From IMG/VR virus record IMGVR_UViG_2889436542_000005, positions 509 to 64,508 of that record: a DNA stretch of 64,000 nucleotides, one strand, 5' to 3'. The notes beneath the pieces were generated by a model. It saw only the letters and a program-made list of their open reading frames with translations, was not told the origin of the DNA and searched no databases. Positions within the stretch are counted from its first letter, which is position 1. Each line of letters opens with the position of its first letter. The position numbers and the translations under genes were made by a program. This DNA comes from a virus. Taxonomy: Duplodnaviria; Caudoviricetes. Positions 1-64,000 of the stretch are shown here, piece after piece.

Positions 1-956
1 TAAAAGACGCAAGATTATCTGATTTAAAGGATAAAAAATTTGTATCAGATTTCTTAAAAATAATTTATCAATTGCCCGCAAGATACGACAGAAAATCATC
101 TCTGGAAGAGATACTTAATGTTGGACTGTCGCCAAGACCCTATGGTTCTGCAACTGGAACAGTAACGGCATTCAAGTCTTATCTTAACTATCTTATGTTC
201 AAAAACATTCTTGAAGAAAATCCGATTAATGCAACACTCATACCAAAAAAGAAAAAGTCATTTGACAAGACGGGGTATGCGTCTTTTTCTTTAGAAGATT
301 TAAAAAGGATTTTCTCAGATGATTTGTTAAAGTATTCCAGAAAATATCCAGAACGTTACTGGCTTCAAGTTCTTGCGCTTTTTACAGGCGCAAGACTTTC
401 GGAACTTTTGCAATTACAAGTCACCGATGTTTTCTTTGACACTTCAGTTCCATACTTGTCTATCAATGTCAATGGAAACAAGTACGTAAAAAACAAAAGT
501 TCCATTCGGGACATACCGCTTCATCCTAAAATTCTCGCTCTTGGCTTTAAAGATTACGTTGAGAAGATTAAGATGTGTCGGTGGGAAAACCTCTTCTATT
601 TTATGAAACAGGAAGGAAATTTGTGTAATGCCACCTCTACTAGTTCTGCTCTTGGTCTTTATCTAAAAAAACAATGTTCTGACACTTCTAATTCTCAACG
701 TAAGGTTTTTCACAGCTATAGACACACATTCATTACCGAGCTTCAAAGAATGCAAGTGCCCCTTGAAATTCGTCAATCAATCGCTGGGCACTCCAGTCAG
801 TGCATCACAATTGACGTTTATGGCGAAAAGACTCGGCTTGAAACCATGCTTGATTACATTAAGAACGTTGACTTTCACATAGACATCCCGAAACTTCCAA
901 ACACGTCTCTTCATGTTCAAATGAGAAAACAAAGGGAGCGTAAAGAAAAGGAGTAA
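1..956 (+). CDS. Tyrosine recombinase/integrase, 5' end outside window
   Basis: Catalytic motifs LFTGARLSELL (R), HSYRH, IAGH, VYG (Y). The frame is open from position 3 to the TTG at 72, so the gene starts before the window. Confidence 0.9.
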   Translation, partial: KDARLSDLKDKKFVSDFLKIIYQLPARYDRKSSLEEILNVGLSPRPYGSATGTVTAFKSYLNYLMFKNILEENPINATLIPKKKKSFDKTGYASFSLEDLKRIFSDDLLKYSRKYPERYWLQVLALFTGARLSELLQLQVTDVFFDTSVPYLSINVNGNKYVKNKSSIRDIPLHPKILALGFKDYVEKIKMCRWENLFYFMKQEGNLCNATSTSSALGLYLKKQCSDTSNSQRKVFHSYRHTFITELQRMQVPLEIRQSIAGHSSQCITIDVYGEKTRLETMLDYIKNVDFHIDIPKLPNTSLHVQMRKQRERKEKE

Positions 957-981
957 ACGAAGACTTGATTTTCATAAATAA

Positions 982-1019
982 GAAAGGGGCTGTACTAGTA
1001 AATTAGTTCATCCCCTTTC
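982..1019. terminator. Possible hairpin between the convergent integrase and phage genes
   Basis: gaaagggg (982-989) pairs with cccctttc (1012-1019); long loop, weak U-tracts. Confidence 0.35.
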
Positions 1020-1034
1020 GCAAAAATCAAAGAG

Positions 1035-1493
1035 TTACCCAACCCCGAAATTCTTTAGTTCGTCCAGCAATCGCTCGTTTTCTTTCAAGAGACGTTCGTT
1101 CTCTTGATTTAATTCGAGCATTGTTTTTTGAGACTCCTTTTTGAACTTAGTCAGATCTTCGTTTTTTTGTACCAAGTCTCTATAGAACTCAGTCACTCGC
1201 AAATAAAATTCTTTCTGCAACTCTTCTCTTGAGACACATATGAAATTGTGGACTTCGTATTGGTATTGGGTGCACAGAACCAATCCCAAAATTGCATCAT
1301 GCCATCTTCTTATGAGCAGAACCAAAAGAACAAAAGCCGCATCTATAACAATTATTTCAATGTAATTTGAGATTAAAAAATAATGAAGAACTGAGCCAAA
1401 GATTGCTGTAGCAAATATCACTGCATAACGAGACATATCACAAGTGCGAATCTTGTTAGCAACTTCTGGGCTGACCTCAATTTCGGTTGCCAT
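1035..1493 (-). CDS. Hypothetical membrane protein with C-terminal coiled coil
   Basis: 152 aa, two hydrophobic segments then heptad-like E/K/L run; coupled to the ligase stop. Confidence 0.65.
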   Translation of the reverse strand: MATEIEVSPEVANKIRTCDMSRYAVIFATAIFGSVLHYFLISNYIEIIVIDAAFVLLVLLIRRWHDAILGLVLCTQYQYEVHNFICVSREELQKEFYLRVTEFYRDLVQKNEDLTKFKKESQKTMLELNQENERLLKENERLLDELKNFGVG

Positions 1494-2950
1494 TAAACAC
1501 TCCTAATCGCATTTTCAAACTGATCTCGCACTCTCTGTAAGTCATCAGCCTCAGTCTTGTCTTTTCTAAACTCAACAAAACGAGGTAAGAAAAGTGAATA
1601 CTTACCGCCCTCCTCTTCGGGTTCCATAATTGAGTTAAAGCGCACTGTAACAATGGAGTTTAAGAACTCGTTTCTATGCTCATTGATGAATGATCGGGTG
1701 GCGTCGTCAAACCCCGAAACCGAAACTTGAAGCGTGTCATCAGAGGTTGCGCATACGATAGAGCCAACATTATTTTCAAACTTGCCCTTACCCTCTTCAT
1801 AACCGACGATTTTCAGATCGCAGTCAACCGAAAGTTTCATCTTGATTTGAGCTTTTGAAGTCCCGTCCTTCCAAGTGCCAGAGAAAAGTTTGATGATTGC
1901 GCCCTCTTTGCCCTGATTCAACATCTTGCGATAAAAATTCTGAGCATCGTCAAAACTCTTGACCAATTCTGTTTTGACGATTTCTAAATGCTCAACCAGC
2001 AGAGGCTCTGATTCAGAATGATGCTGAGCAAAGTGAACTAATGCGGCTTTGTACTGACTGAGCAGTTTTGCAAAGCGATCTTTATAAGCCACTTTGTATT
2101 CTGTCCCCGTCAACGCATAGTCCAGAGGCACAGAGTCCCAAATGACCATCTTTACACGATATTCGTCGGGAACCTTCGAACCCGAGAGAACAGAATTAAG
2201 AATCCCATTTCCTTTCTCTCTGGGCAGAACTTCGCCAGTTTTCTTATCAACAATCAGCATCTCGCCATGAGATTGATGATCGCTCAAAAGAGCAATGCTA
2301 AGAATTGCTCTCGTCTCATCATCAAACAAAAGGCTTGGGTCATACTTCATACCCGTGCGGGTGTACAGCTCCAACTCTGCTTTGTCAGCATAATTATTGA
2401 TGTTGGTAAATGCACCATCGCATTTTTCTTGAATGAGTGCACTTGACCAATCAACTGACTCAAACGGAACCTGATTGGGCAAACTACAACGCATGTATGG
2501 AATGATGGGAATGATTGCAGGTTTGACCTTGTTGAGCGTCTTTGCACCAACCCCGACACGCATGTCTTTATCGACAATGCTTTTGAGAATTTTGCGACTT
2601 TCAAACGAAAGTCCCCAATACATAGAACTGAATAATTTAATACCATCGTCGGTATTTAAATTAATCTCGTTTGAATGAATTCTTTTCAGAATGTCATTAA
2701 TCAAAAACCCTTTTATTTTGTCTGACTGCTCTTCAGAAATAATTCTTTCACCAGCATTAAAATAATTGTAATAAGGGTTCAGCGCTTCTCTAAAAACATA
2801 CCAAAGAGGAGCATAAGAAACATTTGATTTAAGAATTACTTCTTTTTCCTTGCGTGAAGAAGTAGCAGATAAACTGTTTAAAATCCCATCAATTTTTTTT
2901 GCTTCTTCGTCAGAAATTTTTACTGTCGCACCGAGTGAATCATAATTCAT
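1493..2950 (-). CDS. ATP-dependent DNA ligase (phage type)
   Basis: Adenylation motif QEKCDG, EGAIIK motif, C-terminal OB fold (SLFLPRFVEFRKDK). Confidence 0.93.
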   Translation of the reverse strand: MNYDSLGATVKISDEEAKKIDGILNSLSATSSRKEKEVILKSNVSYAPLWYVFREALNPYYNYFNAGERIISEEQSDKIKGFLINDILKRIHSNEINLNTDDGIKLFSSMYWGLSFESRKILKSIVDKDMRVGVGAKTLNKVKPAIIPIIPYMRCSLPNQVPFESVDWSSALIQEKCDGAFTNINNYADKAELELYTRTGMKYDPSLLFDDETRAILSIALLSDHQSHGEMLIVDKKTGEVLPREKGNGILNSVLSGSKVPDEYRVKMVIWDSVPLDYALTGTEYKVAYKDRFAKLLSQYKAALVHFAQHHSESEPLLVEHLEIVKTELVKSFDDAQNFYRKMLNQGKEGAIIKLFSGTWKDGTSKAQIKMKLSVDCDLKIVGYEEGKGKFENNVGSIVCATSDDTLQVSVSGFDDATRSFINEHRNEFLNSIVTVRFNSIMEPEEEGGKYSLFLPRFVEFRKDKTEADDLQRVRDQFENAIRSV

Positions 2951-3005
2951 TGATTTCTCCCATGTTTAATGTTTTTCAATTTCAATTGCATCTATCTTGT
3001 TTACT

Positions 3006-3023
3006 TAAGTAAGTATTTACTTA
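3006..3023. promoter_or_regulatory. Palindromic operator copy 1
   Basis: TAAGTAA-GTAT-TTACTTA, intergenic upstream of the ligase. Confidence 0.75.
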
Positions 3024-3027
3024 TATT

Positions 3028-4125
3028 TTATCGTAAAGAAAGCAGGAACTTGATAACGCTTATCTTATTGATAGCAACTGCCTCCCAGAACGCCTCGATG
3101 ATTTCAGAGGGGGTACATTCGTTAGGGTCTTTGTCTTTCGGTAAAACGGCGATACGCACCGTCAGTCCTAGCTTTGCGACCTCTAAAGCGTATTTTGCGG
3201 CGTCTTTTAGAGCCTCCGTTTCTCCGTCCCACATAAAAGTACACACACGAAGCCCTTTTTCGCACAATTTTCTTAAGTAATCGATCTGTCCACCAGAGCT
3301 AAGTGAGATGTGCTTACCGAAAGAAGCGACGGCTAGAATTTTTGCAAACGCAGAATTTCCCCTAAAGGCTTGTCTGATGGCAATGCAGTCGAAGACTCCT
3401 TCCCCGATAACAATCTGATCGTGTCCGTCAAAATTCCAACCGTTGTAAAAGAGAGTGCCTGTAGCGTTCAGTCCTGGCGGGAACAGATAACGCTTTGGAC
3501 TCATCCCCGTATAGTCTCTTCCCTGAAAGGTGACGGTTTTACCGTTTATGTCAAAGATGGGAATTATGATGCGACCTGAGTAATCTTGATAGCCAATATT
3601 CCCGTCAGGTTTTCGATATTGAAAATACCCATTGGTGCAGTCGCCCAACTTGAAGTATTCGATCGATTCAAGAGAGATTCCTCTGTCAAGAAGGTATTTT
3701 GCACTCGCAAAGCCCGCCCCCTGTTGCTTAACCGTCTCAGCAATATCAATCATGGAGGGCATGAAAAATCTTGTGTCTTTGAACACGCTCTCTTGAGCAT
3801 GATTCACCTCTTTCTTCGGTCTCCATCCAGTCTCTTGCGAGACTTCTTGAATATGACGAGCGACATCTTTCTTAGAAAGGTTTTTTAACTCAGCGCAAAT
3901 AAACTTCCATTTATTGAACTTTGCTTGACAATCACCGTGAAAACAATTGCCAAGCCCCGTCTCTGCATTGAGATAAACTTTCCATTTGCTACCTCCGCAA
4001 ACGGGGCAAGTTTTTACGTTGAGCTGTACACCATGACTGCCCGTTGTTTTTCGATACTGAATACCTTCTCTATCTAGCCAATATTCGATATCAAGGGCGT
4101 CAATCGCTTCAGATAAATTATTCAT
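3028..4125 (-). CDS. DNA primase (Zn finger + Toprim)
   Basis: CPVC...CFHGDC zinc finger; GRIIIPI, GEGVFD, WDG and KDPNE Toprim motifs. Confidence 0.9.
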   Translation of the reverse strand: MNNLSEAIDALDIEYWLDREGIQYRKTTGSHGVQLNVKTCPVCGGSKWKVYLNAETGLGNCFHGDCQAKFNKWKFICAELKNLSKKDVARHIQEVSQETGWRPKKEVNHAQESVFKDTRFFMPSMIDIAETVKQQGAGFASAKYLLDRGISLESIEYFKLGDCTNGYFQYRKPDGNIGYQDYSGRIIIPIFDINGKTVTFQGRDYTGMSPKRYLFPPGLNATGTLFYNGWNFDGHDQIVIGEGVFDCIAIRQAFRGNSAFAKILAVASFGKHISLSSGGQIDYLRKLCEKGLRVCTFMWDGETEALKDAAKYALEVAKLGLTVRIAVLPKDKDPNECTPSEIIEAFWEAVAINKISVIKFLLSLR

Positions 4126-5050
4126 TTTGTTGACTCAGCACTTTCTTAACCAGCAAAAAACCTTTTGCGCCAACATTCAGAATCTTCTTGAGTTCTTCAT
4201 GACCAACAAATTCTGGATGATCTTTCATAAAGTCTTCAGTTGCATCTACAGTCAGCGCTTTAACAATTTTTGGTATTTCTTTTGCGTCTGTAGCATTCAT
4301 TTTTGAAAGCACCGAATAAACTCGCTGTTCAGTAAAGTAATTCACGAACAAGCTATTGGCGCCTTTGATCGTTCGCTTTAATTCCAACTCTTCAGCTGTT
4401 GGTTTTGATTTTGCTTTTTCTTCAAATCCCGCAAACTTGAGCTTAAACGACAGGTCAGAACTAATGTTGTGCAGAACAACTCCTTCACAAATTCCGTTCT
4501 CTGTCAGTACGCTATTTTGAGAAAGCTGTTCAAAGTTAATGTCTTTGAGCCGCTTTTTGTTCAGAATCGGCACTACAAACCTAGTCATATCTGTAGGATG
4601 CGCAGTGAAGTTGAGCTGAATCGCAACGTTGATTAAGTCTTGAAAATTTTTAAAACGCCAACCAATTTCGGTGCGAATTGCAAATCCAAACAAAAGAATT
4701 TGTGGTTTCTTGTCACCATACCAAAGACGATGAAGCTTTTGACTGTTGACTAATTCGCCATAAAGAGCATATCCATTGATGTATGGATACTGTTTAGAAA
4801 CTGCAACATCAATACTGTTAAGCATTAATTTGAGTCTCTCCATTGCTGTTTTAACATCTCTGTTTTGAGACCAATCTTCGCCATTGCGTGAAAAGATGCG
4901 CCAATCTTGATTGGGTTCTTTGCCCAGACAAAGATTACAGCCATCACATTTTTCCGTGATGTACACGACATCATTTGCGTGGTCCTTCAAAGCTTGTTTA
5001 TCAATTTGATAAAGGTTGTCCATGTGTGGCCAATGTTTAAATATGCTCAT
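4118..5050 (-). CDS. RNA ligase, Rnl2-like nucleotidyltransferase
   Basis: ITEKCDGCN (KxxG), FSRNG, YGEL, EGVV, FKLK motifs; no OB domain evident. Confidence 0.75.
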   Translation of the reverse strand: MSIFKHWPHMDNLYQIDKQALKDHANDVVYITEKCDGCNLCLGKEPNQDWRIFSRNGEDWSQNRDVKTAMERLKLMLNSIDVAVSKQYPYINGYALYGELVNSQKLHRLWYGDKKPQILLFGFAIRTEIGWRFKNFQDLINVAIQLNFTAHPTDMTRFVVPILNKKRLKDINFEQLSQNSVLTENGICEGVVLHNISSDLSFKLKFAGFEEKAKSKPTAEELELKRTIKGANSLFVNYFTEQRVYSVLSKMNATDAKEIPKIVKALTVDATEDFMKDHPEFVGHEELKKILNVGAKGFLLVKKVLSQQNE

Positions 5051-5059
5051 ATTTTCTCC

Positions 5060-6505
5060 TTAAACCCCTTCTGTTTCAGGTACAACAAACGAACCGATAG
5101 TTTTACTTGCACGACTCCCCTCAACCTTCACAACGTCGGTAATGAACTGCATCTTTGAGACATTCTGTTTTACCGTGATCGTGAGTCCTGATTCTGAGTT
5201 TCGACTGGCTACAAAATAGAGACGAGCCTCACCTTTCTCTCTTTCTTCTTGTGACACGTTGATAGAGATAACAATGTCAGCTGTTCTGACTTTGTTAAAG
5301 TCTTCAGCCACATGCTCCATTTCTGCAACTTTGCTTTTGGAGCCTTCTCTGTTTGTTTGCGTAGCAGTCAGCATCGCAACATTGAACTCAAACGCCAAAG
5401 CTCTCAAATCGACATAAATTGTTCTGAAGTTTTCAGTGATGTTTGTTGACCTTTGTTCTGGCGCCATCAAATCAGCATAGTCAAGACAAATAAGGTCGTA
5501 CTGCACACCCTTTTCTCTCATCGACTCAAGATAACGTTTCAGCGTTGAAACCTTGAGCGTGCCCGACGGGTACTCTCGAATATGAAAGAGTCCAACTTGG
5601 GGTTTAATATCGTCTTTTGTTGCAATGGCTTTATCTCGCAAACTTTCAATCTTTCTTTGAACCGTCAAGCTATGAGACACTAAATCTTTCATTGAGGTGT
5701 CAGAAATACAAGCGTCAATTCGATCAGAAATAATCCTTGCTGAGACTTCAAGCGTCACGTACAAAACGTTATAGCCTTTCAGACACGCAGATTGTCCAAA
5801 AAACAAGAGACTTAAGGATTTACCAGATTTTGCAGTACCCATCATCAAAGACAGCTCTTTTCGGCCCCAGCCTTTGTGATAAAGACATTCGTCAAATTCT
5901 CTGCAACCTGTAGTTATGCCGCTTGGGGGCAAAATCCCACTTTCAATGTCTTTTCTTGTTTCTGTTCGTTTTTTGATTTCTTCAAAGTAGTCATAGGACT
6001 TTACTTCGTCCTCTGCCCCAACTGATAAAGCTTCTTTCAGTTTTTTCTCAATCGTCGCCCAATCTCGCTTATCAATTAGCTCGACCGAGTCATAAATTGA
6101 TGCTGTAACGGCGCTTGAACGTGCAAACTCTACTAAATGGTCAATTAGGGCGTCGCAAGGCGGAAGAGAAACAGTTGGAGAATAAGCTTCTTTAAGTACA
6201 GGAATGACCTCGGAAACTTCTTCCTTTGTGAATATATGCTTTTTGATGTAGTCTTTTAAGGTCGTTGTCACAAGCGCATCGTTCAGCACGGTTTTATACC
6301 GCTCATAAAAGTCCTTTGCGACTTTACAACCCAAAGCTAAAGCTGTGCTGTCAAAATGCTGAGGCAACAAAAGGCCGTTTGCTCTGCGCATGAAATTTTC
6401 GTCACGCAAAGCGGAGATCACAAGCGCTTTTTGAAACGCTTCATCAAACTTATATTTAATCGGTTTCCCATCTTTCTCAGCGACGGGAATCACTGATTCG
6501 CTCAT
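5060..6505 (-). CDS. Replicative DnaB-like helicase
   Basis: Walker A GTAKSGKS, YVTLE, LDYADL, ATQTNR, ADIVISI; next to the primase. Confidence 0.92.
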   Translation of the reverse strand: MSESVIPVAEKDGKPIKYKFDEAFQKALVISALRDENFMRRANGLLLPQHFDSTALALGCKVAKDFYERYKTVLNDALVTTTLKDYIKKHIFTKEEVSEVIPVLKEAYSPTVSLPPCDALIDHLVEFARSSAVTASIYDSVELIDKRDWATIEKKLKEALSVGAEDEVKSYDYFEEIKKRTETRKDIESGILPPSGITTGCREFDECLYHKGWGRKELSLMMGTAKSGKSLSLLFFGQSACLKGYNVLYVTLEVSARIISDRIDACISDTSMKDLVSHSLTVQRKIESLRDKAIATKDDIKPQVGLFHIREYPSGTLKVSTLKRYLESMREKGVQYDLICLDYADLMAPEQRSTNITENFRTIYVDLRALAFEFNVAMLTATQTNREGSKSKVAEMEHVAEDFNKVRTADIVISINVSQEEREKGEARLYFVASRNSESGLTITVKQNVSKMQFITDVVKVEGSRASKTIGSFVVPETEGV

Positions 6506-6536
6506 ACTTTCTCCCTTTTTATTTTTGAATTATACA

Positions 6537-6554
6537 TAAGTAAGCGATTAGTTA
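6537..6554. promoter_or_regulatory. Palindromic operator copy 2 (1 mismatch)
   Basis: TAAGTAA-GCGA-TTAGTTA upstream of the helicase. Confidence 0.65.
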
Positions 6555-6581
6555 TATATGGAGAAGCAATAGTTCCTAAAT

Positions 6582-7295
6582 CTACATTTGAGCTTCTTTG
6601 ACGACCCCAAGCCCAAATTCTTGTAAAGCTCTTGTCAGTCTGATTGTGTTGTTCTTATACATAGAGGTTCTTAAAAGCATGGCTTTTTGAAAAGGTGTCA
6701 CTTGGGCGTGAATGCGCCCGCACAAATAGTCCTCGAAAAAAATTTGTGACGGGTCACTGATAAACTGCCCACTTTGAAAGAACGGGTCCTTTGCGTAATA
6801 GGTTTCGTCGCCCTGCCAAAAATCTGTCTTGATGAGATTTAAAACTTCTTTGTCTTGCGCTAGGTAAACGAAAAGCGATGGTCTGGGATAATATTTCCCT
6901 TCTAACTTTCCCATGACACGAAGACCGCCCTCTAAAGCCCCCAAAAACGCTTTGTATTCAACGCCAATCGAGTCCGCTAGTCTTCTTAGCTGATTGATGC
7001 TGACAGCTTCCCTAGACTCTAAAAAGTCCCTTTTCAAGCCCAGTTTTTTGCTTTTATAATCCTCTGTCTTTCTAATCCAAGACTGAGCTTTTTGTCTGTA
7101 GCACTCCGCAAGGTAGTAATCAGCTTGAAGCGGGTGCAGTCTTCTATAGTCAAACCACTTTGAAGAAAAGAGAGCTGACTCAGAAACCCGCTGTATGGGA
7201 GTAAAAGAAGAAAGAAACAAAGTCTCACATTCCTCTAAGCTTTTATCCATCCCGAAGTAGGGTTCTAACCAGAAGGGAAGTATAGTTTTAACCAT
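6582..7295 (-). CDS. Hypothetical phage protein
   Basis: 237-aa ORF in operon orientation; no recognised motif. Confidence 0.7.
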   Translation of the reverse strand: MVKTILPFWLEPYFGMDKSLEECETLFLSSFTPIQRVSESALFSSKWFDYRRLHPLQADYYLAECYRQKAQSWIRKTEDYKSKKLGLKRDFLESREAVSINQLRRLADSIGVEYKAFLGALEGGLRVMGKLEGKYYPRPSLFVYLAQDKEVLNLIKTDFWQGDETYYAKDPFFQSGQFISDPSQIFFEDYLCGRIHAQVTPFQKAMLLRTSMYKNNTIRLTRALQEFGLGVVKEAQM

Positions 7296-7392
7296 AATTA
7301 AACGCCACGAGTGACCAATAAAAATTACTTCTAGTAAAAAGTAATTACTTATTTATATTATATATAGGGTACTCGTGTTTTCATCAATCCAT

Positions 7393-7424
7393 AAATAAAC
7401 CCGCCAACGTCAATGAGTGGCGGG
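7393..7424 (-). terminator. Rho-independent terminator after phoH
   Basis: cccgcca/tggcggg stem followed by TTTATTT on the minus strand. Confidence 0.7.
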
Positions 7425-7450
7425 GTGTAAAAGATTAGCGTTCGGCTTAT

Positions 7451-8287
7451 TTATTTCTTAATGACAACTTCCCGAATCTTTTTGAAAAGGAACTGACCAA
7501 GCGGGTCCTCCCTCTCTTCGACATAAGGTGTCGGCTCCAACATCAATTCTGAACTTCTGATCTCTTTCCCATAGAAGCGCTTGTACTCTTTCGACGGGCG
7601 TTTATCTTCTTTTGGACGCTCATAAGCCTCAACAATTTCCTGAACCAAACCTGAGCGAACAATGTCGGCTTTGGTGAAGTTGATGACTTTGACTGACGGT
7701 AAAAAACCGATTCGTTCAATTGCATCAATCAAGCCACTCTCTCCCCGAATGTCTTTTTGAGTTGTATCGCCATTAACAATGACGGTGCAGTTCTCGCCAA
7801 TTCGAGTTAAGAACATCTTCATCTCGGTTGGTGTAGTGTTTTGCGCTTCGTCAAGAATGACGTAACAGTTCTGAAACGTAATTCCCCTCAGATATGCCAA
7901 CGGAATTGCTTGAATTTTGCCACTCTTCATCATGCATTCAGCTCTGCCCTTGCCTAATCTGTCGTACAAAACTTGTTTGAACGGCTGTAAGTACGGCTCA
8001 AACTTGTCGTTGATTTCTCCTGGAAGGAAACCCAAACTTTCCCCAGCCTCTACCGCAGGTCTTGTCAGAATTACCTTGTCGGTTCTTCCGTTCATTAATG
8101 CTTGAGCGGCCATTGCTGTTGCAAGCCATGTTTTGCCTGTTCCAGCTGAGCCTGTGGCAAAAATCAGTTTGAAACTTTTGATAGCGCCGATGTAGCGTTT
8201 CTGAGTTTCTGTCTTGCCTTCAATATGGGTTGAATTAGGGCTTCCTAAATCCTCTACGGATTCACTTGTGTTTTTTCTTCTTGTCAT
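7451..8287 (-). CDS. phoH: PhoH-family ATPase
   Basis: GSAGTGKT, TRPAVEAGESLGFLPG, YLRGITF, DEAQN, GDTTQKD, DIVRSGLV. Confidence 0.95.
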   Translation of the reverse strand: MTRRKNTSESVEDLGSPNSTHIEGKTETQKRYIGAIKSFKLIFATGSAGTGKTWLATAMAAQALMNGRTDKVILTRPAVEAGESLGFLPGEINDKFEPYLQPFKQVLYDRLGKGRAECMMKSGKIQAIPLAYLRGITFQNCYVILDEAQNTTPTEMKMFLTRIGENCTVIVNGDTTQKDIRGESGLIDAIERIGFLPSVKVINFTKADIVRSGLVQEIVEAYERPKEDKRPSKEYKRFYGKEIRSSELMLEPTPYVEEREDPLGQFLFKKIREVVIKK

Positions 8288-8289
8288 AT

Positions 8290-10242
8290 TTAGATGGGAG
8301 ATTCGGTTGCAAAATCACGCTCATACCACTTACCGCCAGCAATAGCAAAGTTGGTAACGGGGATATATTCAAAATTAGTGACTTTGGTCTTGGTATCAAT
8401 ATGAACCAATCCAAAACCCAATCCCCACTTTTCGCCTTCGCAGTAACTTGCGCTTCGTTTGTGTCCGCAACCCAGTTGATGCCACTCATATGTTCCATAG
8501 GTTGGAGAAAAAGAACTCCAAACTATATGTTTATGGTGATGCCCGTGACATCCTGGCATTCCCATATCTCGAGCTTGAGGCAAATGATGAACGAGAAAAC
8601 TGTCGTAATAAACCTTGTAATTGTTTGCGAGTTCTTTTTCTTCATCACGCTTGCTCCAAGCCCGTAAATCGGCTTTTGCAATGTAATTAACTTCGTATTC
8701 GTCTAATCCCAGCAGTTTTGAAATCGTAAAACCGTGCAGATCAGAAAGCACCGCTCTTAATGCGGGAGTTGCTTCTGCCAAGTGCTTAATTAAACGACAA
8801 TTGCCAGTGAAATTTACGATTCCACCACGCTTTGTAATAAGTGTTCCGTCAACAGTCTGAACTGCCACAACTGTTTGTCTGTCGGTTCTTTCAACTGAAC
8901 AGAAAGCGTTAAGCGATCTTTTGAGAATGTTGATACGCCATTCCTTTTTCATTTCCTTGACTACACAAGGAGTGCCGTGAAGAACATAGGCAATTTGAAG
9001 AGCTTCGGCAACCTCTTTTGACGGCATTGTATAAGCTCTGCCGAGAGTGAAATATTTCTCTGACAAATGAGACTCAAGTTCTTTAAGCGTTTCAGCGCTG
9101 ACCTTCATCATTGCGCCAAAATCAACTGGCTTTGTGCCCTCAATCATCGCAAGAACATCACTCAAAGGGGGTGAGTCTTTGTGCTCAAGATTCATCACCA
9201 GTTTCTTTCTATTTGCCCTAAAGCCCTTTCTTTCAAACTGTTTTACAGGCTGTAATTTCCCATCAAGAAATATGTTGTGAGAAAGAGAAACGCATTCGTT
9301 TGCAAGCGTTCCTTCAACTAATACCGCTTGTACCAGTTTCAAACCTTTAAGGGCAATCGGATTTTCGAAATGAAGTTTTTCTTCTGACTGAGAGAAACTA
9401 GCTACTTTCATATCGAGACGCAGATTTGGTGCCAGAACCCAGCCTTTATCAGTCAGAACTTCTGTGTCCAGCGAAATACATTCATGATTGCCTTCAATAA
9501 GATCAATTTGGGAGTTAGGTGCTACTTTTCTCATCGGTTTCAGCACCTCGTCATGAACAAACTTAATGCGATTTACGACGTTCCACTCACGAGGGTCAAC
9601 AGAATATTTGCCAAACTCAGGTAAATCAAAGAGGTCTCCGCCAATGCAAATCACGTCGGGTTGCGCCCTTTTTGCCACATCAAGGAAGGTTCTCAAGAAA
9701 AATTTGTCGCACTCAACATCATGCAAGTCAGAGGCTATCAGAACCGTTTTAAAGCGATTTGAATTGGGCTTAAGGTACTTACCTTCATAATGCTGTCTTT
9801 CTTCGTTAAACGCTTTATATGCGTCCCTTGAAGCGTGTTTTGCAATGTCTTTTTCTAGCTGTTGCTGAGGGCGGGTAAGGGTCAGTCCAGCCTGTCGTTT
9901 GAACTCTTCAAATGTTCCGAAAAACCTGTTCCAAGTCGAATCAGAAGTTTGTGTGTGGTTGCGATAAAAATTTCTCGTGATGAATTTTTCTTCGTTTTCC
10001 TTTTGAACTTTCTGAAGCTCTTCAATGCAGTCATCTTTTGTGTACCCAGCTTTGAAGAAGCTAATGTCTTCAGAAAGAAGCTGTTTAGCTCTGTTGATAA
10101 GCACATATCCTTCATCACGAGCTTTCTTTGCTTTCTTTCTGACTGTTCTTTCATTGATGTGGAAGTGATTTGCCACGTCAATAATTTTTGGGAAATCTTT
10201 AAGGTTGTTATAAATTTGGACGAAGTTTTCTAATTCGCTCAT
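8290..10242 (-). CDS. Calcineurin-like metallophosphoesterase with N-terminal HTH-like region, intein-containing
   Basis: SDLHD, GGDLFD, GNHE and GHHHKH motifs; interrupted right after GNHE. Confidence 0.88.
   Translation of the reverse strand: MSELENFVQIYNNLKDFPKIIDVANHFHINERTVRKKAKKARDEGYVLINRAKQLLSEDISFFKAGYTKDDCIEELQKVQKENEEKFITRNFYRNHTQTSDSTWNRFFGTFEEFKRQAGLTLTRPQQQLEKDIAKHASRDAYKAFNEERQHYEGKYLKPNSNRFKTVLIASDLHDVECDKFFLRTFLDVAKRAQPDVICIGGDLFDLPEFGKYSVDPREWNVVNRIKFVHDEVLKPMRKVAPNSQIDLIEGNHECISLDTEVLTDKGWVLAPNLRLDMKVASFSQSEEKLHFENPIALKGLKLVQAVLVEGTLANECVSLSHNIFLDGKLQPVKQFERKGFRANRKKLVMNLEHKDSPPLSDVLAMIEGTKPVDFGAMMKVSAETLKELESHLSEKYFTLGRAYTMPSKEVAEALQIAYVLHGTPCVVKEMKKEWRINILKRSLNAFCSVERTDRQTVVAVQTVDGTLITKRGGIVNFTGNCRLIKHLAEATPALRAVLSDLHGFTISKLLGLDEYEVNYIAKADLRAWSKRDEEKELANNYKVYYDSFLVHHLPQARDMGMPGCHGHHHKHIVWSSFSPTYGTYEWHQLGCGHKRSASYCEGEKWGLGFGLVHIDTKTKVTNFEYIPVTNFAIAGGKWYERDFATESPI
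8800..9480 (-). mobile_element. Intein (227 aa) in the phosphoesterase
   Basis: Starts CISLDTEVLTDKGW; ends VNFTGN followed by Cys+1 (CRL); penultimate residue is Gly, not His. Confidence 0.85.
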
Positions 10243-11251
10243 GTTCTTCTAAGTTCTTTAACCAAACCTTGGCTATGCTTTCTCGAAGTTTGTAATACAG
10301 GCAGTCCGCATCATGTGTATTTGATGTATAACAGCCACCGCCGCAGGAGGCATAGGTTTCGCAGTTCTGGCACTCTTTTGTATTTGAAAATTTAGCCAGA
10401 TTGAACGAGATGGGTTTGATTGGGATATAAGGTTTAAAAATGTTGCCCGTAATGTTTGTCGGGCTATTGTTATGGTGGCAATTGTATGTGTTGCCGAACA
10501 GGTCTACAGAAAGAATTCTATCGTTAACGCATGGATTCGGCTTTCTCCCCTTGTAATTCAGTTCCTTTTGATAGCGATACAAAAAATGAGCAATGACAGT
10601 CTTGCAGAAGAGGTCTTGCTCGAAATTGGCCAGTTCATAAATTCCCATCATCGCTTGAAAGTAAGCAATGACATCTTCGTGTGTCATCCAATAGTTAGAA
10701 TGACATCCATTGTTCGCTTTGATCATGTCAAAGCCAATTGGTGGTCTTTTCCCGATTAGCTCACAAATACGCTCATAATCATCTTTCAGAAGCAGAGGGC
10801 TGACTCTTTTGTGATGAATGAGCGCTTCAATCGAAAAGTTTTCAAGTCTCCCGATTATCTTCCACTGCTCTGGACTAATGTCTCCGTCATGGAAAGAGAC
10901 GACGGTGAAGATGTCGGGATGCTGATTGCAGAAATCGACATATTCATCTGTAATCAGCGTTCCGTTTGTAGTAATTCGATTTCTTTTTGCCTGAATGACA
11001 GGCTGAAGTTCTTCATAAACTGCTTTAATGATTTTCCAATAAAGCATCGGCTCCCCACCCCAGTAATGAAGCGAAGTGATCTTCGTATTTGTTCTGTCAA
11101 GGTAGGACAGGAATTGCGAGGCGAACCCTTTCGAATCGCCTTTTTTATTCATCTTCTCGCCCTCTTCTTGCTGAAGACAGTAGCCGCAACGCAGATTGCA
11201 AGCCGAGCCGAAAAGCAGATTTACGGATTTGAAAGAACTTTGATTTTGCAT
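10208..11251 (-). CDS. Radical SAM/SPASM-domain protein 1
   Basis: CNLRCGYC (CxxxCxxC), WGGEPML, C-terminal C...VDLFGNTYNC...CQNCETYASCGGGC...C. Confidence 0.92.
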   Translation of the reverse strand: MQNQSSFKSVNLLFGSACNLRCGYCLQQEEGEKMNKKGDSKGFASQFLSYLDRTNTKITSLHYWGGEPMLYWKIIKAVYEELQPVIQAKRNRITTNGTLITDEYVDFCNQHPDIFTVVSFHDGDISPEQWKIIGRLENFSIEALIHHKRVSPLLLKDDYERICELIGKRPPIGFDMIKANNGCHSNYWMTHEDVIAYFQAMMGIYELANFEQDLFCKTVIAHFLYRYQKELNYKGRKPNPCVNDRILSVDLFGNTYNCHHNNSPTNITGNIFKPYIPIKPISFNLAKFSNTKECQNCETYASCGGGCYTSNTHDADCLYYKLRESIAKVWLKNLEEHERIRKLRPNL

Positions 11252-12135
11252 TCAGCTTTGTCCGAATACCATTTTGTGTTTAATTTGATTCTCATAACGT
11301 CGCCGTCAACCAAGTCAAGCGCCCTGACTTTGAACTTGCCTTTGCCGTCACGAATCTTGACTCGTTTGTGAGGAGCGTACCCATCTACCGCTTCAATTAT
11401 TAAGCCGTCCCAGTCCACGCCGCCAATCTTTTTATCTGTATTGCCTTGATAAAACTGGACTTCGATTTCTACAAGCTCATTGGGCTTGCAGTGATCGGGC
11501 GCTGTCATTCTCGGGAGAATGTTTAAGTAGCGTGAAGCACCGACTTTTTCATTGACGAACTCAGAAGGGGTTGTGTTGTCATCAACTCTGAGATTGGTAA
11601 TCATCTTGCCGTTTGGCTTTGTAGAAAACGACATGGCGCATTCGTCAACGTTGTCTCTCTTGTCTCGGCAAAAGATTTGACCAAGGGTTGTTCGGCCCAT
11701 AGAAATTGCCTGATAGGCCGAACGGTAGCGTGAAATGTAAGATTCTTTCTGAGTATCAATTAGAGACAAAATACCTTCGTTCTTTTTGACAACAAAAGCA
11801 ATGTTCCCCATTGGAACAAATGATTTGCGAATGAGCGACTCTTCTTTGTCAAAAATCTCTTCGAGCAAGATGAAGTATCTTTCGCCGTCAATTTCAAAAG
11901 AAAAATTGACATTGACTCTATTGAGTGACGCATTGTTGGTTGCGAGTTTCAGCGTGGAATGCAAAAGATTAATTCCATTTGCTGGCGTGCGCATAACCTT
12001 TTCCTCGATTTCTTCTGAAAGCGTCGAGACTTTTTCAAGAACACGCATTGCTAAGCGTGTTTTGTCAGCCGCATAATTCGTGACGTCATATGGAAATTTA
12101 TGACTGATAATGTGTCTTCTTGGTCTTTGTTCCAC
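11221..12135 (-). CDS. Hypothetical protein between the Cys-tailed fibre and radical SAM 1; beta-rich C-terminus
   Basis: Likely GTG start at 12135 preceded by GGAG; overlaps the radical SAM start. Confidence 0.75.
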   Translation of the reverse strand: MEQRPRRHIISHKFPYDVTNYAADKTRLAMRVLEKVSTLSEEIEEKVMRTPANGINLLHSTLKLATNNASLNRVNVNFSFEIDGERYFILLEEIFDKEESLIRKSFVPMGNIAFVVKKNEGILSLIDTQKESYISRYRSAYQAISMGRTTLGQIFCRDKRDNVDECAMSFSTKPNGKMITNLRVDDNTTPSEFVNEKVGASRYLNILPRMTAPDHCKPNELVEIEVQFYQGNTDKKIGGVDWDGLIIEAVDGYAPHKRVKIRDGKGKFKVRALDLVDGDVMRIKLNTKWYSDKAECKIKVLSNP

Positions 12136-12137
12136 TT

Positions 12138-13367
12138 TTATTCTCCACAATTGTCGTCATTGCAATCACAATCACAGCGACAATCACAATTACAGTTGGC
12201 TTTGTATCTTTCTCTTATTACTTGATGAGAATGCGAGGCTTTAACCAGCGCTTTAAGAATTGTGTTGATGTTGTAGTTCCCGTTTCCTGTCAGCTCTGGA
12301 AGGGTATCAACTGTTAAAAAAGTACGATGCAAAGTCAGATCGCCTGAGCCGCCTGAGTCAGTAAAAACGTCATACGTGTCATCAAAGGTGTCGACCTTGC
12401 ACCTATGAAATTTCGTCGTCGTCTGTCTCGGAGTTGTGTAAACGTTGTAGTCCAAGCCGTCAACGTTGGAAATTTTTGACGTCTGAGAATTCGAGTGCGA
12501 AACCTGGAGGTTGTTAACCTTTCCGTCACCAGCAATTTTCACCAACTCGCTAGCTCTGAAGCCACCAATCATTTCAGCATTCAGATTTTTATTCAGTGTG
12601 CCGTTATTGACCGCCAACTGTCCCGAGCCATTGCCAGCGTGGATACCGTCAACCATATCAGCGTTTAGATTGCTGTTAACCGTTCCGTTGTTAATCGAAA
12701 CTTGATTACTGCCGTTTCCTGCATGTAGCCCATCAACCATGTCGGCATTCAATCTTGTGTTGAGCACGCCATTGTTGATAGCAATCTGACCAGAATCGTT
12801 TCCTGGCTTATATCCACTAACTTTCTCAGCGTTCATACCTTTGATGACTTCGCCTGATGTGGAACCTGAGAAAATTCTGCCCCACGGAGTCCAGTCGCCG
12901 CCGATTTCAGTTCTAACCATGATGATGTCATGATTGAAACTGAACGCTAGCTGAGTTGCCCAACCGTCAGAATTACCATGTCTGAATTGTAGAACTCGCC
13001 ACTGCTTATCGCCTTCAGGGGCATTAAGCATGTTTGTCCCTTCATAGAAGCCAGTAGGCATCTTCTGCCAAAGATTCAAGTCCTTGGCGTCATAGTTTAT
13101 TGCGTTGCCTGCGCCACCTTCAATATGTCGGAACTCGCCATTCAGATCAGCGATCAGCTTCCATCCGTTCTTTAAATCATTGATGTCTATCAGCTGATAA
13201 AGTTTCTTTTCGTCAGTTCTGAAACAAAGCATTCCGTCAAAAACATTTGTAGTCGGGAATGTCGTACCAGAGTTACAAGAAATTGCTGTTTTGTCGTTGT
13301 TTAGAAGCGGCTGAAGAGAGTCTCGAATCTTTTCCGAACTCGGAATCTCTGTATATCGTTGAACCAT
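12138..13367 (-). CDS. Tail-fibre-like protein: anchor domain, pyocin-knob-like domain, 28-aa repeats, HxH, Cys-rich C-terminus
   Basis: N-terminus similar to 29155..29583; TGFY...NAP...WRVL...ATQLAFS...MVRT...WTPW knob signature; NADMVDGLHA repeats; ends NCNCDCRCDCDCNDDNCGE. Confidence 0.8.
   Translation of the reverse strand: MVQRYTEIPSSEKIRDSLQPLLNNDKTAISCNSGTTFPTTNVFDGMLCFRTDEKKLYQLIDINDLKNGWKLIADLNGEFRHIEGGAGNAINYDAKDLNLWQKMPTGFYEGTNMLNAPEGDKQWRVLQFRHGNSDGWATQLAFSFNHDIIMVRTEIGGDWTPWGRIFSGSTSGEVIKGMNAEKVSGYKPGNDSGQIAINNGVLNTRLNADMVDGLHAGNGSNQVSINNGTVNSNLNADMVDGIHAGNGSGQLAVNNGTLNKNLNAEMIGGFRASELVKIAGDGKVNNLQVSHSNSQTSKISNVDGLDYNVYTTPRQTTTKFHRCKVDTFDDTYDVFTDSGGSGDLTLHRTFLTVDTLPELTGNGNYNINTILKALVKASHSHQVIRERYKANCNCDCRCDCDCNDDNCGE
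12561..12833 (-). repeat. Three and a partial tandem 84-bp (28-aa) fibre shaft repeats
   Basis: NAEKVSG.../NADMVDGLHAGNGSNQVSINNGTVNSNL/NADMVDGIHAGNGSGQLAVNNGTLNKNL/NAEMIGG. Confidence 0.9.
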
Positions 13368-13376
13368 TTATTGTCC

Positions 13377-14216
13377 TCATGTAATTTGATGCTTGGGAAC
13401 CCAGAGTTTTTCTGTTGCCGTTGCAACCGTTCCTGCAAATGCCGATACTCTTTGTCCCATGATTGCAATGCAATCAAATCTGTCTAGCGGCATATTTGAT
13501 TCAGAAATAAAAACTGGAAGAGTCTGTTGTTCGCACCAGTCATAAAAATCTTCATAGTCAAACTTTTTCCGTTCACCGTCGTCACCTTTGTAAAGCTCCG
13601 AACGTGAATAAGGAATGTCGCAATAAATAACTCCTTGTTCAGTCAGAGGCACTTCTTTGTAATCACAGCTGTAGATTTTCAGTTTTGAAGAATCAAGAGC
13701 AATATTGCTGACGCCGCTATAACGAGCAATTCTTCCAACAACTGGATTTCTAATCATGTTGTCGATTAGATCGGGGTTCTTTTTCAAAACCCTTGCCAGC
13801 TTTCTGAAATACGAAAAGCGTTCTTCTGGAGTTTCGCAGACAATTGTTTTGTGCAAAATCTCATAGGGTTCTTCAAGGTCTTTGGCCACGAAGTAGCTTC
13901 TTTTGTTGCTGTTGAAGCTCCAGACCGAAGCGATGAAAGCGTCTTTGTTTTTCAGCGCATTGAATTGTTGAAGCCCAACCCAGTCATAAGCGTTTTTGTA
14001 CTTCCCTTCCAGTGCGTTTTTGAAAAGCTGAGACTGAGCGGTATTGATGTCATTCATCACAAACAAATCCCATTTGCCGCTTCGCATTGCGCTATGAGTT
14101 ACCGCCCCGCCACCACAGAAGAGGTCGTAAAACACGCCCCCAGAGGGGAGTTTGCTGATGATTTTTTCAGCAAACTTGCTTTTGGAACCTCTGTAAGGAA
14201 GACCGTAATTTGTCAT
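13377..14216 (-). CDS. DNA adenine methyltransferase (Dam/D12-like)
   Basis: LPYRGSK, YDLFCGGGAV (SAM binding), YCDIPY (DPPY-type); likely start 14216 by ATGA overlap. Confidence 0.88.
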   Translation of the reverse strand: MTNYGLPYRGSKSKFAEKIISKLPSGGVFYDLFCGGGAVTHSAMRSGKWDLFVMNDINTAQSQLFKNALEGKYKNAYDWVGLQQFNALKNKDAFIASVWSFNSNKRSYFVAKDLEEPYEILHKTIVCETPEERFSYFRKLARVLKKNPDLIDNMIRNPVVGRIARYSGVSNIALDSSKLKIYSCDYKEVPLTEQGVIYCDIPYSRSELYKGDDGERKKFDYEDFYDWCEQQTLPVFISESNMPLDRFDCIAIMGQRVSAFAGTVATATEKLWVPKHQIT

Positions 14217-14395
14217 TCGTCTTTTTTCTTCAGGCCGCACTTGTCTTCTGTAAAGTACTTGCGTTCATGAAATTCGCCCTTCTTACCGATGTTGTAAGAA
14301 GAAACAGGTCGGTGATAACCCATGACTCTCGACCACACTTCGCACGGCTGACGTTCTTCGTCTTTCAGTTCAATTTCTTCTTTTTCGTTATTCAT
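14213..14395 (-). CDS. Stand-alone NrdD C-terminal glycyl-radical domain
   Basis: 60 aa with CEVWSRVMGYHRPV (RVxGY glycyl-radical motif). Confidence 0.88.
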   Translation of the reverse strand: MNNEKEEIELKDEERQPCEVWSRVMGYHRPVSSYNIGKKGEFHERKYFTEDKCGLKKKDE

Positions 14396-14403
14396 TTTTT
14401 CTC

Positions 14404-14511
14404 CTATTTAAAAGCCGCAAGTATTAAAAGCACACATCCGCAAAACTGCACACTGTCGCTTCCAAACATAATCAGAAGCAGACCAATAAAAGCAATATCA
14501 AGAGGGTGCAT
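14404..14511 (-). CDS. Small hydrophobic protein (35 aa), not in the ORF track
   Basis: Manual translation MHPLDIAFIGLLLIMFGSDSVQFCGCVLLILAAFK*, filling most of the gap between the nrdD parts. Confidence 0.5.
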   Translation of the reverse strand: MHPLDIAFIGLLLIMFGSDSVQFCGCVLLILAAFK

Positions 14512-14565
14512 TTTGTTTGTTACCAGCCCCAACCTTCTTGTCGGAACCAGTCGTCATAACCTTCA

Positions 14566-16992
14566 TTAAGCATTTTCTTTCTCCCTCTGTTTCATCTTTT
14601 TGGTGATTAGCTCCGCATCACATTTGGGACAAAACTCATGTGCACCAGCGATGTAGCCATGCTTAGGGCAAATTGAGAATGTCGGTGTAATGGTGATGTA
14701 CGGAAGCTGATAGTGAGAGAATGTCTTCTTCACAATGTCTCTTGCCGCTTTCCAAGACGAAACTCTTTCTCCCATGTAAAGGTGAAGTACAGTTCCTCCA
14801 AGATAAAGTCTCTGCAAGTCTTCCTGATGGTCTAAAGCATCAAACGGGTCGTCAGTAAAACCAACGGGCAACTGTGTTGAGTTGGTGTAGTAACGCTCGC
14901 CTTCTGCTCCAGCTTGAATGATATTTGGGAAGCGTTTTCTGTCTTCTCTTGCAAAACGAGTAGCGGTGCCTTCGGCAGGTGTCGCTTCGCTGTTATAGAG
15001 ATTGCCCGTTTCTTCCTGATACTGCTGAATGCGCTTATTCAGGTGCTGTAAAAGCTCTACCGCCATAGTGTGGCCCTGTACGCTTGTAATGTCATATTCG
15101 TCACCAGAAAAGTTTCTAATCATTTCATTGACGCCGTTAACGCCAATAGTCGAGAAGAAATTTTTGAAGCCGCCGAGATAACGATTGGTATACGGGTAAA
15201 GCCCCTCTTTCATCAGACGAGTAATCGTTTTGCGCTTTAATTCAAGACTTGTTTTAGCAAGGTCGCAGAGGTAATCAAAACGCTTTAAAAGCCCTTCCCA
15301 ATCGTTTTTGAAGCAATAACCAAGACGAGCACAATTGATCGTTACAACCCCGATAGAGCCTGTCTGCTCAGCGGAACCAAAAAGACCATTTCCTCTATGC
15401 AGAAGCTCTGTCAAATCAAGGCGGAGACGGCAATTATGAGTTACCAAACCGTTCGCAAGTGTGAAAAGATGTTCTTCGTTCTCAACTTCAAAACAGTAAA
15501 GGTCGTCCCTTTCTTCACCTTCCTGAATATCAATGATTCTTGTGTAATCGAGACAAGAATCGTCTTTTGGCAGTTTCATTCCGCAAGCTAGATCTGAGCC
15601 AGCAAGCGTAACGACCTTTCCGTCAATAATCACGGGCTGAAGGTGATGAACCCCCATTTCCACATATTCGGCATTAGAGCAGAAAATCTTTCTAGTCTTT
15701 TGCTTTGTAGCTCTAACTAATTTTGCTCTGTGCCATTCGTTTTTATAGAGAACTTCAATTTTGTCTTTAATGCCCGACAATTTGCCAATATCAACAGTGC
15801 ATTCCAAGACCTCGCCGATTCTTACCCTAAGCTTGGTAGTGGGAGCCAGCGGGCACATAGAACGAATCATGTGCGGGTCAAGGTCAGAGTTCATGAAATT
15901 CTGAAAGTACGGAAGGCCATACTTAGCTGTCATTTCAAACATAAGTTTGGAGTTTTCGGAGTCCCAATCGAAATCATCCGTGATGTTGTAAGTTGGGATT
16001 GGGAAAGTGAAGACTCGCCCTTGCGCATCGCCCTCTGTCATGACTTCGATATAGGCACGATTAATCATGTCCATTTCTTTTTGAAGTTCGCCATATGTGA
16101 AATCAACTTCTTCTCCGCCAATAATCGGATGCTGTTCTTTCAGATCGTCAGGACAATGAATATCGAAAGTCAAATTGGTGAATGGAGTTTGTGTGCCCCA
16201 TCGACTTGGAACATTCAAGTTGAAAATGAATTCCTGAATGTTCTGCTTGACTTCTTCATAGGGAAGATTGTCAAGACGAACGAACGGAGCTAAGTAAGTG
16301 TCAAAGGAGCTGAAAGCCTGGGCACCTGCCCATTCATTCTGAAGCGTGCCGAGAAAATTCACTGCTTGAGATAGAGCAGAACTTAAATGCTTCGGCGGAT
16401 TACTTGATACTTTGTTCGGCACACCATTGAAGCCCTCATTAAGCAGTGCTCTTAGCGAGTGGCCACAACAGTAACCAGACAACATGTCCAAGTCATGAAT
16501 GTGGAAGTCTCCATTTCGATGAGCAAGTCCAACTTCTTTCGGGTAAACCGAACTTAACCAGTAGTTAGCGACTACCTTTCCGCTGACGTTCAGAATCATT
16601 CCGCCAAGGGAATAACCTTGGTTAGCATTGGCTTTAACTCGCCAATCGTCCTGATTGATGTATTCGTTGATAGAGCTTTCGACATCTACAGCGACTTTCT
16701 TCGTTTCACGAGCTTTAGTATGTTCGTGACGATAAATTGCATAAGCCTTGTAGGTGCTTTCGAACGAAGAATTGAAAAGCGCCTTTTCTACAATATCTTG
16801 TACTTCTTCTACAGAAATTGTTCTGCCCTTGTGGGCGTTGATTGCGGGAATGACCATTTGACGAACAATTTCATTTGCAACCATTGTTCCAAACTCATTG
16901 GTTGCAACGCCCGCTTTAGCAACGGCCTCACTAATCTTTGCGGGATTGAACGGCTCAATTGAACCGTCTCTTTTAATGATGGAAGTTATCAT
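14566..16992 (-). CDS. nrdD: Anaerobic (class III) ribonucleotide reductase large part, ATP cone, intein-containing, lacking the Gly-radical motif
   Basis: ATP cone IIKRDGS; NEWAGAQAFSSFD; SMC/CRL active loop; EATPAEG; ends CPKHG...CPKC with no RVxGY. Confidence 0.93.
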   Translation of the reverse strand: MITSIIKRDGSIEPFNPAKISEAVAKAGVATNEFGTMVANEIVRQMVIPAINAHKGRTISVEEVQDIVEKALFNSSFESTYKAYAIYRHEHTKARETKKVAVDVESSINEYINQDDWRVKANANQGYSLGGMILNVSGKVVANYWLSSVYPKEVGLAHRNGDFHIHDLDMLSGYCCGHSLRALLNEGFNGVPNKVSSNPPKHLSSALSQAVNFLGTLQNEWAGAQAFSSFDTYLAPFVRLDNLPYEEVKQNIQEFIFNLNVPSRWGTQTPFTNLTFDIHCPDDLKEQHPIIGGEEVDFTYGELQKEMDMINRAYIEVMTEGDAQGRVFTFPIPTYNITDDFDWDSENSKLMFEMTAKYGLPYFQNFMNSDLDPHMIRSMCPLAPTTKLRVRIGEVLECTVDIGKLSGIKDKIEVLYKNEWHRAKLVRATKQKTRKIFCSNAEYVEMGVHHLQPVIIDGKVVTLAGSDLACGMKLPKDDSCLDYTRIIDIQEGEERDDLYCFEVENEEHLFTLANGLVTHNCRLRLDLTELLHRGNGLFGSAEQTGSIGVVTINCARLGYCFKNDWEGLLKRFDYLCDLAKTSLELKRKTITRLMKEGLYPYTNRYLGGFKNFFSTIGVNGVNEMIRNFSGDEYDITSVQGHTMAVELLQHLNKRIQQYQEETGNLYNSEATPAEGTATRFAREDRKRFPNIIQAGAEGERYYTNSTQLPVGFTDDPFDALDHQEDLQRLYLGGTVLHLYMGERVSSWKAARDIVKKTFSHYQLPYITITPTFSICPKHGYIAGAHEFCPKCDAELITKKMKQREKENA
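15433..15852 (-). mobile_element. Mini-intein (140 aa), class-3-like Pro1, in NrdD
   Basis: RSMC|PLAPTTKL...DLYCFEV...NGLVTHN|CRL; excision restores SMCCRL. Confidence 0.85.
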
Positions 16993-18242
16993 AAGGATTC
17001 GAAGTTTTCTATTTTTTGAATATCAGCCTGGAAAAGCAAAAACCATGCTGTTTTGAAAATTGCTAAATGAAAAATGTTGTCGTTTATGCAGTTTTCGTCG
17101 TTTTGTAACGGACAGCCTCCTTTACAAAACTGAACAACGACACAATCTTTACAACCGATATCTTTGTGTTTCCAATGTCTGAACTGCGCTGAGAGGATGT
17201 TGTCATAATTCGACAATTCACCAATCTTGTGAGTTGCATGTGAATAGTTCTGACAGGAAATCACATTGCCCTTTAAATCAACCACAAGCACGTCTGAGTT
17301 CGGTGCTTCACAACGGGCACGAACCATTGAAATCGGTCTCTTGGTTGCGAGCGCCCTCAAAACCTTATTCACTGAGTCCGTGATGCTCTTAAATTGTTCT
17401 TGGTGATAAAGCAAGATGTATTTAATGTGGATTTCGAGAGTCTCTGCGTCTTTCTCAGAAAGAATGTCGCAGGGCGTCGAAGGCTGTACGATACCTTCAA
17501 AGCCAAAATTCGTTTCTGGCGAAAAGTGCCTTTGGAAGTAGTCGTAGACTCTCAGCAAATCACAATTAGCTCTCGTGATTACCACATTGAAGCCGAAACT
17601 TAAACCTGCTTCTCTGAACTTTTGATTTGCATAAAGCCACACGTTTTTAATTCTTGTGACGGTTAGCGGGTCCACCAAATCTCTCAAGCAATAGCCTTGA
17701 GCATCATGTGAGACAGCAAGAGATACACGGTGTTCGATGAACCAATCAACAAGTTCATAAGTCAAAAGAGTCCCGTTTGTGATGATATGCATCTCTGTTT
17801 CGGGATACATATCTCTCAAAGCAGGAATAAGCTTCTTGAGCGTTTTAAGGTAGACAAGGGGTTCGCCGCCCCAAAACTCAATTCGCCCGCCAGGTTTAAT
17901 TGAAAGTTCTTCTCGGCAGAGAGAAGCAATGAATGACTCGGCGTCACCCAAAGAATCGCTCTTAGATAGATGCCTAGACTCGGCTTGGGCACAATAGGAG
18001 CAATTAAAGTTGCATTTCAAACCTAGCTGTATTTTGAGTTTTGACAAACTCCTTGTCTTTTTGATCGGGAATAATGCTCTGTCACAAGTTTTATACGGTT
18101 TTTTTTCAATACCCGTCAATGCGGCGACATCGACTTCCTTAAGTTGGGCATCAAATATCTCGTTGGTTTCATTGTTGTAGTAGTGGACAATTTCAGTCTT
18201 GTCAAACGCCGACAAACTTGTGATTTTTAGAAGCATCGTCAA
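16989..18242 (-). CDS. Radical SAM/SPASM-domain protein 2
   Basis: CNFNCSYC, FWGGEPLV, C-terminal C...VDLKGNVISC...CKDCVVVQFCKGGC...C; ATGA-coupled to nrdD. Confidence 0.92.
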   Translation of the reverse strand: MTMLLKITSLSAFDKTEIVHYYNNETNEIFDAQLKEVDVAALTGIEKKPYKTCDRALFPIKKTRSLSKLKIQLGLKCNFNCSYCAQAESRHLSKSDSLGDAESFIASLCREELSIKPGGRIEFWGGEPLVYLKTLKKLIPALRDMYPETEMHIITNGTLLTYELVDWFIEHRVSLAVSHDAQGYCLRDLVDPLTVTRIKNVWLYANQKFREAGLSFGFNVVITRANCDLLRVYDYFQRHFSPETNFGFEGIVQPSTPCDILSEKDAETLEIHIKYILLYHQEQFKSITDSVNKVLRALATKRPISMVRARCEAPNSDVLVVDLKGNVISCQNYSHATHKIGELSNYDNILSAQFRHWKHKDIGCKDCVVVQFCKGGCPLQNDENCINDNIFHLAIFKTAWFLLFQADIQKIENFESL

Positions 18243-18251
18243 TCTTATTTA

Positions 18252-18297
18252 TAAGTAATCGTTTACTTAATTATAAAGATTGTCTGCCATACGTCAA
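18252..18297 (-). promoter_or_regulatory. Sigma70-type promoter with operator copy 3
   Basis: TTGACG (18297-18292)-N16-TATAAT (18275-18270), directly followed by the perfect palindrome at 18252-18269. Confidence 0.8.
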
Positions 18298-18325
18298 GTC
18301 AAAAATATTAGGAAATCGCATTTCT

Positions 18326-18673
18326 TTATTGATTCGGGAAGAGAAGTTGTGAGTATTCCGAGATGCTCTTGTGAGTCGAAGCGATCTCAATAAAAAGCTC
18401 CCCAAGAGCGTCTTTGTTCACAAGCAATGGTAAGTTGTTATTTTCGGCCAAATCAAGATAAGCAGACAAAGCCGTTCTTTTGTTCCCGTCTAAAAAGAAA
18501 TGTCCCTTGATTAAACTAACAACAATGCTTGTGACCTGCTCCTCGGGCGTTTCGTAATAAAAATAACTACTCAAACACCCTTTAACTTTTCCCTTTCTCT
18601 CTTCGGTACAAGGCTGATGAGTAAGTATTTCGTTAATCTGTATTAAAGACTCAATGGTGATTGGTTGAATCAT
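18326..18673 (-). CDS. doc: Fic/Doc family toxin
   Basis: HFFLDGNKRTA Fic motif; 115 aa. Confidence 0.88.
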   Translation of the reverse strand: MIQPITIESLIQINEILTHQPCTEERKGKVKGCLSSYFYYETPEEQVTSIVVSLIKGHFFLDGNKRTALSAYLDLAENNNLPLLVNKDALGELFIEIASTHKSISEYSQLLFPNQ

Positions 18674-18846
18674 TTGTCTTTAAGAAAGTCAAAAACCTTG
18701 CGATACTCAGAATAGTTTTTTTTGAATCGCTTCATGGTTTCTTGTGTCGAGCCTTGTTTCAAGAGTTCCCTCTGAGTCTTGCGGCTTTCAGATTTTTCAA
18801 TAATCTTGGTCATAATCTTCAAGTGGTTCAGAATATCATCTATCAC
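18670..18846 (-). CDS. Putative antitoxin of the Doc-type toxin (47-58 aa), not in the ORF track
   Basis: Manual translation (V...)MTKIIEKS...KKNYSEYRKVFDFLKDK*; ATGA overlap with doc; alternative start at 18813. Confidence 0.65.
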   Translation of the reverse strand: MIDDILNHLKIMTKIIEKSESRKTQRELLKQGSTQETMKRFKKNYSEYRKVFDFLKDK

Positions 18847-19265
18847 TTTACTATTTTACCTGTTATTTTGTCGGCTCTTTTTTGAAGTTCAAATGCTTCG
18901 TAAGCCTGTCCTGCAAGATCAGATAATTCGACTGCCACCTCTCGACATTCATTAAGCTCTCTAATGCAGGTTTCTCGATCTTTATTTGTTTGCACTCGGG
19001 ACAAGGCGGACAGTTGCTGGCGCATCCTGTCGTTAGAACTGCGCACGTCAGCAACATCGAGCCGAGCCTGCTTATATTCTTGCAAAAGTTTTTCATATTT
19101 CTCTTTTTCTTGCTGAAACTCTTCAAGAAAATATTTCTCGTTTGTTTGAGCCTGAGTTTGCAACGCCACTGCGTGTTCTTTTTCGAGCACTGCAATTTTT
19201 TCTTCGTAATACGAACAAGTTGCAAACCAGATAACGCTAGCGATTACTACCACTACCCACTGCAT
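18843..19265 (-). CDS. Spanin-like (Rz-like) lysis protein
   Basis: N-terminal TM plus coiled coil, downstream of the endolysin. Confidence 0.6.
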   Translation of the reverse strand: MQWVVVVIASVIWFATCSYYEEKIAVLEKEHAVALQTQAQTNEKYFLEEFQQEKEKYEKLLQEYKQARLDVADVRSSNDRMRQQLSALSRVQTNKDRETCIRELNECREVAVELSDLAGQAYEAFELQKRADKITGKIVK

Positions 19266-19653
19266 GATTATTCCGATTTTGCTTTATTAAATGACTATTT
19301 TTATCAATGAGTTTTTGGTTTTCATGAATCTTATAATTATTAGACTCAACCTTTTTAGCCAAACTCGTCAGCTCATTCTTGATTAGAAGCTGATAAGAAT
19401 TGCGCTGTTTCTCAAGAGACTCTTGATGCTTTTTGGCAATGCCGAGCATCATTCGGGTGTTTTCATGAGAAAGTTGTTCCATTCTTATTTCGCATTTAGA
19501 CACTTCTAATGCAACTGAATACCAACCGAGCAAATAACCAAAACCGACAAAGATAAAAATTTGAACAGTCTTTAAAATCTTGTCTACAACATCTTTTCTG
19601 AAGTGATCGCTTTGATACCACGTAATTAGGCGAGAAACCAACGGCTTTTTCAT
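19237..19653 (-). CDS. Membrane-anchored coiled-coil protein (lysis cassette)
   Basis: One TM then coiled coil; follows the endolysin. Confidence 0.55.
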   Translation of the reverse strand: MKKPLVSRLITWYQSDHFRKDVVDKILKTVQIFIFVGFGYLLGWYSVALEVSKCEIRMEQLSHENTRMMLGIAKKHQESLEKQRNSYQLLIKNELTSLAKKVESNNYKIHENQKLIDKNSHLIKQNRNNHAVGSGSNR

Positions 19654-20106
19654 TTACATGTCCTCCAAGAAGAGCTTTCTCTCTGCATTTCTGCGCCGTA
19701 CAAGTCCTGGACAAATCACTCCGCCAGACCTTCTCCAGTTGAGAAAAGCGTCAGCGGAGTTTTGATATTCATAGTTGTTTAAATGTTTGACGGCATCTGA
19801 GTTTCTTGCCGCTGTCACTCCGATGTTGAAGGCGAGAGAAAGCAGTGCGATGAACTGATTCTTTGTGACGGGAACTTTGACTGCTGAAGCCAAACCATTT
19901 GCGTGAGAGTGCAAATCAAGATGAAAAAGTCTTGTTGCCTCGTCATTGCTAATAATATCCCCCTGCTTCACATTCTTAGTGTGCCCTACTCCTATTGTCC
20001 AAACGCCCGATGTGCATTTATAGGCTTTTAATTTTCTGCCCTCAAATTCTTCAATAAAGTCGGCGGCCAATTCAGGAGACCAGGCGCTAAAAGGTTTAGT
20101 GATCAT
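19654..20106 (-). CDS. Endolysin, GH24 phage lysozyme
   Basis: EFEGRKLKAYKCTSGVWTIGVGHT; GLVRRRNAERKLF. Confidence 0.95.
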   Translation of the reverse strand: MITKPFSAWSPELAADFIEEFEGRKLKAYKCTSGVWTIGVGHTKNVKQGDIISNDEATRLFHLDLHSHANGLASAVKVPVTKNQFIALLSLAFNIGVTAARNSDAVKHLNNYEYQNSADAFLNWRRSGGVICPGLVRRRNAERKLFLEDM

Positions 20107-20431
20107 TGTTATTATTGTTTTTGTTAAAGTGTTGAAAAACTACTCCGAGACTTTCAGTGCCGAAGTACGACGCAACGCCAGAAAGCCCAAGAGCAACAAG
20201 GTCGTCAATTTTGAGACCCTTACAAATGAAATAAATGACAATGCAGGCAAAAGCTGAAGAAAAAGCCTTTCCTAGAAGTTCTACTAATGTAAATTTGTGA
20301 GGGGTGTTTGGGTTGTGCTTAAGTTCCTTTCGGTAGTCCTCTATGTACCGAATAATTCCTCCTGCCAATCCCAAACCTGTCAAAAAAGCCCAGAAGGTAA
20401 GTTCCCAATTGTTTGGGTCTTTGTCAGGCAT
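20096..20431 (-). CDS. Holin
   Basis: 111 aa, three hydrophobic segments, immediately upstream of the endolysin. Confidence 0.8.
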   Translation of the reverse strand: MPDKDPNNWELTFWAFLTGLGLAGGIIRYIEDYRKELKHNPNTPHKFTLVELLGKAFSSAFACIVIYFICKGLKIDDLVALGLSGVASYFGTESLGVVFQHFNKNNNNNDH

Positions 20432-20480
20432 GTCTTTTTCCTTTTTATTGTTGTTTGCCGTTTGCCCAAGTCTCTGAGAG

Positions 20481-20720
20481 TTATTGATAATCTTTTGGTA
20501 AGTGGGAACGTGCTTTTTCGCTCAAGTATGCTTGATAGCAATGCTCCTTTTGCCAGAAAAACAGGTGATTGATAATCCAGGCTGGCCATTCTCTCCCGTT
20601 CTCTTCGATCGAATGACGATAAGCTCTGGCGCTCAGTGTTTCGTCAGCCATGCCACCGATGAATGTGTTCAGCAGTTGGTCAAAAGCTATCAGAACTTGA
20701 AATGCGTCGGGATGTTTCAT
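20481..20720 (-). CDS. Small conserved phage protein
   Basis: LIAFDQLLNT...DETLSARAYR pattern, familiar from phage tail/lysis regions. Confidence 0.7.
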   Translation of the reverse strand: MKHPDAFQVLIAFDQLLNTFIGGMADETLSARAYRHSIEENGREWPAWIINHLFFWQKEHCYQAYLSEKARSHLPKDYQ

Positions 20721-21879
20721 GTTTGTATCCTAGTAATGGAATTAGAAGTGCTAAAACAGTGAAAATCCAACCAAATGAATAGGGTTGGGCAAGCGCAAAA
20801 CCGAGAGGGCAGATCATCATTGCAACCGCTGTCGCTATCTGCAATCTGCGAGGCTCATAGCGCTTTGTCATAATCAGCAAGGTAGGAACGCAGGCGATGG
20901 TTCTCAATGTCCCGTAAAGCAAGAACAGATCAACGATTGTCAGATTGTCCAACCAACAGAACAATGCGGTTAGCAACGTACAAAAACCTATGATTGTTAG
21001 GTTCTCCCTGCCCTTTTTTGCAAGAGCGCCCACTGCACAAAGATTAGAGTCAACCGTGGCAATGAGAGCCGAAAGTACAGCGGCGCCCAAAATCATTATT
21101 GAGAATGGATTAGATGCGACAACCTGCAACTGCCAATTCTCAACTGTCGGGGCGCAGAATCCCAAGATAGAGAAAATGATTGGGATTGATATAAAGAACA
21201 AACTGGCAAATGCAAAAGTCTTGAACCTTTGTCCTCGCTCAATGCTGTTTGCTCTTTGCCAAAATGTTGTGTCTGCATATGGTGCTGACAACAAACCAAT
21301 TGCAGTGGGGATACCGAAACTCAAGAAGAGATTCAGAAAATTAAAATCAACATGCCCGCCGAAATTTAAGGTGCTTGTGTGCTCAGCGCCGAAAACCAAG
21401 GCGACGCCCGCTAAGAAAATCACTTCCCACTTGTAAGCGTCGGTTTTGATGCAAGCTCTCAAGCCTTTCCCGAAGATAATCAGGAAGGACAAAGCTAAAA
21501 CCAACAAGGCGCTAGCGATTCTTGGAAGCTCAAACCATTGGGAAAGCAAAGCGTGGATTCCCAAAATCTGGACAAATGTTGAACCTATTAACAATGCGCC
21601 CGTCATTGTTAGATGCTCAACTTCTTGAACTCTTCCTGCTTTTTTAACTGCTTCAACAGCTGTTGAGGCGTTTATGTTGAATCTGTCGCAAATATAACCG
21701 AAGATTAGAAGCGTCAGAACATTGGGAATTAAGAACATTAAAAATCCAGCAATGCCATACTGATAAGCAATTTGACTGGAAACAAAAAGAGCAGGTGCCC
21801 AAATCCACGTTGCGGCTATCGACTTTGCATAAAAATTTGTCGTCAGTCCACGAGCTGTCGCATACTGATTAGTATTCAT
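20680..21879 (-). CDS. Multi-pass membrane protein, sodium:solute symporter-like
   Basis: About 12 hydrophobic segments; SIAATWIWAPAL, WQR and ATVDSNL motifs. Confidence 0.75.
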   Translation of the reverse strand: MNTNQYATARGLTTNFYAKSIAATWIWAPALFVSSQIAYQYGIAGFLMFLIPNVLTLLIFGYICDRFNINASTAVEAVKKAGRVQEVEHLTMTGALLIGSTFVQILGIHALLSQWFELPRIASALLVLALSFLIIFGKGLRACIKTDAYKWEVIFLAGVALVFGAEHTSTLNFGGHVDFNFLNLFLSFGIPTAIGLLSAPYADTTFWQRANSIERGQRFKTFAFASLFFISIPIIFSILGFCAPTVENWQLQVVASNPFSIMILGAAVLSALIATVDSNLCAVGALAKKGRENLTIIGFCTLLTALFCWLDNLTIVDLFLLYGTLRTIACVPTLLIMTKRYEPRRLQIATAVAMMICPLGFALAQPYSFGWIFTVLALLIPLLGYKHETSRRISSSDSF

Positions 21880-22981
21880 GCTTCAAATACTTTTCGCTTA
21901 TTTTTTGTTGTAATGCTGAGATATTGTCTTCGGATTTACTCTTGTACTGAAAGATGTGATAACCGTCAGTGTCCAGTACAAAAACTCTTCTGCCTTCAGG
22001 CTTTACGGTCGATCGAGAATTGACTTTTGGTTTGTTTAAGAAGTAATCCTCGTCGTGGTTGTAGTCGAAGATGTATTGCTTCAGTTCTTTCTTGTACCAC
22101 TTGGGTTCTTTGAAAACATTGTGCAGTTTTATGTTTTCAAAGTTGTTTACCGACCAAGATTGAAAGTCGTCTGTTTCAAAAAAGTTGACAACGCATTCTC
22201 TTGAGGCATTTCTTGTGCAAAGCATTCTTTGAACTTCACGCACATATGACCACTTAATGCCGAAGTTGTACATCCACGTGAATTCACAAAAGTGTTTAAC
22301 GTTCAGTCCCAGACGTTTTGCGTAGTCCGAATAAATCTGTTCGATGACATTAAAAGAGCGCTCCGTAAGTCTGATTCGTCTTACTTTCATCATCTCTCTA
22401 ATGCCATTCATCCAATCATAGTTGTAGAGTTCAGAGTTGAATCGATGAATGTCTGAGCCGAACAACTGATCTGCGCACCAGCCATTAATGGCTAAACAGT
22501 CACGAAGTTCATCGCAATATGTCGGAATGTCGTCTTGTCGAATGACATTAATACCCTGCGCTTTCATGACCTGTAAAAAGTACGGATACTCTTCTTCAGT
22601 CATTGCTGAGTAAGCGACCGTCAGTTGGTCAAGAGGGATATTGTTCTTTAGAAAAGAACAAACGATTGCTGTCGAATCGACGCCTCCTGACCAAAGAACG
22701 ACAATCGGCTTGTTTTGCTTCATCAGCTCGATTGCCCTTACATCACAAATATCAGCGATCTTCAGATTCTTTGCGGTAGGGAACTTTTCGTTGAACTCCG
22801 CAACATCAAAACAAGAATGTTTGTTGAGTATTCCAAATCTGTCTGCGCAGAACCATCCCGCAAACATTCTATTCATGACGGTCAACGGGTCGGTTTTGCT
22901 TATTGGTAAACCGCCAAAATAAAATCTTTGAGCGGCGATTAATTTAGTCATAAGAGATAACGAGTTCTGGAAGAAGAGCAA
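21869..22981 (-). CDS. PP-loop ATP pyrophosphatase (asparagine-synthetase C-domain-like)
   Basis: VVLWSGGVDS PP-loop and GWCADQLFG; no glutaminase domain. Confidence 0.75.
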   Translation of the reverse strand: MLFFQNSLSLMTKLIAAQRFYFGGLPISKTDPLTVMNRMFAGWFCADRFGILNKHSCFDVAEFNEKFPTAKNLKIADICDVRAIELMKQNKPIVVLWSGGVDSTAIVCSFLKNNIPLDQLTVAYSAMTEEEYPYFLQVMKAQGINVIRQDDIPTYCDELRDCLAINGWCADQLFGSDIHRFNSELYNYDWMNGIREMMKVRRIRLTERSFNVIEQIYSDYAKRLGLNVKHFCEFTWMYNFGIKWSYVREVQRMLCTRNASRECVVNFFETDDFQSWSVNNFENIKLHNVFKEPKWYKKELKQYIFDYNHDEDYFLNKPKVNSRSTVKPEGRRVFVLDTDGYHIFQYKSKSEDNISALQQKISEKYLKHEY

Positions 22982-23408
22982 TCAGTTCTTCATGCGTGGG
23001 AATGTCTCTCTTTCCGCCTAACACTTCATCCAAAACCGCATAGCAAGTTGTCCAAATCTGAGAACGCCACTCTTTGAATGCTTTTGCTTCAGCCGCAAAC
23101 TTCGGATTGGTGTCGTTTTCGTAAGTGATGGCGGTAAAGATAGAGTCGTAATTCAATTTCTTTGCCTCTTCGTCCATTACTTTCTGCACTTCAATGGTGA
23201 GTCTCTGAATGATTTGTTCAGGAGTCTGCGCAGGAAGGTTTACCTCCAAAGGCTTCTCGTCGTAGCCGAAAACCTGATCGAGATTGATTGTCTTCAAGAC
23301 ATAAGGAGTGCCGATGGTTTTAAATGCTTGTTCGATGCTTTTCTGTGCAGAAATCGAATCTTCGTCAGTAATGACGGCATTAATCATCACATTGTATTTG
23401 TAAGCCAT
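22944..23408 (-). CDS. Tail fibre assembly/chaperone-like protein
   Basis: YDSIFTAITY...FAAEAKAFKEWRSQIW...EELIALLP; sits downstream of fibre genes. Confidence 0.65.
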   Translation of the reverse strand: MAYKYNVMINAVITDEDSISAQKSIEQAFKTIGTPYVLKTINLDQVFGYDEKPLEVNLPAQTPEQIIQRLTIEVQKVMDEEAKKLNYDSIFTAITYENDTNPKFAAEAKAFKEWRSQIWTTCYAVLDEVLGGKRDIPTHEELIALLPELVISYD

Positions 23409-23417
23409 TTTTTCTCC

Positions 23418-23744
23418 TTAAATCTCTTCTTTCTGAGCAGTCGTTTCTTCTGCGCTGTCGTTAGTCACAACCTCCTCAATGTCATCCTCTTCTTTATTGA
23501 CGACAGGCGGTTCAATGGCGTTATCGGGAGGTCTGACAATCGAAATGTAGCCCTCGGTAATCTCGTTTCCTTCGTCATCCCAAGTACGGACTGTGCCGTT
23601 TGGGTCACACCACATATCAACCGAAACGGCCTTTAATGTCAGTTCGTCAATCAAAGAAAGCGCTTCGTAAATTTTTCTTTGAGTTTCTAAGTTATCTGCG
23701 GAATCGTAAATGCCGAGAATCTGAATGTTGTATCGATTTTTCAT
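23418..23744 (-). CDS. Hypothetical acidic protein
   Basis: 108-aa ORF in operon orientation. Confidence 0.6.
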   Translation of the reverse strand: MKNRYNIQILGIYDSADNLETQRKIYEALSLIDELTLKAVSVDMWCDPNGTVRTWDDEGNEITEGYISIVRPPDNAIEPPVVNKEEDDIEEVVTNDSAEETTAQKEEI

Positions 23745-23746
23745 TG

Positions 23747-24454
23747 TTATGAACCTAAGTTAAAGGAATTTGAAACCCAAGAAGTTGTGCCGTAGGAGTT
23801 GTAGAACCGTTGATAAACCCGAATGCATTCGCCATAAGAGTTACCGCCTCTACCATCATTTGAGTAAAGGCCAAAGGCAATGTTCATTGATCTGCTTGCG
23901 CCGCTTGCGTTATTTTTGACAGTTATCCACGGTCCTTCTGTATTGGCGGCTAATCTGTCTGGATTTAAGTCAAGACACGGCGAAGGAGTTACTTGGGCGG
24001 TTGAATCGGCAACAACAGCTAGACGATAGTGATGTGTGTATCCGCCTTCAGTGTGGTAGTGACAAATGCACACTTGCCATGTTGGTGCTGAAGAACCATA
24101 TCCAGAACAACTTCCTGTGACGTAAATGTAGCCTCGCATGTATCTTTGGGCGTGACTGTATTGGTCCTCGCCACTGCCGTGATAACACTGCGTTTTCCCA
24201 GAGTTATAGAGATTGTTCATCGTTGCGTTATAGGCAGAAAAAACAGGCGCAGAGCTGTTTCCTCGCAGGGTCCCGATATCTGTGTTTGCGCTGTTTCTGT
24301 AGCCAACAGAATAGCCCAGTGAACCCGTCGCAAAACGGTTTCCTAAATCCTGAGCGGCTGAGGTTTGAAATCCCAGCGCTCCAGCATTTGAATTGTTTAC
24401 TAAGAACAAAGAGTCGAGGTCGGTTCCTGCTGAGTTCAAAAATCCACAAGTCAT
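23747..24454 (-). CDS. Fibre-associated virion protein
   Basis: G/S/N-rich N-terminus (GFLNSAGTDLDSLF); coupled to the long fibre gene. Confidence 0.55.
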   Translation of the reverse strand: MTCGFLNSAGTDLDSLFLVNNSNAGALGFQTSAAQDLGNRFATGSLGYSVGYRNSANTDIGTLRGNSSAPVFSAYNATMNNLYNSGKTQCYHGSGEDQYSHAQRYMRGYIYVTGSCSGYGSSAPTWQVCICHYHTEGGYTHHYRLAVVADSTAQVTPSPCLDLNPDRLAANTEGPWITVKNNASGASRSMNIAFGLYSNDGRGGNSYGECIRVYQRFYNSYGTTSWVSNSFNLGS

Positions 24455-25914
24455 AGCTTCTTCTCCAATTCTGCAATGCGAGCTTTCAGACGATTAATCT
24501 CATGGATTGCTGTCATCAAAAGAGCTGATTCGTCCAAGCTCAGCATTCCGTTTTCGTCTGTATCGACAAACTGAGGTGTCTGTGTCTTAATGTCTTGAGC
24601 GATATAACCGATGTGTGTTTTCTCTTTTATATCGTTCTTGAACTTGAACGTCTTAAGCGAAGCGTTTGGCAATTCATAATCGACATCTTGTATGTCTTTC
24701 TTCAAGCGTCTATCGGAATTTACTCTGAAAGAGTTTCCGTAAACCCAACCACCAGACGCTCGTATATCTCTATGAACAATAAAATCGCCGTTTTGGTCGA
24801 ACCTATGATTGAAAGTTTGTGTGTTTGTGTTTGAATTGTAATTAGCGTCCGAAATAAAACTGAACGAAAGATTGGAACCGTTTGCAGAGCCTGAAGAGCC
24901 AACCTCCCAACTTCCCGTATTGCACTTCATCGACAATATTGGACAATAATGTTCCCCGTCGGTAATTCGTAAAAGCGCAGTGTCACGCCCTTTACACCAA
25001 GATGTCGAAGTTGACGCTTTTGTAATTTGACCAGCGTTCAGTCTTAATCCGTGACCCATAGTCACAGTGCCGTTCGACAAATTGAAAAACAATGGTCTGA
25101 GATCGTTATAACCACCCAACGCATCGTCGGTGTTAGTCGTCATGAGATAGAAATTTGCGCCATCGTTTCTACAAATGACTGCTTTGTTGTTGTAAATCAA
25201 GCGAAGTTGATTTGTGACAGAACCCCCTACTCGCATTTCGTTGTTGATGGTTGTAATGCCGTTTACAGTAAGGGTTCCTGTAATGGTCTTGCCACCGCTT
25301 AGCGGCAAATAATTGTCGGCCTTTGCTGTCACCCATTGTGTTGTGGCAATTGCACCGCTATTTGAACTTGCGACAGGCGTACAACAAGAAGCAAAAGGGA
25401 CACCAGAAGCATCAAAACCAATACGAAGCAAATTAGCATCCCTTGAATCTGCGACGTTTCTATAACAGCCCATGTGAAAATCCACTGAACCGTCTGCCAT
25501 GGTTTGATGCTCAAGAATGGCCATGCGAGTGTCATAACTGCCAGAATTCAACTCTGTATCTATGGCTCGATTATTACCCGCATTAAAAGTAATGCTTTGA
25601 TATTGATTAGAAGCGGGAGTAACGCCCTTTATTACATTTTTGTTGCTTATATTGATGGCGTTACTAAAAACTTCTATTTTCCCTGTAAAAACCCTTTTCC
25701 CATTGATAACTTGATCGTCATCAACGTTTACTTTTGTATCTAGCAGGTCAGTAATCTTATTTTCTCCCACAATAATGTTGGGAGCTTTAATAAAATTGTC
25801 TTCCCCCTCAATGATGAGAGAACCGCTTAACGACCCACCCTCTGAGCCAACGGCGACTTTATCAAGAACATTTCTTATCGCAGTTTTGATTTGTGCCTTT
25901 GTTTGTTTCGCCAT
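24451..25914 (-). CDS. Long tail fibre with C-terminal intramolecular chaperone (peptidase S74-like)
   Basis: SDRRLKKDI...HIGYIAQDI plus terminal coiled coil; T4-long-fibre-like segments (RNDGANFYLMTT...DLRPLFFNLSNG). Confidence 0.88.
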   Translation of the reverse strand: MAKQTKAQIKTAIRNVLDKVAVGSEGGSLSGSLIIEGEDNFIKAPNIIVGENKITDLLDTKVNVDDDQVINGKRVFTGKIEVFSNAINISNKNVIKGVTPASNQYQSITFNAGNNRAIDTELNSGSYDTRMAILEHQTMADGSVDFHMGCYRNVADSRDANLLRIGFDASGVPFASCCTPVASSNSGAIATTQWVTAKADNYLPLSGGKTITGTLTVNGITTINNEMRVGGSVTNQLRLIYNNKAVICRNDGANFYLMTTNTDDALGGYNDLRPLFFNLSNGTVTMGHGLRLNAGQITKASTSTSWCKGRDTALLRITDGEHYCPILSMKCNTGSWEVGSSGSANGSNLSFSFISDANYNSNTNTQTFNHRFDQNGDFIVHRDIRASGGWVYGNSFRVNSDRRLKKDIQDVDYELPNASLKTFKFKNDIKEKTHIGYIAQDIKTQTPQFVDTDENGMLSLDESALLMTAIHEINRLKARIAELEKKL

Positions 25915-26060
25915 TTTTATGGTCTTCTTTTAGTAGTGTTATATTCTTTGTTTTGAGAAGAACGCTGTACGTCATCTTTGACGACAAGTTCTGTAAATTC
26001 ATCTCTGAATGATTTGTTTTCTCTACAAAAGGAGGGTTTCCCCTTTGGTTTTCTTTTACT

Positions 26061-26130
26061 AGGCAATTTGAATTGCCTCAAACATAAGCGAAGAAATTTG
26101 TGTACAATGAGCTTATTCGCTTATGTTTGA
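26061..26130. repeat. Two adjacent inverted repeats in the intergenic gap
   Basis: aggcaatt/aattgcct (26061-26078) and perfect 15-bp tcaaacataagcgaa (26078-26092) / ttcgcttatgtttga (26116-26130). Confidence 0.85.
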
Positions 26131-26177
26131 TCGAGTTACGAAATTACCTCTCATGAATTTCGATACGTAGCTCGGTT

Positions 26178-26216
26178 GCCCTCGGGTCTTGAACATGCCC
26201 GAGGGCATTTTCTTTT
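26178..26216. terminator. Hairpin terminator downstream of the tip-gene array
   Basis: gccctcggg/cccgagggc stem; the U-rich tail (attttctttt) is on the plus strand. Confidence 0.65.
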
Positions 26217-26748
26217 ATTCGTTGCTCGCCTTGAACCATATACAAGTGCCATTGCCGTTCCAACCGTTGCTATTTGCCCCACGTGTATACATTCTTCCGC
26301 TTGGCGCATCTATGAACATTTGAAATACTTCACTGCCGCTTCCTGTCCAATGAATCAAGTAACCATATTGATTAGGTTGAGCCTTTAAGCAATTTAATTG
26401 GTTATACCAATAGCACCCTCTTGGTTGTTTTCTCCAAAAGTCAGGCGTATCGGTGCTTTCAGTGGTAACATTAACAGATGATATTGCGATAAAGTCATGG
26501 GCTTTAATCCCAATCTCATTGCCTTTGTACTTTGTTAAATTACCGAGATTAGTATCGCCATTTAACCAACTTGTTCCATTAACCGAAAATTCGTTTTTAA
26601 CAGCGGCGTCACCATTCATCCACATCTTGCCATCAACAGAACACCATCCGCTGACATTTAAATCGCCCTGTTTACCCCCCCCCCTCTTATCTAGTTTGTC
26701 AGCGAGGCGCTCTTGAATTAGGTTTATACAGTCTTTTAGTGTTGCCAT
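26215..26748 (-). CDS. Fibre-tip gene F (pyocin-knob-like), G10 tract in frame (ON)
   Basis: GAT AAG AGG GGG GGG GGT AAA; tract at 26675-26684; knob-like RGCYWY...YGYL...VFQMF...MYTR. Confidence 0.8.
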   Translation of the reverse strand: MATLKDCINLIQERLADKLDKRGGGKQGDLNVSGWCSVDGKMWMNGDAAVKNEFSVNGTSWLNGDTNLGNLTKYKGNEIGIKAHDFIAISSVNVTTESTDTPDFWRKQPRGCYWYNQLNCLKAQPNQYGYLIHWTGSGSEVFQMFIDAPSGRMYTRGANSNGWNGNGTCIWFKASNE

Positions 26749-26787
26749 TTTATTGACCTTCTTGGTTTCGTCTCAATGAGAAAACTT

Positions 26788-27264
26788 TTATTCGATTCGT
26801 TCCCATATCGCATAAACTGCGAATGGAGGAAGATTGTTATGAGCTTGAGAACCACCAGTTGAAGCAGTTTGCAGATCTTTATTTGGGTCGCCAGCACCGC
26901 CGCCACCAGTGGTCGAACCGCCCAATCCTTGCCATGACAAACCATATCCGATTGTGCCAACGTTTAAATCAACCTGCCAACCACCTTCGTTCTCATAGCT
27001 CCAATAAATACCTTTATGGTTATGAGTGGGCATTTCTTGCAATGTCAAGGTATGACTTTCTTCACCGCCAGTCTGACCGATGGGACGATTCTCAGAAGCT
27101 CCGTAAATAAATCTTCCTTCAATTCGCTTCCATTTAGAATACCCCCCCCCGAATAGAATTACATCGGGGTTACGGTCGTCACTAGTGAAGAAAAGCGAGC
27201 CAACGGGATGTACCGCAAGCAAAACTTCTCTGATTAGTTCTTTTAAATCTTTTTGTTCTGTCAT
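26788..27264 (-). CDS. Fibre-tip gene E (T4 gp10-C/gp12-like domain), G9 in frame (ON)
   Basis: HPVGS...W...RF..G...GGEESHTLT..EMPTHNH...HNNLPP...WERI; tract 27142-27150. Confidence 0.88.
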   Translation of the reverse strand: MTEQKDLKELIREVLLAVHPVGSLFFTSDDRNPDVILFGGGYSKWKRIEGRFIYGASENRPIGQTGGEESHTLTLQEMPTHNHKGIYWSYENEGGWQVDLNVGTIGYGLSWQGLGGSTTGGGGAGDPNKDLQTASTGGSQAHNNLPPFAVYAIWERIE

Positions 27265-27735
27265 TTAAGCCGTGCGTTGCCAAATATTTGTAATGTAATA
27301 AGGGGGCATATTGTTATGAGGTTGGGAACTGCCGACCGTTTCGTATTGCTTCTTTGGTTCGGCTTCTTCCCACGCCCATTCGTTTCTTCCGCAACCAAAT
27401 CTAAGAACCCAACACCAATGATCTCCAGCGGGTTCGACTGATGTATCTTGACTTGTCCACTTTAATCTATGATGATGAGCTGGAATTTCACCTTGTGAAA
27501 GTGTGTGAGAATATTCGCCTCCTCTTGCCCCTACCGTCTGACCCATAGCGGGAGCAGTATCTCTACCGAAGAGAAATGCCTCTTCTATTCGTTGCCATAC
27601 CCCCCCCCCGAACACTTCAGCGGGGTTGATGTCGTTATCACTAAAGTAGAAACTACCGACTGGGTGCGCGGCCAATATTGCTTCTTTGACCGATTTTTCG
27701 ACTGCTTTATTGATTACTTCTTCTAAGTTCGTCAT
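27265..27735 (-). CDS. Fibre-tip gene D, G10 in frame (ON)
   Basis: Same domain, HHH motif; tract 27600-27609; start MTNLEE at 27735 by ATGA overlap. Confidence 0.88.
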   Translation of the reverse strand: MTNLEEVINKAVEKSVKEAILAAHPVGSFYFSDNDINPAEVFGGGVWQRIEEAFLFGRDTAPAMGQTVGARGGEYSHTLSQGEIPAHHHRLKWTSQDTSVEPAGDHWCWVLRFGCGRNEWAWEEAEPKKQYETVGSSQPHNNMPPYYITNIWQRTA

Positions 27736-28174
27736 GCTGTTCTGCGCCAAATGAACACTGATCGGAAAGGGGGCATATTGTTGTGCGATTGGCCTCCGCC
27801 GACGTATTCAGTTGCGATATTGCAAGTTGTGTTGCTTGTGTTTACCAACGCTTGCTTCCAAGTATTAGTGGTGTTAGTTACTCCGTTGCTATTAGCCGAG
27901 TAGTAATCATCCTTGTACACTCTGTGAGTATGTCTCGGCATATTCTCTATAGTTAAGGTGACGTTCGATTCCCCAGCCAATGTACCAACTGGTATTGTGT
28001 CTGTTTCACCGTATAGGAACCGACCTCTTACTTTCTCCCATACCCCCCCCCAATTACATCAGCGGGATTCTGAGAACCTTCTGTTAACCAGTAGGAACCA
28101 ACGGGATACAGTTCGAGTTTTGCTTGTTTAACTGCCTTCTCGATTGCTTTGTTTAAAACTTGTTCTAAATTCAT
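27732..28174 (-). pseudogene. Fibre-tip gene C, frameshifted at G9 (OFF; G10 or G7 restores)
   Basis: MNLEQVLNKAIEKAVKQAKLELYPVGSYW...DVIGGG then YGRK*; adding one G gives GGGVWEKVRGRFLYG...MPRHTH...HNNMPP...WRRTA; tract 28043-28051. Confidence 0.88.
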
Positions 28175-28633
28175 TTATGCTGTTCGTTTCCAACAGTAAG
28201 TAACTACATACGGTGGAAGGTTGTTATGAGGTTGATTACCACCACCGCCGTTGACAATGCTTTTTAAGTTGTCAGGAACCATAACGCCGCCATCTGCAAC
28301 GGCGCAGTCAGTGGCTGCCAAAGCATCAAAGTTTGAATCGTTGATCGTGAAGACTGCGCCAGGATTACTAACCATAAAAATCTGTTTGGTTATGTAGTGA
28401 CTGTGTATTGGCAATTCTGATGCCGTTAGAGTGTGGCTTGCTTCACCGCCCGTTTGTCCTTGTTGATAGGTGTCTCCTGCGGTCAGAATGAACCTATCTT
28501 TTACCTGTACCCACGTCCCGCCAAAATTTCACTGGGGGGGGGTAGATACATCAGAAAAGTAGTAACTGCCCACGGGATGGGCTTCTAACTTTGCTTTCTG
28601 AATTGCTTTTTCTAATAGTTGTTCTAAATTCAT
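28175..28633 (-). pseudogene. Fibre-tip gene B, OFF: C9 tract plus in-frame TGA
   Basis: MNLEQLLEKAIQKAKLEAHPVGSYYFSDVSTPPQ*NFGGTWVQVKDRF...PIHSH...HNNLPP...WKRTA; tract 28534-28542, TGA at 28529-28531. Confidence 0.85.
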
Positions 28634-29144
28634 TTACGCTGTTCTTCGCCAAATGTATGCGCTTCTGTAAGGCTGTAGGTTATTGTGAGGTTGAGAACTA
28701 CCTGCTGAAGAAGTTGAGCCCGTCCATGCTCTTGAGGCCTCAAAACCTACTCGATAATCCCAACCAGTATTTGTAGTTCCCTCTCTTCTTGTTTTGCCAC
28801 CACCTGCATAGTAAAAAGCTCCATAAGGTTCTTCTTTTCCGCCACAATCGAATGTCGGGAAGTTGCCTGTGATTTGCATCGTGCCTCTGTCGTGGGTGTG
28901 AGCTGGCATTTCCGAACCACTGAGAGTATGCGTTGCTTCCCCGCCCTCACTTCCTACTGGATAAGTTGAGTTTGCTCCGAGTAAAACTCTACCTTCGAGT
29001 TTAACCCAAGTACTTACCCCCCCCCAGTCCAAGAATTTCAGCAGGGTTTCTGTCTTCTTCAGTAATAAAGTAACTTCCAACAGGATGAGCTTTAAGAACC
29101 GCAACCTCGCCAGCTTTTTGAATCAATTGTTTCAATGTTGCCAT
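28634..29144 (-). pseudogene. Fibre-tip gene A, frameshifted at G9 (OFF; G8 or G11 restores)
   Basis: MATLKQLIQKAGEVAVLKAHPVGSYF...EILGLGGGKYLG*; removing one G gives LGGVSTWVKLEGRVLLG...MPAHTH...HNNLQP...WRRTA; tract 29017-29025. Confidence 0.88.
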
Positions 29145-29154
29145 TTAACTCTTC

Positions 29155-29583
29155 CTAGGTGCCCGCAAGACTTGCGTATGCTTCATCAATCTGAGCTTGA
29201 AGCTCTGCTTTGCTGACATAATTTGCAGAGACACTGTTTTTGAACGCTTCAAACTCTGTCTTAAGTTTTTCAAACTCTGATTGATCGGCTTTTGTTTTTA
29301 ATACCACTTCGTCAACTTCGTTAAAAGCCTCCACAATCGCTTCACCAAGCTCAATAATGTCGTTATCGAGACTTGCTAGGATGTCTACCCAAACTCCTCT
29401 TCTGCGCTGAAAGAGTCTTTGTAGGTCAGATCGAAAGCAAAGCATGCCTTCCTTTAAGTTCTCTTCAGGAAATTCAATTCCTGCCGAACACGTAATGCTT
29501 GCTTCGTCATTGTGCAAAATTAACGGCAACGAATCTTTCAGCGGTGTCGTTAATTGGATTTCTTTATAACCTTGTGCCGCCAT
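29155..29583 (-). CDS. Stand-alone fibre anchor/adaptor (anchor domain + coiled coil)
   Basis: First ~60 aa align by eye with the N-terminus of 12138..13367 (DSL..ND...C..G..FP..N..GMLCFR.D); the rest is helical. Confidence 0.75.
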   Translation of the reverse strand: MAAQGYKEIQLTTPLKDSLPLILHNDEASITCSAGIEFPEENLKEGMLCFRSDLQRLFQRRRGVWVDILASLDNDIIELGEAIVEAFNEVDEVVLKTKADQSEFEKLKTEFEAFKNSVSANYVSKAELQAQIDEAYASLAGT

Positions 29584-30430
29584 CTATCGCTTCCTTTTTC
29601 GGCCTTCCCCGTTTGATATAAGTATTGGCCCACAGAACTTTCGCCCAGACGCCTTCATGACCCTTTGAGTAGTAGTAAGTCGCTGTTCCGTTAGCTGAAC
29701 CCTTTTGAAGATACTTTTCCCACATCTCAATTTTGTAGAACTCGATTTGAGAGAGATCACTTAAAAGTTTTAAATCTGCTTTGTTAGCTAAGATGCAGGG
29801 AGTGCAACCGACACGAGAAAATCCCATTTCATAAAGCGGATTAGCCTTGATTTCGCTCTCTTCTATCTTCTTGAAGACATCTTCTGTAGTCCAAGTAAGA
29901 ATAGGTCTTATATCCCAACACTGAGCGCCCGTTTTCTTGTGTTCTTTTCTTAATTCTCTTTCGGGGAGCTTTGATCTTTTCACCGATTCATCAGCTCTGA
30001 CACCAGTCCAAGATTCAACAGACTCTCCCTTTTCAAGAAACTGATTAACAAAGTCATCAAAAACTTTTACCTTCAGTTCTTTTGTGCAGAACCGATGATT
30101 GAAGTCGGGAAACCTTCCATAAACCAAACAGATATCAAGAAACGGGTTTCCTGTCGGCTTTATGAGTTTTGCAATCTCAGGTCTGTCTTTAAGTCTTTCC
30201 GCTTTACGCTTCAATCTTTCGGTGCAGTCTCGCTTTAACCTTTTGATCTTTGAAAAACCCTTTGATTGAAAAAACTCATCGAGATAATTCAAATATTCGT
30301 AAGTTAAATGATGTTCGTTTCCTGTATCACAAAAAACGAAAATGACGTCTTCAGGTTTGTTTTGTTCCATAGCGAGCAAAGCGACTGCTGTACTGTCTTT
30401 ACCGCCCGAAACGGATATTATTTTTCTCAT
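29564..30430 (-). CDS. PAPS-reductase family protein
   Basis: ISVSGGKDS, DTGNE, RFCTKELK, GVRADES, RVGCTPC; start MRKIISV at 30430. Confidence 0.88.
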   Translation of the reverse strand: MRKIISVSGGKDSTAVALLAMEQNKPEDVIFVFCDTGNEHHLTYEYLNYLDEFFQSKGFSKIKRLKRDCTERLKRKAERLKDRPEIAKLIKPTGNPFLDICLVYGRFPDFNHRFCTKELKVKVFDDFVNQFLEKGESVESWTGVRADESVKRSKLPERELRKEHKKTGAQCWDIRPILTWTTEDVFKKIEESEIKANPLYEMGFSRVGCTPCILANKADLKLLSDLSQIEFYKIEMWEKYLQKGSANGTATYYYSKGHEGVWAKVLWANTYIKRGRPKKEAIDGGTRL

Positions 30431-31458
30431 TAGTAACCTGCCGCTGTCCACGTGAATGTGCCTGTAGTCTTCTGTCCCTCAACGTCGTAGAGCATCACAT
30501 TGAAGCCCGCAGTAGTGACGTTTGTGACTACAGGTCTAATGGCTGTAAGGGCGTTACCAGAACGCATGGTGACTGTGACTTCTGGCGCAATACTGAAAGG
30601 TCTGCTGAACTGAACGTTACCGCCATAGTTTCTGTCTGTGACGGTGCAGGAGCCTCTGTCATAAACGTCATCAACGTCAATAGAAATATCAATTTGCTCT
30701 ACAAGCCCACGGTCTGCCGAAGTTGATTCAATTGCTAGTCGGAACAGTGCTTTCTGATATTCGTAATCGCCCGTAATAAATTCTTTAAACGTTGTATAAC
30801 CGACGTGACGGCCACCATTACGCACGAATTTATCAAGCGTGTCTCTTGACCAAATGCCGCTCTGAATGAAGATGTCAGACAAGACGCCCCGAGCGACCTC
30901 TTTGATAGCATCATAAAAACTGATCGTCTGCGCTTTAAAGACACTGATGTCTTTTTCATTCTTTGTAGAATCAAGCGAAAGAACCTCGCTGTAATCTCTA
31001 ATCCAAGAAATTCTTCTTTCACAAAGATCGTGCAGAATTAAAGCATCACGCACAATCTGTTCAATATCCTTTCTAATTTCGTCTTTCAGTAAGAAAATCT
31101 CTTCGCAATTTTTCCCAATAAGAGCTTCCCTTACTTCAGTCAAGGCAAAACTCTCTTCAATCTCTCGATTGAAGACTAGAGTGTTGCTGAGACTGTCAGA
31201 AGCAAGAATGTTCTCTTCAAAAGTGAGATGCGGTCTTGCGCTCTTTTGGGCAAGAATGCTTAATGGCTCAATCTTTTCAACAGCTAAATCGTTGACGAAG
31301 AAGTCACTGGTTGCAACTTCTTCTTCGACATTGGCAACATAATTTGTTGGGAAGTGCCAAAGCCAATTTCGATCGTCATCCCAAGTGCCCAATCCTTGAT
31401 TCTCATTCACCCATGTTCGCCACTTGGCCTCTGCGGGCGAAATAACAATGGAGGACAT
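30430..31458 (-). CDS. Tail/baseplate structural protein
   Basis: Located after J; H-type-lectin-like C-terminus (FSRPFSIAPEVTVT...VTTAGF...TWTAAGY). Confidence 0.6.
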   Translation of the reverse strand: MSSIVISPAEAKWRTWVNENQGLGTWDDDRNWLWHFPTNYVANVEEEVATSDFFVNDLAVEKIEPLSILAQKSARPHLTFEENILASDSLSNTLVFNREIEESFALTEVREALIGKNCEEIFLLKDEIRKDIEQIVRDALILHDLCERRISWIRDYSEVLSLDSTKNEKDISVFKAQTISFYDAIKEVARGVLSDIFIQSGIWSRDTLDKFVRNGGRHVGYTTFKEFITGDYEYQKALFRLAIESTSADRGLVEQIDISIDVDDVYDRGSCTVTDRNYGGNVQFSRPFSIAPEVTVTMRSGNALTAIRPVVTNVTTAGFNVMLYDVEGQKTTGTFTWTAAGY

Positions 31459-31917
31459 TTATGAGGACTGAGACATTGTGAAGGTAAACGTCATCTTGAG
31501 CGTATCTTCAGCCCCTTTATTGATGACAGGAAACACAACACGGTCGATCAAAGCACCTCCAGTTTCAGCATTCTGAACACTGGCTTCGGTCAAAGCGCCT
31601 GTTGCTTCGCCTTTATTAAAGGTTGTTTCGAAGGTAAATACCTTTGTTCCTGCATCGTGCGCATATGTTGCGGCCTTAGCCATCAACTGTGAAACTAATT
31701 CTGTCTGTGTACCAGTAACCGCCGTTGTACCAGTGCCAAGAGCAATGTAGCCCATCGGGGCAGGACGAGATGAAGAGTTGCCAATGGAGTCTGCAATAAA
31801 ATCAAATCCAATGTTCAGAATGGCGTTGTGTTTGTGAGTTACCTCGTATGTGCCGTCAGATTTGAAAAGTTCAGCCGTTAAGCAACCAACTATATTGAAA
31901 GTATCTGATTTTTTCAT
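31459..31917 (-). CDS. Tail structural protein
   Basis: YIALGTGTTA...TQTEL...LTEASV...RVVFPVINK...LKMTFTFT pattern typical of fibre-proximal tail proteins. Confidence 0.7.
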   Translation of the reverse strand: MKKSDTFNIVGCLTAELFKSDGTYEVTHKHNAILNIGFDFIADSIGNSSSRPAPMGYIALGTGTTAVTGTQTELVSQLMAKAATYAHDAGTKVFTFETTFNKGEATGALTEASVQNAETGGALIDRVVFPVINKGAEDTLKMTFTFTMSQSS

Positions 31918-31943
31918 TTTATTTTTATTCTTATGAAGAAAAT

Positions 31944-31972
31944 ATTTTATATAAATTTCAAAATATTGTCAA
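31944..31972 (-). promoter_or_regulatory. Sigma70-type promoter for the distal tail/fibre operon
   Basis: TTGACA-N17-TAAAAT on the minus strand. Confidence 0.8.
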
Positions 31973-31989
31973 GAACTTTTTATAGAAAA

Positions 31990-34900
31990 TTACGAACTTC
32001 GCCCCACTGATAATTTTTTCATAACACCCTGAGGAGTGGCGGCTACTGTAAAAAAGTTTGTTTGTTTACCTAATATCCCATAACCGAAACCACGTTCTGT
32101 TGGGGTTTGGTGAAAGGCAATGCAGTAATAATCATCAGGCGTCATGTCAACAACAAAAGAAAGATTCTTTCCGTCGCTACATTCAACATTTAGTGTTTTT
32201 TCTTCTGTGTTGTAATAAAACTTGTAGAAACCTTTTCCGTCTTCCGTTGTTAATTGCAAAATTTCCGCCCAAATGTAACGACCTTGATTCTGAGCTTTAA
32301 ACCAAAAACTGAATCTAAACTGCTCTGGAATATCAACCAACTGCCAATTCGCATATGTCAACGGGTTTGTCAAAAAACCCGACGAGTATCTGCCAAGATC
32401 ATAATGTTCCTGTGCGCTAGTCGCTTTATACCCCGAAAGCGTATTTGTGTTGCCCTCAAGCGCAATCCCTTCATAATCAGAAGAACTTAGTCCATAAGCT
32501 AAAGCAATTTGCTTAAACGACTCAACGTCGTTTTGATCGCCTTCTAAACTCCAAGATCGCTCTGCTCCTGGCGCAGTAAAGTCGCATGTTAAATCATCCC
32601 AAGTTGTGGTGTCGTCTCTTGAAGAAGCAACAGATGCAACAGTTGCCGAGAAGGAGTTATGAGCATAGTGCGTTTGGTAAAGATCAACAGGGATGATGTA
32701 TTCACAACGTCTTCTATCATCATCCATGACCAAGTCATCACCTTCGTTGTGCATGTAAACACGATGATTTGGGAATCCAAGACTTCTTTCGTGCATTTCA
32801 AGAACGATGTTCTTGTCTTTGTCATTAACAACACCAATTTCAACCCAGTCAGCAGATTCAGAATAAATTCCAGGCATACAAACAGCTTTAATCCAGAATT
32901 TTCTTCTTGTTTCTGCACCAACAGGAATGGTGCAGTGGTTCACCTTTACTTGAACCAATAGTGTTGAAGCCGACCAGTTAACACCTTCTCGAATTTCATA
33001 GAAAGTAATATCGGGTTCGGGATTGGAGTCCCACTTTAATTCAAGTCGCTCATTTGAACGAACTACTTGAAAGTTAACGGGCGTTATTGGTGCTTCTAAG
33101 ACAAGCTTTGTTGTTGTGACGTGCTTAGAGAGCGAACCATCGGCGTTAATTGCACGAATGTGGTAATAATAGGTCCCTGCTTTATCTTGGTCGTGAATAA
33201 AAGAAGTGCCTGCGAAATTAGTAATAATCGTTTCGCTAGCATCCCAAGAGTCGCCAACTCTAATTTCATAACCCAAAGCGCCCTCAACCGCTGTCCAGTT
33301 CAGTTCAAGATAGGTAGAGCGCTTGATAATGGTAAAGTCTTGAATATCATCTGGCGACGGTAGTCCGTCTTCTGAATCATAGAATGTCTCAAGTGGGTCA
33401 GACAAAGTTCCCAAAACGCCTTTGGCATAGACATAAATATGGTAAAGACCATTCTGAGCATTGGGAATCGTGTAGTACGGAGACTTTGTTTCTACAGAGG
33501 TCCAAGCTTCTCCGTTGCCGTCTTTATCTTCAATGCGATATTCAACAATCCACGACGAGTTATTTTGTGCCGGCGTCCAAGACAGCTCCAAATTACCCGT
33601 TTTAAGGCCAGTGGCGGACTTTGAAATTGAAATTGATATGTTGAGATTCGTCGGTTTACCAACATCGTATGGATCAATTTCAGAAGTGTTGGGAAGCGAA
33701 ATTTCCCAGCCCTTTTCAATAAGATCGTATTTCCCTTTGTTGTAGGTAATACAGTCAATATTGAAAGTGCCTTTTTCTTCACCTTGAGAAATGTTGACCA
33801 CTCGTGCAATTTGAGGAACAAGGTTCTCTTCCTCAATAATCCAAATTGCATAATCAACAGGTAAAGATGGAAGTGGCTCATCCCAGAAGACCTCTGCTCT
33901 TGCTTCGCTATCCGAAACTTTCAACGTTCTTGTGACGAACGAATTGTCGGGCATTCTGATAGAAATCTTTGGATTAGCCTCTGCTTTAAACGCCGTTTCA
34001 GCATCTAATGTTGCGCTCGTTAACGTACATGACTTCAAGCGCCCACCAAGTCTTCTGCCCGCATGGTATGGGTCGTGAATCTTAATGATGTCGCCAGGAA
34101 GAACAAGGGCAGAGTCCAAACCGACAGTAAATGAAATCATGTCTGATTCGTACTGCTCGGTGTAAAGAACCCATCTGCCTGCTCGAATCGCCTGGCCTCT
34201 GGATGTACATCCAAAAAGCGTCAGTTCTGATTCACGCACGCCCCATTTTTCTATAAGGTCTCTGTCCTCAACGTACTCAACAACCTGCTTATAGTTTTGG
34301 TCAGGGTCGTTCCATGTAATCAAAGCAACAGAATGTCGCTCAGCCCTTGAAGAACCTGTATATCTAAACTCCCCGTTTACGACATTAGCTTGAGTAAAAA
34401 GGACTGACGGTTCGGTTGGTTTGTCACAGGTAAAATTGGCTTGACCCATTGCCCAATAGGTCATACCTCTGAAAACTGCCGTAATTGAATTGATTAATTC
34501 ATAGGCTTCAGAACGTTCTGTGACCTGTGTATTAATGGAAAAGCGCTTTTCTTTTTTTCCAAAACCATCATCTACAAGCTCGTCGCAATACCGTCCAATC
34601 TCATAGAGTTTGGCTTTATTCACTTGTTCTGGTTTAATAAACTGACCCAATCCCCATCTAGGGTTAGTAAGCAAACCATACAAAATCCACGCAGGATTGT
34701 CTGAGACTTCAAGTTTGAAAGTGCCATCCCAAACACCTGTATATGTATTGCTGGCCTTGTCATAGTTGCTTGGGACTTGAAGATATAAGCCATCAACGAT
34801 GTATGAGCGAGCTGGAATATTGCTTAAATTTTCAGCAGTGGCAGAAATACCAATAATTGCTGAGTTTGGATAGTTCAGCTTTGTTTCTGAAATAAGAAAC

Positions 34901-35535
34901 ATCGTTGTAAAAGAAAGTGCGGCAACATAATCATCATCCGCTTCAGGAGACAGTTTGGTTAATCTGATTAGCCACCGCTCTGGCGCCTTCCCCTTTGAAT
35001 CTTTTTGCGGAAGCTCAAATGTATAGCTTCTTTGGTATTGAGAAGATGTTTTGCCTTCAACTTTTTTAGTGCCATAATCGACAAAATCATCGTTGTTAAT
35101 GGCAATCTCAAATTTAAATTCAATAGAGGTTTTCTTTAGGCCGTTATCAACTCGATAAAGATAGGGAATTGAAATTCCACAACGAACTTTATCAATATTA
35201 GTTTCTGTAATTGAACGTACAACAGGATAATCGTGTTTGACTTCAGCTCCGACCTCGACAGGAATAACCGTGCTTTCAAAGCCCTGCATCGTGTCCTGAA
35301 AAGGAGTACCTCTGGCTTCTTTAACGTAGACATTATCGTAGTTAAAGGAGCCAGACTGATTCTGAAGCGGAACATCATCAAAATAAATTGATTTTGCTCC
35401 ATCAACAAGACCTCCAATTTGACCTTCGGAAATTAAATCTAAAACTTGTAACGAGGCAATAGAAAATAAAGTATTTTCGTCATTAGACTGCTTATTCCCC
35501 TTACTGCCTCCTGCTCCCGCAACGTAATTTGTCAT
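31990..35535 (-). CDS. Tail tip/central fibre protein J-like
   Basis: LDLISEGQIGGL, NPAWIL, YCDELVDDG, RWVLYTE, FN3-like domains. Confidence 0.93.
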   Translation of the reverse strand: MTNYVAGAGGSKGNKQSNDENTLFSIASLQVLDLISEGQIGGLVDGAKSIYFDDVPLQNQSGSFNYDNVYVKEARGTPFQDTMQGFESTVIPVEVGAEVKHDYPVVRSITETNIDKVRCGISIPYLYRVDNGLKKTSIEFKFEIAINNDDFVDYGTKKVEGKTSSQYQRSYTFELPQKDSKGKAPERWLIRLTKLSPEADDDYVAALSFTTMFLISETKLNYPNSAIIGISATAENLSNIPARSYIVDGLYLQVPSNYDKASNTYTGVWDGTFKLEVSDNPAWILYGLLTNPRWGLGQFIKPEQVNKAKLYEIGRYCDELVDDGFGKKEKRFSINTQVTERSEAYELINSITAVFRGMTYWAMGQANFTCDKPTEPSVLFTQANVVNGEFRYTGSSRAERHSVALITWNDPDQNYKQVVEYVEDRDLIEKWGVRESELTLFGCTSRGQAIRAGRWVLYTEQYESDMISFTVGLDSALVLPGDIIKIHDPYHAGRRLGGRLKSCTLTSATLDAETAFKAEANPKISIRMPDNSFVTRTLKVSDSEARAEVFWDEPLPSLPVDYAIWIIEEENLVPQIARVVNISQGEEKGTFNIDCITYNKGKYDLIEKGWEISLPNTSEIDPYDVGKPTNLNISISISKSATGLKTGNLELSWTPAQNNSSWIVEYRIEDKDGNGEAWTSVETKSPYYTIPNAQNGLYHIYVYAKGVLGTLSDPLETFYDSEDGLPSPDDIQDFTIIKRSTYLELNWTAVEGALGYEIRVGDSWDASETIITNFAGTSFIHDQDKAGTYYYHIRAINADGSLSKHVTTTKLVLEAPITPVNFQVVRSNERLELKWDSNPEPDITFYEIREGVNWSASTLLVQVKVNHCTIPVGAETRRKFWIKAVCMPGIYSESADWVEIGVVNDKDKNIVLEMHERSLGFPNHRVYMHNEGDDLVMDDDRRRCEYIIPVDLYQTHYAHNSFSATVASVASSRDDTTTWDDLTCDFTAPGAERSWSLEGDQNDVESFKQIALAYGLSSSDYEGIALEGNTNTLSGYKATSAQEHYDLGRYSSGFLTNPLTYANWQLVDIPEQFRFSFWFKAQNQGRYIWAEILQLTTEDGKGFYKFYYNTEEKTLNVECSDGKNLSFVVDMTPDDYYCIAFHQTPTERGFGYGILGKQTNFFTVAATPQGVMKKLSVGRSS

Positions 35536-36179
35536 TTTCTATCTTTAATTAACTCAACAATTCCAGGTTTTCCAGTCTGAGTTTCGTTCGCTTCAGAAGT
35601 GTTGATAGAGGAGCTGATTACTGCGGAACCTACTTTACAGCGACCAAAAATCAAAGGAACTGGGACTCCTTGTCGAGTGGTGTTTTGAGCGCCGTTGAAG
35701 TAATAAGATGTGCCTTTATCATCGTTATCATTTCTTTTTACCCTTCCCATAATGGCGGTAACAATAGAGCTGACCAACATTCCAGCTCCTGCAACAATTA
35801 AGCTAGCACCAAATTGCGCACCAACTCCTGTCCATGACGTACAAATGCAAACAACAACACCAACAACGATCATGAGCGCCCCGACAACAGCGCCCATAAA
35901 TTTACCCGCACCATAGACGGTCGGAACAAAATGAATCTCTTGCGGTTCCTTGTGCATTAACATTGTTTTTTCATCCAACGCTTCGACTCTTCCGTCTGCA
36001 TATTTACAAATAATCATGCACTTTTCGTAGCGACTAAGATTGTTTCTAACCCATTGAGCAAAATGCGGTTTGTTGGCCCGTATTAGCTGTAACGCTTCAG
36101 CAGGAGTATGAATATCTAAAGTCCACTCTCTGCCGAAGTTTCTACCCATAGCCCCCTCTAAGTAAACCTTAGTTAACAT
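35532..36179 (-). CDS. Tail assembly protein I-like
   Basis: Start MLTKVYLEG at 36179; FVP, TM segment, YYFNGAQNTTRQGVPVPLIFG. Confidence 0.9.
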   Translation of the reverse strand: MLTKVYLEGAMGRNFGREWTLDIHTPAEALQLIRANKPHFAQWVRNNLSRYEKCMIICKYADGRVEALDEKTMLMHKEPQEIHFVPTVYGAGKFMGAVVGALMIVVGVVVCICTSWTGVGAQFGASLIVAGAGMLVSSIVTAIMGRVKRNDNDDKGTSYYFNGAQNTTRQGVPVPLIFGRCKVGSAVISSSINTSEANETQTGKPGIVELIKDRK

Positions 36180-36912
36180 TCTTGTGTCTCCAATGAGAAA
36201 GGGTGCGTATTTGCCAATAAGACCCGCCATAAACATCGGTATTGGAAAGACGACCATTAATGTGGTGCAGAATCTTATCTTCTCCAACATAAATAGCTAC
36301 ATGATCAGCTCCGCTTGGTCCTATCTGAATAAGGAAAATGTCACCCTTTCTCGGCTCTCCGTTAATCAGTTCAAAACCAAGCTCTTTGGCTTTATTTTCA
36401 AAATAATTATCTTCATTAAGCCATGGGTCTTCTTCTCTTTCCCATTCACCTAGATCAATGCTGTACTCTTGCTTGTAGTAATCTCTAAGTAAGGTATAGC
36501 AATCAAAGGTTCCATAACAATAATTTCTGCCAAGAAGAGGTTGTGCAAAACCCGTTGGGGCTAAAACCTCGACATTTTCGCCGAAGTAAACTTCTCCCTT
36601 GTCGTTTTTATGAACTTCGCCAATAAACCAAGTAAGTTCAGTATTTTCACACCCTTGTCTATCTGCGTCACTAGGTTTTGCATCGCAATTGCAATGTGTG
36701 TGCCAAGCCCCAATAATTTCCCCCTTACAGAGAGTCTCTGCATAGTCTGAGGCTGAGATTAAAAAGTTATGTTCGGGTTCGCTAGAAATGTTTTTACATT
36801 CCACTGGAACACCCTTCTTTCCTTTCTTGTAAATCAAGCCGCAAGATTCTTTGGGGTAGTTTTTAATTCCTGCTTCTTTCATCAGGTTATAGAGTTCTTT
36901 TGTAATTTTCAT
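36169..36912 (-). CDS. Tail tip protein K-like (JAB + NlpC/P60)
   Basis: ESCG, WHTH...SDAD, DCYTLLRDYY, HVAIY; start MKITKE at 36912. Confidence 0.92.
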   Translation of the reverse strand: MKITKELYNLMKEAGIKNYPKESCGLIYKKGKKGVPVECKNISSEPEHNFLISASDYAETLCKGEIIGAWHTHCNCDAKPSDADRQGCENTELTWFIGEVHKNDKGEVYFGENVEVLAPTGFAQPLLGRNYCYGTFDCYTLLRDYYKQEYSIDLGEWEREEDPWLNEDNYFENKAKELGFELINGEPRKGDIFLIQIGPSGADHVAIYVGEDKILHHINGRLSNTDVYGGSYWQIRTLSHWRHKNVN

Positions 36913-36913
36913 T

Positions 36914-37618
36914 TTAAGTTCTTGTTGCTCCAGGAAATCCACCAAAGGGAAGAATTGCAGTTCCTCCACCAACCGAACACCAACGAATTTCACACGCTTT
37001 CAATGTTTTAGGGCATGTGTCGTCCTTCTTGTTTAAACATGGCTTGTTGTCTTTATCAAAATAACTACCTTGATAGTTACAGTTGCCGTCTCTGTAATTC
37101 CACTGGCAAGAGTTTTGAATGATCTGCCGTCTCGGTAGTTTTACGCCCTGCAAGTCATAAGCGCTAGCCAACTCCCATTCAATCAAGTAACGAGTTTCAA
37201 GTGTTTTCTTATCAATAAACCAAACATCAGCGGGAAATTCTTGCGTAGGGTCGGCAGAGGGGTTGCCGTCAGGGAAATTAACTGCGTCTAAATATCTTAC
37301 GAAAGTTCGTTTTCTTGTTAAAGTCGCTCCAATTAAGTCTTCGGTTTCTCTAAGCAAAGCTGAGAAAATACCGTTGACATTAGCAACTCTAAGTTTTGGA
37401 CGTGGAAGACTACCCTGAGTGTTTATATCAAAACCTTCAGTTTCAATGGGAAGAGCAACGTATTCATTGCCCCTCCATATAACATTTTTATTAAGACCAG
37501 AAGTTCCAGTATGAAATCTAAATGGCTCTTCGTTTGCTGGAGCTTCTTTTAACGTAACTTCATACAACTCTATTAATGCAGTTGGAGCGAGCTTTTGTTG
37601 TTCCGCTTTAATTGTCAT
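36914..37618 (-). CDS. Minor tail protein L-like
   Basis: LPRPKLRVAN, CQWNYR..C, C.KTL.ACE.R, LPFGGFPG. Confidence 0.93.
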   Translation of the reverse strand: MTIKAEQQKLAPTALIELYEVTLKEAPANEEPFRFHTGTSGLNKNVIWRGNEYVALPIETEGFDINTQGSLPRPKLRVANVNGIFSALLRETEDLIGATLTRKRTFVRYLDAVNFPDGNPSADPTQEFPADVWFIDKKTLETRYLIEWELASAYDLQGVKLPRRQIIQNSCQWNYRDGNCNYQGSYFDKDNKPCLNKKDDTCPKTLKACEIRWCSVGGGTAILPFGGFPGATRT

Positions 37619-37953
37619 TACTCAAAAACCTGTTCAAAAGTTGCCGATATTTCATAAACGCCAAAACTCGATTGTTTTGTTGTCCAAGATCGGCAAACGT
37701 ATCGATTAACATCCCCATCGGGAGACTTCCATTCAAAGTTTTCAGTAGCGTTTCTAGCCCTTAAAAAATTTTTTATGGCTGTGTGAGTTTCGAGATTAGT
37801 AGTAAAAGTTACTGTCCAATTTTTCGGCGTAGAGTTGATTAGATAGCCAACTCTTGCTTCATAGCCGTCTCCAAATTTTGTAACGTTAACAAACGGCTGT
37901 TCTTCGCAACTAGCACCTAAGTCAGGTGCCCATATAAATTTAGGATATTCCAT
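37618..37953 (-). CDS. Minor tail protein M-like
   Basis: KFGDGYEAR..GYLIN...W...FEWKSP...ATFEQVFE. Confidence 0.9.
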   Translation of the reverse strand: MEYPKFIWAPDLGASCEEQPFVNVTKFGDGYEARVGYLINSTPKNWTVTFTTNLETHTAIKNFLRARNATENFEWKSPDGDVNRYVCRSWTTKQSSFGVYEISATFEQVFE

Positions 37954-37954
37954 T

Positions 37955-40900
37955 CTATGATTGTGCTAAAAGTCCACCTGGACGAGATTGAACAACGATT
38001 TCTTGCTTCACAATAGCTTTAATTCGATTCGCAAGTTTTGTCATATCGGAAGCATCCTTACTTGCTTGAGTAGCGTCGGTAGAAGAAGACTCTGAAGAAC
38101 TTGTTGTTGATGTGTTATTAACATTTATGACAATGCTAATTTGATTACCACCAGCAGTCTCAGAAACACCGCCGTTATTTCTAAATGAAACAGGGATTGA
38201 ACGACCGTCAGGCAGAGGAACAAATGCTTCTGGCATAGAGCCTTCGCCAAACAAAGCTAATTGTGGAGAATTTGCGACGCCACCAGAGGCATATTTGCGT
38301 AAATCAATTTCTCCGTTCGAGGTCATAATGCCACCATTAGCAAATGAACTTGGTTGCCAACCCCAACTACTAGCATCTGGAACTTTAATTCCCACGCCAG
38401 CTGTACTGCCCATCGAAACGCCTGTAGCTCCAGCTGAACCGTTTGCAAACGCCCCTGAACTCCCGCCAACAGCACCGCCAACAGCGCCAATCACTGAGGT
38501 AATTATTCCTGTGACTGCCTTTGCCGAACTATTTGCAGATAAAGAAGCGATAAACTCAACAATCACATTTGCGGCAGACGAAAAAGCATTCTTAAGCCAT
38601 TCAATTGGGCTTCCACAAAGTTCCATGAACCCATCTGCGAGAGAGGAAATCCCGTTTCCCATCCAAGAAAATATTTCCTTCGTTGAGTTCCAAAGAGAAC
38701 CACATCCTTCAGAAAAAGAAGTGGTAAAGGAATCCCACCAAGTTGATTGCTCCTCTCCACTTGCGGCAGTAACTAGCAACGAAGAGGTGCCGTCGTCAAT
38801 GGACCCTGTATAAGAGGTTTCAACACCATTAGAGTCAACCCCCGTTGTAGCTTTTGATTTATTTTTGCTTAGAATTAAATCTTGAATTGCCTTTCCGCCG
38901 AAAGCCGAATAAAAGCCGTTACCAAGCATGCCGACACCAACGTTGCCAGAATTCTGAAGACTTGCATCTTGTCTATCTGCTTCTTTTGTGTCGCCTAATA
39001 AAGTAGCTATGCCTTTGTTTATCGTTCCGCTAATCATAGAGAGTAACGGGGCAAACGTGCCCTGAAGAATCTGCCTTCTAATAAGAGTCAGAAGCTTATA
39101 AGCGTAGTCCCTCCAAGAATCGAGATTTCCGTCCAGCATTTCTTCAGTCATGTCGATAAATCCCGACATCATTTCTGACTGAATGTTGTCCAAAGCGCTA
39201 GAGAGATCAGTCCATTGTCTGACTAAACTTTGTCCAACCGTTTCATTATCTCTAAGCCACTTTTGGTCAAGCTCAAACATATTTTGATTGAAGACTTCTC
39301 TGGCTTTTACGATATTGTCTTCGATCTTTTTAACGTCTTCGCCTCTCTTTTGGGCTTCTGCTTTTTGATCTTCGAGATTAGCTATTTCGTGTTCAAAATT
39401 ATCCGATTTTTGTTTTTTGTCAGCTTGATATTTTTCCCAACTAGCTTGAGTTGAATTCATGCCATAAGCACGTCTTTCAGCTTCGAGATTCTTGTTTTCA
39501 ATCATTCTCGAAGATGTGCTCTTCATTAACTCTGCACTAGCGGTATTTAGCTTTATTTCATTTGTGATCTTTTTAATTTGTTCATAGATCGGAGACTTGG
39601 GGTCAAGCTGACTAAGAAATTTGGCAACTTCTCTATTTAAAGAAGTGATGGCAGTCGGAAGTTTTTCAACACCACCGTTTGCTACTAATTCAGAAGCGAC
39701 ATCTAAATCCTCTTCGGCTTTTGCAGAACTTTGAGCAAATTTAGAAGCGGCGTTTTCTGCTAATTTAAATTGCTCAGCTAAATATTTCATCTCAGCGAGT
39801 TCGCCAAGAGTCTTTTTAGTTACAGGGTCTTTCTTATTCCAATCAACATTTTCAGCCGACAATCCCTTCTTCTTATCAATAAGATAAGGAGAATCTTGCG
39901 GATTCTTATTACTTAAAGAAAGACCTCCGTTAAGAAGTTTCTGCAAGACAACTGCTCTGGCATAATCCATGCCCTTCTTGCCTTGTCCCGCCAGCAGAGA
40001 CAATGTATTGGCTTTACCTTCTTCAATCTGAGCTTGAAGAGTATTTAAGAACTTAACATTCTGAGGAACGTAATAAGACGGCGGAGTGCCTTTGTCTTTG
40101 GGAGTAGCTAAGTCTGTAAATGGGGACTCTTTATAAGCCTTCTTCCCATTTTTGTCTAAAACAATATGCGGATTATCAGCAAAAAATAACTTACTAGTAT
40201 CGACAACAATTGAACCGCCACCATTTTTAATACTTTCTTGAAGCGTTCCGTCAACACGTATTTCAGTGCCGATCTTATCGCTCTCCAAAGAAGTCAAACC
40301 TGTCTTTAGAAGCTGTCTGCTCACCAGTTCGCTCAAAAGCTCAGAAAATGCATATAAAGCTTTCTCGTTGTCTTTTACTGTTTTAGTAAGCTCGGTAAAC
40401 GCTTCATATTCTTCCTTGGTTGCTTCAACAATCAGGGCATCTACACGAGCCAGCTCAGCCTTTTTCTTCTCTTTTTGTTCGTCTGTTTCGGCATTGAACT
40501 TAAGAACCTTTTCTCGATAATCAAGAAGGTTTTTGTACTCGTATTCTTTGTCATTGCCTGCGGGATTAAAGAAGGAGGAGCGAATTGTCCCGTTAAGAAG
40601 GTTGTCTACCGCCTTCTGATTTTTAGCGACATAGTTGGAAAACATATCGCCAAGTTTTTCACCTAGTTCAAAATTAGCGGTCTTTTCAAACTGAACATAG
40701 CCATCTTTATCTTCTTTGACGTACTTCCAGTTTGCTTTACCGTTAGCTTGAGCAATTTCTGTCTTCAGGTCGTAATTGGAGCGTTCAAGTTTCCCAAGAG
40801 CATCTATTAACTCCTTGAGCACGGTCTGTTGGTTGATGTCTTGAATGTTAAAGTCTTCACGCAGAAAACCCTTCTTCGTCAAAAGATCAACAATATCCTG

Positions 40901-43900
40901 TACTGACTCGTTATTTGCTCCAATATAGCTAGTCTGAGGATCGTCCCCCGTCAAACCAACTGCTGAAACGCTTTCTCCGTTCTTGACCTTAGTTCTTAGC
41001 GCTTCGGTAAATTCGCCACCGTAGTATGCCCCGATTAAATTCTTTGTATTTTCAATAAGGTCAACGGTTTCATGCTGTTTCTGAGTTGCTTTGTTGGCCT
41101 TATCTTGCTCTTCCTGGAAAATGCTATGAGCTTTCCATTTGGCTTTCAGCTTATCCAGCTTTTCTTCAATAATATTGCCGATACGCTTTGATTCGCCATC
41201 GATTTTTACTTCAATGTCGGCAAACCAAGAAGCAACAATAGAACCTAAGTCAAAAGCTAATAAGGCAGTGCCAACCATCGGCAACATTCTCAAGAACAAG
41301 CCGCCAATTTTGGTAACGATTTTAGATACAGAAGTGTAAAGCTTGAAAATACGACCGTTTACCTTAGAACAAAAGGCGTCTATTTCTTGATATGCAGTTG
41401 GAATTTGAGAGTTGAAATATCTCTTTGATTCGATTTCGGGAGAAATTGGACCAAAGTTTGAGGTCACTCCCCAACTTCTGTCCATAGCTTTACGCCAATT
41501 CTTTTTTTGTTCTTGCTCTTGAAGACTTTTCAGCTCCATTTTGCCCCTTGCAACGTTATTTAAACGTTGAAAGGCCATCGCAACCATGCCAATTGCAGGA
41601 GCAAGAGCTACTGTGGCCGCTAACATGCCGTTCAGACTTGTTAATAGCGGGTGACTTTCGTTAAATTCAGCGATCTCAGTAATGAACTTAGAAACAGAAC
41701 GAGTAAGGTCTGCAAAGTCTGCAACGATCGGCTTCATCGACTCTCCGAGTCTTGTCATTGCGACTGTAAACTCTTGCGAAGCGACGTTCCAGTTTCCTTT
41801 TGCGTACTGTTGCTGAAACCACTCCATTGGGTCCATCTGTTTTTGAGCAGATTCAATTGTGTAGCCAGAACGCTTCAGAAAGAATGGGTTCATAAAGGTT
41901 GCCATAGCCGTTGTGGTACGGTGTTGGAAACCCATCTGAGCAATTAAAGATGTAATCGCTTTCTGTTCGTCTAATACATTGACGTTCTTTAGAGTTTTGT
42001 TTTTACTGTCAATCTGATCGTCACGATAGAACTTTCGGGCCTTCTTTTCATCCCACTTACCATTTCTATCAAGATAAGTGCCACGCAAGAACGCTTCACG
42101 CATTGCGCCCATGGTTTTAACAGGGTCGTCCCACATACCCTGCTTATCTTTAAAACCTGCTTTGGCAATTTCCTTATCAGCGCCGCCCAGAATCTCCATT
42201 GTTTGCTGAGCAATGTTTTTCATATTGCTCATGGCCTGAACGAACGTGATGCCGCCTTGAGTTGCTCCTCCGTCAACTTCCATGTCCATTAGGCGAGACA
42301 ACTTCCCATCTGGCGTAATGTTAAATAGCTCAGACATCATCTTCTTGGCAGAGATAGATGTTGGTTTGCCCGAAGCTGTTAACTGCAACATCTTAATCAA
42401 GTTACCAACTGTGGAAATGCCTGCGCCCGCACCACCGCCACCGCCATGACCAGCGACTTTAATCTGTTCAGCAAAAGCAACGAGGTTTAATAAACCTTGG
42501 TCGCTCATCAGCGGAGCGCCTGGACCTAGGTTACGAAGAATCGTTTCAAAGTCTTTAACCGTGACCTTACCGCCCGTAACGTTCTCAACCTGCCAAAGTG
42601 TTTTGAACGTTTTTAACATGGCCGAAGGGTCAAGAGTCTGCTGTCTCGCTTCAACAACACCGAAGTAGTTTTTGATGATGTTGGCAATTGTGTCATTTGA
42701 ATAACCAAGCATCTTGCTACCCTGAGCATATTTCACTGCTTCAGGAAGAACCATCTTCAATGAGTCAGGGTCAAAATGACCCATTGAAGTCATGCCAGCA
42801 AGAGTTGCGTCAATAGCTTCTGCTCTGGACAACAAAGGCGAAGATTTAAGAATTCTGTCGGCAATAACATCAAACTGTCTTCTGTCTTTTGTATTTAAGT
42901 TCCAAGTGTCAACTTGGGACTCCATTTTTTGAAGTTTTGCTACAGAATCAAAAGAGCCTCTAAGAACTCTATCTCCGAGAAAAGCTCCACCGCCATACAT
43001 CAGCAAATCAGACAAGCCATGATGAATGTCGCGTTGCAGATAGTAGCGCTGACGCTCTAACAGTCTCAGCTGTTTTTCCTGCTCTTTAGTTTTGAGCTGT
43101 TGGTCACGCAACTCCTGTCTTTGCTCTTTTGCTAGTTTTTTTTGGCTTATCTCAGCTTGCTTTTGTAATCTGACGCTCTGCTTTTGATTGTCTAAAAGAA
43201 TAGCGCTTGTAAGAGCGAAACCTTTTGCCGCTTCTTCGTTTTTAAAACCAAGAATTCCAGACTGTAAGTTTTGGACAGAACCCAGACCTCGAATTTTTTC
43301 TTCGATTTTCTTGCTGAGCGGGGTATAAGGCTTGCCAGCTTTCTTATTTTCCTCAACAAGTCTTGCTTGAGCAATTTCCTGTTCAGAAAGGTACCGAACC
43401 CCAAAATGTTTCGCCAATAGGCGTCCAACTTGATATTCGTTGGACTTTTTTATATTGTCGATGTAGGCAGTTTCGGTTGCAAGCTGTCTCTGATTAGCTA
43501 ACAGTCTCTTTTCGAGTTTTTGATAATCGGCTCGATTAGCATATTTGGGCGTTACAGAGCGAATTTTGTTGATGGCTTCTTGATCTTGTCTAATTTCAGC
43601 CATCAGCTTCTTACGCTCTTTTTCTTTCTTTTGAATGTCGTCGAAGAGCTGTAATTGAGCTAACTGTTGCTGTCTCTGCTTCTTATACTCAGTAGTAACC
43701 CCTTTGGCTTTTGCTAATATTTCTGCGCTTTGCCCAGCAAAACTAGCGTATCCCCCTTTCAGACTGTCAACAAGCTCTTTCATTCTTGCGAGCGACTTAT
43801 CGTCGTCCATTCGCAGAAGAGATTTTTTAGCACCGCCCTTTAGGTATGGGTTTGTCTTTCGGCCATGAGCGTAAACAACTTGAAGATTTTGAACAGTTGT

Positions 43901-44143
43901 ATCTAATGTCCCCTCTCGGACATTCTCAAACTCTTTCTTGATTCTTTTTGCCGACGCTTCAACTTGCTTAGCTGTCTTACTAAAATGCGAGCTCAAGTTG
44001 TCTGCCGCTTCTTGTCCAGCCTTTTGAACCTTTTTAAACTCGTCTGTTAGTTCAGCAACTTTCTGTTTGGAGCTTTTGGTTTCGTTTTTAAATTGCGAAG
44101 CGTCAAGTCCAAGAGAAATTGTCAGAGAATCAATTTGCGCCAT
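37955..44143 (-). CDS. Tape measure protein
   Basis: 2062 aa helical, between the chaperones and M; FANGG/YASGG...GEG..PEAFVPL near the C-terminus. Confidence 0.93.
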   Translation of the reverse strand: MAQIDSLTISLGLDASQFKNETKSSKQKVAELTDEFKKVQKAGQEAADNLSSHFSKTAKQVEASAKRIKKEFENVREGTLDTTVQNLQVVYAHGRKTNPYLKGGAKKSLLRMDDDKSLARMKELVDSLKGGYASFAGQSAEILAKAKGVTTEYKKQRQQQLAQLQLFDDIQKKEKERKKLMAEIRQDQEAINKIRSVTPKYANRADYQKLEKRLLANQRQLATETAYIDNIKKSNEYQVGRLLAKHFGVRYLSEQEIAQARLVEENKKAGKPYTPLSKKIEEKIRGLGSVQNLQSGILGFKNEEAAKGFALTSAILLDNQKQSVRLQKQAEISQKKLAKEQRQELRDQQLKTKEQEKQLRLLERQRYYLQRDIHHGLSDLLMYGGGAFLGDRVLRGSFDSVAKLQKMESQVDTWNLNTKDRRQFDVIADRILKSSPLLSRAEAIDATLAGMTSMGHFDPDSLKMVLPEAVKYAQGSKMLGYSNDTIANIIKNYFGVVEARQQTLDPSAMLKTFKTLWQVENVTGGKVTVKDFETILRNLGPGAPLMSDQGLLNLVAFAEQIKVAGHGGGGGAGAGISTVGNLIKMLQLTASGKPTSISAKKMMSELFNITPDGKLSRLMDMEVDGGATQGGITFVQAMSNMKNIAQQTMEILGGADKEIAKAGFKDKQGMWDDPVKTMGAMREAFLRGTYLDRNGKWDEKKARKFYRDDQIDSKNKTLKNVNVLDEQKAITSLIAQMGFQHRTTTAMATFMNPFFLKRSGYTIESAQKQMDPMEWFQQQYAKGNWNVASQEFTVAMTRLGESMKPIVADFADLTRSVSKFITEIAEFNESHPLLTSLNGMLAATVALAPAIGMVAMAFQRLNNVARGKMELKSLQEQEQKKNWRKAMDRSWGVTSNFGPISPEIESKRYFNSQIPTAYQEIDAFCSKVNGRIFKLYTSVSKIVTKIGGLFLRMLPMVGTALLAFDLGSIVASWFADIEVKIDGESKRIGNIIEEKLDKLKAKWKAHSIFQEEQDKANKATQKQHETVDLIENTKNLIGAYYGGEFTEALRTKVKNGESVSAVGLTGDDPQTSYIGANNESVQDIVDLLTKKGFLREDFNIQDINQQTVLKELIDALGKLERSNYDLKTEIAQANGKANWKYVKEDKDGYVQFEKTANFELGEKLGDMFSNYVAKNQKAVDNLLNGTIRSSFFNPAGNDKEYEYKNLLDYREKVLKFNAETDEQKEKKKAELARVDALIVEATKEEYEAFTELTKTVKDNEKALYAFSELLSELVSRQLLKTGLTSLESDKIGTEIRVDGTLQESIKNGGGSIVVDTSKLFFADNPHIVLDKNGKKAYKESPFTDLATPKDKGTPPSYYVPQNVKFLNTLQAQIEEGKANTLSLLAGQGKKGMDYARAVVLQKLLNGGLSLSNKNPQDSPYLIDKKKGLSAENVDWNKKDPVTKKTLGELAEMKYLAEQFKLAENAASKFAQSSAKAEEDLDVASELVANGGVEKLPTAITSLNREVAKFLSQLDPKSPIYEQIKKITNEIKLNTASAELMKSTSSRMIENKNLEAERRAYGMNSTQASWEKYQADKKQKSDNFEHEIANLEDQKAEAQKRGEDVKKIEDNIVKAREVFNQNMFELDQKWLRDNETVGQSLVRQWTDLSSALDNIQSEMMSGFIDMTEEMLDGNLDSWRDYAYKLLTLIRRQILQGTFAPLLSMISGTINKGIATLLGDTKEADRQDASLQNSGNVGVGMLGNGFYSAFGGKAIQDLILSKNKSKATTGVDSNGVETSYTGSIDDGTSSLLVTAASGEEQSTWWDSFTTSFSEGCGSLWNSTKEIFSWMGNGISSLADGFMELCGSPIEWLKNAFSSAANVIVEFIASLSANSSAKAVTGIITSVIGAVGGAVGGSSGAFANGSAGATGVSMGSTAGVGIKVPDASSWGWQPSSFANGGIMTSNGEIDLRKYASGGVANSPQLALFGEGSMPEAFVPLPDGRSIPVSFRNNGGVSETAGGNQISIVINVNNTSTTSSSESSSTDATQASKDASDMTKLANRIKAIVKQEIVVQSRPGGLLAQS

Positions 44144-44151
44144 TTGCTCGC

Positions 44152-44520
44152 CTATTTTTTATTATTTTTGTTTTGTCTGCGAATAGTGCGTTTCAAGTCA
44201 TCAATCTGATTACGATTCAAACGCTCACTCATTGGGTCAATTTTTACTTTTTGAACTTCACCAATTTGAAGCACGAGGCTATCCCTTAATTGCTTGACCC
44301 CTTCTCCTCCTGCCATGCCCGTTGCCACCGCAACATGCTGAATGCTCAAACTCCGAACATCAAAAGAGGCTTGAATTCTTTCGATATTTGAAACTAGCGT
44401 CCAAAAAAAACGAATCGGCAAGGAAAGCAATTCCTTATAGCCGATTCCATAGAAGTGCATCACCCGACAAAAGAAGTATCCGAAATCGATACTTTCAATT
44501 GTCGGTGTTGTTACTTTCCC
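44152..44520 (-). CDS. Tail chaperone T part, expressed by -1 frameshift (GT)
   Basis: The -1 frame from GGGAAAG is open: GKVTTPTIESIDFGYFFCRVMHFYG... Confidence 0.85.
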   Translation of the reverse strand, partial: GKVTTPTIESIDFGYFFCRVMHFYGIGYKELLSLPIRFFWTLVSNIERIQASFDVRSLSIQHVAVATGMAGGEGVKQLRDSLVLQIGEVQKVKIDPMSERLNRNQIDDLKRTIRRQNKNNKK

Positions 44521-44861
44521 GCTTCAGTCGTACCTTCTTTTGCTTCGGCCTCAACCTTTTCATCTTCGGTCGATTCTTCGTCAGCGTCGTTTCTAATAAA
44601 ACGAATGATTGTTCCTAACTGGACAGCTGATGCTTGCAACAGAACTTCTTCGGAAATGTCGGGAATAAACTTTCTAATTAAAGCAATCATTGCTCCAATC
44701 TGTTCTTGAACCGTGTCAATATTTGCAGTCTGTTTTTCAAACTCGGCGATTTCTAAGAAAAGCTGCACGCTAGTTGCTTTTACAGCATATTTTTTTCTAT
44801 TCAGAATGATCTCTTTTTTTACAAGAGGAGCAATTGTGTCAATGTTTAAAAGTTTTGTCAT
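44511..44861 (-). CDS. Tail assembly chaperone G
   Basis: 116 aa between tail tube and tape measure, ending at the slippery site. Confidence 0.85.
   Translation of the reverse strand: MTKLLNIDTIAPLVKKEIILNRKKYAVKATSVQLFLEIAEFEKQTANIDTVQEQIGAMIALIRKFIPDISEEVLLQASAVQLGTIIRFIRNDADEESTEDEKVEAEAKEGTTEAGK
44514..44520 (-). other. Programmed -1 frameshift site GGGAAAG
   Basis: GCG GGA AAG TAA at the end of G; same heptamer as lambda G/GT. Confidence 0.88.
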
Positions 44862-44937
44862 TGTTTTTGAAAAGGTGAGATTAAGAAAATGCGCAGATTG
44901 CCCTTTTCTTTCTTATTATCGCAATCCGCACATAACA

Positions 44938-45468
44938 CTATGCAGTGGCAGTAATATCTCCCATGGCAAATAACCTGCCTCTGTCATCGGTATAACCTTT
45001 GAACGTGACGGGAAAAATCTTTTCCTCATCATGTTTGTAGCTAAATTCAACAGTGCCCGAAGTTGCACACTTGTACAGAACAAAATCGTCCTCTCTTTCC
45101 CATGTTTCGTTTGTTACGGGATGCAGAACTAATTCTTTTGCAATGTCCAACATGCTTGTGCCTGATGCCGTAGGGACTTCAATTCTTCTTTTTGAGGTAT
45201 CTTCAAGATCAACTACCAAAGAAGCGCCAGGCATAATCTGAATGGCATTCTCCAGAGTTGTTTCTGCAAGAGGGACTGTTACTTGAACTCTTCGAGATGT
45301 AATGAAATCGTTGACTGGCGTGTCACCGTATTGATCGACATTTACCTCGTGTGTTTCAGTAGTGATAGAAACATCCACACCGCCCTTGGTATATCCCAAG
45401 TCAACGCCTCCGAACATTACTCGACAAACGCCTAACTTGATGTTTCTTACATCAGATGAACCAGCCAT
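44938..45468 (-). CDS. Tail tube protein paralogue 2 (short)
   Basis: KLGVCRV...DLGYTKGGVDVSI.TETHEV..DQ.G.TP...VTVPLAETTLEN shared with 46138..47163. Confidence 0.85.
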   Translation of the reverse strand: MAGSSDVRNIKLGVCRVMFGGVDLGYTKGGVDVSITTETHEVNVDQYGDTPVNDFITSRRVQVTVPLAETTLENAIQIMPGASLVVDLEDTSKRRIEVPTASGTSMLDIAKELVLHPVTNETWEREDDFVLYKCATSGTVEFSYKHDEEKIFPVTFKGYTDDRGRLFAMGDITATA

Positions 45469-45492
45469 TATTGTTATTATGTAAAGCTATTT

Positions 45493-45538
45493 TAAGTAAA
45501 TGATTACTTATTTTAATGGATAAAAGGGTGATTGTCAA
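45493..45538 (-). promoter_or_regulatory. Sigma70-type promoter with operator copy 4
   Basis: TTGACA (45538-45533)-N17-TAAAAT (45515-45510) overlapping the perfect palindrome at 45493-45510. Confidence 0.85.
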
Positions 45539-46135
45539 CTAAAAGCGTTTCTGCTTTTTCATAATGACAAATCTCTCAATGGTTTTTTCAATGGCTTCGA
45601 CAACACGTCTTTTGATTAGACCGCTCTCGTTAACCTCTTCCATCGCCCGATACATAAAAGCGCCACCGACATCGATACCACTGGATGCTTGCTTGGCCAG
45701 AGATTTAGGACCTAAACCCCAGAGCTTATTTGTGCCAGGCATTGGCCATTTTTCAGTTGTTCCCCATGGCAGATACTCATGCACAAGCATTGCGTAGTCG
45801 CCCACTCTTTTGTTTCCTGCCATGGCATTGATATCAACGCCGATAGTCCAGGCATTTTTATTAAATCTGCTTTTCGAATCTCGGCCTTGTTTGCCATAAG
45901 CACCCTGACCAACAGACTGAAAAGTAATGGCGTCTTCAAGATTGTATTCATCTACTGGCGCCATTCTTTTAGCCATCTTTGCAACTTTCTTGGCTTCGCT
46001 TTCAAGTTGTGCACGAGCAGTGCGAGTCGTGTCGCTTTCGAGACGCTCTATTGTTAAATACAAAGACTCCCAACCCTTCTGATTTTTATAGGGATTGCTT
46101 CCTCTACTGCCAGTATATTTAGGAGCCTTTGCCAT
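45539..46135 (-). CDS. Tail completion protein (HK97 gp10-like)
   Basis: AKRMAPVD..NL...I, YAMLVHE, FMYRA. Confidence 0.75.
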   Translation of the reverse strand: MAKAPKYTGSRGSNPYKNQKGWESLYLTIERLESDTTRTARAQLESEAKKVAKMAKRMAPVDEYNLEDAITFQSVGQGAYGKQGRDSKSRFNKNAWTIGVDINAMAGNKRVGDYAMLVHEYLPWGTTEKWPMPGTNKLWGLGPKSLAKQASSGIDVGGAFMYRAMEEVNESGLIKRRVVEAIEKTIERFVIMKKQKRF

Positions 46136-46137
46136 AC

Positions 46138-47163
46138 TTAAGCGTTAACAACCTTTGAAGTGTCAATGACGTAATACGTCAAATCACCTTCATCTTCGCC
46201 GCCCTTAGTCCACTGAAGCTGAATAACAACGTCCGCCATACCGTTTTCAGTATGATCGACGTACATTGTGAAGCCCTGTTCACCGTTGTAAACGTTGTCT
46301 TCAAGGGCATTTACGCCACCAAGTGTCGCTTTAGCCCCCTTAGCATACTTAAAGCCATCTACTCCGTCAGGAGCAACCAGCGCAAATCCAACCCAGTGAC
46401 CGAGTCTGTTCTGACCGTTTTCATGATTGACTAGATCATTAGCGGTAATTTCAACTTTAACCTGCTTGCCGCCATCACTCTTAGCACTCACTGCATAGTC
46501 AGTACAAAGGTTTTCATCCGCTACTGTTTCAGAAGCATCGTGAAGAATAGCGGCAAAAACATTATTGACAGGTGTTGTGTAAGTGGCGGCAGGGTTAAAA
46601 TTTTCAGAGCCCTCATCAGGAGGAGTCTGACCGCTGGCCATAGCGGTAACATCGCCCATTGCAAAGAGCTTACCTTCTTCATCAGGATAAGCTTTAAATG
46701 TGCAAGAGAAGATGCGTTCTTCGTCAAGGTTGTAGCTGTAATCCATCTGGCCAGGAGTAGCGGCACGATAGATGATTAAATCATCTTCACGATTGTCGTC
46801 TGCGTTTGCAATTGGATGCAGACGAAGTCTCTGAGCATAATCCATCAGAGAAAGACCTGTGCCAGTCGGCACATCAACGTAGCGCTTAGTTGTGTCTTCA
46901 GCGTCAGTTAAAAGCTGAGCACCAGGCATAATTTTGACTGCGTTTTCCAGAGTTGTTTCCGCCAGAGGGACTGTCACTTCTGCGGTACGAGCCGTGATGT
47001 ATTCGTTAATTGGTGTATTGCCGAGCTGATCGACGGTTACTTCATGAGTTTCTGTTGCAATAGAAACGTCCACGCCGCCTTTCGTATAGCCCAAGTCTTC
47101 TTCTTTGTCTCCGAAGTAAACACGGCACACGCCAAGTTTTACATTTTTTGTATTACTTGCCAT
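46138..47163 (-). CDS. Major tail tube protein with C-terminal extension
   Basis: Tube domain plus about 150-aa beta-rich extension. Confidence 0.85.
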   Translation of the reverse strand: MASNTKNVKLGVCRVYFGDKEEDLGYTKGGVDVSIATETHEVTVDQLGNTPINEYITARTAEVTVPLAETTLENAVKIMPGAQLLTDAEDTTKRYVDVPTGTGLSLMDYAQRLRLHPIANADDNREDDLIIYRAATPGQMDYSYNLDEERIFSCTFKAYPDEEGKLFAMGDVTAMASGQTPPDEGSENFNPAATYTTPVNNVFAAILHDASETVADENLCTDYAVSAKSDGGKQVKVEITANDLVNHENGQNRLGHWVGFALVAPDGVDGFKYAKGAKATLGGVNALEDNVYNGEQGFTMYVDHTENGMADVVIQLQWTKGGEDEGDLTYYVIDTSKVVNA

Positions 47164-47602
47164 TTTTTCTTCTTTTTATCTTAGTTGTTGAAATAGAGTT
47201 GTTTTCTTCTTCTGAAGAAATTTCGTCATAGATAATTCGCATGTTCACTGAAAATTCACGCAAATTACCGTTTGACAAAGGAAAGACCATCGGCGACGTG
47301 ATAGGTCGGCAGATACGAACGTTCATATTGCCAACCACTGTCGGTTGCTCGATGTACAACGAATCAGTTGCCTTTTGGAGCATCTCTTGTCCAACTGCAT
47401 GATTCGCCGCTCTGACAATGAGACGAAAAGTCGCTTTCATGAAACCTGGAAGCTCATAATCAATCTTATCGCCTGAAATTGATGAACGCAGAACGGTGCC
47501 AGTGGATGAGTCTGAGGGCAAAGTGTCTACAAAAATGTCTTTTGCGCACTTTCCACATCCTTTCTCTTCCATTCTTTCAGCGAGGGCTAAAAAATCAATC
47601 AT
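47153..47602 (-). CDS. Tail terminator-like protein
   Basis: Position before the tube gene; start MIDFLALAE at 47602. Confidence 0.65.
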   Translation of the reverse strand: MIDFLALAERMEEKGCGKCAKDIFVDTLPSDSSTGTVLRSSISGDKIDYELPGFMKATFRLIVRAANHAVGQEMLQKATDSLYIEQPTVVGNMNVRICRPITSPMVFPLSNGNLREFSVNMRIIYDEISSEEENNSISTTKIKRRKNGK

Positions 47603-47957
47603 CGTCTGCTTCGTTCCAAATTTTGCAAAGCGCTTCAGTATGATCGTGTTCGCCACGAATACTAAAGCGAACGTGCAACCCAATAATTTTTAATCGAAGT
47701 CCTTTAAACTCAATCAGATCATCAATGTCAGCCTCGGTATCTTTTTCAAGAATTAACCAATAGTCGGCTGTAATTTCTTGGGCGTTACCTCGTGAAGCTG
47801 AAGAATCTGCTCGCACTGAGGATTTTGTTGAATTCTTTTTTGCTTTGAGAATTGCACAGTTTTCTGTGATTCTTCGCTCGACGTGTTTTTGCCCGTAAAT
47901 GTCCATTGCGCCCATCTTCACAATGATGCAACGTTGATTCGGAACAAAAAGCGTCAT
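47595..47957 (-). CDS. Head closure/stopper-like protein
   Basis: DIYGQ; 120 aa; position in the head-tail block. Confidence 0.65.
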   Translation of the reverse strand: MTLFVPNQRCIIVKMGAMDIYGQKHVERRITENCAILKAKKNSTKSSVRADSSASRGNAQEITADYWLILEKDTEADIDDLIEFKGLRLKIIGLHVRFSIRGEHDHTEALCKIWNEADDD

Positions 47958-48622
47958 TACTTTGCTCCTGCAATCCAGTTATTTGAACCGACATGAAAGA
48001 CAAGTTTACGAATAACGCTGTCTCTATCTTTCAAGTCAGTACGTTTAATTGCGGTCTTTTCAAAAGGGGCAGATGCAAGGTCGACCGTGAACAATTTCGC
48101 TTCTGGATTTTCCTCAACAATCATATCGAGAAACGTCTGATAGGCAAAATCTCTATGGTTGACATAGAAGGCTCGACAAGCGTCAAGTCTTGCCCCTCTT
48201 TTGCTTCTAATCGTCCATTTAATTTCTGTTGATCTTTGCTGAGCTAAAAGCCCGAAACCGCCGTGGGCCTCAAAGAGATGGTAAATATCAAGACTGCCAA
48301 ATTTTAATGCGCTAAGAAACGTCGCTTTATTTGCTTCAAAGAACCTATTTTCCTGCTCATACAGCGTTTCTAAGTCCTTTGCGTCTTCAAATGGATACAG
48401 TAAATCACCTTCAGTTAGCAAATCAAGAGCAACTTGTTTTCTCTGCTCAAATTCGATTTCTGCTTTCTTAATGACGCTTGGAGTAATGGGAACATTCGAG
48501 CCACGAATGCTGAAAATCACCGCCTCAAGTGATTTTAAAAACTGCTCATAAATGTTTGTTTGTCTCTGAGCATACAAATCTGCGTCTTTAGGAAAGTAGA
48601 CACCAAGAATTTTATCTGTCAT
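47957..48622 (-). CDS. Hypothetical morphogenesis protein
   Basis: 221 aa coupled within the head-tail block. Confidence 0.6.
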   Translation of the reverse strand: MTDKILGVYFPKDADLYAQRQTNIYEQFLKSLEAVIFSIRGSNVPITPSVIKKAEIEFEQRKQVALDLLTEGDLLYPFEDAKDLETLYEQENRFFEANKATFLSALKFGSLDIYHLFEAHGGFGLLAQQRSTEIKWTIRSKRGARLDACRAFYVNHRDFAYQTFLDMIVEENPEAKLFTVDLASAPFEKTAIKRTDLKDRDSVIRKLVFHVGSNNWIAGAK

Positions 48623-49698
48623 TAACTTCTTCCAAGTTTTTTGCCTGTTGATAAGTAGCGGGCCAAGTAGCTCATTGCACGAGAAGAAACTGCCGTCTGA
48701 GCTGGAAGTACACTTGAGAACATCTGTTTTACTTCGCCGATAGTTTCAAGAATTAAACCCTGTCGCCTTCTATCTGCAATTGAATCAACCGTCAATACGT
48801 CGTCCGCTTCTGCAAGTTGAGCTTTCATCAAAGCATCTTTGAACTTCTGCGGGAGCTTTTCAAAGTCTTCAGGCTCTAAATCTTCAAGTTTTACTGAGTC
48901 GCCATAGACTCCGAAAATGTCACCAACTTTGACTGATCTCGGTTTCCCTGCGGCTTGAACGACATAATCTTGTTTGGACATATCAAGCTGTACAGTTCCG
49001 AAGTTGAAATTCAGTCTGCAAATATGAGCTTTAGCTTCCATCAAGGCCGAGATTCTCTGACTCTGCGGCATCAAATCCCAATTGCTGAGCTTTGACATAT
49101 CCATTGCCAGTCTCTGAGCTTGACGATAAGTCATGAAAGAGTTCACGCCGACAACAAGCGGGTCAGCAACGGTCAGTCCATATACATATTCGAGATTGAG
49201 AACGCCACCGCTTTCTGTCGTAACTTTGAGACAAATGATTCGGATATCACGACACACTTCTTCTGCCAGAGTGTTAATTTCGCCGTCAGTAAGAATGACT
49301 ACTTCAGAGATGTCTTCAGGCTCTTCTACAGGCTCATCTTCTGTTGGTTCGTCTTCCAAAGGAGGCTCTTCGTCACCCGCATCTTCCGTCTCATCTACTT
49401 CAACTTCGTCGCTTTGAGCAGAAATGTCTTCTGAGGGTTCTTCGGGTTCTGTAGACTCTTCAGGCTCTGTAGGTTCTGTTGGTTCCTCAGGCTCTTCGGG
49501 TTCTTCAGGCTCAACTGGCTCTACAGGCTCGGGATAGTCTTCGCCATCAGGAACATAAATCATCGGACCAAGAAGCTCATTGTTTTCCGAATCAATAATT
49601 CGATAAACAACCGACTTTACTCCGACAATTGGGTTTCCTGCGTCATCTTCTAATGCGATGACAGACTCAACTGTGTTTCCCGAGATGTATACGTTCAT
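48622..49698 (-). CDS. Head-tail connector-like protein with Pro-Glu low-complexity insert
   Basis: NSFMTY..A...AL.EA pattern; EPVEPVEPEEPEEP insert. Confidence 0.65.
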   Translation of the reverse strand: MNVYISGNTVESVIALEDDAGNPIVGVKSVVYRIIDSENNELLGPMIYVPDGEDYPEPVEPVEPEEPEEPEEPTEPTEPEESTEPEEPSEDISAQSDEVEVDETEDAGDEEPPLEDEPTEDEPVEEPEDISEVVILTDGEINTLAEEVCRDIRIICLKVTTESGGVLNLEYVYGLTVADPLVVGVNSFMTYRQAQRLAMDMSKLSNWDLMPQSQRISALMEAKAHICRLNFNFGTVQLDMSKQDYVVQAAGKPRSVKVGDIFGVYGDSVKLEDLEPEDFEKLPQKFKDALMKAQLAEADDVLTVDSIADRRRQGLILETIGEVKQMFSSVLPAQTAVSSRAMSYLARYLSTGKKLGRS

Positions 49699-50207
49699 TC
49701 TTTGCCAGCTACAGCGTATATTTTGTCAAGAAGTTTTCTGATAGAGGTATCTCGAATGCCTAACGGGGCGGCAATATCTCTTAAGCCGTTAATGCCCTTT
49801 TTGTCAGCAATTTCTTCCAGCTCTTCACGTGTGTAACGAACAATCACTTCAGGAACTTCTTCAGCAGGAGGCAGAACTTCAACAACCGTCTTTGTCGTTG
49901 CTTCTTTCGGTTTTTCTTCATGACGAATAAACACGGGGTGTTCCGCATCATTGCCGCCAACAACTTCTGTTCTTACAAACACATCGGCAGTTACACGTCC
50001 AATTGGAGCTTGAATTGCTGAGTTATCAACAATACGAGAAACTTTAGAATCGTCTTCCCAAGCGCAAGACATAATCGCCGAGAGTTTCACTGCTTCGTTC
50101 TGAGTGACGTCTCTAGCGGATACGCCTTTTACAAAGGGAATGGTTAAAAGATGACCTGTATAGTTTTTCAGACCATCTTGCGTCAGTTTCAGTTTCATAC
50201 TGCTCAT
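49695..50207 (-). CDS. Capsid-associated hypothetical protein
   Basis: Follows the MCP; small C-terminal helical domain YTREELEEIADKKGINGLRDIA. Confidence 0.6.
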   Translation of the reverse strand: MSSMKLKLTQDGLKNYTGHLLTIPFVKGVSARDVTQNEAVKLSAIMSCAWEDDSKVSRIVDNSAIQAPIGRVTADVFVRTEVVGGNDAEHPVFIRHEEKPKEATTKTVVEVLPPAEEVPEVIVRYTREELEEIADKKGINGLRDIAAPLGIRDTSIRKLLDKIYAVAGKE

Positions 50208-50208
50208 T

Positions 50209-50234
50209 CAAATAAAGGCGGGAAGTTTCCCGCC
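50209..50234 (-). terminator. Rho-independent terminator after the major capsid gene
   Basis: GGCGGGAA-AC-TTCCCGCC followed by TTTATTT on the minus strand. Confidence 0.85.
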
Positions 50235-50260
50235 CTTTTCATTGGATAACTTCTTAAACG

Positions 50261-51151
50261 TTAGGCGCCAGCGCCGATCTGAACGTTCTTAAGGCAGGCA
50301 AGACTCTTAGTGGACTTAAGAGCAAGGCCGCAATACCATTTCAGACGTGTACGAATAGCGTCTTTGTTCTGAACAGTGCCAAGATTTTCAACGACGATAC
50401 CAGCGTTATCGCCACCAAACAGACCATGGAGACCATCCAGTTCGTTTGCGCGAATGGCATAAATCTGGCAAGTTCCGTCTTCGCCCATCGGGATAAACTC
50501 GTTCATGAGAATCGGCATTCCCTGATGAACCAGCATCGGATGACCGAAAGCAGGAAGCATCTGCATTACAGCGTCAGTGCCAGAAGTAGCACGAAGAATC
50601 TGACGATAAGCACGAATTGTCGGACGGTTCATAACCAGAATATCCGCACCATTCGGTACTTTATCCAGAAGTTCGTCAAGCATTGCAAAGTTAAGAGCAG
50701 AGGCTTTACCGTCAATTGTCTGATCGGATGTAACGAGTTTTGCCACGCCGTCAAACTGTTTTGCGTTAACGGCAGAGTCGCCCTGAATCAGCACCTTGCT
50801 GAATTCACGACCCATACCTTTTGCCTTCTTAGCAATCTGAATGGCAAGCTGATTATTGTGATCAGACTGTGTTGTCTGAAGGAATTTATCCACGTCAACG
50901 TCGCCAATCAGAATACGAAGTTTGGCAACAACTTCAGTGAATGTAGAAGCAGATTCGTTCACGACTTCATTTGGGTCTAACCAATCTGCGCCAGCAAGTG
51001 TGTTTTCACGGTTGTAGACATAAGCCTTGCCGTTAACACGAGTAAAAGGAAGAACGGAGAAAAGATCGTCCCGTTCAATAATTTCGTCAATTACGCCAGA
51101 AATAAGCTGATTATTAGAAAGCTTTTCGGACTCAGCACGAAGTAAAGGCAT
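50261..51151 (-). CDS. Major capsid protein
   Basis: 296 aa after the scaffold; GDVDVDKF, FDGV, RTRLKWYCGLAL; own promoter and terminator. Confidence 0.9.
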   Translation of the reverse strand: MPLLRAESEKLSNNQLISGVIDEIIERDDLFSVLPFTRVNGKAYVYNRENTLAGADWLDPNEVVNESASTFTEVVAKLRILIGDVDVDKFLQTTQSDHNNQLAIQIAKKAKGMGREFSKVLIQGDSAVNAKQFDGVAKLVTSDQTIDGKASALNFAMLDELLDKVPNGADILVMNRPTIRAYRQILRATSGTDAVMQMLPAFGHPMLVHQGMPILMNEFIPMGEDGTCQIYAIRANELDGLHGLFGGDNAGIVVENLGTVQNKDAIRTRLKWYCGLALKSTKSLACLKNVQIGAGA

Positions 51152-51309
51152 TTTTATTATTTTCCTTAAAAAGACTTGTTTGGTCTTTGCCTATTTCGCT
51201 TTAGGTCGAGACTGATTTTTCAGGGTCAACACCTGAACAGACTGTGGTCTAAATCCGTTCAGAAGTAGACCCTGTGTGAAAGAATTATGCGTCAGCATAA
51301 TTATAGGGT

Positions 51310-51350
51310 AACTATACCACAAAACATTTAATTTGTCAAGTGGTATAGTT
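51310..51350 (-). promoter_or_regulatory. Capsid promoter flanked by an 11-bp inverted repeat
   Basis: TTGACA-N17-TATAGT with extended -10 TG; aactataccac (51310-51320) / gtggtatagtt (51340-51350). Confidence 0.8.
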
Positions 51351-51365
51351 GATTTTAAACAAAAT

Positions 51366-52208
51366 TTATTTAATTAAGCTAAGACCCTTAAGAATCTTAT
51401 CCTGTGCAGTTGTTCCCTGCTGAGGTGGTACAGCAGAACTCATCTTTGAAGAAGAACCTGCGCCAGCTTTCATTTTCGATTTCATCATAGATTCTGCATC
51501 GGGGTCGGCTTCAACAATCTTAGCCAATGCCGCATCAAATGGAAGATTGTTCCCATACTGATCAATGTAAGCGGTGCGTCCCTTCTGTCCGCGAGGTTTG
51601 TCGTAGCCGACAACCTGACCGTCAACCAGATCAAAGTATTCGCCATAGACAATGCGTGTTTTGCTCGGTGTCAAAACAAGTTCTTTAGCGATGTACTGAG
51701 AGTTGTTGAACTGAGCGCCGATAGTCAGCTCAACAATCTGTTTCTGACTGGATTCGTACTGAGCACTGACTTCGCTGAGCTTTTTCTGAATTTCGCCCAT
51801 TGCTTTGGCGTGGTCTTCGCTCATCTGTTTTTTGAGTTTATCCCATTCGCCTTTCGCTTCGAGTTCTTTCTTCTGCTTGTCTTCCTCTGCATGAATCATG
51901 CTTGCGAGTTTTTCCAAGCCACCGAGACTTTCAATTGCTTCAACAGTCTTCTTGAGTTCAGCAATCTCAGCCTTAGCAGAGGTCAGCTCCTCTTTCTTCT
52001 TCATGATGTCTTTGAGAAGTTTATGATCGGCTTCGCTCATGCCATGCTTCTGTTCATCAGTTTTTTTGGTTTCGTCAACCTTAACAGGCTTTTCCTGTTT
52101 GGCAGACTGAGCTTCCTCAACTGTAGTCTGCGCATTCTGAGTTTCAGAAACTGTTGTTTCAGAGGAAGTACCGTCGCTTCCAGCAAAAATCTTAAATTTT
52201 GTAGTCAT
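51366..52208 (-). CDS. Capsid scaffolding protein
   Basis: Charged coiled coil between portal and capsid; GAGS linker. Confidence 0.85.
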   Translation of the reverse strand: MTTKFKIFAGSDGTSSETTVSETQNAQTTVEEAQSAKQEKPVKVDETKKTDEQKHGMSEADHKLLKDIMKKKEELTSAKAEIAELKKTVEAIESLGGLEKLASMIHAEEDKQKKELEAKGEWDKLKKQMSEDHAKAMGEIQKKLSEVSAQYESSQKQIVELTIGAQFNNSQYIAKELVLTPSKTRIVYGEYFDLVDGQVVGYDKPRGQKGRTAYIDQYGNNLPFDAALAKIVEADPDAESMMKSKMKAGAGSSSKMSSAVPPQQGTTAQDKILKGLSLIK

Positions 52209-52240
52209 TGTTTTCCTTGTCGATTCTCTTCGACTTTTTG

Positions 52241-53926
52241 TTATTCAGTATCTTTGGTAACTTGCCCTTGACGCCTATTGGCTATGGGACGTTTTTCATC
52301 AATTGCAGAACCGTCTGCATCTCTCGTCGCATCACCTCTTCCGCTCTGAGTCTTATAGATGGTGTGCGTCGGGTCTCTTAAATTATTAGAAGCTGTTCTG
52401 AGTGTTGGAGAGTTGTTCATCAAATCTTCAACGGAAAGCGGCCATTCTTTTAACTCGCTTTCGATTTTATTTCTCACTTCCTTCTTCAAGAGGGGGAACA
52501 GTTTTGTAATCAATGAGCGCATCTGCTCACGCCGCAAGGTGTCAGGAGCATCAATCAGCATCAAGCGAGAGGCAATGTCGAACTCGTCATAAAGTCCACG
52601 AGTATCAAAATTGTCGGGATAGCACACGATTCTCTTGTGGTCGCTAGCCTCGCTGTCAACTGCTTCACCGCACCAAAGTGCCACAATTTTGACAATCTTG
52701 TTTTCAATCACTTCAAGACTGTCCGCCTTTGCTGTAAGCAAGGCATTCACACGTTCAAAGTCGTATGCTTTCGCCACGCCTGAACTGTTATCTTTACTCA
52801 CCGCATTGTCTTTGTTCGTTCTTTCGCTTGAGAGACCTACAGTGTGATAAATCTCGCTGACAATGCGATTCACAACTTCTAAAATCAACTGAGCCTGTTT
52901 AGGGTCAGGAGAAATGTATTCAGGGGCTTTAGAAGAACCATCCGTAACATACGTGAAGATTCTCTTAGTGCCCATTTCAATTAGTTTGTCTTGCGCTTCT
53001 TGATCTGCGCCGATTGCCGAAGTCGGCATGATTAACTGAGAGAAGGTCTGATCTTGAATGATAGCGTCCAAGTTCGACAGATAGTTGGCGGTAGCCCTAT
53101 CTAAGAACGCAATGTCATTCAGCATACTTGGAGAGCCGTATTCTTCGTCAGACAAAAGATTGTCGGCAAGAACTACAGGGACCATGCCCAAATTGTGACT
53201 TCCCTGATCGATCAGCTCAACTGCGCCACGTTTATTGGTTGAAAACAGCATCCAGGCTTCTTTTGTCCATAGACGATATTGAAAGCTTTCTTCGCCGCTG
53301 GACTTAAACGGGTCGTCGTCATCACGAACCGCTTCACGAATCAAAATCCAACGCAATTCGCCCGTATTATCAAAAGAATAGTCAAGCATCTGTTGCGGCG
53401 TGACGATGTATGCATAGGGATGAACCTCGTTCTTTCTTTCATCAGCCTTAGACAAAACGCCCTCAGTAACGCTCTCGTTATCGATGACGATACCAATGCG
53501 CCCGTAAATTGACGTATTCTTAGCAACCTGCTTTGCCAAATCGTTGATATCTGCGCCAAATTTTGTCGATTTCTTCCAAAAGTGCTTCACACATTCGGGA
53601 GCATCTTCGCTTCGATCGACATTCTGCTTGAACAGATACTTTGTGACCAAATCCACCACTTCACGAGAGTGGTTGAATCTATAGGCCCTTTCCTGTCGAT
53701 CTTCAAAGTCTTTTGTGCCCTCTTTGATGTATTTGAAGATATTGTCTTCAAACCACTTTCTACCACCGTGGTACGTGTCTTCAAAGAAGTTCCAGTCAAT
53801 CAGTCTTTCTTCGTACTGAGGATGTCTTCGGGAAATGAGACGCTTATAAGGATTATTTTCGTTGGTTGTCGTAGCTTGCGGGTCAATGTAAGTTACGCTT
53901 CCAGCTTGTTCAAAATTATTAGTCAT
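52241..53926 (-). CDS. Portal protein
   Basis: 561 aa directly after the terminase; YHGG, RAYRFN, SGVAKAYDF. Confidence 0.88.
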   Translation of the reverse strand: MTNNFEQAGSVTYIDPQATTTNENNPYKRLISRRHPQYEERLIDWNFFEDTYHGGRKWFEDNIFKYIKEGTKDFEDRQERAYRFNHSREVVDLVTKYLFKQNVDRSEDAPECVKHFWKKSTKFGADINDLAKQVAKNTSIYGRIGIVIDNESVTEGVLSKADERKNEVHPYAYIVTPQQMLDYSFDNTGELRWILIREAVRDDDDPFKSSGEESFQYRLWTKEAWMLFSTNKRGAVELIDQGSHNLGMVPVVLADNLLSDEEYGSPSMLNDIAFLDRATANYLSNLDAIIQDQTFSQLIMPTSAIGADQEAQDKLIEMGTKRIFTYVTDGSSKAPEYISPDPKQAQLILEVVNRIVSEIYHTVGLSSERTNKDNAVSKDNSSGVAKAYDFERVNALLTAKADSLEVIENKIVKIVALWCGEAVDSEASDHKRIVCYPDNFDTRGLYDEFDIASRLMLIDAPDTLRREQMRSLITKLFPLLKKEVRNKIESELKEWPLSVEDLMNNSPTLRTASNNLRDPTHTIYKTQSGRGDATRDADGSAIDEKRPIANRRQGQVTKDTE

Positions 53927-53928
53927 TT

Positions 53929-56496
53929 TTACCTAGAATAGCCAGCAACTTTAAGTTTCTTGAGCGGATACTCGATTTCAATCGCATATCCGAGGGCATC
54001 AGCACAGTGTTCAATGTTGGCCGATTTATCAATATCTCTTGAACCCTCGATATAAAGTGTTTGTTCGAGAGCATTAATTAAGTGCGTGCAGGACGGGTCA
54101 ACAAACAAACGAATCTTTCCCTCTGCACTCATAAGCATTCGGTTTACGCAGTTCACTCTGTCCGCAATCGGCGGATGCTGTCTGCGATATTTGATTCGAT
54201 CAAAGCCATGTTCCCTGAGAATATCAATATCAGTTTCACCTCGTGCATGCTGTCTTGCGCCGCCCGCAGGGTCAGGGTATAGAGTAATTCTGTCTTGCCA
54301 ACGGTAATACTTCTGCTCAATAGCCTGAGCCATTTCTTCTGTATTCGATGCGATTTTCACGATTTCGCCTACGGCCCAAAGTTCTCCATTTGCTTGAGGC
54401 TGAAGAATTACAGTAGACATTGGGTCAATATTGAAGTCCATGCCAACCCAAATCGGCAAACCTGGATTAAACGGGCATCGTCTAATGTGCACTGCACGGG
54501 AAAACGGGTAGTAAACACGCCCCGCCATAGATTCAAAAGAATTGAAGTTGTTCGTCCCATCAGCTAACAGATAAGAATGATCTGGACTATCGACTGTAAT
54601 GTTCCAGACTTCTTGTTCTTCTGAGAGTTTCTTGTCAAGAATTTCAAGTCTCAGCAGTTGTCTTTCTTCAGACCATCTTGTCTTTAACCATTCACTAATG
54701 GCAGGGAAAGAGTGACCTGCGTTAATTTTGCGACCCGCTTTAATTCGGTTATACAGGGCGCTAGCGCCTGAATACGTCAAACCAAGTCTCTTGCCGATGT
54801 CCCTAAAAGTCTCGCCTTTTTCGACTCCCTGTAAAACAGTATCAATACGACTTTGAGCCATACATTTTTCGGCTCGAATGTATTGAGAGAACAACCACCC
54901 TAATTTGGCTTTTTCATCACAATACACAAACGAAACGTTCTCATAGAAATCTAAGATGCTGTTGGAAGCAATTCTGAGAACGTAATTCGTATGTGTTTTA
55001 CAGCTTGGAACATTGTTGATAGTAACCGTTGTCTCAATTCCCAAATCTTTCGCCAAGTTCTGCAAACTCTTGAAGAACGTCATTCCGTCAACGCCCTTTA
55101 ATTTGGCCATCATTAAACAAGGCTGTCGGCCCTTCTTTGTACATGCTCCTAAAACTGTAGGTGTTGCGCCTTCTGCTCCAAAAAGCGCACCAAGATATGC
55201 TCTCTTAATACCCTTTGTTCCGTTCTTAATCCATTCGGGAACGTCGAATACCTGAGCCGTCTTCTTGCCCAACGGAGCGCCAAGACTAACGAGCCTTGCA
55301 GAATCAGACTGACTAATTTGAATCTGATAACCGCAATCACGTTCAAGCTTAGTCTTCTTCATACAAACCGTTGCGCCTATGGCTAAACCAACATAATTTA
55401 AGCTCTGAAGAATCTTGTCTAAATCACTTTCAACGTTGCTATAAAAAGCTCCGCCTAAACGATGATATTCGCTCACTTCTCCGTTAGCTTTGGTGTAACG
55501 GTCAGTCTTTTCTACCAAGGTACCGTCGCCAGTGTTGTAGCCAACTAAGGCGGCATAGTGCTCTTCAGGAGTCGTTGGTCTCCAAATAACAGGATTTCGC
55601 TCAATGTTATTCAGAACGTCAAACCTCACCTCTTCATTCGCAAACTTAAATTTGTGATGGGCACTTGCTCGAACAACTTCACCTGTTTCAAGAACGGCTG
55701 AAATAATCTTCTTCGAGCCAGTCACGCCGACAGCCGTCACATAGCAAGGTACTCTTCTGCCATCATCCTGAAGGTGAACAAGTTCGTCCCACTTCTCAAC
55801 GTCTTTAATTGCTTTGCTTCCGCCATCCCAAAGTTGAACTTTAGTATTGGGGAGGTGACAAGCCAAAAATTCTTGACGAAATGACTTCTCGTCCATATCT
55901 TTTTTGGCCGCTTCTAACTCTGCTAACGGAATAAACGGAGAAGTGAGGGTGGGAAACTGCCAAGACTTCCAATCCTTGGCGCCTCCAGGCTGACCTAATT
56001 TGTAGGCCTTATAAAGAACGTTGTAACTTTTTGGAGTTCCAATAAATAAACACCACCCCTTTTTATCGGCTAACGTTGGACGAAGAACCTGAGTCCAGGT
56101 CTCTTCTCGCATATCTTGATACTCGTCAAGAATCAATCCGTGTAAGCCGACACCTCGAAGCGAATCTGGCTTATCTGCGCCCTTCAATTCAATTTTTGAA
56201 CCGTTGACAAGCTCCACCATCATATTGGTTTCATTCATTCTTAAAATCCAATCTTTGGGCAAAGCGTCAAGAAGGTCTCCCCACATAATTTGCTTAGCCA
56301 TTCGATAAGTCGGAGCCACATACCAAATTTTCTGATTGGGTTTAGTTGCATGGGCAATCATTTCCATACGAGAAAGGTACGACTTGCCCCATCTTCTTCC
56401 CGCCACCACAACCCTAAAACGATGGGTGTCTTGATAAACCTCCATCTGTTTGGGATGAAGTGAAAGACTAATTCTTCGCTTTTCTTTACCCATCAA
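53929..56496 (-). CDS. terL: Terminase large subunit with intein
   Basis: VVAGRRWGKS, YVAPTYRMAK, LILDE, GTP, GMDFN, DPAG, EHCADALGY. Confidence 0.95.
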   Translation of the reverse strand: MMGKEKRRISLSLHPKQMEVYQDTHRFRVVVAGRRWGKSYLSRMEMIAHATKPNQKIWYVAPTYRMAKQIMWGDLLDALPKDWILRMNETNMMVELVNGSKIELKGADKPDSLRGVGLHGLILDEYQDMREETWTQVLRPTLADKKGWCLFIGTPKSYNVLYKAYKLGQPGGAKDWKSWQFPTLTSPFIPLAELEAAKKDMDEKSFRQEFLACHLPNTKVQLWDGGSKAIKDVEKWDELVHLQDDGRRVPCYVTAVGVTGSKKIISAVLETGEVVRASAHHKFKFANEEVRFDVLNNIERNPVIWRPTTPEEHYAALVGYNTGDGTLVEKTDRYTKANGEVSEYHRLGGAFYSNVESDLDKILQSLNYVGLAIGATVCMKKTKLERDCGYQIQISQSDSARLVSLGAPLGKKTAQVFDVPEWIKNGTKGIKRAYLGALFGAEGATPTVLGACTKKGRQPCLMMAKLKGVDGMTFFKSLQNLAKDLGIETTVTINNVPSCKTHTNYVLRIASNSILDFYENVSFVYCDEKAKLGWLFSQYIRAEKCMAQSRIDTVLQGVEKGETFRDIGKRLGLTYSGASALYNRIKAGRKINAGHSFPAISEWLKTRWSEERQLLRLEILDKKLSEEQEVWNITVDSPDHSYLLADGTNNFNSFESMAGRVYYPFSRAVHIRRCPFNPGLPIWVGMDFNIDPMSTVILQPQANGELWAVGEIVKIASNTEEMAQAIEQKYYRWQDRITLYPDPAGGARQHARGETDIDILREHGFDRIKYRRQHPPIADRVNCVNRMLMSAEGKIRLFVDPSCTHLINALEQTLYIEGSRDIDKSANIEHCADALGYAIEIEYPLKKLKVAGYSR
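54541..55860 (-). mobile_element. Intein (440 aa) with LAGLIDADG homing endonuclease in terL
   Basis: QEFLA|CHLPNTKV...YLLADGTNNFN|SFES; LVGYNTGDG and YLGALFGAEG motifs. Confidence 0.92.
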
Positions 56497-56729
56497 AAAA
56501 CACCCTTGAATGGATACGTTATCGTCTCAACAAACTCACCAAATAGCGAATCTCTCTTAGAACGAGAACGGGAGTAAGAACAAGAGTAAAGATATGCCTC
56601 ATACGCTCTTAGGTCACGTTCTATTCTGTCCAACTTCTCTAGTAGTACTCTCTTTTCTTCTTTCTTAGCCAGCTCCATTTCTTTCTGCTTGAGTTCTTCT
56701 TCCTTGACCTTCAGTTCTTCTTCTGTCAT
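56493..56729 (-). CDS. Small coiled-coil hypothetical protein
   Basis: 78 aa coupled between the terS candidate and terL. Confidence 0.55.
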   Translation of the reverse strand: MTEEELKVKEEELKQKEMELAKKEEKRVLLEKLDRIERDLRAYEAYLYSCSYSRSRSKRDSLFGEFVETITYPFKGVF

Positions 56730-57400
56730 TCTTCGTCACCTATGATGTCGTCAGGTGCTTGTGTGTCTATAAGATTGCTATTTCTCTGAGCAAATTGTTT
56801 GTTCAGTTCTTCATCAGGCAGTTCAAGCGAATCTTCTTCCTGATAATTTCTAATCTGCTCAATCTGATCTGCGGTCAGTTCAGTCAGCACAAGTTCTGGC
56901 AGTGCATCAGTATTCTTATCATCTTTATCAAGACCGAGCACTGTCCAGCGTTCAGCCCTTGTTACTGCAAGGGTTTTTGCGGCCAACTCCAAGGCTTTCA
57001 AGTTTGCCGCAATTGTTGAAAAAGGCTTTCCGTTTTGTTTGCAAAGCGCTACTTCAGACCAAGTAAGCTTTGCAAGACCCATGGACATTTTGTAATGCTC
57101 TTCCTTGGTTTCACGAATGCGAGAAGCAACCAGGGTGGCTTCCTGTTCAGCCATGGTTTTTGCTTTGTTCATGGCTGACTTTTGAACTTCATCAGCTCTT
57201 GCGCCCTTAATCAAGCCATGATTTTTGATATATGAGTCCACCACTGGGCGATCTACTCCAAGTTCTTTCGCTATGTCTGCGGCAGTAAATTCGCCAGTGT
57301 CGTACAAAGCCCGCAGTCGTCTCTTTTGAGAGGCGTTTAGACTTCTTGACGACGACTTTGATTTTGTCGTCTCTTTAGTTTCTTTTTCTTCGACTTCCAT
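56726..57400 (-). CDS. Terminase small subunit candidate (N-terminal HTH)
   Basis: LYDTGEFTAADIAKELGV HTH, helical body, upstream of terL. Confidence 0.7.
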   Translation of the reverse strand: MEVEEKETKETTKSKSSSRSLNASQKRRLRALYDTGEFTAADIAKELGVDRPVVDSYIKNHGLIKGARADEVQKSAMNKAKTMAEQEATLVASRIRETKEEHYKMSMGLAKLTWSEVALCKQNGKPFSTIAANLKALELAAKTLAVTRAERWTVLGLDKDDKNTDALPELVLTELTADQIEQIRNYQEEDSLELPDEELNKQFAQRNSNLIDTQAPDDIIGDEE

Positions 57401-57441
57401 TTCTTATTGTTGTTATTCAGTGTCTCTTCTTTCTTAGAACC

Positions 57442-57837
57442 CTAAGAAATTTCAACATCGTCGATCAGATCTAAAAGTTCACTCTCCTCTTGAGAAAAAA
57501 TAAACTTCTTAGCTTGTTCTTCTGTCGCTTTTTCTTCATATGCAAATCCCATATTCGCATAACAATGTTCGCCATAAGGAGTAACGTCAATAAGCTGACA
57601 CTGACTTTCTTGAAAATTGATTCGAGCAATTTTCACCCCTTCTGGAACTGGAATTTTGGTTAAACAAAGCCTTTTAATCAAATACCGAACAGAAAAAGCA
57701 AGCGCGTGAATCGTTGGCTTCCAGGGAAGCGCTTCTGCCAGCTCCTTTTTATAGGGCGGTCTTCCATTCTCTTTCTTGAACTGCTGAATGGTTTCAATTA
57801 TCACCTTCTGTTTTTCGGTAAGGTGCATGAAAAGCAT
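57442..57837 (-). CDS. Winged-helix regulator, LexA DNA-binding-domain-like, no peptidase domain
   Basis: LTEKQKVII..I.......GRPP..KELAEAL. Confidence 0.65.
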   Translation of the reverse strand: MLFMHLTEKQKVIIETIQQFKKENGRPPYKKELAEALPWKPTIHALAFSVRYLIKRLCLTKIPVPEGVKIARINFQESQCQLIDVTPYGEHCYANMGFAYEEKATEEQAKKFIFSQEESELLDLIDDVEIS

Positions 57838-58754
57838 CAGAGCTTCTCCGTTAAAGTCTTTAGAACCTCAAGGTCTAAAGGCTCGTCCAGGCGATGATGG
57901 TCAAAGGCGGAAATTGGGATTCTTTCAGGGAGGTCAGTTCTTCCCTTATCAGGATTAAAGTAAACTCCATACAGAGGAAAAGCGAAAACCAACTGTTGGG
58001 TGTTTTTGATTAATTTAGCAACCTTCAAAGAGTCAACTCTTGTTCTGCCACGCAAGCGGTTGTCCCCATTCTTTTCCATTGAAGAATGCTTGTAATAAAA
58101 GGTTCGCATCTCTTCAATGCACTTTGCTCGCTCAAACTCGTTCATCTCATTGAGTTCTTGATACACGGCGACAAAATCAGCAGGAATGCAGTTAAACCAG
58201 CGTCTAAACCACTTCAGTCCAGCTTCGTAATTGGACGTTCTCTTGGGCGGCGCAAATACAACTCCCGCTTTCTGAGCAAAGGGATTAAAACGAGACATTG
58301 AACTCTGAAACTCAACAAAGTCCACGCCAGTCATGCGCATCATGATGTTCTGCATTCTATAAGCAATGCCCACACCACGATACATAGTGTCCAAAACCAA
58401 TCGGGAATTAGTACACGTGTGATGATTAATCCAAATTGCTCTATGTCGGTTAATCAGTCGATTGTCTCTTCCGTTTGCGTTGGGCTTGAGATGCGTAAAC
58501 AACTCGTTACGCCCTGCAAGTGTCATGCGAGGAACCGTCATAACTCCAACGCCGATAAGCTGATCGCCAAGCATACAGCGGTAAAAGCGAGGACCAATGC
58601 CCAAGACTTCAGCTTTGTAGTGCAAAGCATGAAGTTCATTCCAATCGTTTATGTCGCCCCTTTCAACGTAAATGTGATCTATCAGCGACAAACGAGGATG
58701 CTCAGGCACCTTTCGTCTTTCAATAAATGCGTCGGAGTTATCAAGCAAAATCAT
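57837..58754 (-). CDS. GNAT-like acetyltransferase
   Basis: SRLVLDTMYRGVGIA (RxxxxxxYRGxG acetyl-CoA motif); MSRFNPFAQKAG. Confidence 0.7.
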   Translation of the reverse strand: MILLDNSDAFIERRKVPEHPRLSLIDHIYVERGDINDWNELHALHYKAEVLGIGPRFYRCMLGDQLIGVGVMTVPRMTLAGRNELFTHLKPNANGRDNRLINRHRAIWINHHTCTNSRLVLDTMYRGVGIAYRMQNIMMRMTGVDFVEFQSSMSRFNPFAQKAGVVFAPPKRTSNYEAGLKWFRRWFNCIPADFVAVYQELNEMNEFERAKCIEEMRTFYYKHSSMEKNGDNRLRGRTRVDSLKVAKLIKNTQQLVFAFPLYGVYFNPDKGRTDLPERIPISAFDHHRLDEPLDLEVLKTLTEKL

Positions 58755-58966
58755 ACGAACCTTCTAACACACCGAAAAAGTACATATGGTGGGACGAGTA
58801 GCCAGGCAAGCGCAAAAACAAAGAAAGCGCCAATCGTTCTTAAAATGATGAATGCGGTTAAAACCAGTAGCGCCAGCGGGAATGCCAGCCAAACAAAAAA
58901 ATTAGTCATAGGACTAACACCCTCCGCTATCTCTATGAATGACGAAACGTATTCTTTATAGTTCAT
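58751..58966 (-). CDS. Small membrane protein
   Basis: 71 aa hydrophobic. Confidence 0.55.
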   Translation of the reverse strand: MNYKEYVSSFIEIAEGVSPMTNFFVWLAFPLALLVLTAFIILRTIGAFFVFALAWLLVPPYVLFRCVRRFV

Positions 58967-59243
58967 TGACTAAATTCCACTTCTTAAAAAGCTGATCAAT
59001 CGAGGAATAGGTCTGATGACCGATTACACGATCAACTTCTTTGTCGTTTTCCATTACCAGAATGGTGGGTACGCCCCGAACGTTATGTGCAAGAAACTCT
59101 TCTCTGTTCGCATCCATGTCAAAAATCGTCAGCGGAACATCATTGAGATTGGCATAATCCGTAATTAAGGGTTTAAGTGTTCGACATGGGGAACACGTCA
59201 CACTTGTGAACACGTAAATCTTCTTATTTGTCATCAAATTCAC
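58956..59243 (-). CDS. Thioredoxin-like protein
   Basis: CSPC CxxC; VRGVPT cis-Pro motif. Confidence 0.88.
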   Translation of the reverse strand: MNLMTNKKIYVFTSVTCSPCRTLKPLITDYANLNDVPLTIFDMDANREEFLAHNVRGVPTILVMENDKEVDRVIGHQTYSSIDQLFKKWNLVNEL

Positions 59244-59931
59244 TTTCTACTTTTTTATATTCGTCATCGTGAACGTTTTGAATATCAATTCGCTCTCGAT
59301 AACGCTTCAAGATATAGATGTCAGGGGCGAGGTCATCAACCAAATCGGTATGCGTGGTGGCAACAATCAAAGTCGCACCACATTTGCGAGCAATTTTTTG
59401 CAAATTGAAGGCGATATTTTTCGCTGTGACTCGATCAAGTACCGCTAAGAACTCATCCGCAAACCACACCTGCGCCCCTGACTCGATCAATTTGGCCAAT
59501 TTGAGTCGATAGCGTTGTCCGTCAGAAAGTTCCTTTGGTTTTCTCAAATAGAGATTAGCGTCTGACAAGCCAACCAGAGAGAAAATCTGGAGCGCTTCAC
59601 TGACGGTTGGACAAAGTTGATCGATGATCGGTTGATCGGTCATCAAGGTTTTGTCGATGTCCGCTACCTTGAGACCGTCCTGAGTCATGAGCTTTTTCAG
59701 CTCATTCAAAATTGTTGATTTTCCAGAGCCTGACTGTCCAGTAATGTAAATCACATCACCGTCTCTCAGCTTCAATTCCAAATTGTCAAAAACAACAAAG
59801 TCTTTTTCATCCAGGCCGAGACCAAAAGCTTCTGCAATTTCAAGCACTCTTTCGGTTCTCTCCACTTCGGTCGAAAAATGTTTGTTGATGAGATAAGTTC
59901 TTTCTGCCATATCTTGTCTCTGGATACTCAT
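59224..59931 (-). CDS. Soluble ABC-type ATPase
   Basis: GQSGSGKST, LSDGQ signature variant, FADEF, ATTH. Confidence 0.9.
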   Translation of the reverse strand: MSIQRQDMAERTYLINKHFSTEVERTERVLEIAEAFGLGLDEKDFVVFDNLELKLRDGDVIYITGQSGSGKSTILNELKKLMTQDGLKVADIDKTLMTDQPIIDQLCPTVSEALQIFSLVGLSDANLYLRKPKELSDGQRYRLKLAKLIESGAQVWFADEFLAVLDRVTAKNIAFNLQKIARKCGATLIVATTHTDLVDDLAPDIYILKRYRERIDIQNVHDDEYKKVESEFDDK

Positions 59932-59936
59932 CTTGC

Positions 59937-60401
59937 TTACTGAACGCTTTTATTGTCGGAATAAAGCTTCAGACTGTTAGCGTCAATAGCGTGCAAATTA
60001 ATCATTAAGTAGCCAACCAGTTCGGGATTGTCCTGGAAAACCTGACAAAGACCATTTGCGCCCGAAGTGACAAAGTTTTCATCAGTCCATTCGGGCTGAG
60101 CGTTCTTATAGCCATAACCGTGATTGAAATGAACTGCATGCAAAATCTCATGCAACAAAGTATTGGCTTCATCAACTTCATTGACCTGATCGTCGATGTA
60201 AATTGTCGCCCGCTTGTAATCGGTCATTCCAAATACTTCGCCGTCCATGTTCTTCAAGAAATGTTCGCCATCTGAAATTTTCTTGACTTCGTAATACTGA
60301 TAACCAATTTTGACCATCTTCGGGAGTTCAGCTCTTACGAAATCCACTTCATCTTCTTCAAGGGATTCAATTTCAGGGGCTGTAGTGTTCTTCTTTGTCA
60401 T
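59937..60401 (-). CDS. HExxH metallopeptidase-like protein
   Basis: TLLHEILHA...DE motif. Confidence 0.65.
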   Translation of the reverse strand: MTKKNTTAPEIESLEEDEVDFVRAELPKMVKIGYQYYEVKKISDGEHFLKNMDGEVFGMTDYKRATIYIDDQVNEVDEANTLLHEILHAVHFNHGYGYKNAQPEWTDENFVTSGANGLCQVFQDNPELVGYLMINLHAIDANSLKLYSDNKSVQ

Positions 60402-60404
60402 TCT

Positions 60405-61061
60405 TTATTTAATGTAGTTAGAGGCAAATTCAACAAACGCTTCGGCACCAACTTTCTCAGTAGTACCCTCGACTCTTGCCATGAATCGAGCAACGATTCT
60501 TTCTTGTTCGCCCGTAATCGTTTTAAAACCAAGGGCGTCTTGAATCTTGACTGCGGCTTTATCAGTCGCAATAATCTTCTCCTGCGTTTCAGTAGCCTTT
60601 GCCTCAATGTCTGCGTAAAGGTCTTCAGAAACTGCTTCGGGCTTAAATTCGCTTAAATCAGCCTCTAAGAACGCCAGTTCTTTCTTGTCAAAAATCCCGC
60701 TCAAATCTAAGTCGATACTTGCGATTTCGTTTTGCAGACCGACAGTGTCAAAGTCTGAAATTGCCACTCTGTTGTCCGCAATTCGAGACGCTTTGATTTC
60801 TTCATCTGTTAAGTCTCTGCGAACTAAGACAGGCACTCTCTCTAAACCAAGATAACGAGCGGCTTCGCTTCGTCCGTGCCCTTTGATGATTACGCCATCT
60901 TTGTCAACAACGATAGGTTGATCAAACCCAAACCGCTTAATGCTTTCAGCAATCTTGCGAATTTGCTCTTCTCCGTGAATCTTCACGTTGTTGTCATAAG
61001 GCTTGACCTTCTCAATGGGCCAAAATTCAATCGCCAGTGATGTTCCAGTTGTAGAACTCAT
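60405..61061 (-). CDS. ParB/Srx-like N-terminal domain protein 1
   Basis: KPYDNN.K.H, FGFDQPIVVD, IIKGHGR..AA, RIADN. Confidence 0.9.
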   Translation of the reverse strand: MSSTTGTSLAIEFWPIEKVKPYDNNVKIHGEEQIRKIAESIKRFGFDQPIVVDKDGVIIKGHGRSEAARYLGLERVPVLVRRDLTDEEIKASRIADNRVAISDFDTVGLQNEIASIDLDLSGIFDKKELAFLEADLSEFKPEAVSEDLYADIEAKATETQEKIIATDKAAVKIQDALGFKTITGEQERIVARFMARVEGTTEKVGAEAFVEFASNYIK

Positions 61062-61212
61062 GTTCCTTTTCTCTTTCTTCTATTTCTTCTGCGAAAAGTC
61101 TTCTGATCTCTTCACGATCTTCGTATTCGTCAGGCGGCTCTAAACAGTCCACACTGACTTCTTTGGGTACTTCAGGCGGCTTTCTGTCGCTCTTTTTATT
61201 CTTCTTTTCCAT
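61027..61212 (-). CDS. Small acidic hypothetical protein
   Basis: 61 aa between the two ParB-like genes. Confidence 0.45.
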   Translation of the reverse strand: MEKKNKKSDRKPPEVPKEVSVDCLEPPDEYEDREEIRRLFAEEIEEREKEHEFYNWNITGD

Positions 61213-61843
61213 TGCATAAATAGACCAATGCGTCTCCTGCGTTTGTAAGCGAGTCGCTCTCGGTGAAGCCCTGTTCCTTCATGATTCTTTCAATGATTTT
61301 CTGAATCTTTCCAGAGTCTTCAATCGGCACCTTAAAACGCATCACGACATGTGTCCGAACAGGTTTTTCTGTTGGGGTTTCTTCAGCAAGCTCTTCTTCG
61401 TCAACTTCCAAGTCATCAATCTCAATGGAGCTGTTGGCAAACAGGGATTCAAGACTTTTGTCGGTATAGGGCATGTAAGTAGAGAGATCATCAATATCGC
61501 CCAAGCTGGACAGCAATTCCGAGAGTCTGAATGCGTCGTCTTCACCGTAACGACCGTTATCAATCAGCGAGATTTTCTTAGCATCTTCATCACTTAAAGC
61601 GCCAAGATTAATAACCGACACTTCTTTTAAGCCAAGTTCTTGAGCGGCTCTCCAGCGATGCTCTCCACCGATGATTTCAAATGAGTCTTCAAACTCTCTT
61701 ACGAGAATGGGTTTAAACTGACCAAAGCGCTTCAGACTTTCTTTGATCTTCTCTTCATTAGCTGGCGAGACAACATTGGTGTTGTAGGGATTCGGAGTCA
61801 GCTGTTCTATTGGAACTTGTTGTACTTGTAAATTGTTCCGCAT
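61196..61843 (-). CDS. ParB/Srx-like N-terminal domain protein 2
   Basis: PNPYNTN, FGQFKPILVR, IIGGEHRWRAA. Confidence 0.9.
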   Translation of the reverse strand: MRNNLQVQQVPIEQLTPNPYNTNVVSPANEEKIKESLKRFGQFKPILVREFEDSFEIIGGEHRWRAAQELGLKEVSVINLGALSDEDAKKISLIDNGRYGEDDAFRLSELLSSLGDIDDLSTYMPYTDKSLESLFANSSIEIDDLEVDEEELAEETPTEKPVRTHVVMRFKVPIEDSGKIQKIIERIMKEQGFTESDSLTNAGDALVYLCNGKEE

Positions 61844-61861
61844 TAATTAAAGTTATAATAA

Positions 61862-61911
61862 TAAGTAACTGCTTACTTTGTATTATAAGGGTATTATTAT
61901 TCAAATGTCAA
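61862..61911 (-). promoter_or_regulatory. Sigma70-type promoter with operator copy 5
   Basis: TTGACA (61911-61906)-N18-TATAAT (61887-61882); TAAGTAA-CTGC-TTACTTT at 61862-61879. Confidence 0.75.
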
Positions 61912-63434
61912 GTAAAAACAACACGATAAAAATAGTTACGAATGCCGTAACTGCAAAATTGATAGACGCTGATAAGAAAGCGATGCTTGAAGTTAACCGC
62001 TGTCTAACCTATATGGTTGACGGTTACGAACAAACGACATCCTACAAACTGCACAAATGGGACGGTACAGCTTCTTTCTTCAATTTCTCAAAAGCAACAT
62101 TCCCTGCGGGCTTCTTTTATTTCGTTGCCGCTAATCTCAGACAAGCAGGTTATGAAGTTCAGCTTTACAAGAAAGCACTACCAAAACCGCTTGGGAAAAT
62201 GAGACCGAAAATCGGAAACTATGAATATGACCCGAGATACGAGTATCAGTACACAGTGACCGACAAGCTCTTAAAGCATGGTCAGATCATTTGCCGAGCG
62301 GCGACAGGCTCAGGGAAAACGAACTCAGCCATGATTGCTTTTGCGACAATCAACAGACCCACCCTCTTTCTGACAACTCGTTCCATTCTTATGTATCAGA
62401 TGAAAGAGAATGTCGAAAACAATCTTGGCATTGATGTAGCTGTCATTGGTGACGGTAATTTCGGTTTTGAGACTGCTGATGGCTCCAAGGTTCTAAAGAG
62501 ATTTACAGTAGCGACCGTTCAGACGATTCACTCTTATCTGAAAGAGCCAACACCAATGGATAGCCCTCTTGAAGTAGCGACTCAAAGAAAACGTCAAGCG
62601 TTTATGAAAAACATTCTTGAGCGCTTTGAGTTTGTCATTCTTGAAGAAGCTCATGAATCTTCAGCGTCGGGTTGGTTTGAGCTACTGAAAAACTGCACAA
62701 ACGCTTATTATCGACTCGCTTTAACGGGCACCCCGTTTATGAAAGAGTCGCAGGAAATGAATATGCGTCTTATGGCTTCTTCTGGGCCAGTTGCGATCAC
62801 CGTTACCGAAAAACAACTCATTGACTGCGGGATTCTTGCAACGCCCTACTTTAAGTTTGTGCACCTTCAGCAGAAGCCAAAGATGCTTAATCCCAAAACA
62901 TCTTGGCAACCTGCCTATCGAATCGGTATTGTTGAGAATGAAGAACGCAATCAAGCCATAATTTATGAAGCACGACGAGCGATCAATCACGGTTTGACTG
63001 TAATGATTCTCTTTAAGCAGATTGCTCATGGAAAAGTCCTTAAGCAAAAACTTGATGCGCTTGGCATTTCCAATGAGCTTCTTATTGGCGCTGATGACCA
63101 AGCAGAAAGAAAACGAGCCATTAATCTTCTTAAAGAAGGGAAAATCAAAGTCTTGCTTGGCTCAACCATTCTTGATGTTGGGGTTGATGTTCCCGCTGTC
63201 GGTATGGTTATTCTCGCAAGCGCAGGAAAAGCAGAGATTGCGCTAAGACAGAGAATAGGTCGGGGTCTGCGTGCAAAGAAAAATCAAGCTAACATTTGTT
63301 TTGTGGTTGACTTTGATGACCCATTTAATAAGTATCTGAAGAATCACGCTCAGCAAAGAAAAGCGATTATTCAGCATACAGAGGGTTTCAAAGAACATAT
63401 CGTTGAAGATTTTGATTATTCGCTTCTGAAATAA
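61905..63434 (+). CDS. Superfamily 2 helicase (UvsW/ResIII-like)
   Basis: ATGSGKT, LEEAHE, LTGTP, DVGVDVP, QRIGRGLR; likely start MSSKNN at 61905. Confidence 0.9.
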   Translation: MSSKNNTIKIVTNAVTAKLIDADKKAMLEVNRCLTYMVDGYEQTTSYKLHKWDGTASFFNFSKATFPAGFFYFVAANLRQAGYEVQLYKKALPKPLGKMRPKIGNYEYDPRYEYQYTVTDKLLKHGQIICRAATGSGKTNSAMIAFATINRPTLFLTTRSILMYQMKENVENNLGIDVAVIGDGNFGFETADGSKVLKRFTVATVQTIHSYLKEPTPMDSPLEVATQRKRQAFMKNILERFEFVILEEAHESSASGWFELLKNCTNAYYRLALTGTPFMKESQEMNMRLMASSGPVAITVTEKQLIDCGILATPYFKFVHLQQKPKMLNPKTSWQPAYRIGIVENEERNQAIIYEARRAINHGLTVMILFKQIAHGKVLKQKLDALGISNELLIGADDQAERKRAINLLKEGKIKVLLGSTILDVGVDVPAVGMVILASAGKAEIALRQRIGRGLRAKKNQANICFVVDFDDPFNKYLKNHAQQRKAIIQHTEGFKEHIVEDFDYSLLK

Positions 63435-63505
63435 GATTGTTCAACGTCTTTTGACAAACGGCGCTATATTTTGAAGAGTGTTATTTTCAGAATTATGGTG
63501 AATTT

Positions 63506-64000
63506 ATGAAAATCAGCAGAAGAAAAAGCAAGCTTCAAAAACAACGATATGTCGAGATTCCTTTAATCAGCAGTGACAAAATCTCTGACATCAAGAATGT
63601 CGAGTGCATGTTGGCTATGAAGAAGCTCTTCAGAAAGCTAGGCGTCAATGATAAAAAACAATGGGCAGTCACATGCGCCACAGATGACTCGCTATTACCA
63701 GAGGTCCGCAAAAACATGTGGCTTGGTTACTACAAGTGGTTAAATTATTTTTATGGCTCAGGCATCTACATCGTTAAACCAATTAAAGAACTGCCTCAAC
63801 ATTTAGACTCTACTCAGTACATTGCAAGAATCACGCAAAGAGAAGACGGCAAGTACGATTTCTTTTTCTCCAATGACGAAAAAGTGACACTAGACAACCT
63901 TGACGATGTTGAATTTATCGGAAAAGTTCAAATTTTTAAAACTGAAGAAGAGCTAATTCCATTCTGGATGTCTAGCAAAAAGAACGTCGCTATAGAATAA
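63506..64000 (+). CDS. Hypothetical protein
   Basis: 164-aa ORF ending TAA at the window edge. Confidence 0.6.
   Translation: MKISRRKSKLQKQRYVEIPLISSDKISDIKNVECMLAMKKLFRKLGVNDKKQWAVTCATDDSLLPEVRKNMWLGYYKWLNYFYGSGIYIVKPIKELPQHLDSTQYIARITQREDGKYDFFFSNDEKVTLDNLDDVEFIGKVQIFKTEEELIPFWMSSKKNVAIE

Follow-up and report, generated by a model that had tools for sequence, protein, structure and literature searches.

A side tail fibre ending in a cysteine ladder and its radical SAM/SPASM enzymes: a possible phage module for thioether cross-linking of fibre tips

Introduction

Among the systems closest to the one described here, the streptococcal RaS-RiPP pair NxxcB/NxxcA forms a β-thioether between Cys and Asn in NxxC motifs, NxxcB tolerating Asn, Ala, Gln or Asp as acceptor (PMC9389541). 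It relies, as the phage system is predicted to, on a radical SAM enzyme that has auxiliary clusters. The Asn(i)-Cys(i+3) pairs of the NxxcA substrate may be likened, by motif, to the phage Cys ladder, in which NCNC amounts to overlapping NxxC, and the acceptor spectrum of NxxcB resembles that seen at the x positions of the ladder. However, NxxcA is a short leader-core peptide, whereas the putative phage substrate is the C-terminus of a 409-residue predicted virion fibre; furthermore, the system is phage-encoded, without Rgg/SHP regulation, and comprises two enzymes plus an Ig-domain protein. The PapB/freyrasin and CteB/SCIFF systems share the SPASM architecture of the phage enzymes and, in Cys-rich repeats, link Cys by thioethers to Asp or to other residues. 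They differ in that the phage enzymes score far below the respective family cut-offs, that one of these enzymes has no RRE, and that the substrate would be a structural protein.

Precedents at the protein level are QhpD/QhpC and CrpC/CrpA, in which SPASM enzymes join Cys to Asp/Glu, or to carbons elsewhere, inside real proteins (PMC13692751). The proteins that they modify are subunits of cellular enzymes or Cys-rich proteins of archaea, and both systems use an RRE/leader, while the phage target would be a viral host-recognition fibre. The same place and logic, namely a dedicated helper at or after the fibre C-terminus, are found with the Peptidase_S74 intramolecular chaperone and with Tfa/DUF4376, but those helpers do no more than assist folding or trimerisation before they depart, whereas the phage set contains redox enzymes that should act covalently. 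A preliminary description of the locus treated here, which lies in a 64,000-nucleotide stretch of a Caudoviricetes genome (the window), held that no characterised system of this kind was known. Literature searches agree, having found no paper on radical-SAM-modified Cys-ladder phage fibres, with the QhpD/QhpC and CrpC/CrpA precedents as noted above.

Results

The gene at 12138-13367 (minus strand) encodes a 409-residue protein whose sequence supports its assignment as a side tail fibre and, by prediction, a component of the virion. An N-terminal virion anchor (residues ~1-75) is followed by a pyocin-knob-like domain (~76-165), three LNADxLDGxHAGN repeats (~175-270) and a hypervariable segment (~290-360); a conserved helix, in which an HxH motif lies, then leads to the Cys ladder and an acidic terminus. 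Residues 2-83 are 45% identical to JWF gp028, the knob-like stretch (residues 74-167) matches an F2-pyocin side fibre (E 0.019), and a homologue (P0050) is labelled 'pyocin knob domain-containing protein' at NCBI. In JWF and in loci L248-L250, the fibre homologues follow gpJ at a distance of two small genes. The same N-terminal anchor, with 44-47% identity over 55 residues (tblastn), occurs together with a coiled coil in a 142-residue protein encoded at 29155-29583 (minus strand), adjoining the tail-collar tip genes; the anchor would therefore seem to be a virion-attachment module serving two fibre systems of the phage. Anchor, post-gpJ position in relatives, knob and repeats thus sustain the earlier view of a fibre gene. 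Its remoteness from the tail operon was noted equally correctly: the region 31990-44143, which encodes the tape measure, the gpJ-like central fibre and minor tail proteins, is 18.6 kb from the ladder-fibre gene, itself surrounded by nucleotide-metabolism genes. The carrier is described as a gut-type phage.

The fibre C-terminus reads HSH...NCNCDCRCDCDCNDDNCGE, the final 31 residues being HSHQVIRERYKANCNCDCRCDCDCNDDNCGE. The seven Cys residues previously reported are present here, six of them forming one CxCxCxCxCxC run. This ladder, NCNCDCRCDCDC (residues 391-402; 12162-12197, minus strand), precedes NDDNCGE and the stop codon, and is the presumed substrate of the radical SAM enzymes. When the 64.5-kb genome was scanned in six frames, an alternating-Cys run of at least five was found only once, in the fibre, and the fibre ladder was also the sole run of at least three inside a real gene; given that nothing comparable occurs genome-wide, the ladder is not attributable to chance. 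Alignment of 38 homologues (42-68% identity) shows the ladder Cys columns to be invariant or nearly so (C392 invariant; C394 and C396 at least 90% conserved) and the x positions to vary. In 56 distinct ladders the latter are N in 46%, D in 29% and R in 9% of cases; Asn and Asp thus make up 75%, and R, T, K, Q and A are tolerated. The invariant Cys residues and this spectrum, which agrees with the acceptor tolerance reported for NxxcB, speak for thioether formation; against it, a side-chain-specific acceptor would be unneeded.

Ten residues upstream of the ladder lies the HxH motif H379-S-H381 (12225-12233, minus strand), invariant in the 38 homologues. Of 45 homologues that bear a ladder, 38 have an HxH 5-16 residues before it. 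The motif may, by analogy to T4 gp37 and the pyocin fibres, be a metal-binding site. In Achromobacter phages JWF and 2-1 the ladder is followed by a self-cleaving Hint domain (PF05203), whose first residue in JWF gp028, P0071 and P0078 is the Cys that directly follows the ladder; with the cleaving Cys in this position, the mature Hint-variant protein should likewise end at the ladder. The window fibre stops 7 residues past its ladder, and a Pfam profile search found neither a Hint domain nor any other match in it.

The tight succession of fibre, ~300-residue and radical SAM/SPASM genes noted earlier stands up to scrutiny. The middle gene, mid (~304 aa; 11221-12135, minus strand), probably begins with a GTG at 12135, 4 nt past the fibre stop and 8 nt past a GGAG, rather than with the TTG at 12150 listed by the ORF finder; the GTG start fits a database copy of 304 aa. 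The start of rSAM1 lies 31 nt ahead of the mid stop, and the 4-nt gap and 31-nt overlap indicate translational coupling of the three genes. Upstream, rSAM2 overlaps the start of nrdD by 4 nt, although the insertion of nrdD and a methylase gene leaves 3.6 kb between fibre and rSAM2 in the window, which counts against a single module. A promoter-like site, TTGACG-16-TATAAT (18297-18270, minus strand), stands directly upstream of rSAM2 and is abutted by an 18-bp palindromic operator (18252-18269, minus strand), one of five such sites against 0.03 expected; the next along the path of the same strand is at 6537-6554. The segment 18252-18297 probably starts a unit rSAM2-nrdD-dam-fibre-mid-rSAM1, the co-transcription of which we infer from these signals. 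Overlapping or abutting start and stop codons, together with the single operator-controlled promoter upstream of rSAM2, argue for one module.

Mid itself matched nothing in a Pfam sequence search. Its predicted structure (pLDDT 86.8) comprises an N-domain (residues 1-209) and a C-terminal domain (210-309) which, in the model, is of Big_1/invasin Ig-like type, superposable on intimin, invasin and GH2 Ig domains; comparison with the Ig domains of GH2 enzymes and intimin gave Z 10-11 and rmsd 2.2-2.7 Å over 90-95 residues (VIA-align). Among solved structures the N-domain had no match (best Z 4.4). The family is large and unnamed, with 380 clusters at E≤1e-10 and 709 at E≤1e-3, and its HMM matches in 28 module loci. 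Mid sits in the place at which ladder-less relatives encode a tail-fibre assembly protein. Mid is a real third component of the module and belongs to a conserved family.

Both enzymes possess complete CX3CX2C and seven-Cys SPASM motifs and exceed the thresholds of the corresponding families, scoring 33.3 (rSAM1) and 38.8 (rSAM2) against a gathering cut-off of 29.5 for Pfam PF04055 and 34.7 and 41.8 against 27 for the SPASM model TIGR04085. The accessory 'type 1' enzyme rSAM1 (347 aa; 10208-11251, minus strand) has its cluster motif at residues 18-25 (C18/C22/C25) and its full SPASM set in CX11GX4C (241-258), CX2CX5CX3C (294-307) and C317. A cluster motif starting at residue 18 leaves no room for an N-terminal RRE-type extension, and neither an RRE nor a leader-like element was identified for rSAM1, again counting against thioether formation. 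The 'type 2' core enzyme rSAM2 (417 aa; 16989-18242, minus strand) has its cluster Cys residues at C77/C81/C84, behind an N-terminal extension of ~70 aa that aligns with the latter part only of the CteB N-terminal region. It is the orthologue of JWF gp030 (32% identity, E 2e-53), and the motif CX9-15GX4C ... CX2CX5CX3C ... C is common to all three proteins, predicting two auxiliary [4Fe-4S] clusters in rSAM1 and rSAM2.

The nearest curated or solved relatives of both enzymes are Cys-thioether maturases (PapB, SCIFF/CteB (5WGG), QhpD and CcpM), the PapB and CteB/SCIFF models being the best-scoring curated ones and 5WGG the best solved relative of rSAM1. Scores for rSAM1 and rSAM2 are nevertheless 88.7 and 66.6 against a cut-off of 340 for NF047865 (PapB-family ranthipeptide maturase), 58 and 37.5 against 425 for TIGR03974 (SCIFF maturase, CteB type), and 55.8 and 59.9 against 453 for TIGR03906 (QhpD); rSAM2 reaches 35.5 against 525 for TIGR04463 (CrpC-type), and no NxxcB model is among the matches listed for either enzyme. 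Since neither attains the cut-off of a characterised maturase, the reaction type is an extrapolation from remote relatives. Among these the anaerobic sulfatase maturase (anSME), by which Cys becomes formylglycine, lies at much the same distance as the thioether families (TIGR03942: 48.6 and 59.5 against 349).

A pattern scan of IMG/VR for [ND]C[ND]C[ND]CxC[ND]C yielded 119 loci, of which 61 formed a C-terminal class (ORF at least 80 aa long, motif within 30 residues of its C-terminus) and 58 were other motif hits. A same-strand homologue of the rSAM2/JWF type accompanied the C-terminal ladder at 49 of the 61 loci, 19-3100 bp downstream in 46 and just upstream in three, as against 3 of the 58 loci with a non-terminal motif (Fisher odds ratio 75, p 4e-18, for non-independent loci in about 20 sequence clusters). 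Of the 12 C-terminal-ladder loci without the enzyme, one is of low complexity and the other 11 have a downstream flank shorter than 2.5 kb. Ladder-bearing relatives of the fibre (L122, L245, L246, L123, phages JWF and 2-1) all have a Radical_SAM gene, whereas none was found within 7 kb of the ladder-less homologues P0088, P0120, P0104 and P0080. Ladder-less homologues have S74 at the fibre end or a DUF4376 neighbour gene.

The neighbourhood search advocated in the preliminary description was thus strongly positive, but its choice of enzyme needs amending: a SPASM enzyme does accompany the ladder, yet this is mainly rSAM2, which lay outside the region it had considered, and not the adjacent rSAM1, which is never found alone. 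Type 1 was never seen without type 2 (9 of 9 loci), and type 2 occurs alone at 33 loci, a distribution of homologues that marks rSAM2-type enzymes as the core, widely conserved partner of Cys-ladder tails and rSAM1 as an add-on. Loci L051, L091, L052 and L252 show the compact arrangement fibre-mid-rSAM1-rSAM2. Up to two or three different rSAM enzymes may occur per locus; the window genome has two SPASM enzymes for its one ladder protein.

Discussion

Ladder fibres are paired with radical SAM enzymes in dozens of other phages too, which makes it probable that phages alter their fibre tips chemically. We favour, with a probability of roughly 0.55, a fibre-maturation module in which the ladder receives thioether cross-links from the enzymes. 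Its four parts would be the side tail fibre with its ladder ((N/D/x-C)6 plus acidic end), the core rSAM2, the accessory rSAM1 and the Ig-domain protein mid. During infection, the enzymes would modify the ladder through SAM-derived radicals and auxiliary Fe-S clusters, the likeliest products being Cys-S-to-carbon thioether bridges, whether β-thioethers to adjacent Asn/Asp (the chemistry of NxxC, PapB and QhpD) or α-thioethers; the presence of two different enzymes would mean that the links come in two sets or kinds. The fibre end might thereby become a rigid knot resisting reduction and proteolysis, possibly with the three chains stapled together, and mid, a candidate recognition factor, chaperone or tip protein, would probably escort or cap it. 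Gene content, synteny, family membership, conservation and co-occurrence are observed; from them we infer that the ladder is the substrate, which bonds form, whether these join chains or stay within one, and what mid does.

Unlikely, in our estimation, is that the enzymes alter the ladder otherwise, whether by an anSME-type oxidation of Cys to formylglycine-like aldehydes, by epimerisation, by C-C or other linkage, or by building a new cofactor-like structure at the tip. The anaerobic sulfatase maturase model does span rSAM2 at full length (residues 73-413, E 2.9e-16), anSMEs act on whole proteins and, like rSAM1, lack an RRE, the acceptor positions vary, and the multiple enzymes per locus hint at more than one reaction. 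However, the anSME score is far under its cut-off, the substrate motif C/S-x-P/A-x-R is missing (neither CxPxR nor CxAxR occurs in NCNCDCRCDCDC), and the best-scoring models and best solved rSAM1 match are thioether enzymes. We are also doubtful of an unmodified ladder serving as a metal or disulfide clasp (metallothionein-like Zn/Fe/Cu, or Fe-S) that locks the trimer, the radical SAM enzymes having another target or delivering metal or clusters. Such a clasp would suit the invariant HxH, which presumably could bind metal on the trimer axis as in known fibres, and the 21 Cys per trimer, which should chelate metal well; some Clostridia zinc-ribbon proteins carry Cys-Asp tails without rSAM genes, an argument against thioethers also. 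Against it, the rSAM gene goes with the ladder and not with fibre-family membership, making an enzyme-free ladder hard to explain, the six-frame scan revealed no other Cys-rich candidate substrate in the genome, and SPASM enzymes are not known to act as metal chaperones.

It is very improbable that the fibre body is a giant leader from which the modified ladder is cleaved and freed as a RiPP-like peptide (bacteriocin or signal). The tail has a RiPP-like core composition and ladder proteins of only 95-135 aa are present at some loci, but the inspected modules contain no protease or exporter gene and are placed in tail-fibre clusters adjoining lysis genes, the ladder occupies the extreme C-terminus of virion-anchor proteins, and the Hint variants cut off what comes after the ladder and retain the ladder itself. 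Hardly credible, finally, is chance adjacency, with the rSAM genes serving their nucleotide-metabolism neighbours as NrdD activase or viperin-like enzyme. The overlap of rSAM2 with nrdD, the lack of NrdG in the window genome and weak matches to NrdG and viperin models might be read in this way. NrdG, however, is a small single-cluster protein with no SPASM domain, whereas both enzymes carry one, and rSAM1 scores 31 against a cut-off of 131 for the NrdG activase model TIGR02495. Synteny largely refutes the proposal: L122, L246 and L123 encode a true NrdG as well as SPASM enzymes, and orthologues stand beside ladder fibres in phages devoid of nrdD (JWF, L051, L091 and L252 among them).

Fibre and cysteine ladder

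The 409-residue product of the ORF at 12138-13367 (minus strand) is well supported, by its sequence matches, as a tail fibre and is predicted to be a virion component. Its first ~80 residues share 45% identity with gp028 of Achromobacter phage JWF and with the equivalent protein of phage 2-1, the genes for which come after that of the central fibre J. Among homologues lacking the C-terminal alternating-Cys run (the ladder), the gene sits two small genes downstream of gpJ. Residues 74-167 match the F2-pyocin side fibre weakly (E 0.019), and a Sutterella homologue is named 'pyocin knob domain-containing protein' by NCBI. After this pyocin-like stretch the fibre comprises, in order, three ~28-residue LNADxLDGxHAGN repeats, a hypervariable stretch, a conserved helix with an invariant HxH and the ladder.

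The genome encodes the N-terminal domain once more, at 29155-29583 (minus strand), in a 142-aa protein consisting of this anchor and a coiled coil; a tail-collar tip gene array and the gene for a 487-aa fibre are its neighbours. A second, multi-tip fibre system with the same anchor is thereby seen at 26215-29583 (minus strand). Here the anchor-only protein precedes five short ORFs that carry tail-collar motifs (GGxQPHNNxPPY), plus a knob-like ORF, and the 487-aa fibre, which has an S74-type chaperone end, comes next, at 24451-25914.

The preliminary description, made by reading the sequence, gave the fibre end as HSH, ten further residues, NCNCDCRCDCDC and NDDNCGE, and so it reads. The ladder is the sole alternating-Cys run of at least five in all frames of the genome. 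Of the 52 best fibre homologues, 45 keep three or more consecutive x-C units; the homologue alignment shows little or no variation in the ladder Cys columns, and the x positions are occupied by N (46%), D (29%) and R (9%), followed by T, K, Q and A. Most of the ladder homologues (42/45) end 0-14 residues past the ladder, usually with an acidic S/GDDxx or GDSDTDG, and the remaining three, like several more distant homologues, bear a domain of ~145-168 residues after it. In JWF gp028 and the homologues P0071 and P0078 the extra domain is a Hint module with its first Cys directly after the ladder; P0037, one of the three extended homologues, is without a Pfam match. Since the cleavage site of a Hint domain is its own N-terminal Cys, the ladder is expected to form the C-terminus of the processed Hint variants as well. 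Weak Hint/PT-HINT matches are present too in the gpJ-like central fibre genes of ladder-less relatives (L248-L250, ~1300-5400), so that these tails use Hint modules in more than one position.

Other Cys patterns are seen on small fibre-type proteins of the same module (L255, 2490-2834; L252, 4279-6113), one having CTTVQ-type pentad repeats and ending CCDCDCRCYNNDCKDDEN, another being an Mtd_N-type protein with the end CTYCTHCGHCTHCS; the enzymes may accept several Cys spacings. Clostridia MAGs (L135, L179, L182, L195 and L241) encode proteins of ~145-175 aa that have a zinc-ribbon motif, CPxCG, and a DCDCDCDC(D/E) tail at the C-terminus. These 8-kb loci contain no radical SAM gene, and their Cys-Asp tails appear to be an unrelated class.

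Co-occurrence of ladders and radical SAM/SPASM genes

An exact IMG/VR scan for [ND]C[ND]C[ND]CxC[ND]C gave at least 119 loci. Among the matches listed are 61 in which an ORF of 80 aa or more has the motif among its 30 C-terminal residues, and 49 of these loci show a same-strand tblastn match to JWF gp030 or to rSAM2, the second radical SAM/SPASM enzyme of the window, as against 3 of the 58 other motif loci (internal or low-complexity). The association of CxC-tailed fibres with SPASM enzymes that the preliminary description proposed to look for is thus found across phages. The match lies 19-3100 bp downstream in 46 of the 49 loci and just upstream in three (L009, L025 and L072), again among the matches listed. 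Downstream sequence is shorter than 2.5 kb in 11 of the 12 terminal-motif negatives listed, and the other is a CG/CD low-complexity ORF. For the matches listed, Fisher's test of ladder against radical SAM gene yields an odds ratio of 75 and a p value of 4e-18, a figure that overstates independence since the loci form only ~20 sequence clusters.

The ladder-less homologues P0088, P0120, P0104 and P0080 have the same N-terminal parts as the fibre with other C-termini, and no Radical_SAM gene lies within 7 kb of them; the enzyme therefore follows the ladder and not the fibre family. In JWF and 2-1 the gene order is fibre (ladder plus Hint), an unknown 240-aa gene and a radical SAM gene (phrog_1802). 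The ladder-tailed fibre and the SPASM enzyme or enzymes, with or without the intervening ~304-aa protein (mid), form a conserved, mobile module.

No near-identical DNA turned up in the phage collection when the region was searched by megablast. In a motif scan of bacterial genomes, phage-type loci made up 2 of the 120 matches listed, which were mostly GC-rich low-complexity CDCDCD and from which host range is not derivable.

Two types of enzyme

The gene following mid had been read as a radical SAM/SPASM enzyme, an assignment borne out for both this enzyme (rSAM1, type 1, 10208-11251) and rSAM2 (type 2, 16989-18242): each has CX3CX2C and a complete SPASM Cys set, and each passes the Pfam Radical_SAM and TIGR04085 cut-offs. 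The two are 24% identical. JWF gp030 aligns with rSAM2 at 32% identity over 357 residues (E 2e-53) and with rSAM1 in the N-terminal part only (E 4e-11); judged by these alignments, it is the orthologue of rSAM2 and not of the fibre-adjacent rSAM1. The best curated models are PapB, nif11-type, SCIFF, QhpD, anSME, DynA and CcpM for rSAM1, and geopeptide, PapB, QhpD, anSME and CcpM for rSAM2, the family cut-offs of all of them being far from reached by either enzyme. The nearest solved structure to rSAM1 is CteB (5WGG, E 3e-9). Lacking an N-terminal extension, rSAM1 is without an RRE; rSAM2 has ~70 extra N-terminal residues.

From the matches listed, 68 full-length SPASM ORFs in 52 loci were classified. 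Type 2 only was present in 33 loci, both types in nine and other types in ten, and in none of the 52 was type 1 found without type 2. The rSAM1-type family is small, at ~22 clusters, and includes members from Parasutterella. The compact order fibre, mid, type 1, type 2 is seen in L051, L091, L052 and the Parasutterella-type prophage L252. A Sutterella-type prophage (L123/L124, 9191-12978) has three consecutive radical SAM genes, of 300 aa (without SPASM motif), 367 aa and 336 aa, plus a 263-aa ORF, after a ladder fibre ending NCNCKCNCTSTSGDSDGF.

The protein between fibre and enzyme

No match to mid was obtained in Pfam, NCBIfam or PHROGs. Word-indexed searching recovered ten relatives. When 1.84 billion representatives were searched with a profile, 380 clusters matched at E≤1e-10 and 709 at E≤1e-3, most of them of 260-330 aa and alignable over almost their full length. 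The AlphaFold model is confident (pLDDT 86.8, pTM 0.82) and residues 210-309 are a Big_1/invasin-type Ig domain (Z 10-11); the ESM Atlas gave only Big_1/invasin leads, below 0.9. The N-domain modelled alone has a pLDDT of 78 and no Foldseek match in the PDB at E≤0.001. Its best VIA-align Z score, 4.4 for SPP1 gp22, is too weak for a fold to be named; phage 1358 RBP, Mtd and TssK follow at Z 2-3.3, a list of model-based likenesses that offers only a hint of phage receptor-binding-protein flavour. Full-length look-alikes of the N-domain exist among uncharacterised viral proteins.

In at least 28 IMG/VR module loci the ORF immediately behind the ladder protein matches the mid-family HMM, and a distant member, P0264, is flanked by radical SAM genes downstream of a small Cys-pentad/ladder protein. 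Yet in L117, L028, L043 and L077 the enzyme comes straight after the fibre, and JWF too lacks mid, which is therefore frequent but not universal. JWF gp029 (240 aa) shows no relation to mid by BLAST or by the mid-family HMM; in five loci the middle ORF, of 232 aa, is a weak match to it. Ladder-less relatives have a small DUF4376-type assembly protein in the position behind the fibre. Our best guess, at about even odds, is that mid is an escort, assembly or tip-cap protein for the fibre.

Proposed mechanism

Taken whole, the best explanation is a fibre-maturation module in which the ladder is modified by the radical SAM enzymes, to which we assign a probability of about 0.55. That the enzymes act on the ladder is in itself likely; that the chemistry there is specifically thioether formation falls a little short of an even chance. 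The ladder would be the substrate and a set of Cys thioethers the product, since the nearest characterised enzyme relatives make such links. A thioether substrate is suggested also by the proposal that SPASM auxiliary clusters bind substrate Cys (PMC9389541), by the dominance of Asn and Asp beside each Cys, NCNC being overlapping NxxC, the NxxcB substrate, and by the acceptor tolerance of NxxcB for Asp, Gln and Ala (PMC9389541), which resembles the spectrum at the ladder x positions. Precedents for thioethers in whole proteins exist in QhpC and CrpA (PMC13692751).

It is a good deal more doubtful that the enzymes weld the C-terminal ladders of three chains into a covalent thioether knot, with mid presenting the substrate or capping the tip and Hint acting, in some lineages, as a self-removing follower. 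With such a knot, a host-recognition protein of the virion would undergo RiPP-type post-translational modification by enzymes. The maturation module would resemble ranthipeptide/sactipeptide or QhpD/CrpC maturation in its working, but differs from these in that neither enzyme reaches any curated family cut-off tested, rSAM1 is without an RRE and the presumed substrate is a virion fibre. The preliminary description knew of no characterised system of this kind, and our literature search, with subscription journals mostly outside its coverage, agrees in having found no paper describing a ladder fibre with a SPASM system.

Tail fibres set which bacteria a phage infects, and in habitats like the gut they have to withstand proteases, bile and reductants. 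To our knowledge, virion cross-links so far are autocatalytic, as with the HK97 isopeptides. Enzyme-installed covalent cross-links at the fibre tip would, if real, be a new principle of virion assembly and would give RiPP-type radical SAM chemistry a new biological function; engineered or heterologous fibres, pyocins and phage-therapy chassis derived from such phages would then need the maturase genes to work. Since the Achromobacter phages JWF and 2-1, which can be cultivated, carry the system, the question is open to direct testing. In annotation terms, the module accounts for many phage genes listed as 'radical SAM domain protein' (phrog_1802), and mid defines an unnamed family of ~300 aa.

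Gene layout and transcription

The window covers nearly all of the 64.5-kb phage genome, a single contig, and every gene of the module region lies on the minus strand. In order of transcription these are rSAM2 (18242-16989), NrdD with an intein (16992-14566), a 60-aa NrdD glycyl-radical piece (14395-14213), a Dam-type methylase (14240-13377), the fibre (13367-12138), mid (12135/12150-11221), rSAM1 (11251-10208), a metallophosphoesterase (8290-10242) and, beyond it, PhoH. The start of mid is most likely GTG 12135, behind GGAG and 4 nt past the fibre stop, and rSAM1 begins 31 nt ahead of the mid stop. The tight linkage of fibre, ~300-aa gene and radical SAM/SPASM gene noted earlier accordingly comes to 4 nt from the fibre stop to the likeliest mid start and a 31-nt overlap of mid with rSAM1, and the noted remoteness of the fibre gene from the tail operon (tape measure, minor tail proteins and gpJ-like central fibre, 31990-44143) amounts to 18.6 kb.

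In the lineage of the window (L122, L245 and L246) the fibres are 50-64% identical and the order is rSAM2, NrdD, NrdG or methylase, fibre, mid, rSAM1, phosphoesterase and PhoH, which places the nrd genes inside the module. In the window, nrdD and the methylase thus stand between the fibre and the core enzyme, rSAM2, in a two-enzyme form of the module that also has mid. Directly before rSAM2 is a near-consensus promoter (11/12 positions) abutting an 18-bp palindrome, TAAGTAA-N4-TTACTTA. Five copies occur in the window (3006-3023, 6537-6554, 18252-18269, 45493-45510 and 61862-61879) against 0.03 expected, all at operon starts, and the palindrome is probably a phage repressor operator. The copy at 18252 abuts the near-consensus -10 box and the next along the strand is that at 6537-6554. 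A purely consensus-based argument, this fits one transcription unit containing both enzymes, the fibre and mid.

NrdD is split in the region 14213-16992 (minus strand): an 808-aa ORF has the ATP-cone, the NRDD halves and an intein-like insert, and the separate 60-aa ORF covers the glycyl-radical end, aligning with the final 32 positions of the NRDD model. An NrdG homologue is found nowhere in this genome and is present in the relatives L122, L246 and L123, where it occupies the slot held by the methylase in the window. The possibility that rSAM2 serves as NrdG was rejected, the relatives encoding a true NrdG besides the SPASM enzymes. The 650-aa metallophosphoesterase (8290-10242, minus strand; phrog_20266), whose homologue of 652-714 aa likewise comes after rSAM1 in L122, L245 and L246, contains a large insert and an HNH_repeat match, probably an intein or homing element.

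Follow-up and report, generated by a model that had tools for sequence, protein, structure and literature searches.

How is a phage fibre put together when its anchor and its heads are encoded by separate genes? The question is raised by a stand-alone 142-aa gene in a phage tail-tip module, which is followed by a series of small genes for anchor-less tip proteins. A preliminary description of the locus had proposed that interchangeable tips dock non-covalently on the 142-aa protein as a common adaptor, and that specificity is thereby swapped at the level of protein assembly. The window analysed here (64,000 nucleotides) covers a single-contig genome of 64,508 bp except for 508 bases, and the ORF calls place all of its long ORFs on the minus strand. 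Its tail-tip module is lambda-like and consists, in order, of K, I, a 1181-aa J-like protein, a 152-aa gene and a 342-aa gene. These are followed by a PAPS-reductase-family gene, the 142-aa gene, six small tandem genes (A-F) and a 487-aa fibre. The features upstream of the tips are:

31990..35535 (-), gpJ-like central tail fibre at the start of the tail-tip module (ORF, 1181 aa)
30430..31458 (-), 342-aa protein; by synteny, its C-terminal ~110 aa (30430..30762) are the probable dock of the N-domain
29564..30430 (-), PAPS-reductase-family gene (Pfam PF01507, E 4e-27) between dock and adaptor, not part of the fibre
29155..29583 (-), stand-alone fibre stub and putative adaptor, 142 aa (ATG-to-TAG ORF)

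Orthologues of the gpJ-like protein carry FNIII-A_GpJ and Phage-tail_3. A protein of Parasutterella muris, encoded on a 157-kb contig and annotated as hypothetical, is 98% identical to the 142-aa protein; because of this annotated copy, the element is evidently a temperate phage of that mouse-gut bacterium. A search of the phage GenBank collection returned no match to the adaptor or to the 12-kb region, either as protein or as DNA. Between J and the 152-aa gene lies a sigma-70-like site (window 31944..31972 (-); TTGACA, 17-nt spacer, TAAAAT; 11 of 12 matches) that may be the promoter of the fibre operon; the whole scan found fewer sites than shuffled sequence, and the site is a lead only.

The stub and its one relative within the genome comprise the following parts:

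29374..29583 (-), N-terminal anchor domain, residues 1-70, common to the 409-aa fibre and modelled by AlphaFold2
29161..29358 (-), three-segment coiled-coil stalk, residues 76-141, predicted from AlphaFold2 helices and heptad spacing
29167..29193 (-), C-terminal motif QIDEAYASL, a candidate tip-docking segment, recognized by sequence conservation
12138..13367 (-), second N-domain fibre, 409 aa, 16 kb away from the stub, recognized by its N-domain match

The 142-aa gene had been described as a fibre N-terminal domain plus a coiled coil and nothing more, and this description holds. Residues 4-59 align with residues 3-58 of the 409-aa protein at 45% identity (E 8e-17), and the remainder is helical and headless. 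AlphaFold2 models residues 1-70 confidently from a 106-sequence alignment (pLDDT ~95, against 44 with an alignment of 11 sequences only) as one helix and three short strands. Past residue 70 only helices are predicted (76-97, 101-120 and 125-141), and hydrophobic residues at 3-4 (heptad) spacing can be read directly from their sequence. Residues 76-141 would thus form a short coiled-coil stalk. More than 25 loci encode stand-alone homologues, of 142-240 aa; those of similar length span 142-177 aa, a distant relative reaches 240 aa, and the difference lies in the mid-region, which varies by inserted xTxxYLxK repeats. The last helix bears a motif, QID(E/D)AY(A/E)(S/I)L, that is kept in all split forms examined (the window, L003, L017 and the distant L031), while the fused fibre of locus L015 does not have it.

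The N-domain itself belongs to a large family. Searched for exhaustively with a profile, it turns up in 352 protein clusters; the proteins range from ~90 to over 1600 aa, and the domain invariably occupies residues 2-60. Of 106 carriers, 16 have Peptidase_S74 at their end, 8 carry Collar, 2 Gp10_C and 4 C1q, and others bear further fibre heads. Fusions to Collar or Gp10_C tips include P0051, P0101 and P0110, the first of which, with 284 aa, is about as long as stub and tip summed. Elsewhere the domain is fused to S74 fibres related to the 487-aa protein of the window, and P0066 and P0052 are further proteins in which it stands alone. Judged by this distribution, the N-domain is a generic fibre anchor. 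It has no match to any model in Pfam, PHROG or NCBIfam, and an NCBIfam scan of eight proteins of the fibre module gave no match for any of them. A profile sequence search of the PDB with the adaptor likewise gave no match. Foldseek of the adaptor model against the PDB returned nothing at E <= 0.001, the best hits being collagen XV/XVIII trimerisation domains (E 0.6-1), and in a wide VIA-align search the helical half alone matched, to generic helical bundles (Z <= 6.1).

Three loci outside this lineage present other arrangements of the same family. At L245:4176-7863, a dock-domain protein comes first, then an N-domain protein of 146 aa that stands alone, next a variable, Mtd-like protein of 281 aa without an anchor, and finally a template repeat and a reverse transcriptase; the locus may encode a second kind of split fibre, with a diversity-generating retroelement. 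At L032:5894-11515, in a phage of SU10-capsid type, the dock-domain protein precedes a stand-alone 168-aa N-domain and coil protein, with an 81-aa protein and LRR_5 proteins downstream; the 168-aa and 81-aa proteins share an end motif (G-R/K-I/V-W-I-E). At L178:3824-7933, in Megasphaera massiliensis NP3, the N-domain fibre has a collar-type tip fused to it; after it come inverted partial tip C-termini, another tip that stands alone and, on the opposite strand, a tyrosine recombinase. This last arrangement looks shufflon-like, an inversion switch in the same fibre family.

What the N-domain plugs into can be approached through gene order. A homologue of the C-terminal domain of the 342-aa protein is encoded directly upstream of the N-domain gene at 57 of 64 diverse IMG/VR loci, and the same domain occupies this upstream position in the SU10-like phage L032, in L086 and in the Megasphaera prophage L178. 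Because this adjacency extends across unrelated phage types, the C-terminal domain of the 342-aa protein is the probable socket of the N-domain, and the stub would be plugged into it on the lambda-like tail tip. The 342-aa protein also has a weak H_lectin match in Pfam. No dock gene lies near the orthologues of the 409-aa fibre (L209-L215). The PAPS-reductase-family gene overlaps both the dock gene and the adaptor gene and looks like a mobile insertion in the fibre operon; it is present at this position in L001, L004-L007 and L020-L030, and absent from L003, L008, L009, L015, L017 and L031.

Downstream of the stub, six tip cassettes and a long fibre follow:

28634..29144 (-), tip A, Gp10_C type, OFF; G9 run at 29017..29025
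28175..28633 (-), tip B, OFF; C9 run at 28534..28542 and a second 1-nt deletion at 28523..28526
27732..28174 (-), tip C, OFF; G9 run at 28043..28051
27265..27735 (-), tip D, ON, Gp10_C domain (PF21939, E 3.6e-19); G10 run at 27600..27609
26788..27264 (-), tip E, ON, Gp10_C domain (PF21939, E 1.2e-15); G9 run at 27142..27150
26215..26748 (-), tip F, ON, a different body of no known family; G10 run at 26675..26684
24451..25914 (-), 487-aa long fibre without N-domain (Gp34_trimer and Peptidase_S74)

The absence of the fibre N-terminal domain from genes A-F and from the long fibre, asserted in the preliminary description, is borne out by an N-domain HMM run over the whole 64.5-kb genome, which finds the domain in exactly two ORFs, the 142-aa stub and the 409-aa fibre. 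The helical N-termini quoted there for the anchor-less proteins (MATLKQLIQKA, MNLEQLLEKAIQKA, MATLKDCINLIQERL and MAKQTKAQIKTAIRNVL) all occur as written in the ORF translations. Tips D and E score 70.5 and 59.1 bits against the Gp10_C model PF21939, both above its curated cut-off of 27 bits. A single-sequence search with tip E returned contigs already known only. The body type of the 487-aa fibre occurs fused to the N-domain in other phages.

Each tip would be a separate protein that begins with an amphipathic helix and continues into a head, of Gp10_C type in A-E and of another type in F. The head helix spans 17-23 residues before the sequence HPVGS; it is conserved between orthologues and only ~30-50% identical between paralogues. 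Tip D has longer homologues (P0164-P0171) in which the Gp10_C head comes after an extended helical shaft that passes without a break into the AHPVGS motif. The N-terminal helix of the tips therefore appears to correspond to the end of the coiled-coil neck, that is, to the last stretch of what is a continuous shaft in the fused homologues. Tips A-E (window 27265..29144) are joined by TAAATG or ATGA, and ribosome-binding sites of their own are not evident; a premature stop in an OFF cassette could lower the translation of the next.

The tip genes are also the site of a genetic switch. Each carries one run of 9-10 G or C, ~20-45 codons after its start, and apart from these six no G/C homopolymer in the window exceeds 5 nt. 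In tips A, B and C the reading frame breaks precisely at the run, which is 9 nt long in all three; in D, E and F it is open. Run lengths vary from 6 to 11 nt across nine IMG/VR relatives, eleven near-identical metagenomic or genomic copies and more distant relatives (6-10 nt in L020-L030), and orthologous cassettes differ in state from phage to phage, being either ON or OFF. Tip A, for instance, is ON with G11 in L003, and L017 and L018, which have identical adaptors, differ at tip 1 by G8 (ON) versus G9 (OFF). In total, 21 of 77 cassettes are ON, near the one-third expected under free slippage. These genome comparisons show slipped-strand ON/OFF changes of the G/C run in each tip gene, by which the availability of tips would be set. 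The claim that specificity is swapped at protein assembly was thus incomplete: slipped-strand switching sets which tips exist in the first place.

Tip B has a second frame defect at window 28523..28526, where its T run counts 4 nt against 5 nt in the near-identical L025; because a stop lies between the C and T runs, a single C-run slip would not switch this tip on. An extra G8-G9 run that is not in the window occurs in four relatives (L003:13209-13217, L008:13098-13106, L009:13730-13738 and L017:13329-13336). It is intergenic, ~20-30 nt upstream of the start of a 237-aa gene (orthologue of window 23747..24454), and could be a signal for phase-variable expression. DNA inversion was considered as the switch in the window and rejected, the cassettes being all co-directional and the module containing no recombinase.

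Whether the available tips are held by the stub is best addressed by a natural swap between related phages. M, L, K, J and a 153-aa protein are 98-99% identical between L015 and L017/L018, and the DNA of these phages aligns colinearly, at 90-92% identity, as far as codon ~114 of the fibre or adaptor gene, where homology ends. Past this codon, L015 continues into a covalent head of 180 residues, for a fibre of 301 aa in total, and has neither Gp10_C tips nor any G/C run of at least 6 nt. In L017/L018, this codon is followed instead by the C-terminal segment of the adaptor and by an array of tips with runs. The C-terminal third of the adaptor and the tips therefore seem to be exchanged as a single module while the rest of the tail tip stays the same, as far as one natural comparison can tell in which the 345-aa protein is 92% identical between the two. 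Attachment of the tips directly to J or to the 153-aa protein becomes less likely, since L015 and L017 share both at 98-99% identity. Tip-on-stub docking is favoured at roughly even chances or better, with tip trimers presumably binding non-covalently to the C-terminal segment of the stalk (QIDEAYASL).

The main alternative is that the tips dock elsewhere, on the 342-aa or 152-aa protein, J or the long fibre, and that the 142-aa protein is a headless whisker or spacer, or a holder of one partner such as the 487-aa fibre. Stand-alone Gp10_C tips are indeed common in phages that have no such N-domain, which accompanies them at just 2 of 160 loci; such tips can therefore dock on other partners. 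The short tail fibre gp16 of phage SU10 docks directly on a loop of a tail protein (PMC9509320). The head helices of the tips vary between paralogues, and the tip-bearing and tipless phages differ by 8% in the protein equivalent to the probable dock. These observations are countered by the swap, in which the adaptor C-terminal third changes along with the tips and J, the 153-aa protein, L, K and M do not, by the adaptor stop and first tip ATG, which are adjacent or overlapping at all split loci, and by the C-terminal motif, conserved in split forms only. Docking elsewhere is judged unlikely, at something under one chance in three.

Two further readings are very improbable. That read-through of the stop codon or a frameshift links adaptor and first tip covalently, leaving the fibre not truly split, could be read from L001-L009, where the two lie in one frame with only a stop codon between them, but is opposed by a frame relation that is not conserved (TAG and 10 nt before the tip ATG in the window, an ATGA overlap in L017, a +1 offset in L031) and by the ATG that every tip has of its own, B-E being impossible to join in this way. 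That the 142-aa gene is a functionless, decaying remnant of a formerly complete fibre would agree with its lack of a receptor-binding head, which its relative P0016 (301 aa) bears on the same stalk, and is contradicted by a reading frame unbroken at every locus examined, though adjacent tips are often frame-broken, by conservation of the C-terminal motif as far as L031 and by the selection analysis, in which the N-domain has a dN/dS of 0.02-0.14 and the first coil segments one of ~0.2, calculated between lineages at saturated dS. The stub gene is real, intact and strongly constrained.

The architecture that accounts best for these observations consists of a dock, a trimeric fibre stub acting as adaptor and tips that are held non-covalently and can be switched. 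As a whole, this model is given a little more than an even chance. Slipped-strand changes in the 9-10-nt G/C runs would decide upstream which tips are available for docking, and a lysate would then contain mixed virions with different tip sets on one common stalk. The proposal of interchangeable tips on a common adaptor is supported in part, by comparison: the stub is conserved and stand-alone, is always followed by anchor-less tips, has fused equivalents elsewhere and, in the natural swap, has its C-terminal third replaced along with the tips by a covalent head. To this are to be added the 342-aa protein as the probable dock and a choice of tip that is genetic.

A broader reading can be offered more tentatively, at somewhat less than even chances. 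Together, the N-domain and the C-terminal domain of the 342-aa protein may form a plug and socket, widespread and so far unannotated, from which fibres hang in hundreds of lineages, with lambda-like, SU10-like, DGR-bearing and shufflon-bearing phages among them; in the Parasutterella lineage, a cut within the coiled-coil neck of the fibre would have left a stalk that accepts up to seven stochastically expressed tips. If so, a single genome would give rise to combinatorial virion populations. In either case, the N-domain and its probable dock can now be named as two unannotated modules found repeatedly across hundreds of phage lineages, a step that would improve the annotation of host-recognition genes in gut viromes. 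If the model of dock, stub and tip is true, it provides a concrete architecture by which a temperate gut phage displays phase-variable receptor-binding heads.

Several known systems resemble parts of this arrangement. Mtd of Bordetella phage BPP-1 is a trimeric receptor-binding protein that sits on the ends of fibres. Among the predicted viral structures of BFVD, the best fold matches of the adaptor model are named 'Mtd N-terminal domain-containing' (E 2e-6 and 4.7e-3); this likeness is to predicted models, none of them a solved structure, and a Pfam scan of the adaptor gave no Mtd_N match. In the baseplate of phage TP901-1, the structural protein BppU (ORF48) holds BppL receptor-binding trimers by their N-terminal helical stems. 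Here too, a siphovirus structural protein would carry small, separately encoded receptor-binding trimers. No sequence or fold relation to TP901-1 is detectable (3uh8 at rank 47, E 6.8), and BppU, unlike the stub, has a dedicated C-terminal holder domain, one type of receptor-binding protein and no phase variation.

The nearest solved relative of tip D is the SU10 short tail fibre gp16 (PDB 7z47, E 0.011). Both begin with an N-terminal helical region, which in gp16 forms a proximal domain ahead of a T4 gp12-like tip. In SU10, gp16 is a single chain of 267 aa whose N-terminal helices dock on a loop of the nozzle protein, with no fibre stub (PMC9509320), whereas the window encodes a separate stub. 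The switch has its closest parallel in Campylobacter phages, for which hypermutable polyG tracts in receptor-binding protein genes (Sorensen et al. 2021, Cell Rep 35:109214; PMC12823448) are reported to produce phenotypically mixed phage populations (PMC12823448). As in those genes, the in-gene G runs described here vary in length and switch genes ON and OFF. The present phage differs in being a temperate, lambda-like phage of Parasutterella, known here from genomes alone, and in multiplying the switch over a tandem array of small tips that apparently share one stalk.

The most instructive comparison is with gp37, the small trimeric adapter of coliphages K1-5/K1E and Salmonella phage SP6, which bears the tailspikes gp46 and gp47 (Leiman 2007, summarised in PMC6872550). 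According to that summary, the combination of an anchor-only adapter with anchor-less receptor-binding proteins that dock through short N-terminal sequences is established for gp37 (PMC6872550), and the design has been extended to the branched receptor-binding proteins of Klebsiella phages (PMC6872550). Like gp37, the 142-aa protein is small and keeps the tail-anchor domain of a fibre without a receptor-binding domain, having an N-domain and helices only. In both systems the receptor-binding proteins are anchor-less and separately encoded, those of gp37 attaching through short N-terminal sequences and those described here by a presumed docking, and in both the same type of receptor-binding domain occurs fused to an anchor in related phages. 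The differences are equally clear. The stub anchor is unrelated, lacking a T7 gp17 or K1F-like N-terminus and forming its own family of 352 clusters, and the stub has no T4 gp10-like D2/D3 branching domain, its putative socket being a coiled coil. The tail is that of a lambda-like siphovirus, and up to seven alternative tips, each phase-variable, take the place of the two fixed receptor-binding proteins of gp37. The stub system is not a member of the gp37 family and, by analogy, would work like it, with a presumed coiled-coil socket. The adapter principle is thus already known, and what appears to be new is its combination with a coiled-coil socket, a siphovirus tail and a phase-variable tip repertoire. 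If this reading is true, the adapter design of T7-like podophages evolved separately in a siphovirus, where a coiled coil serves as the socket.
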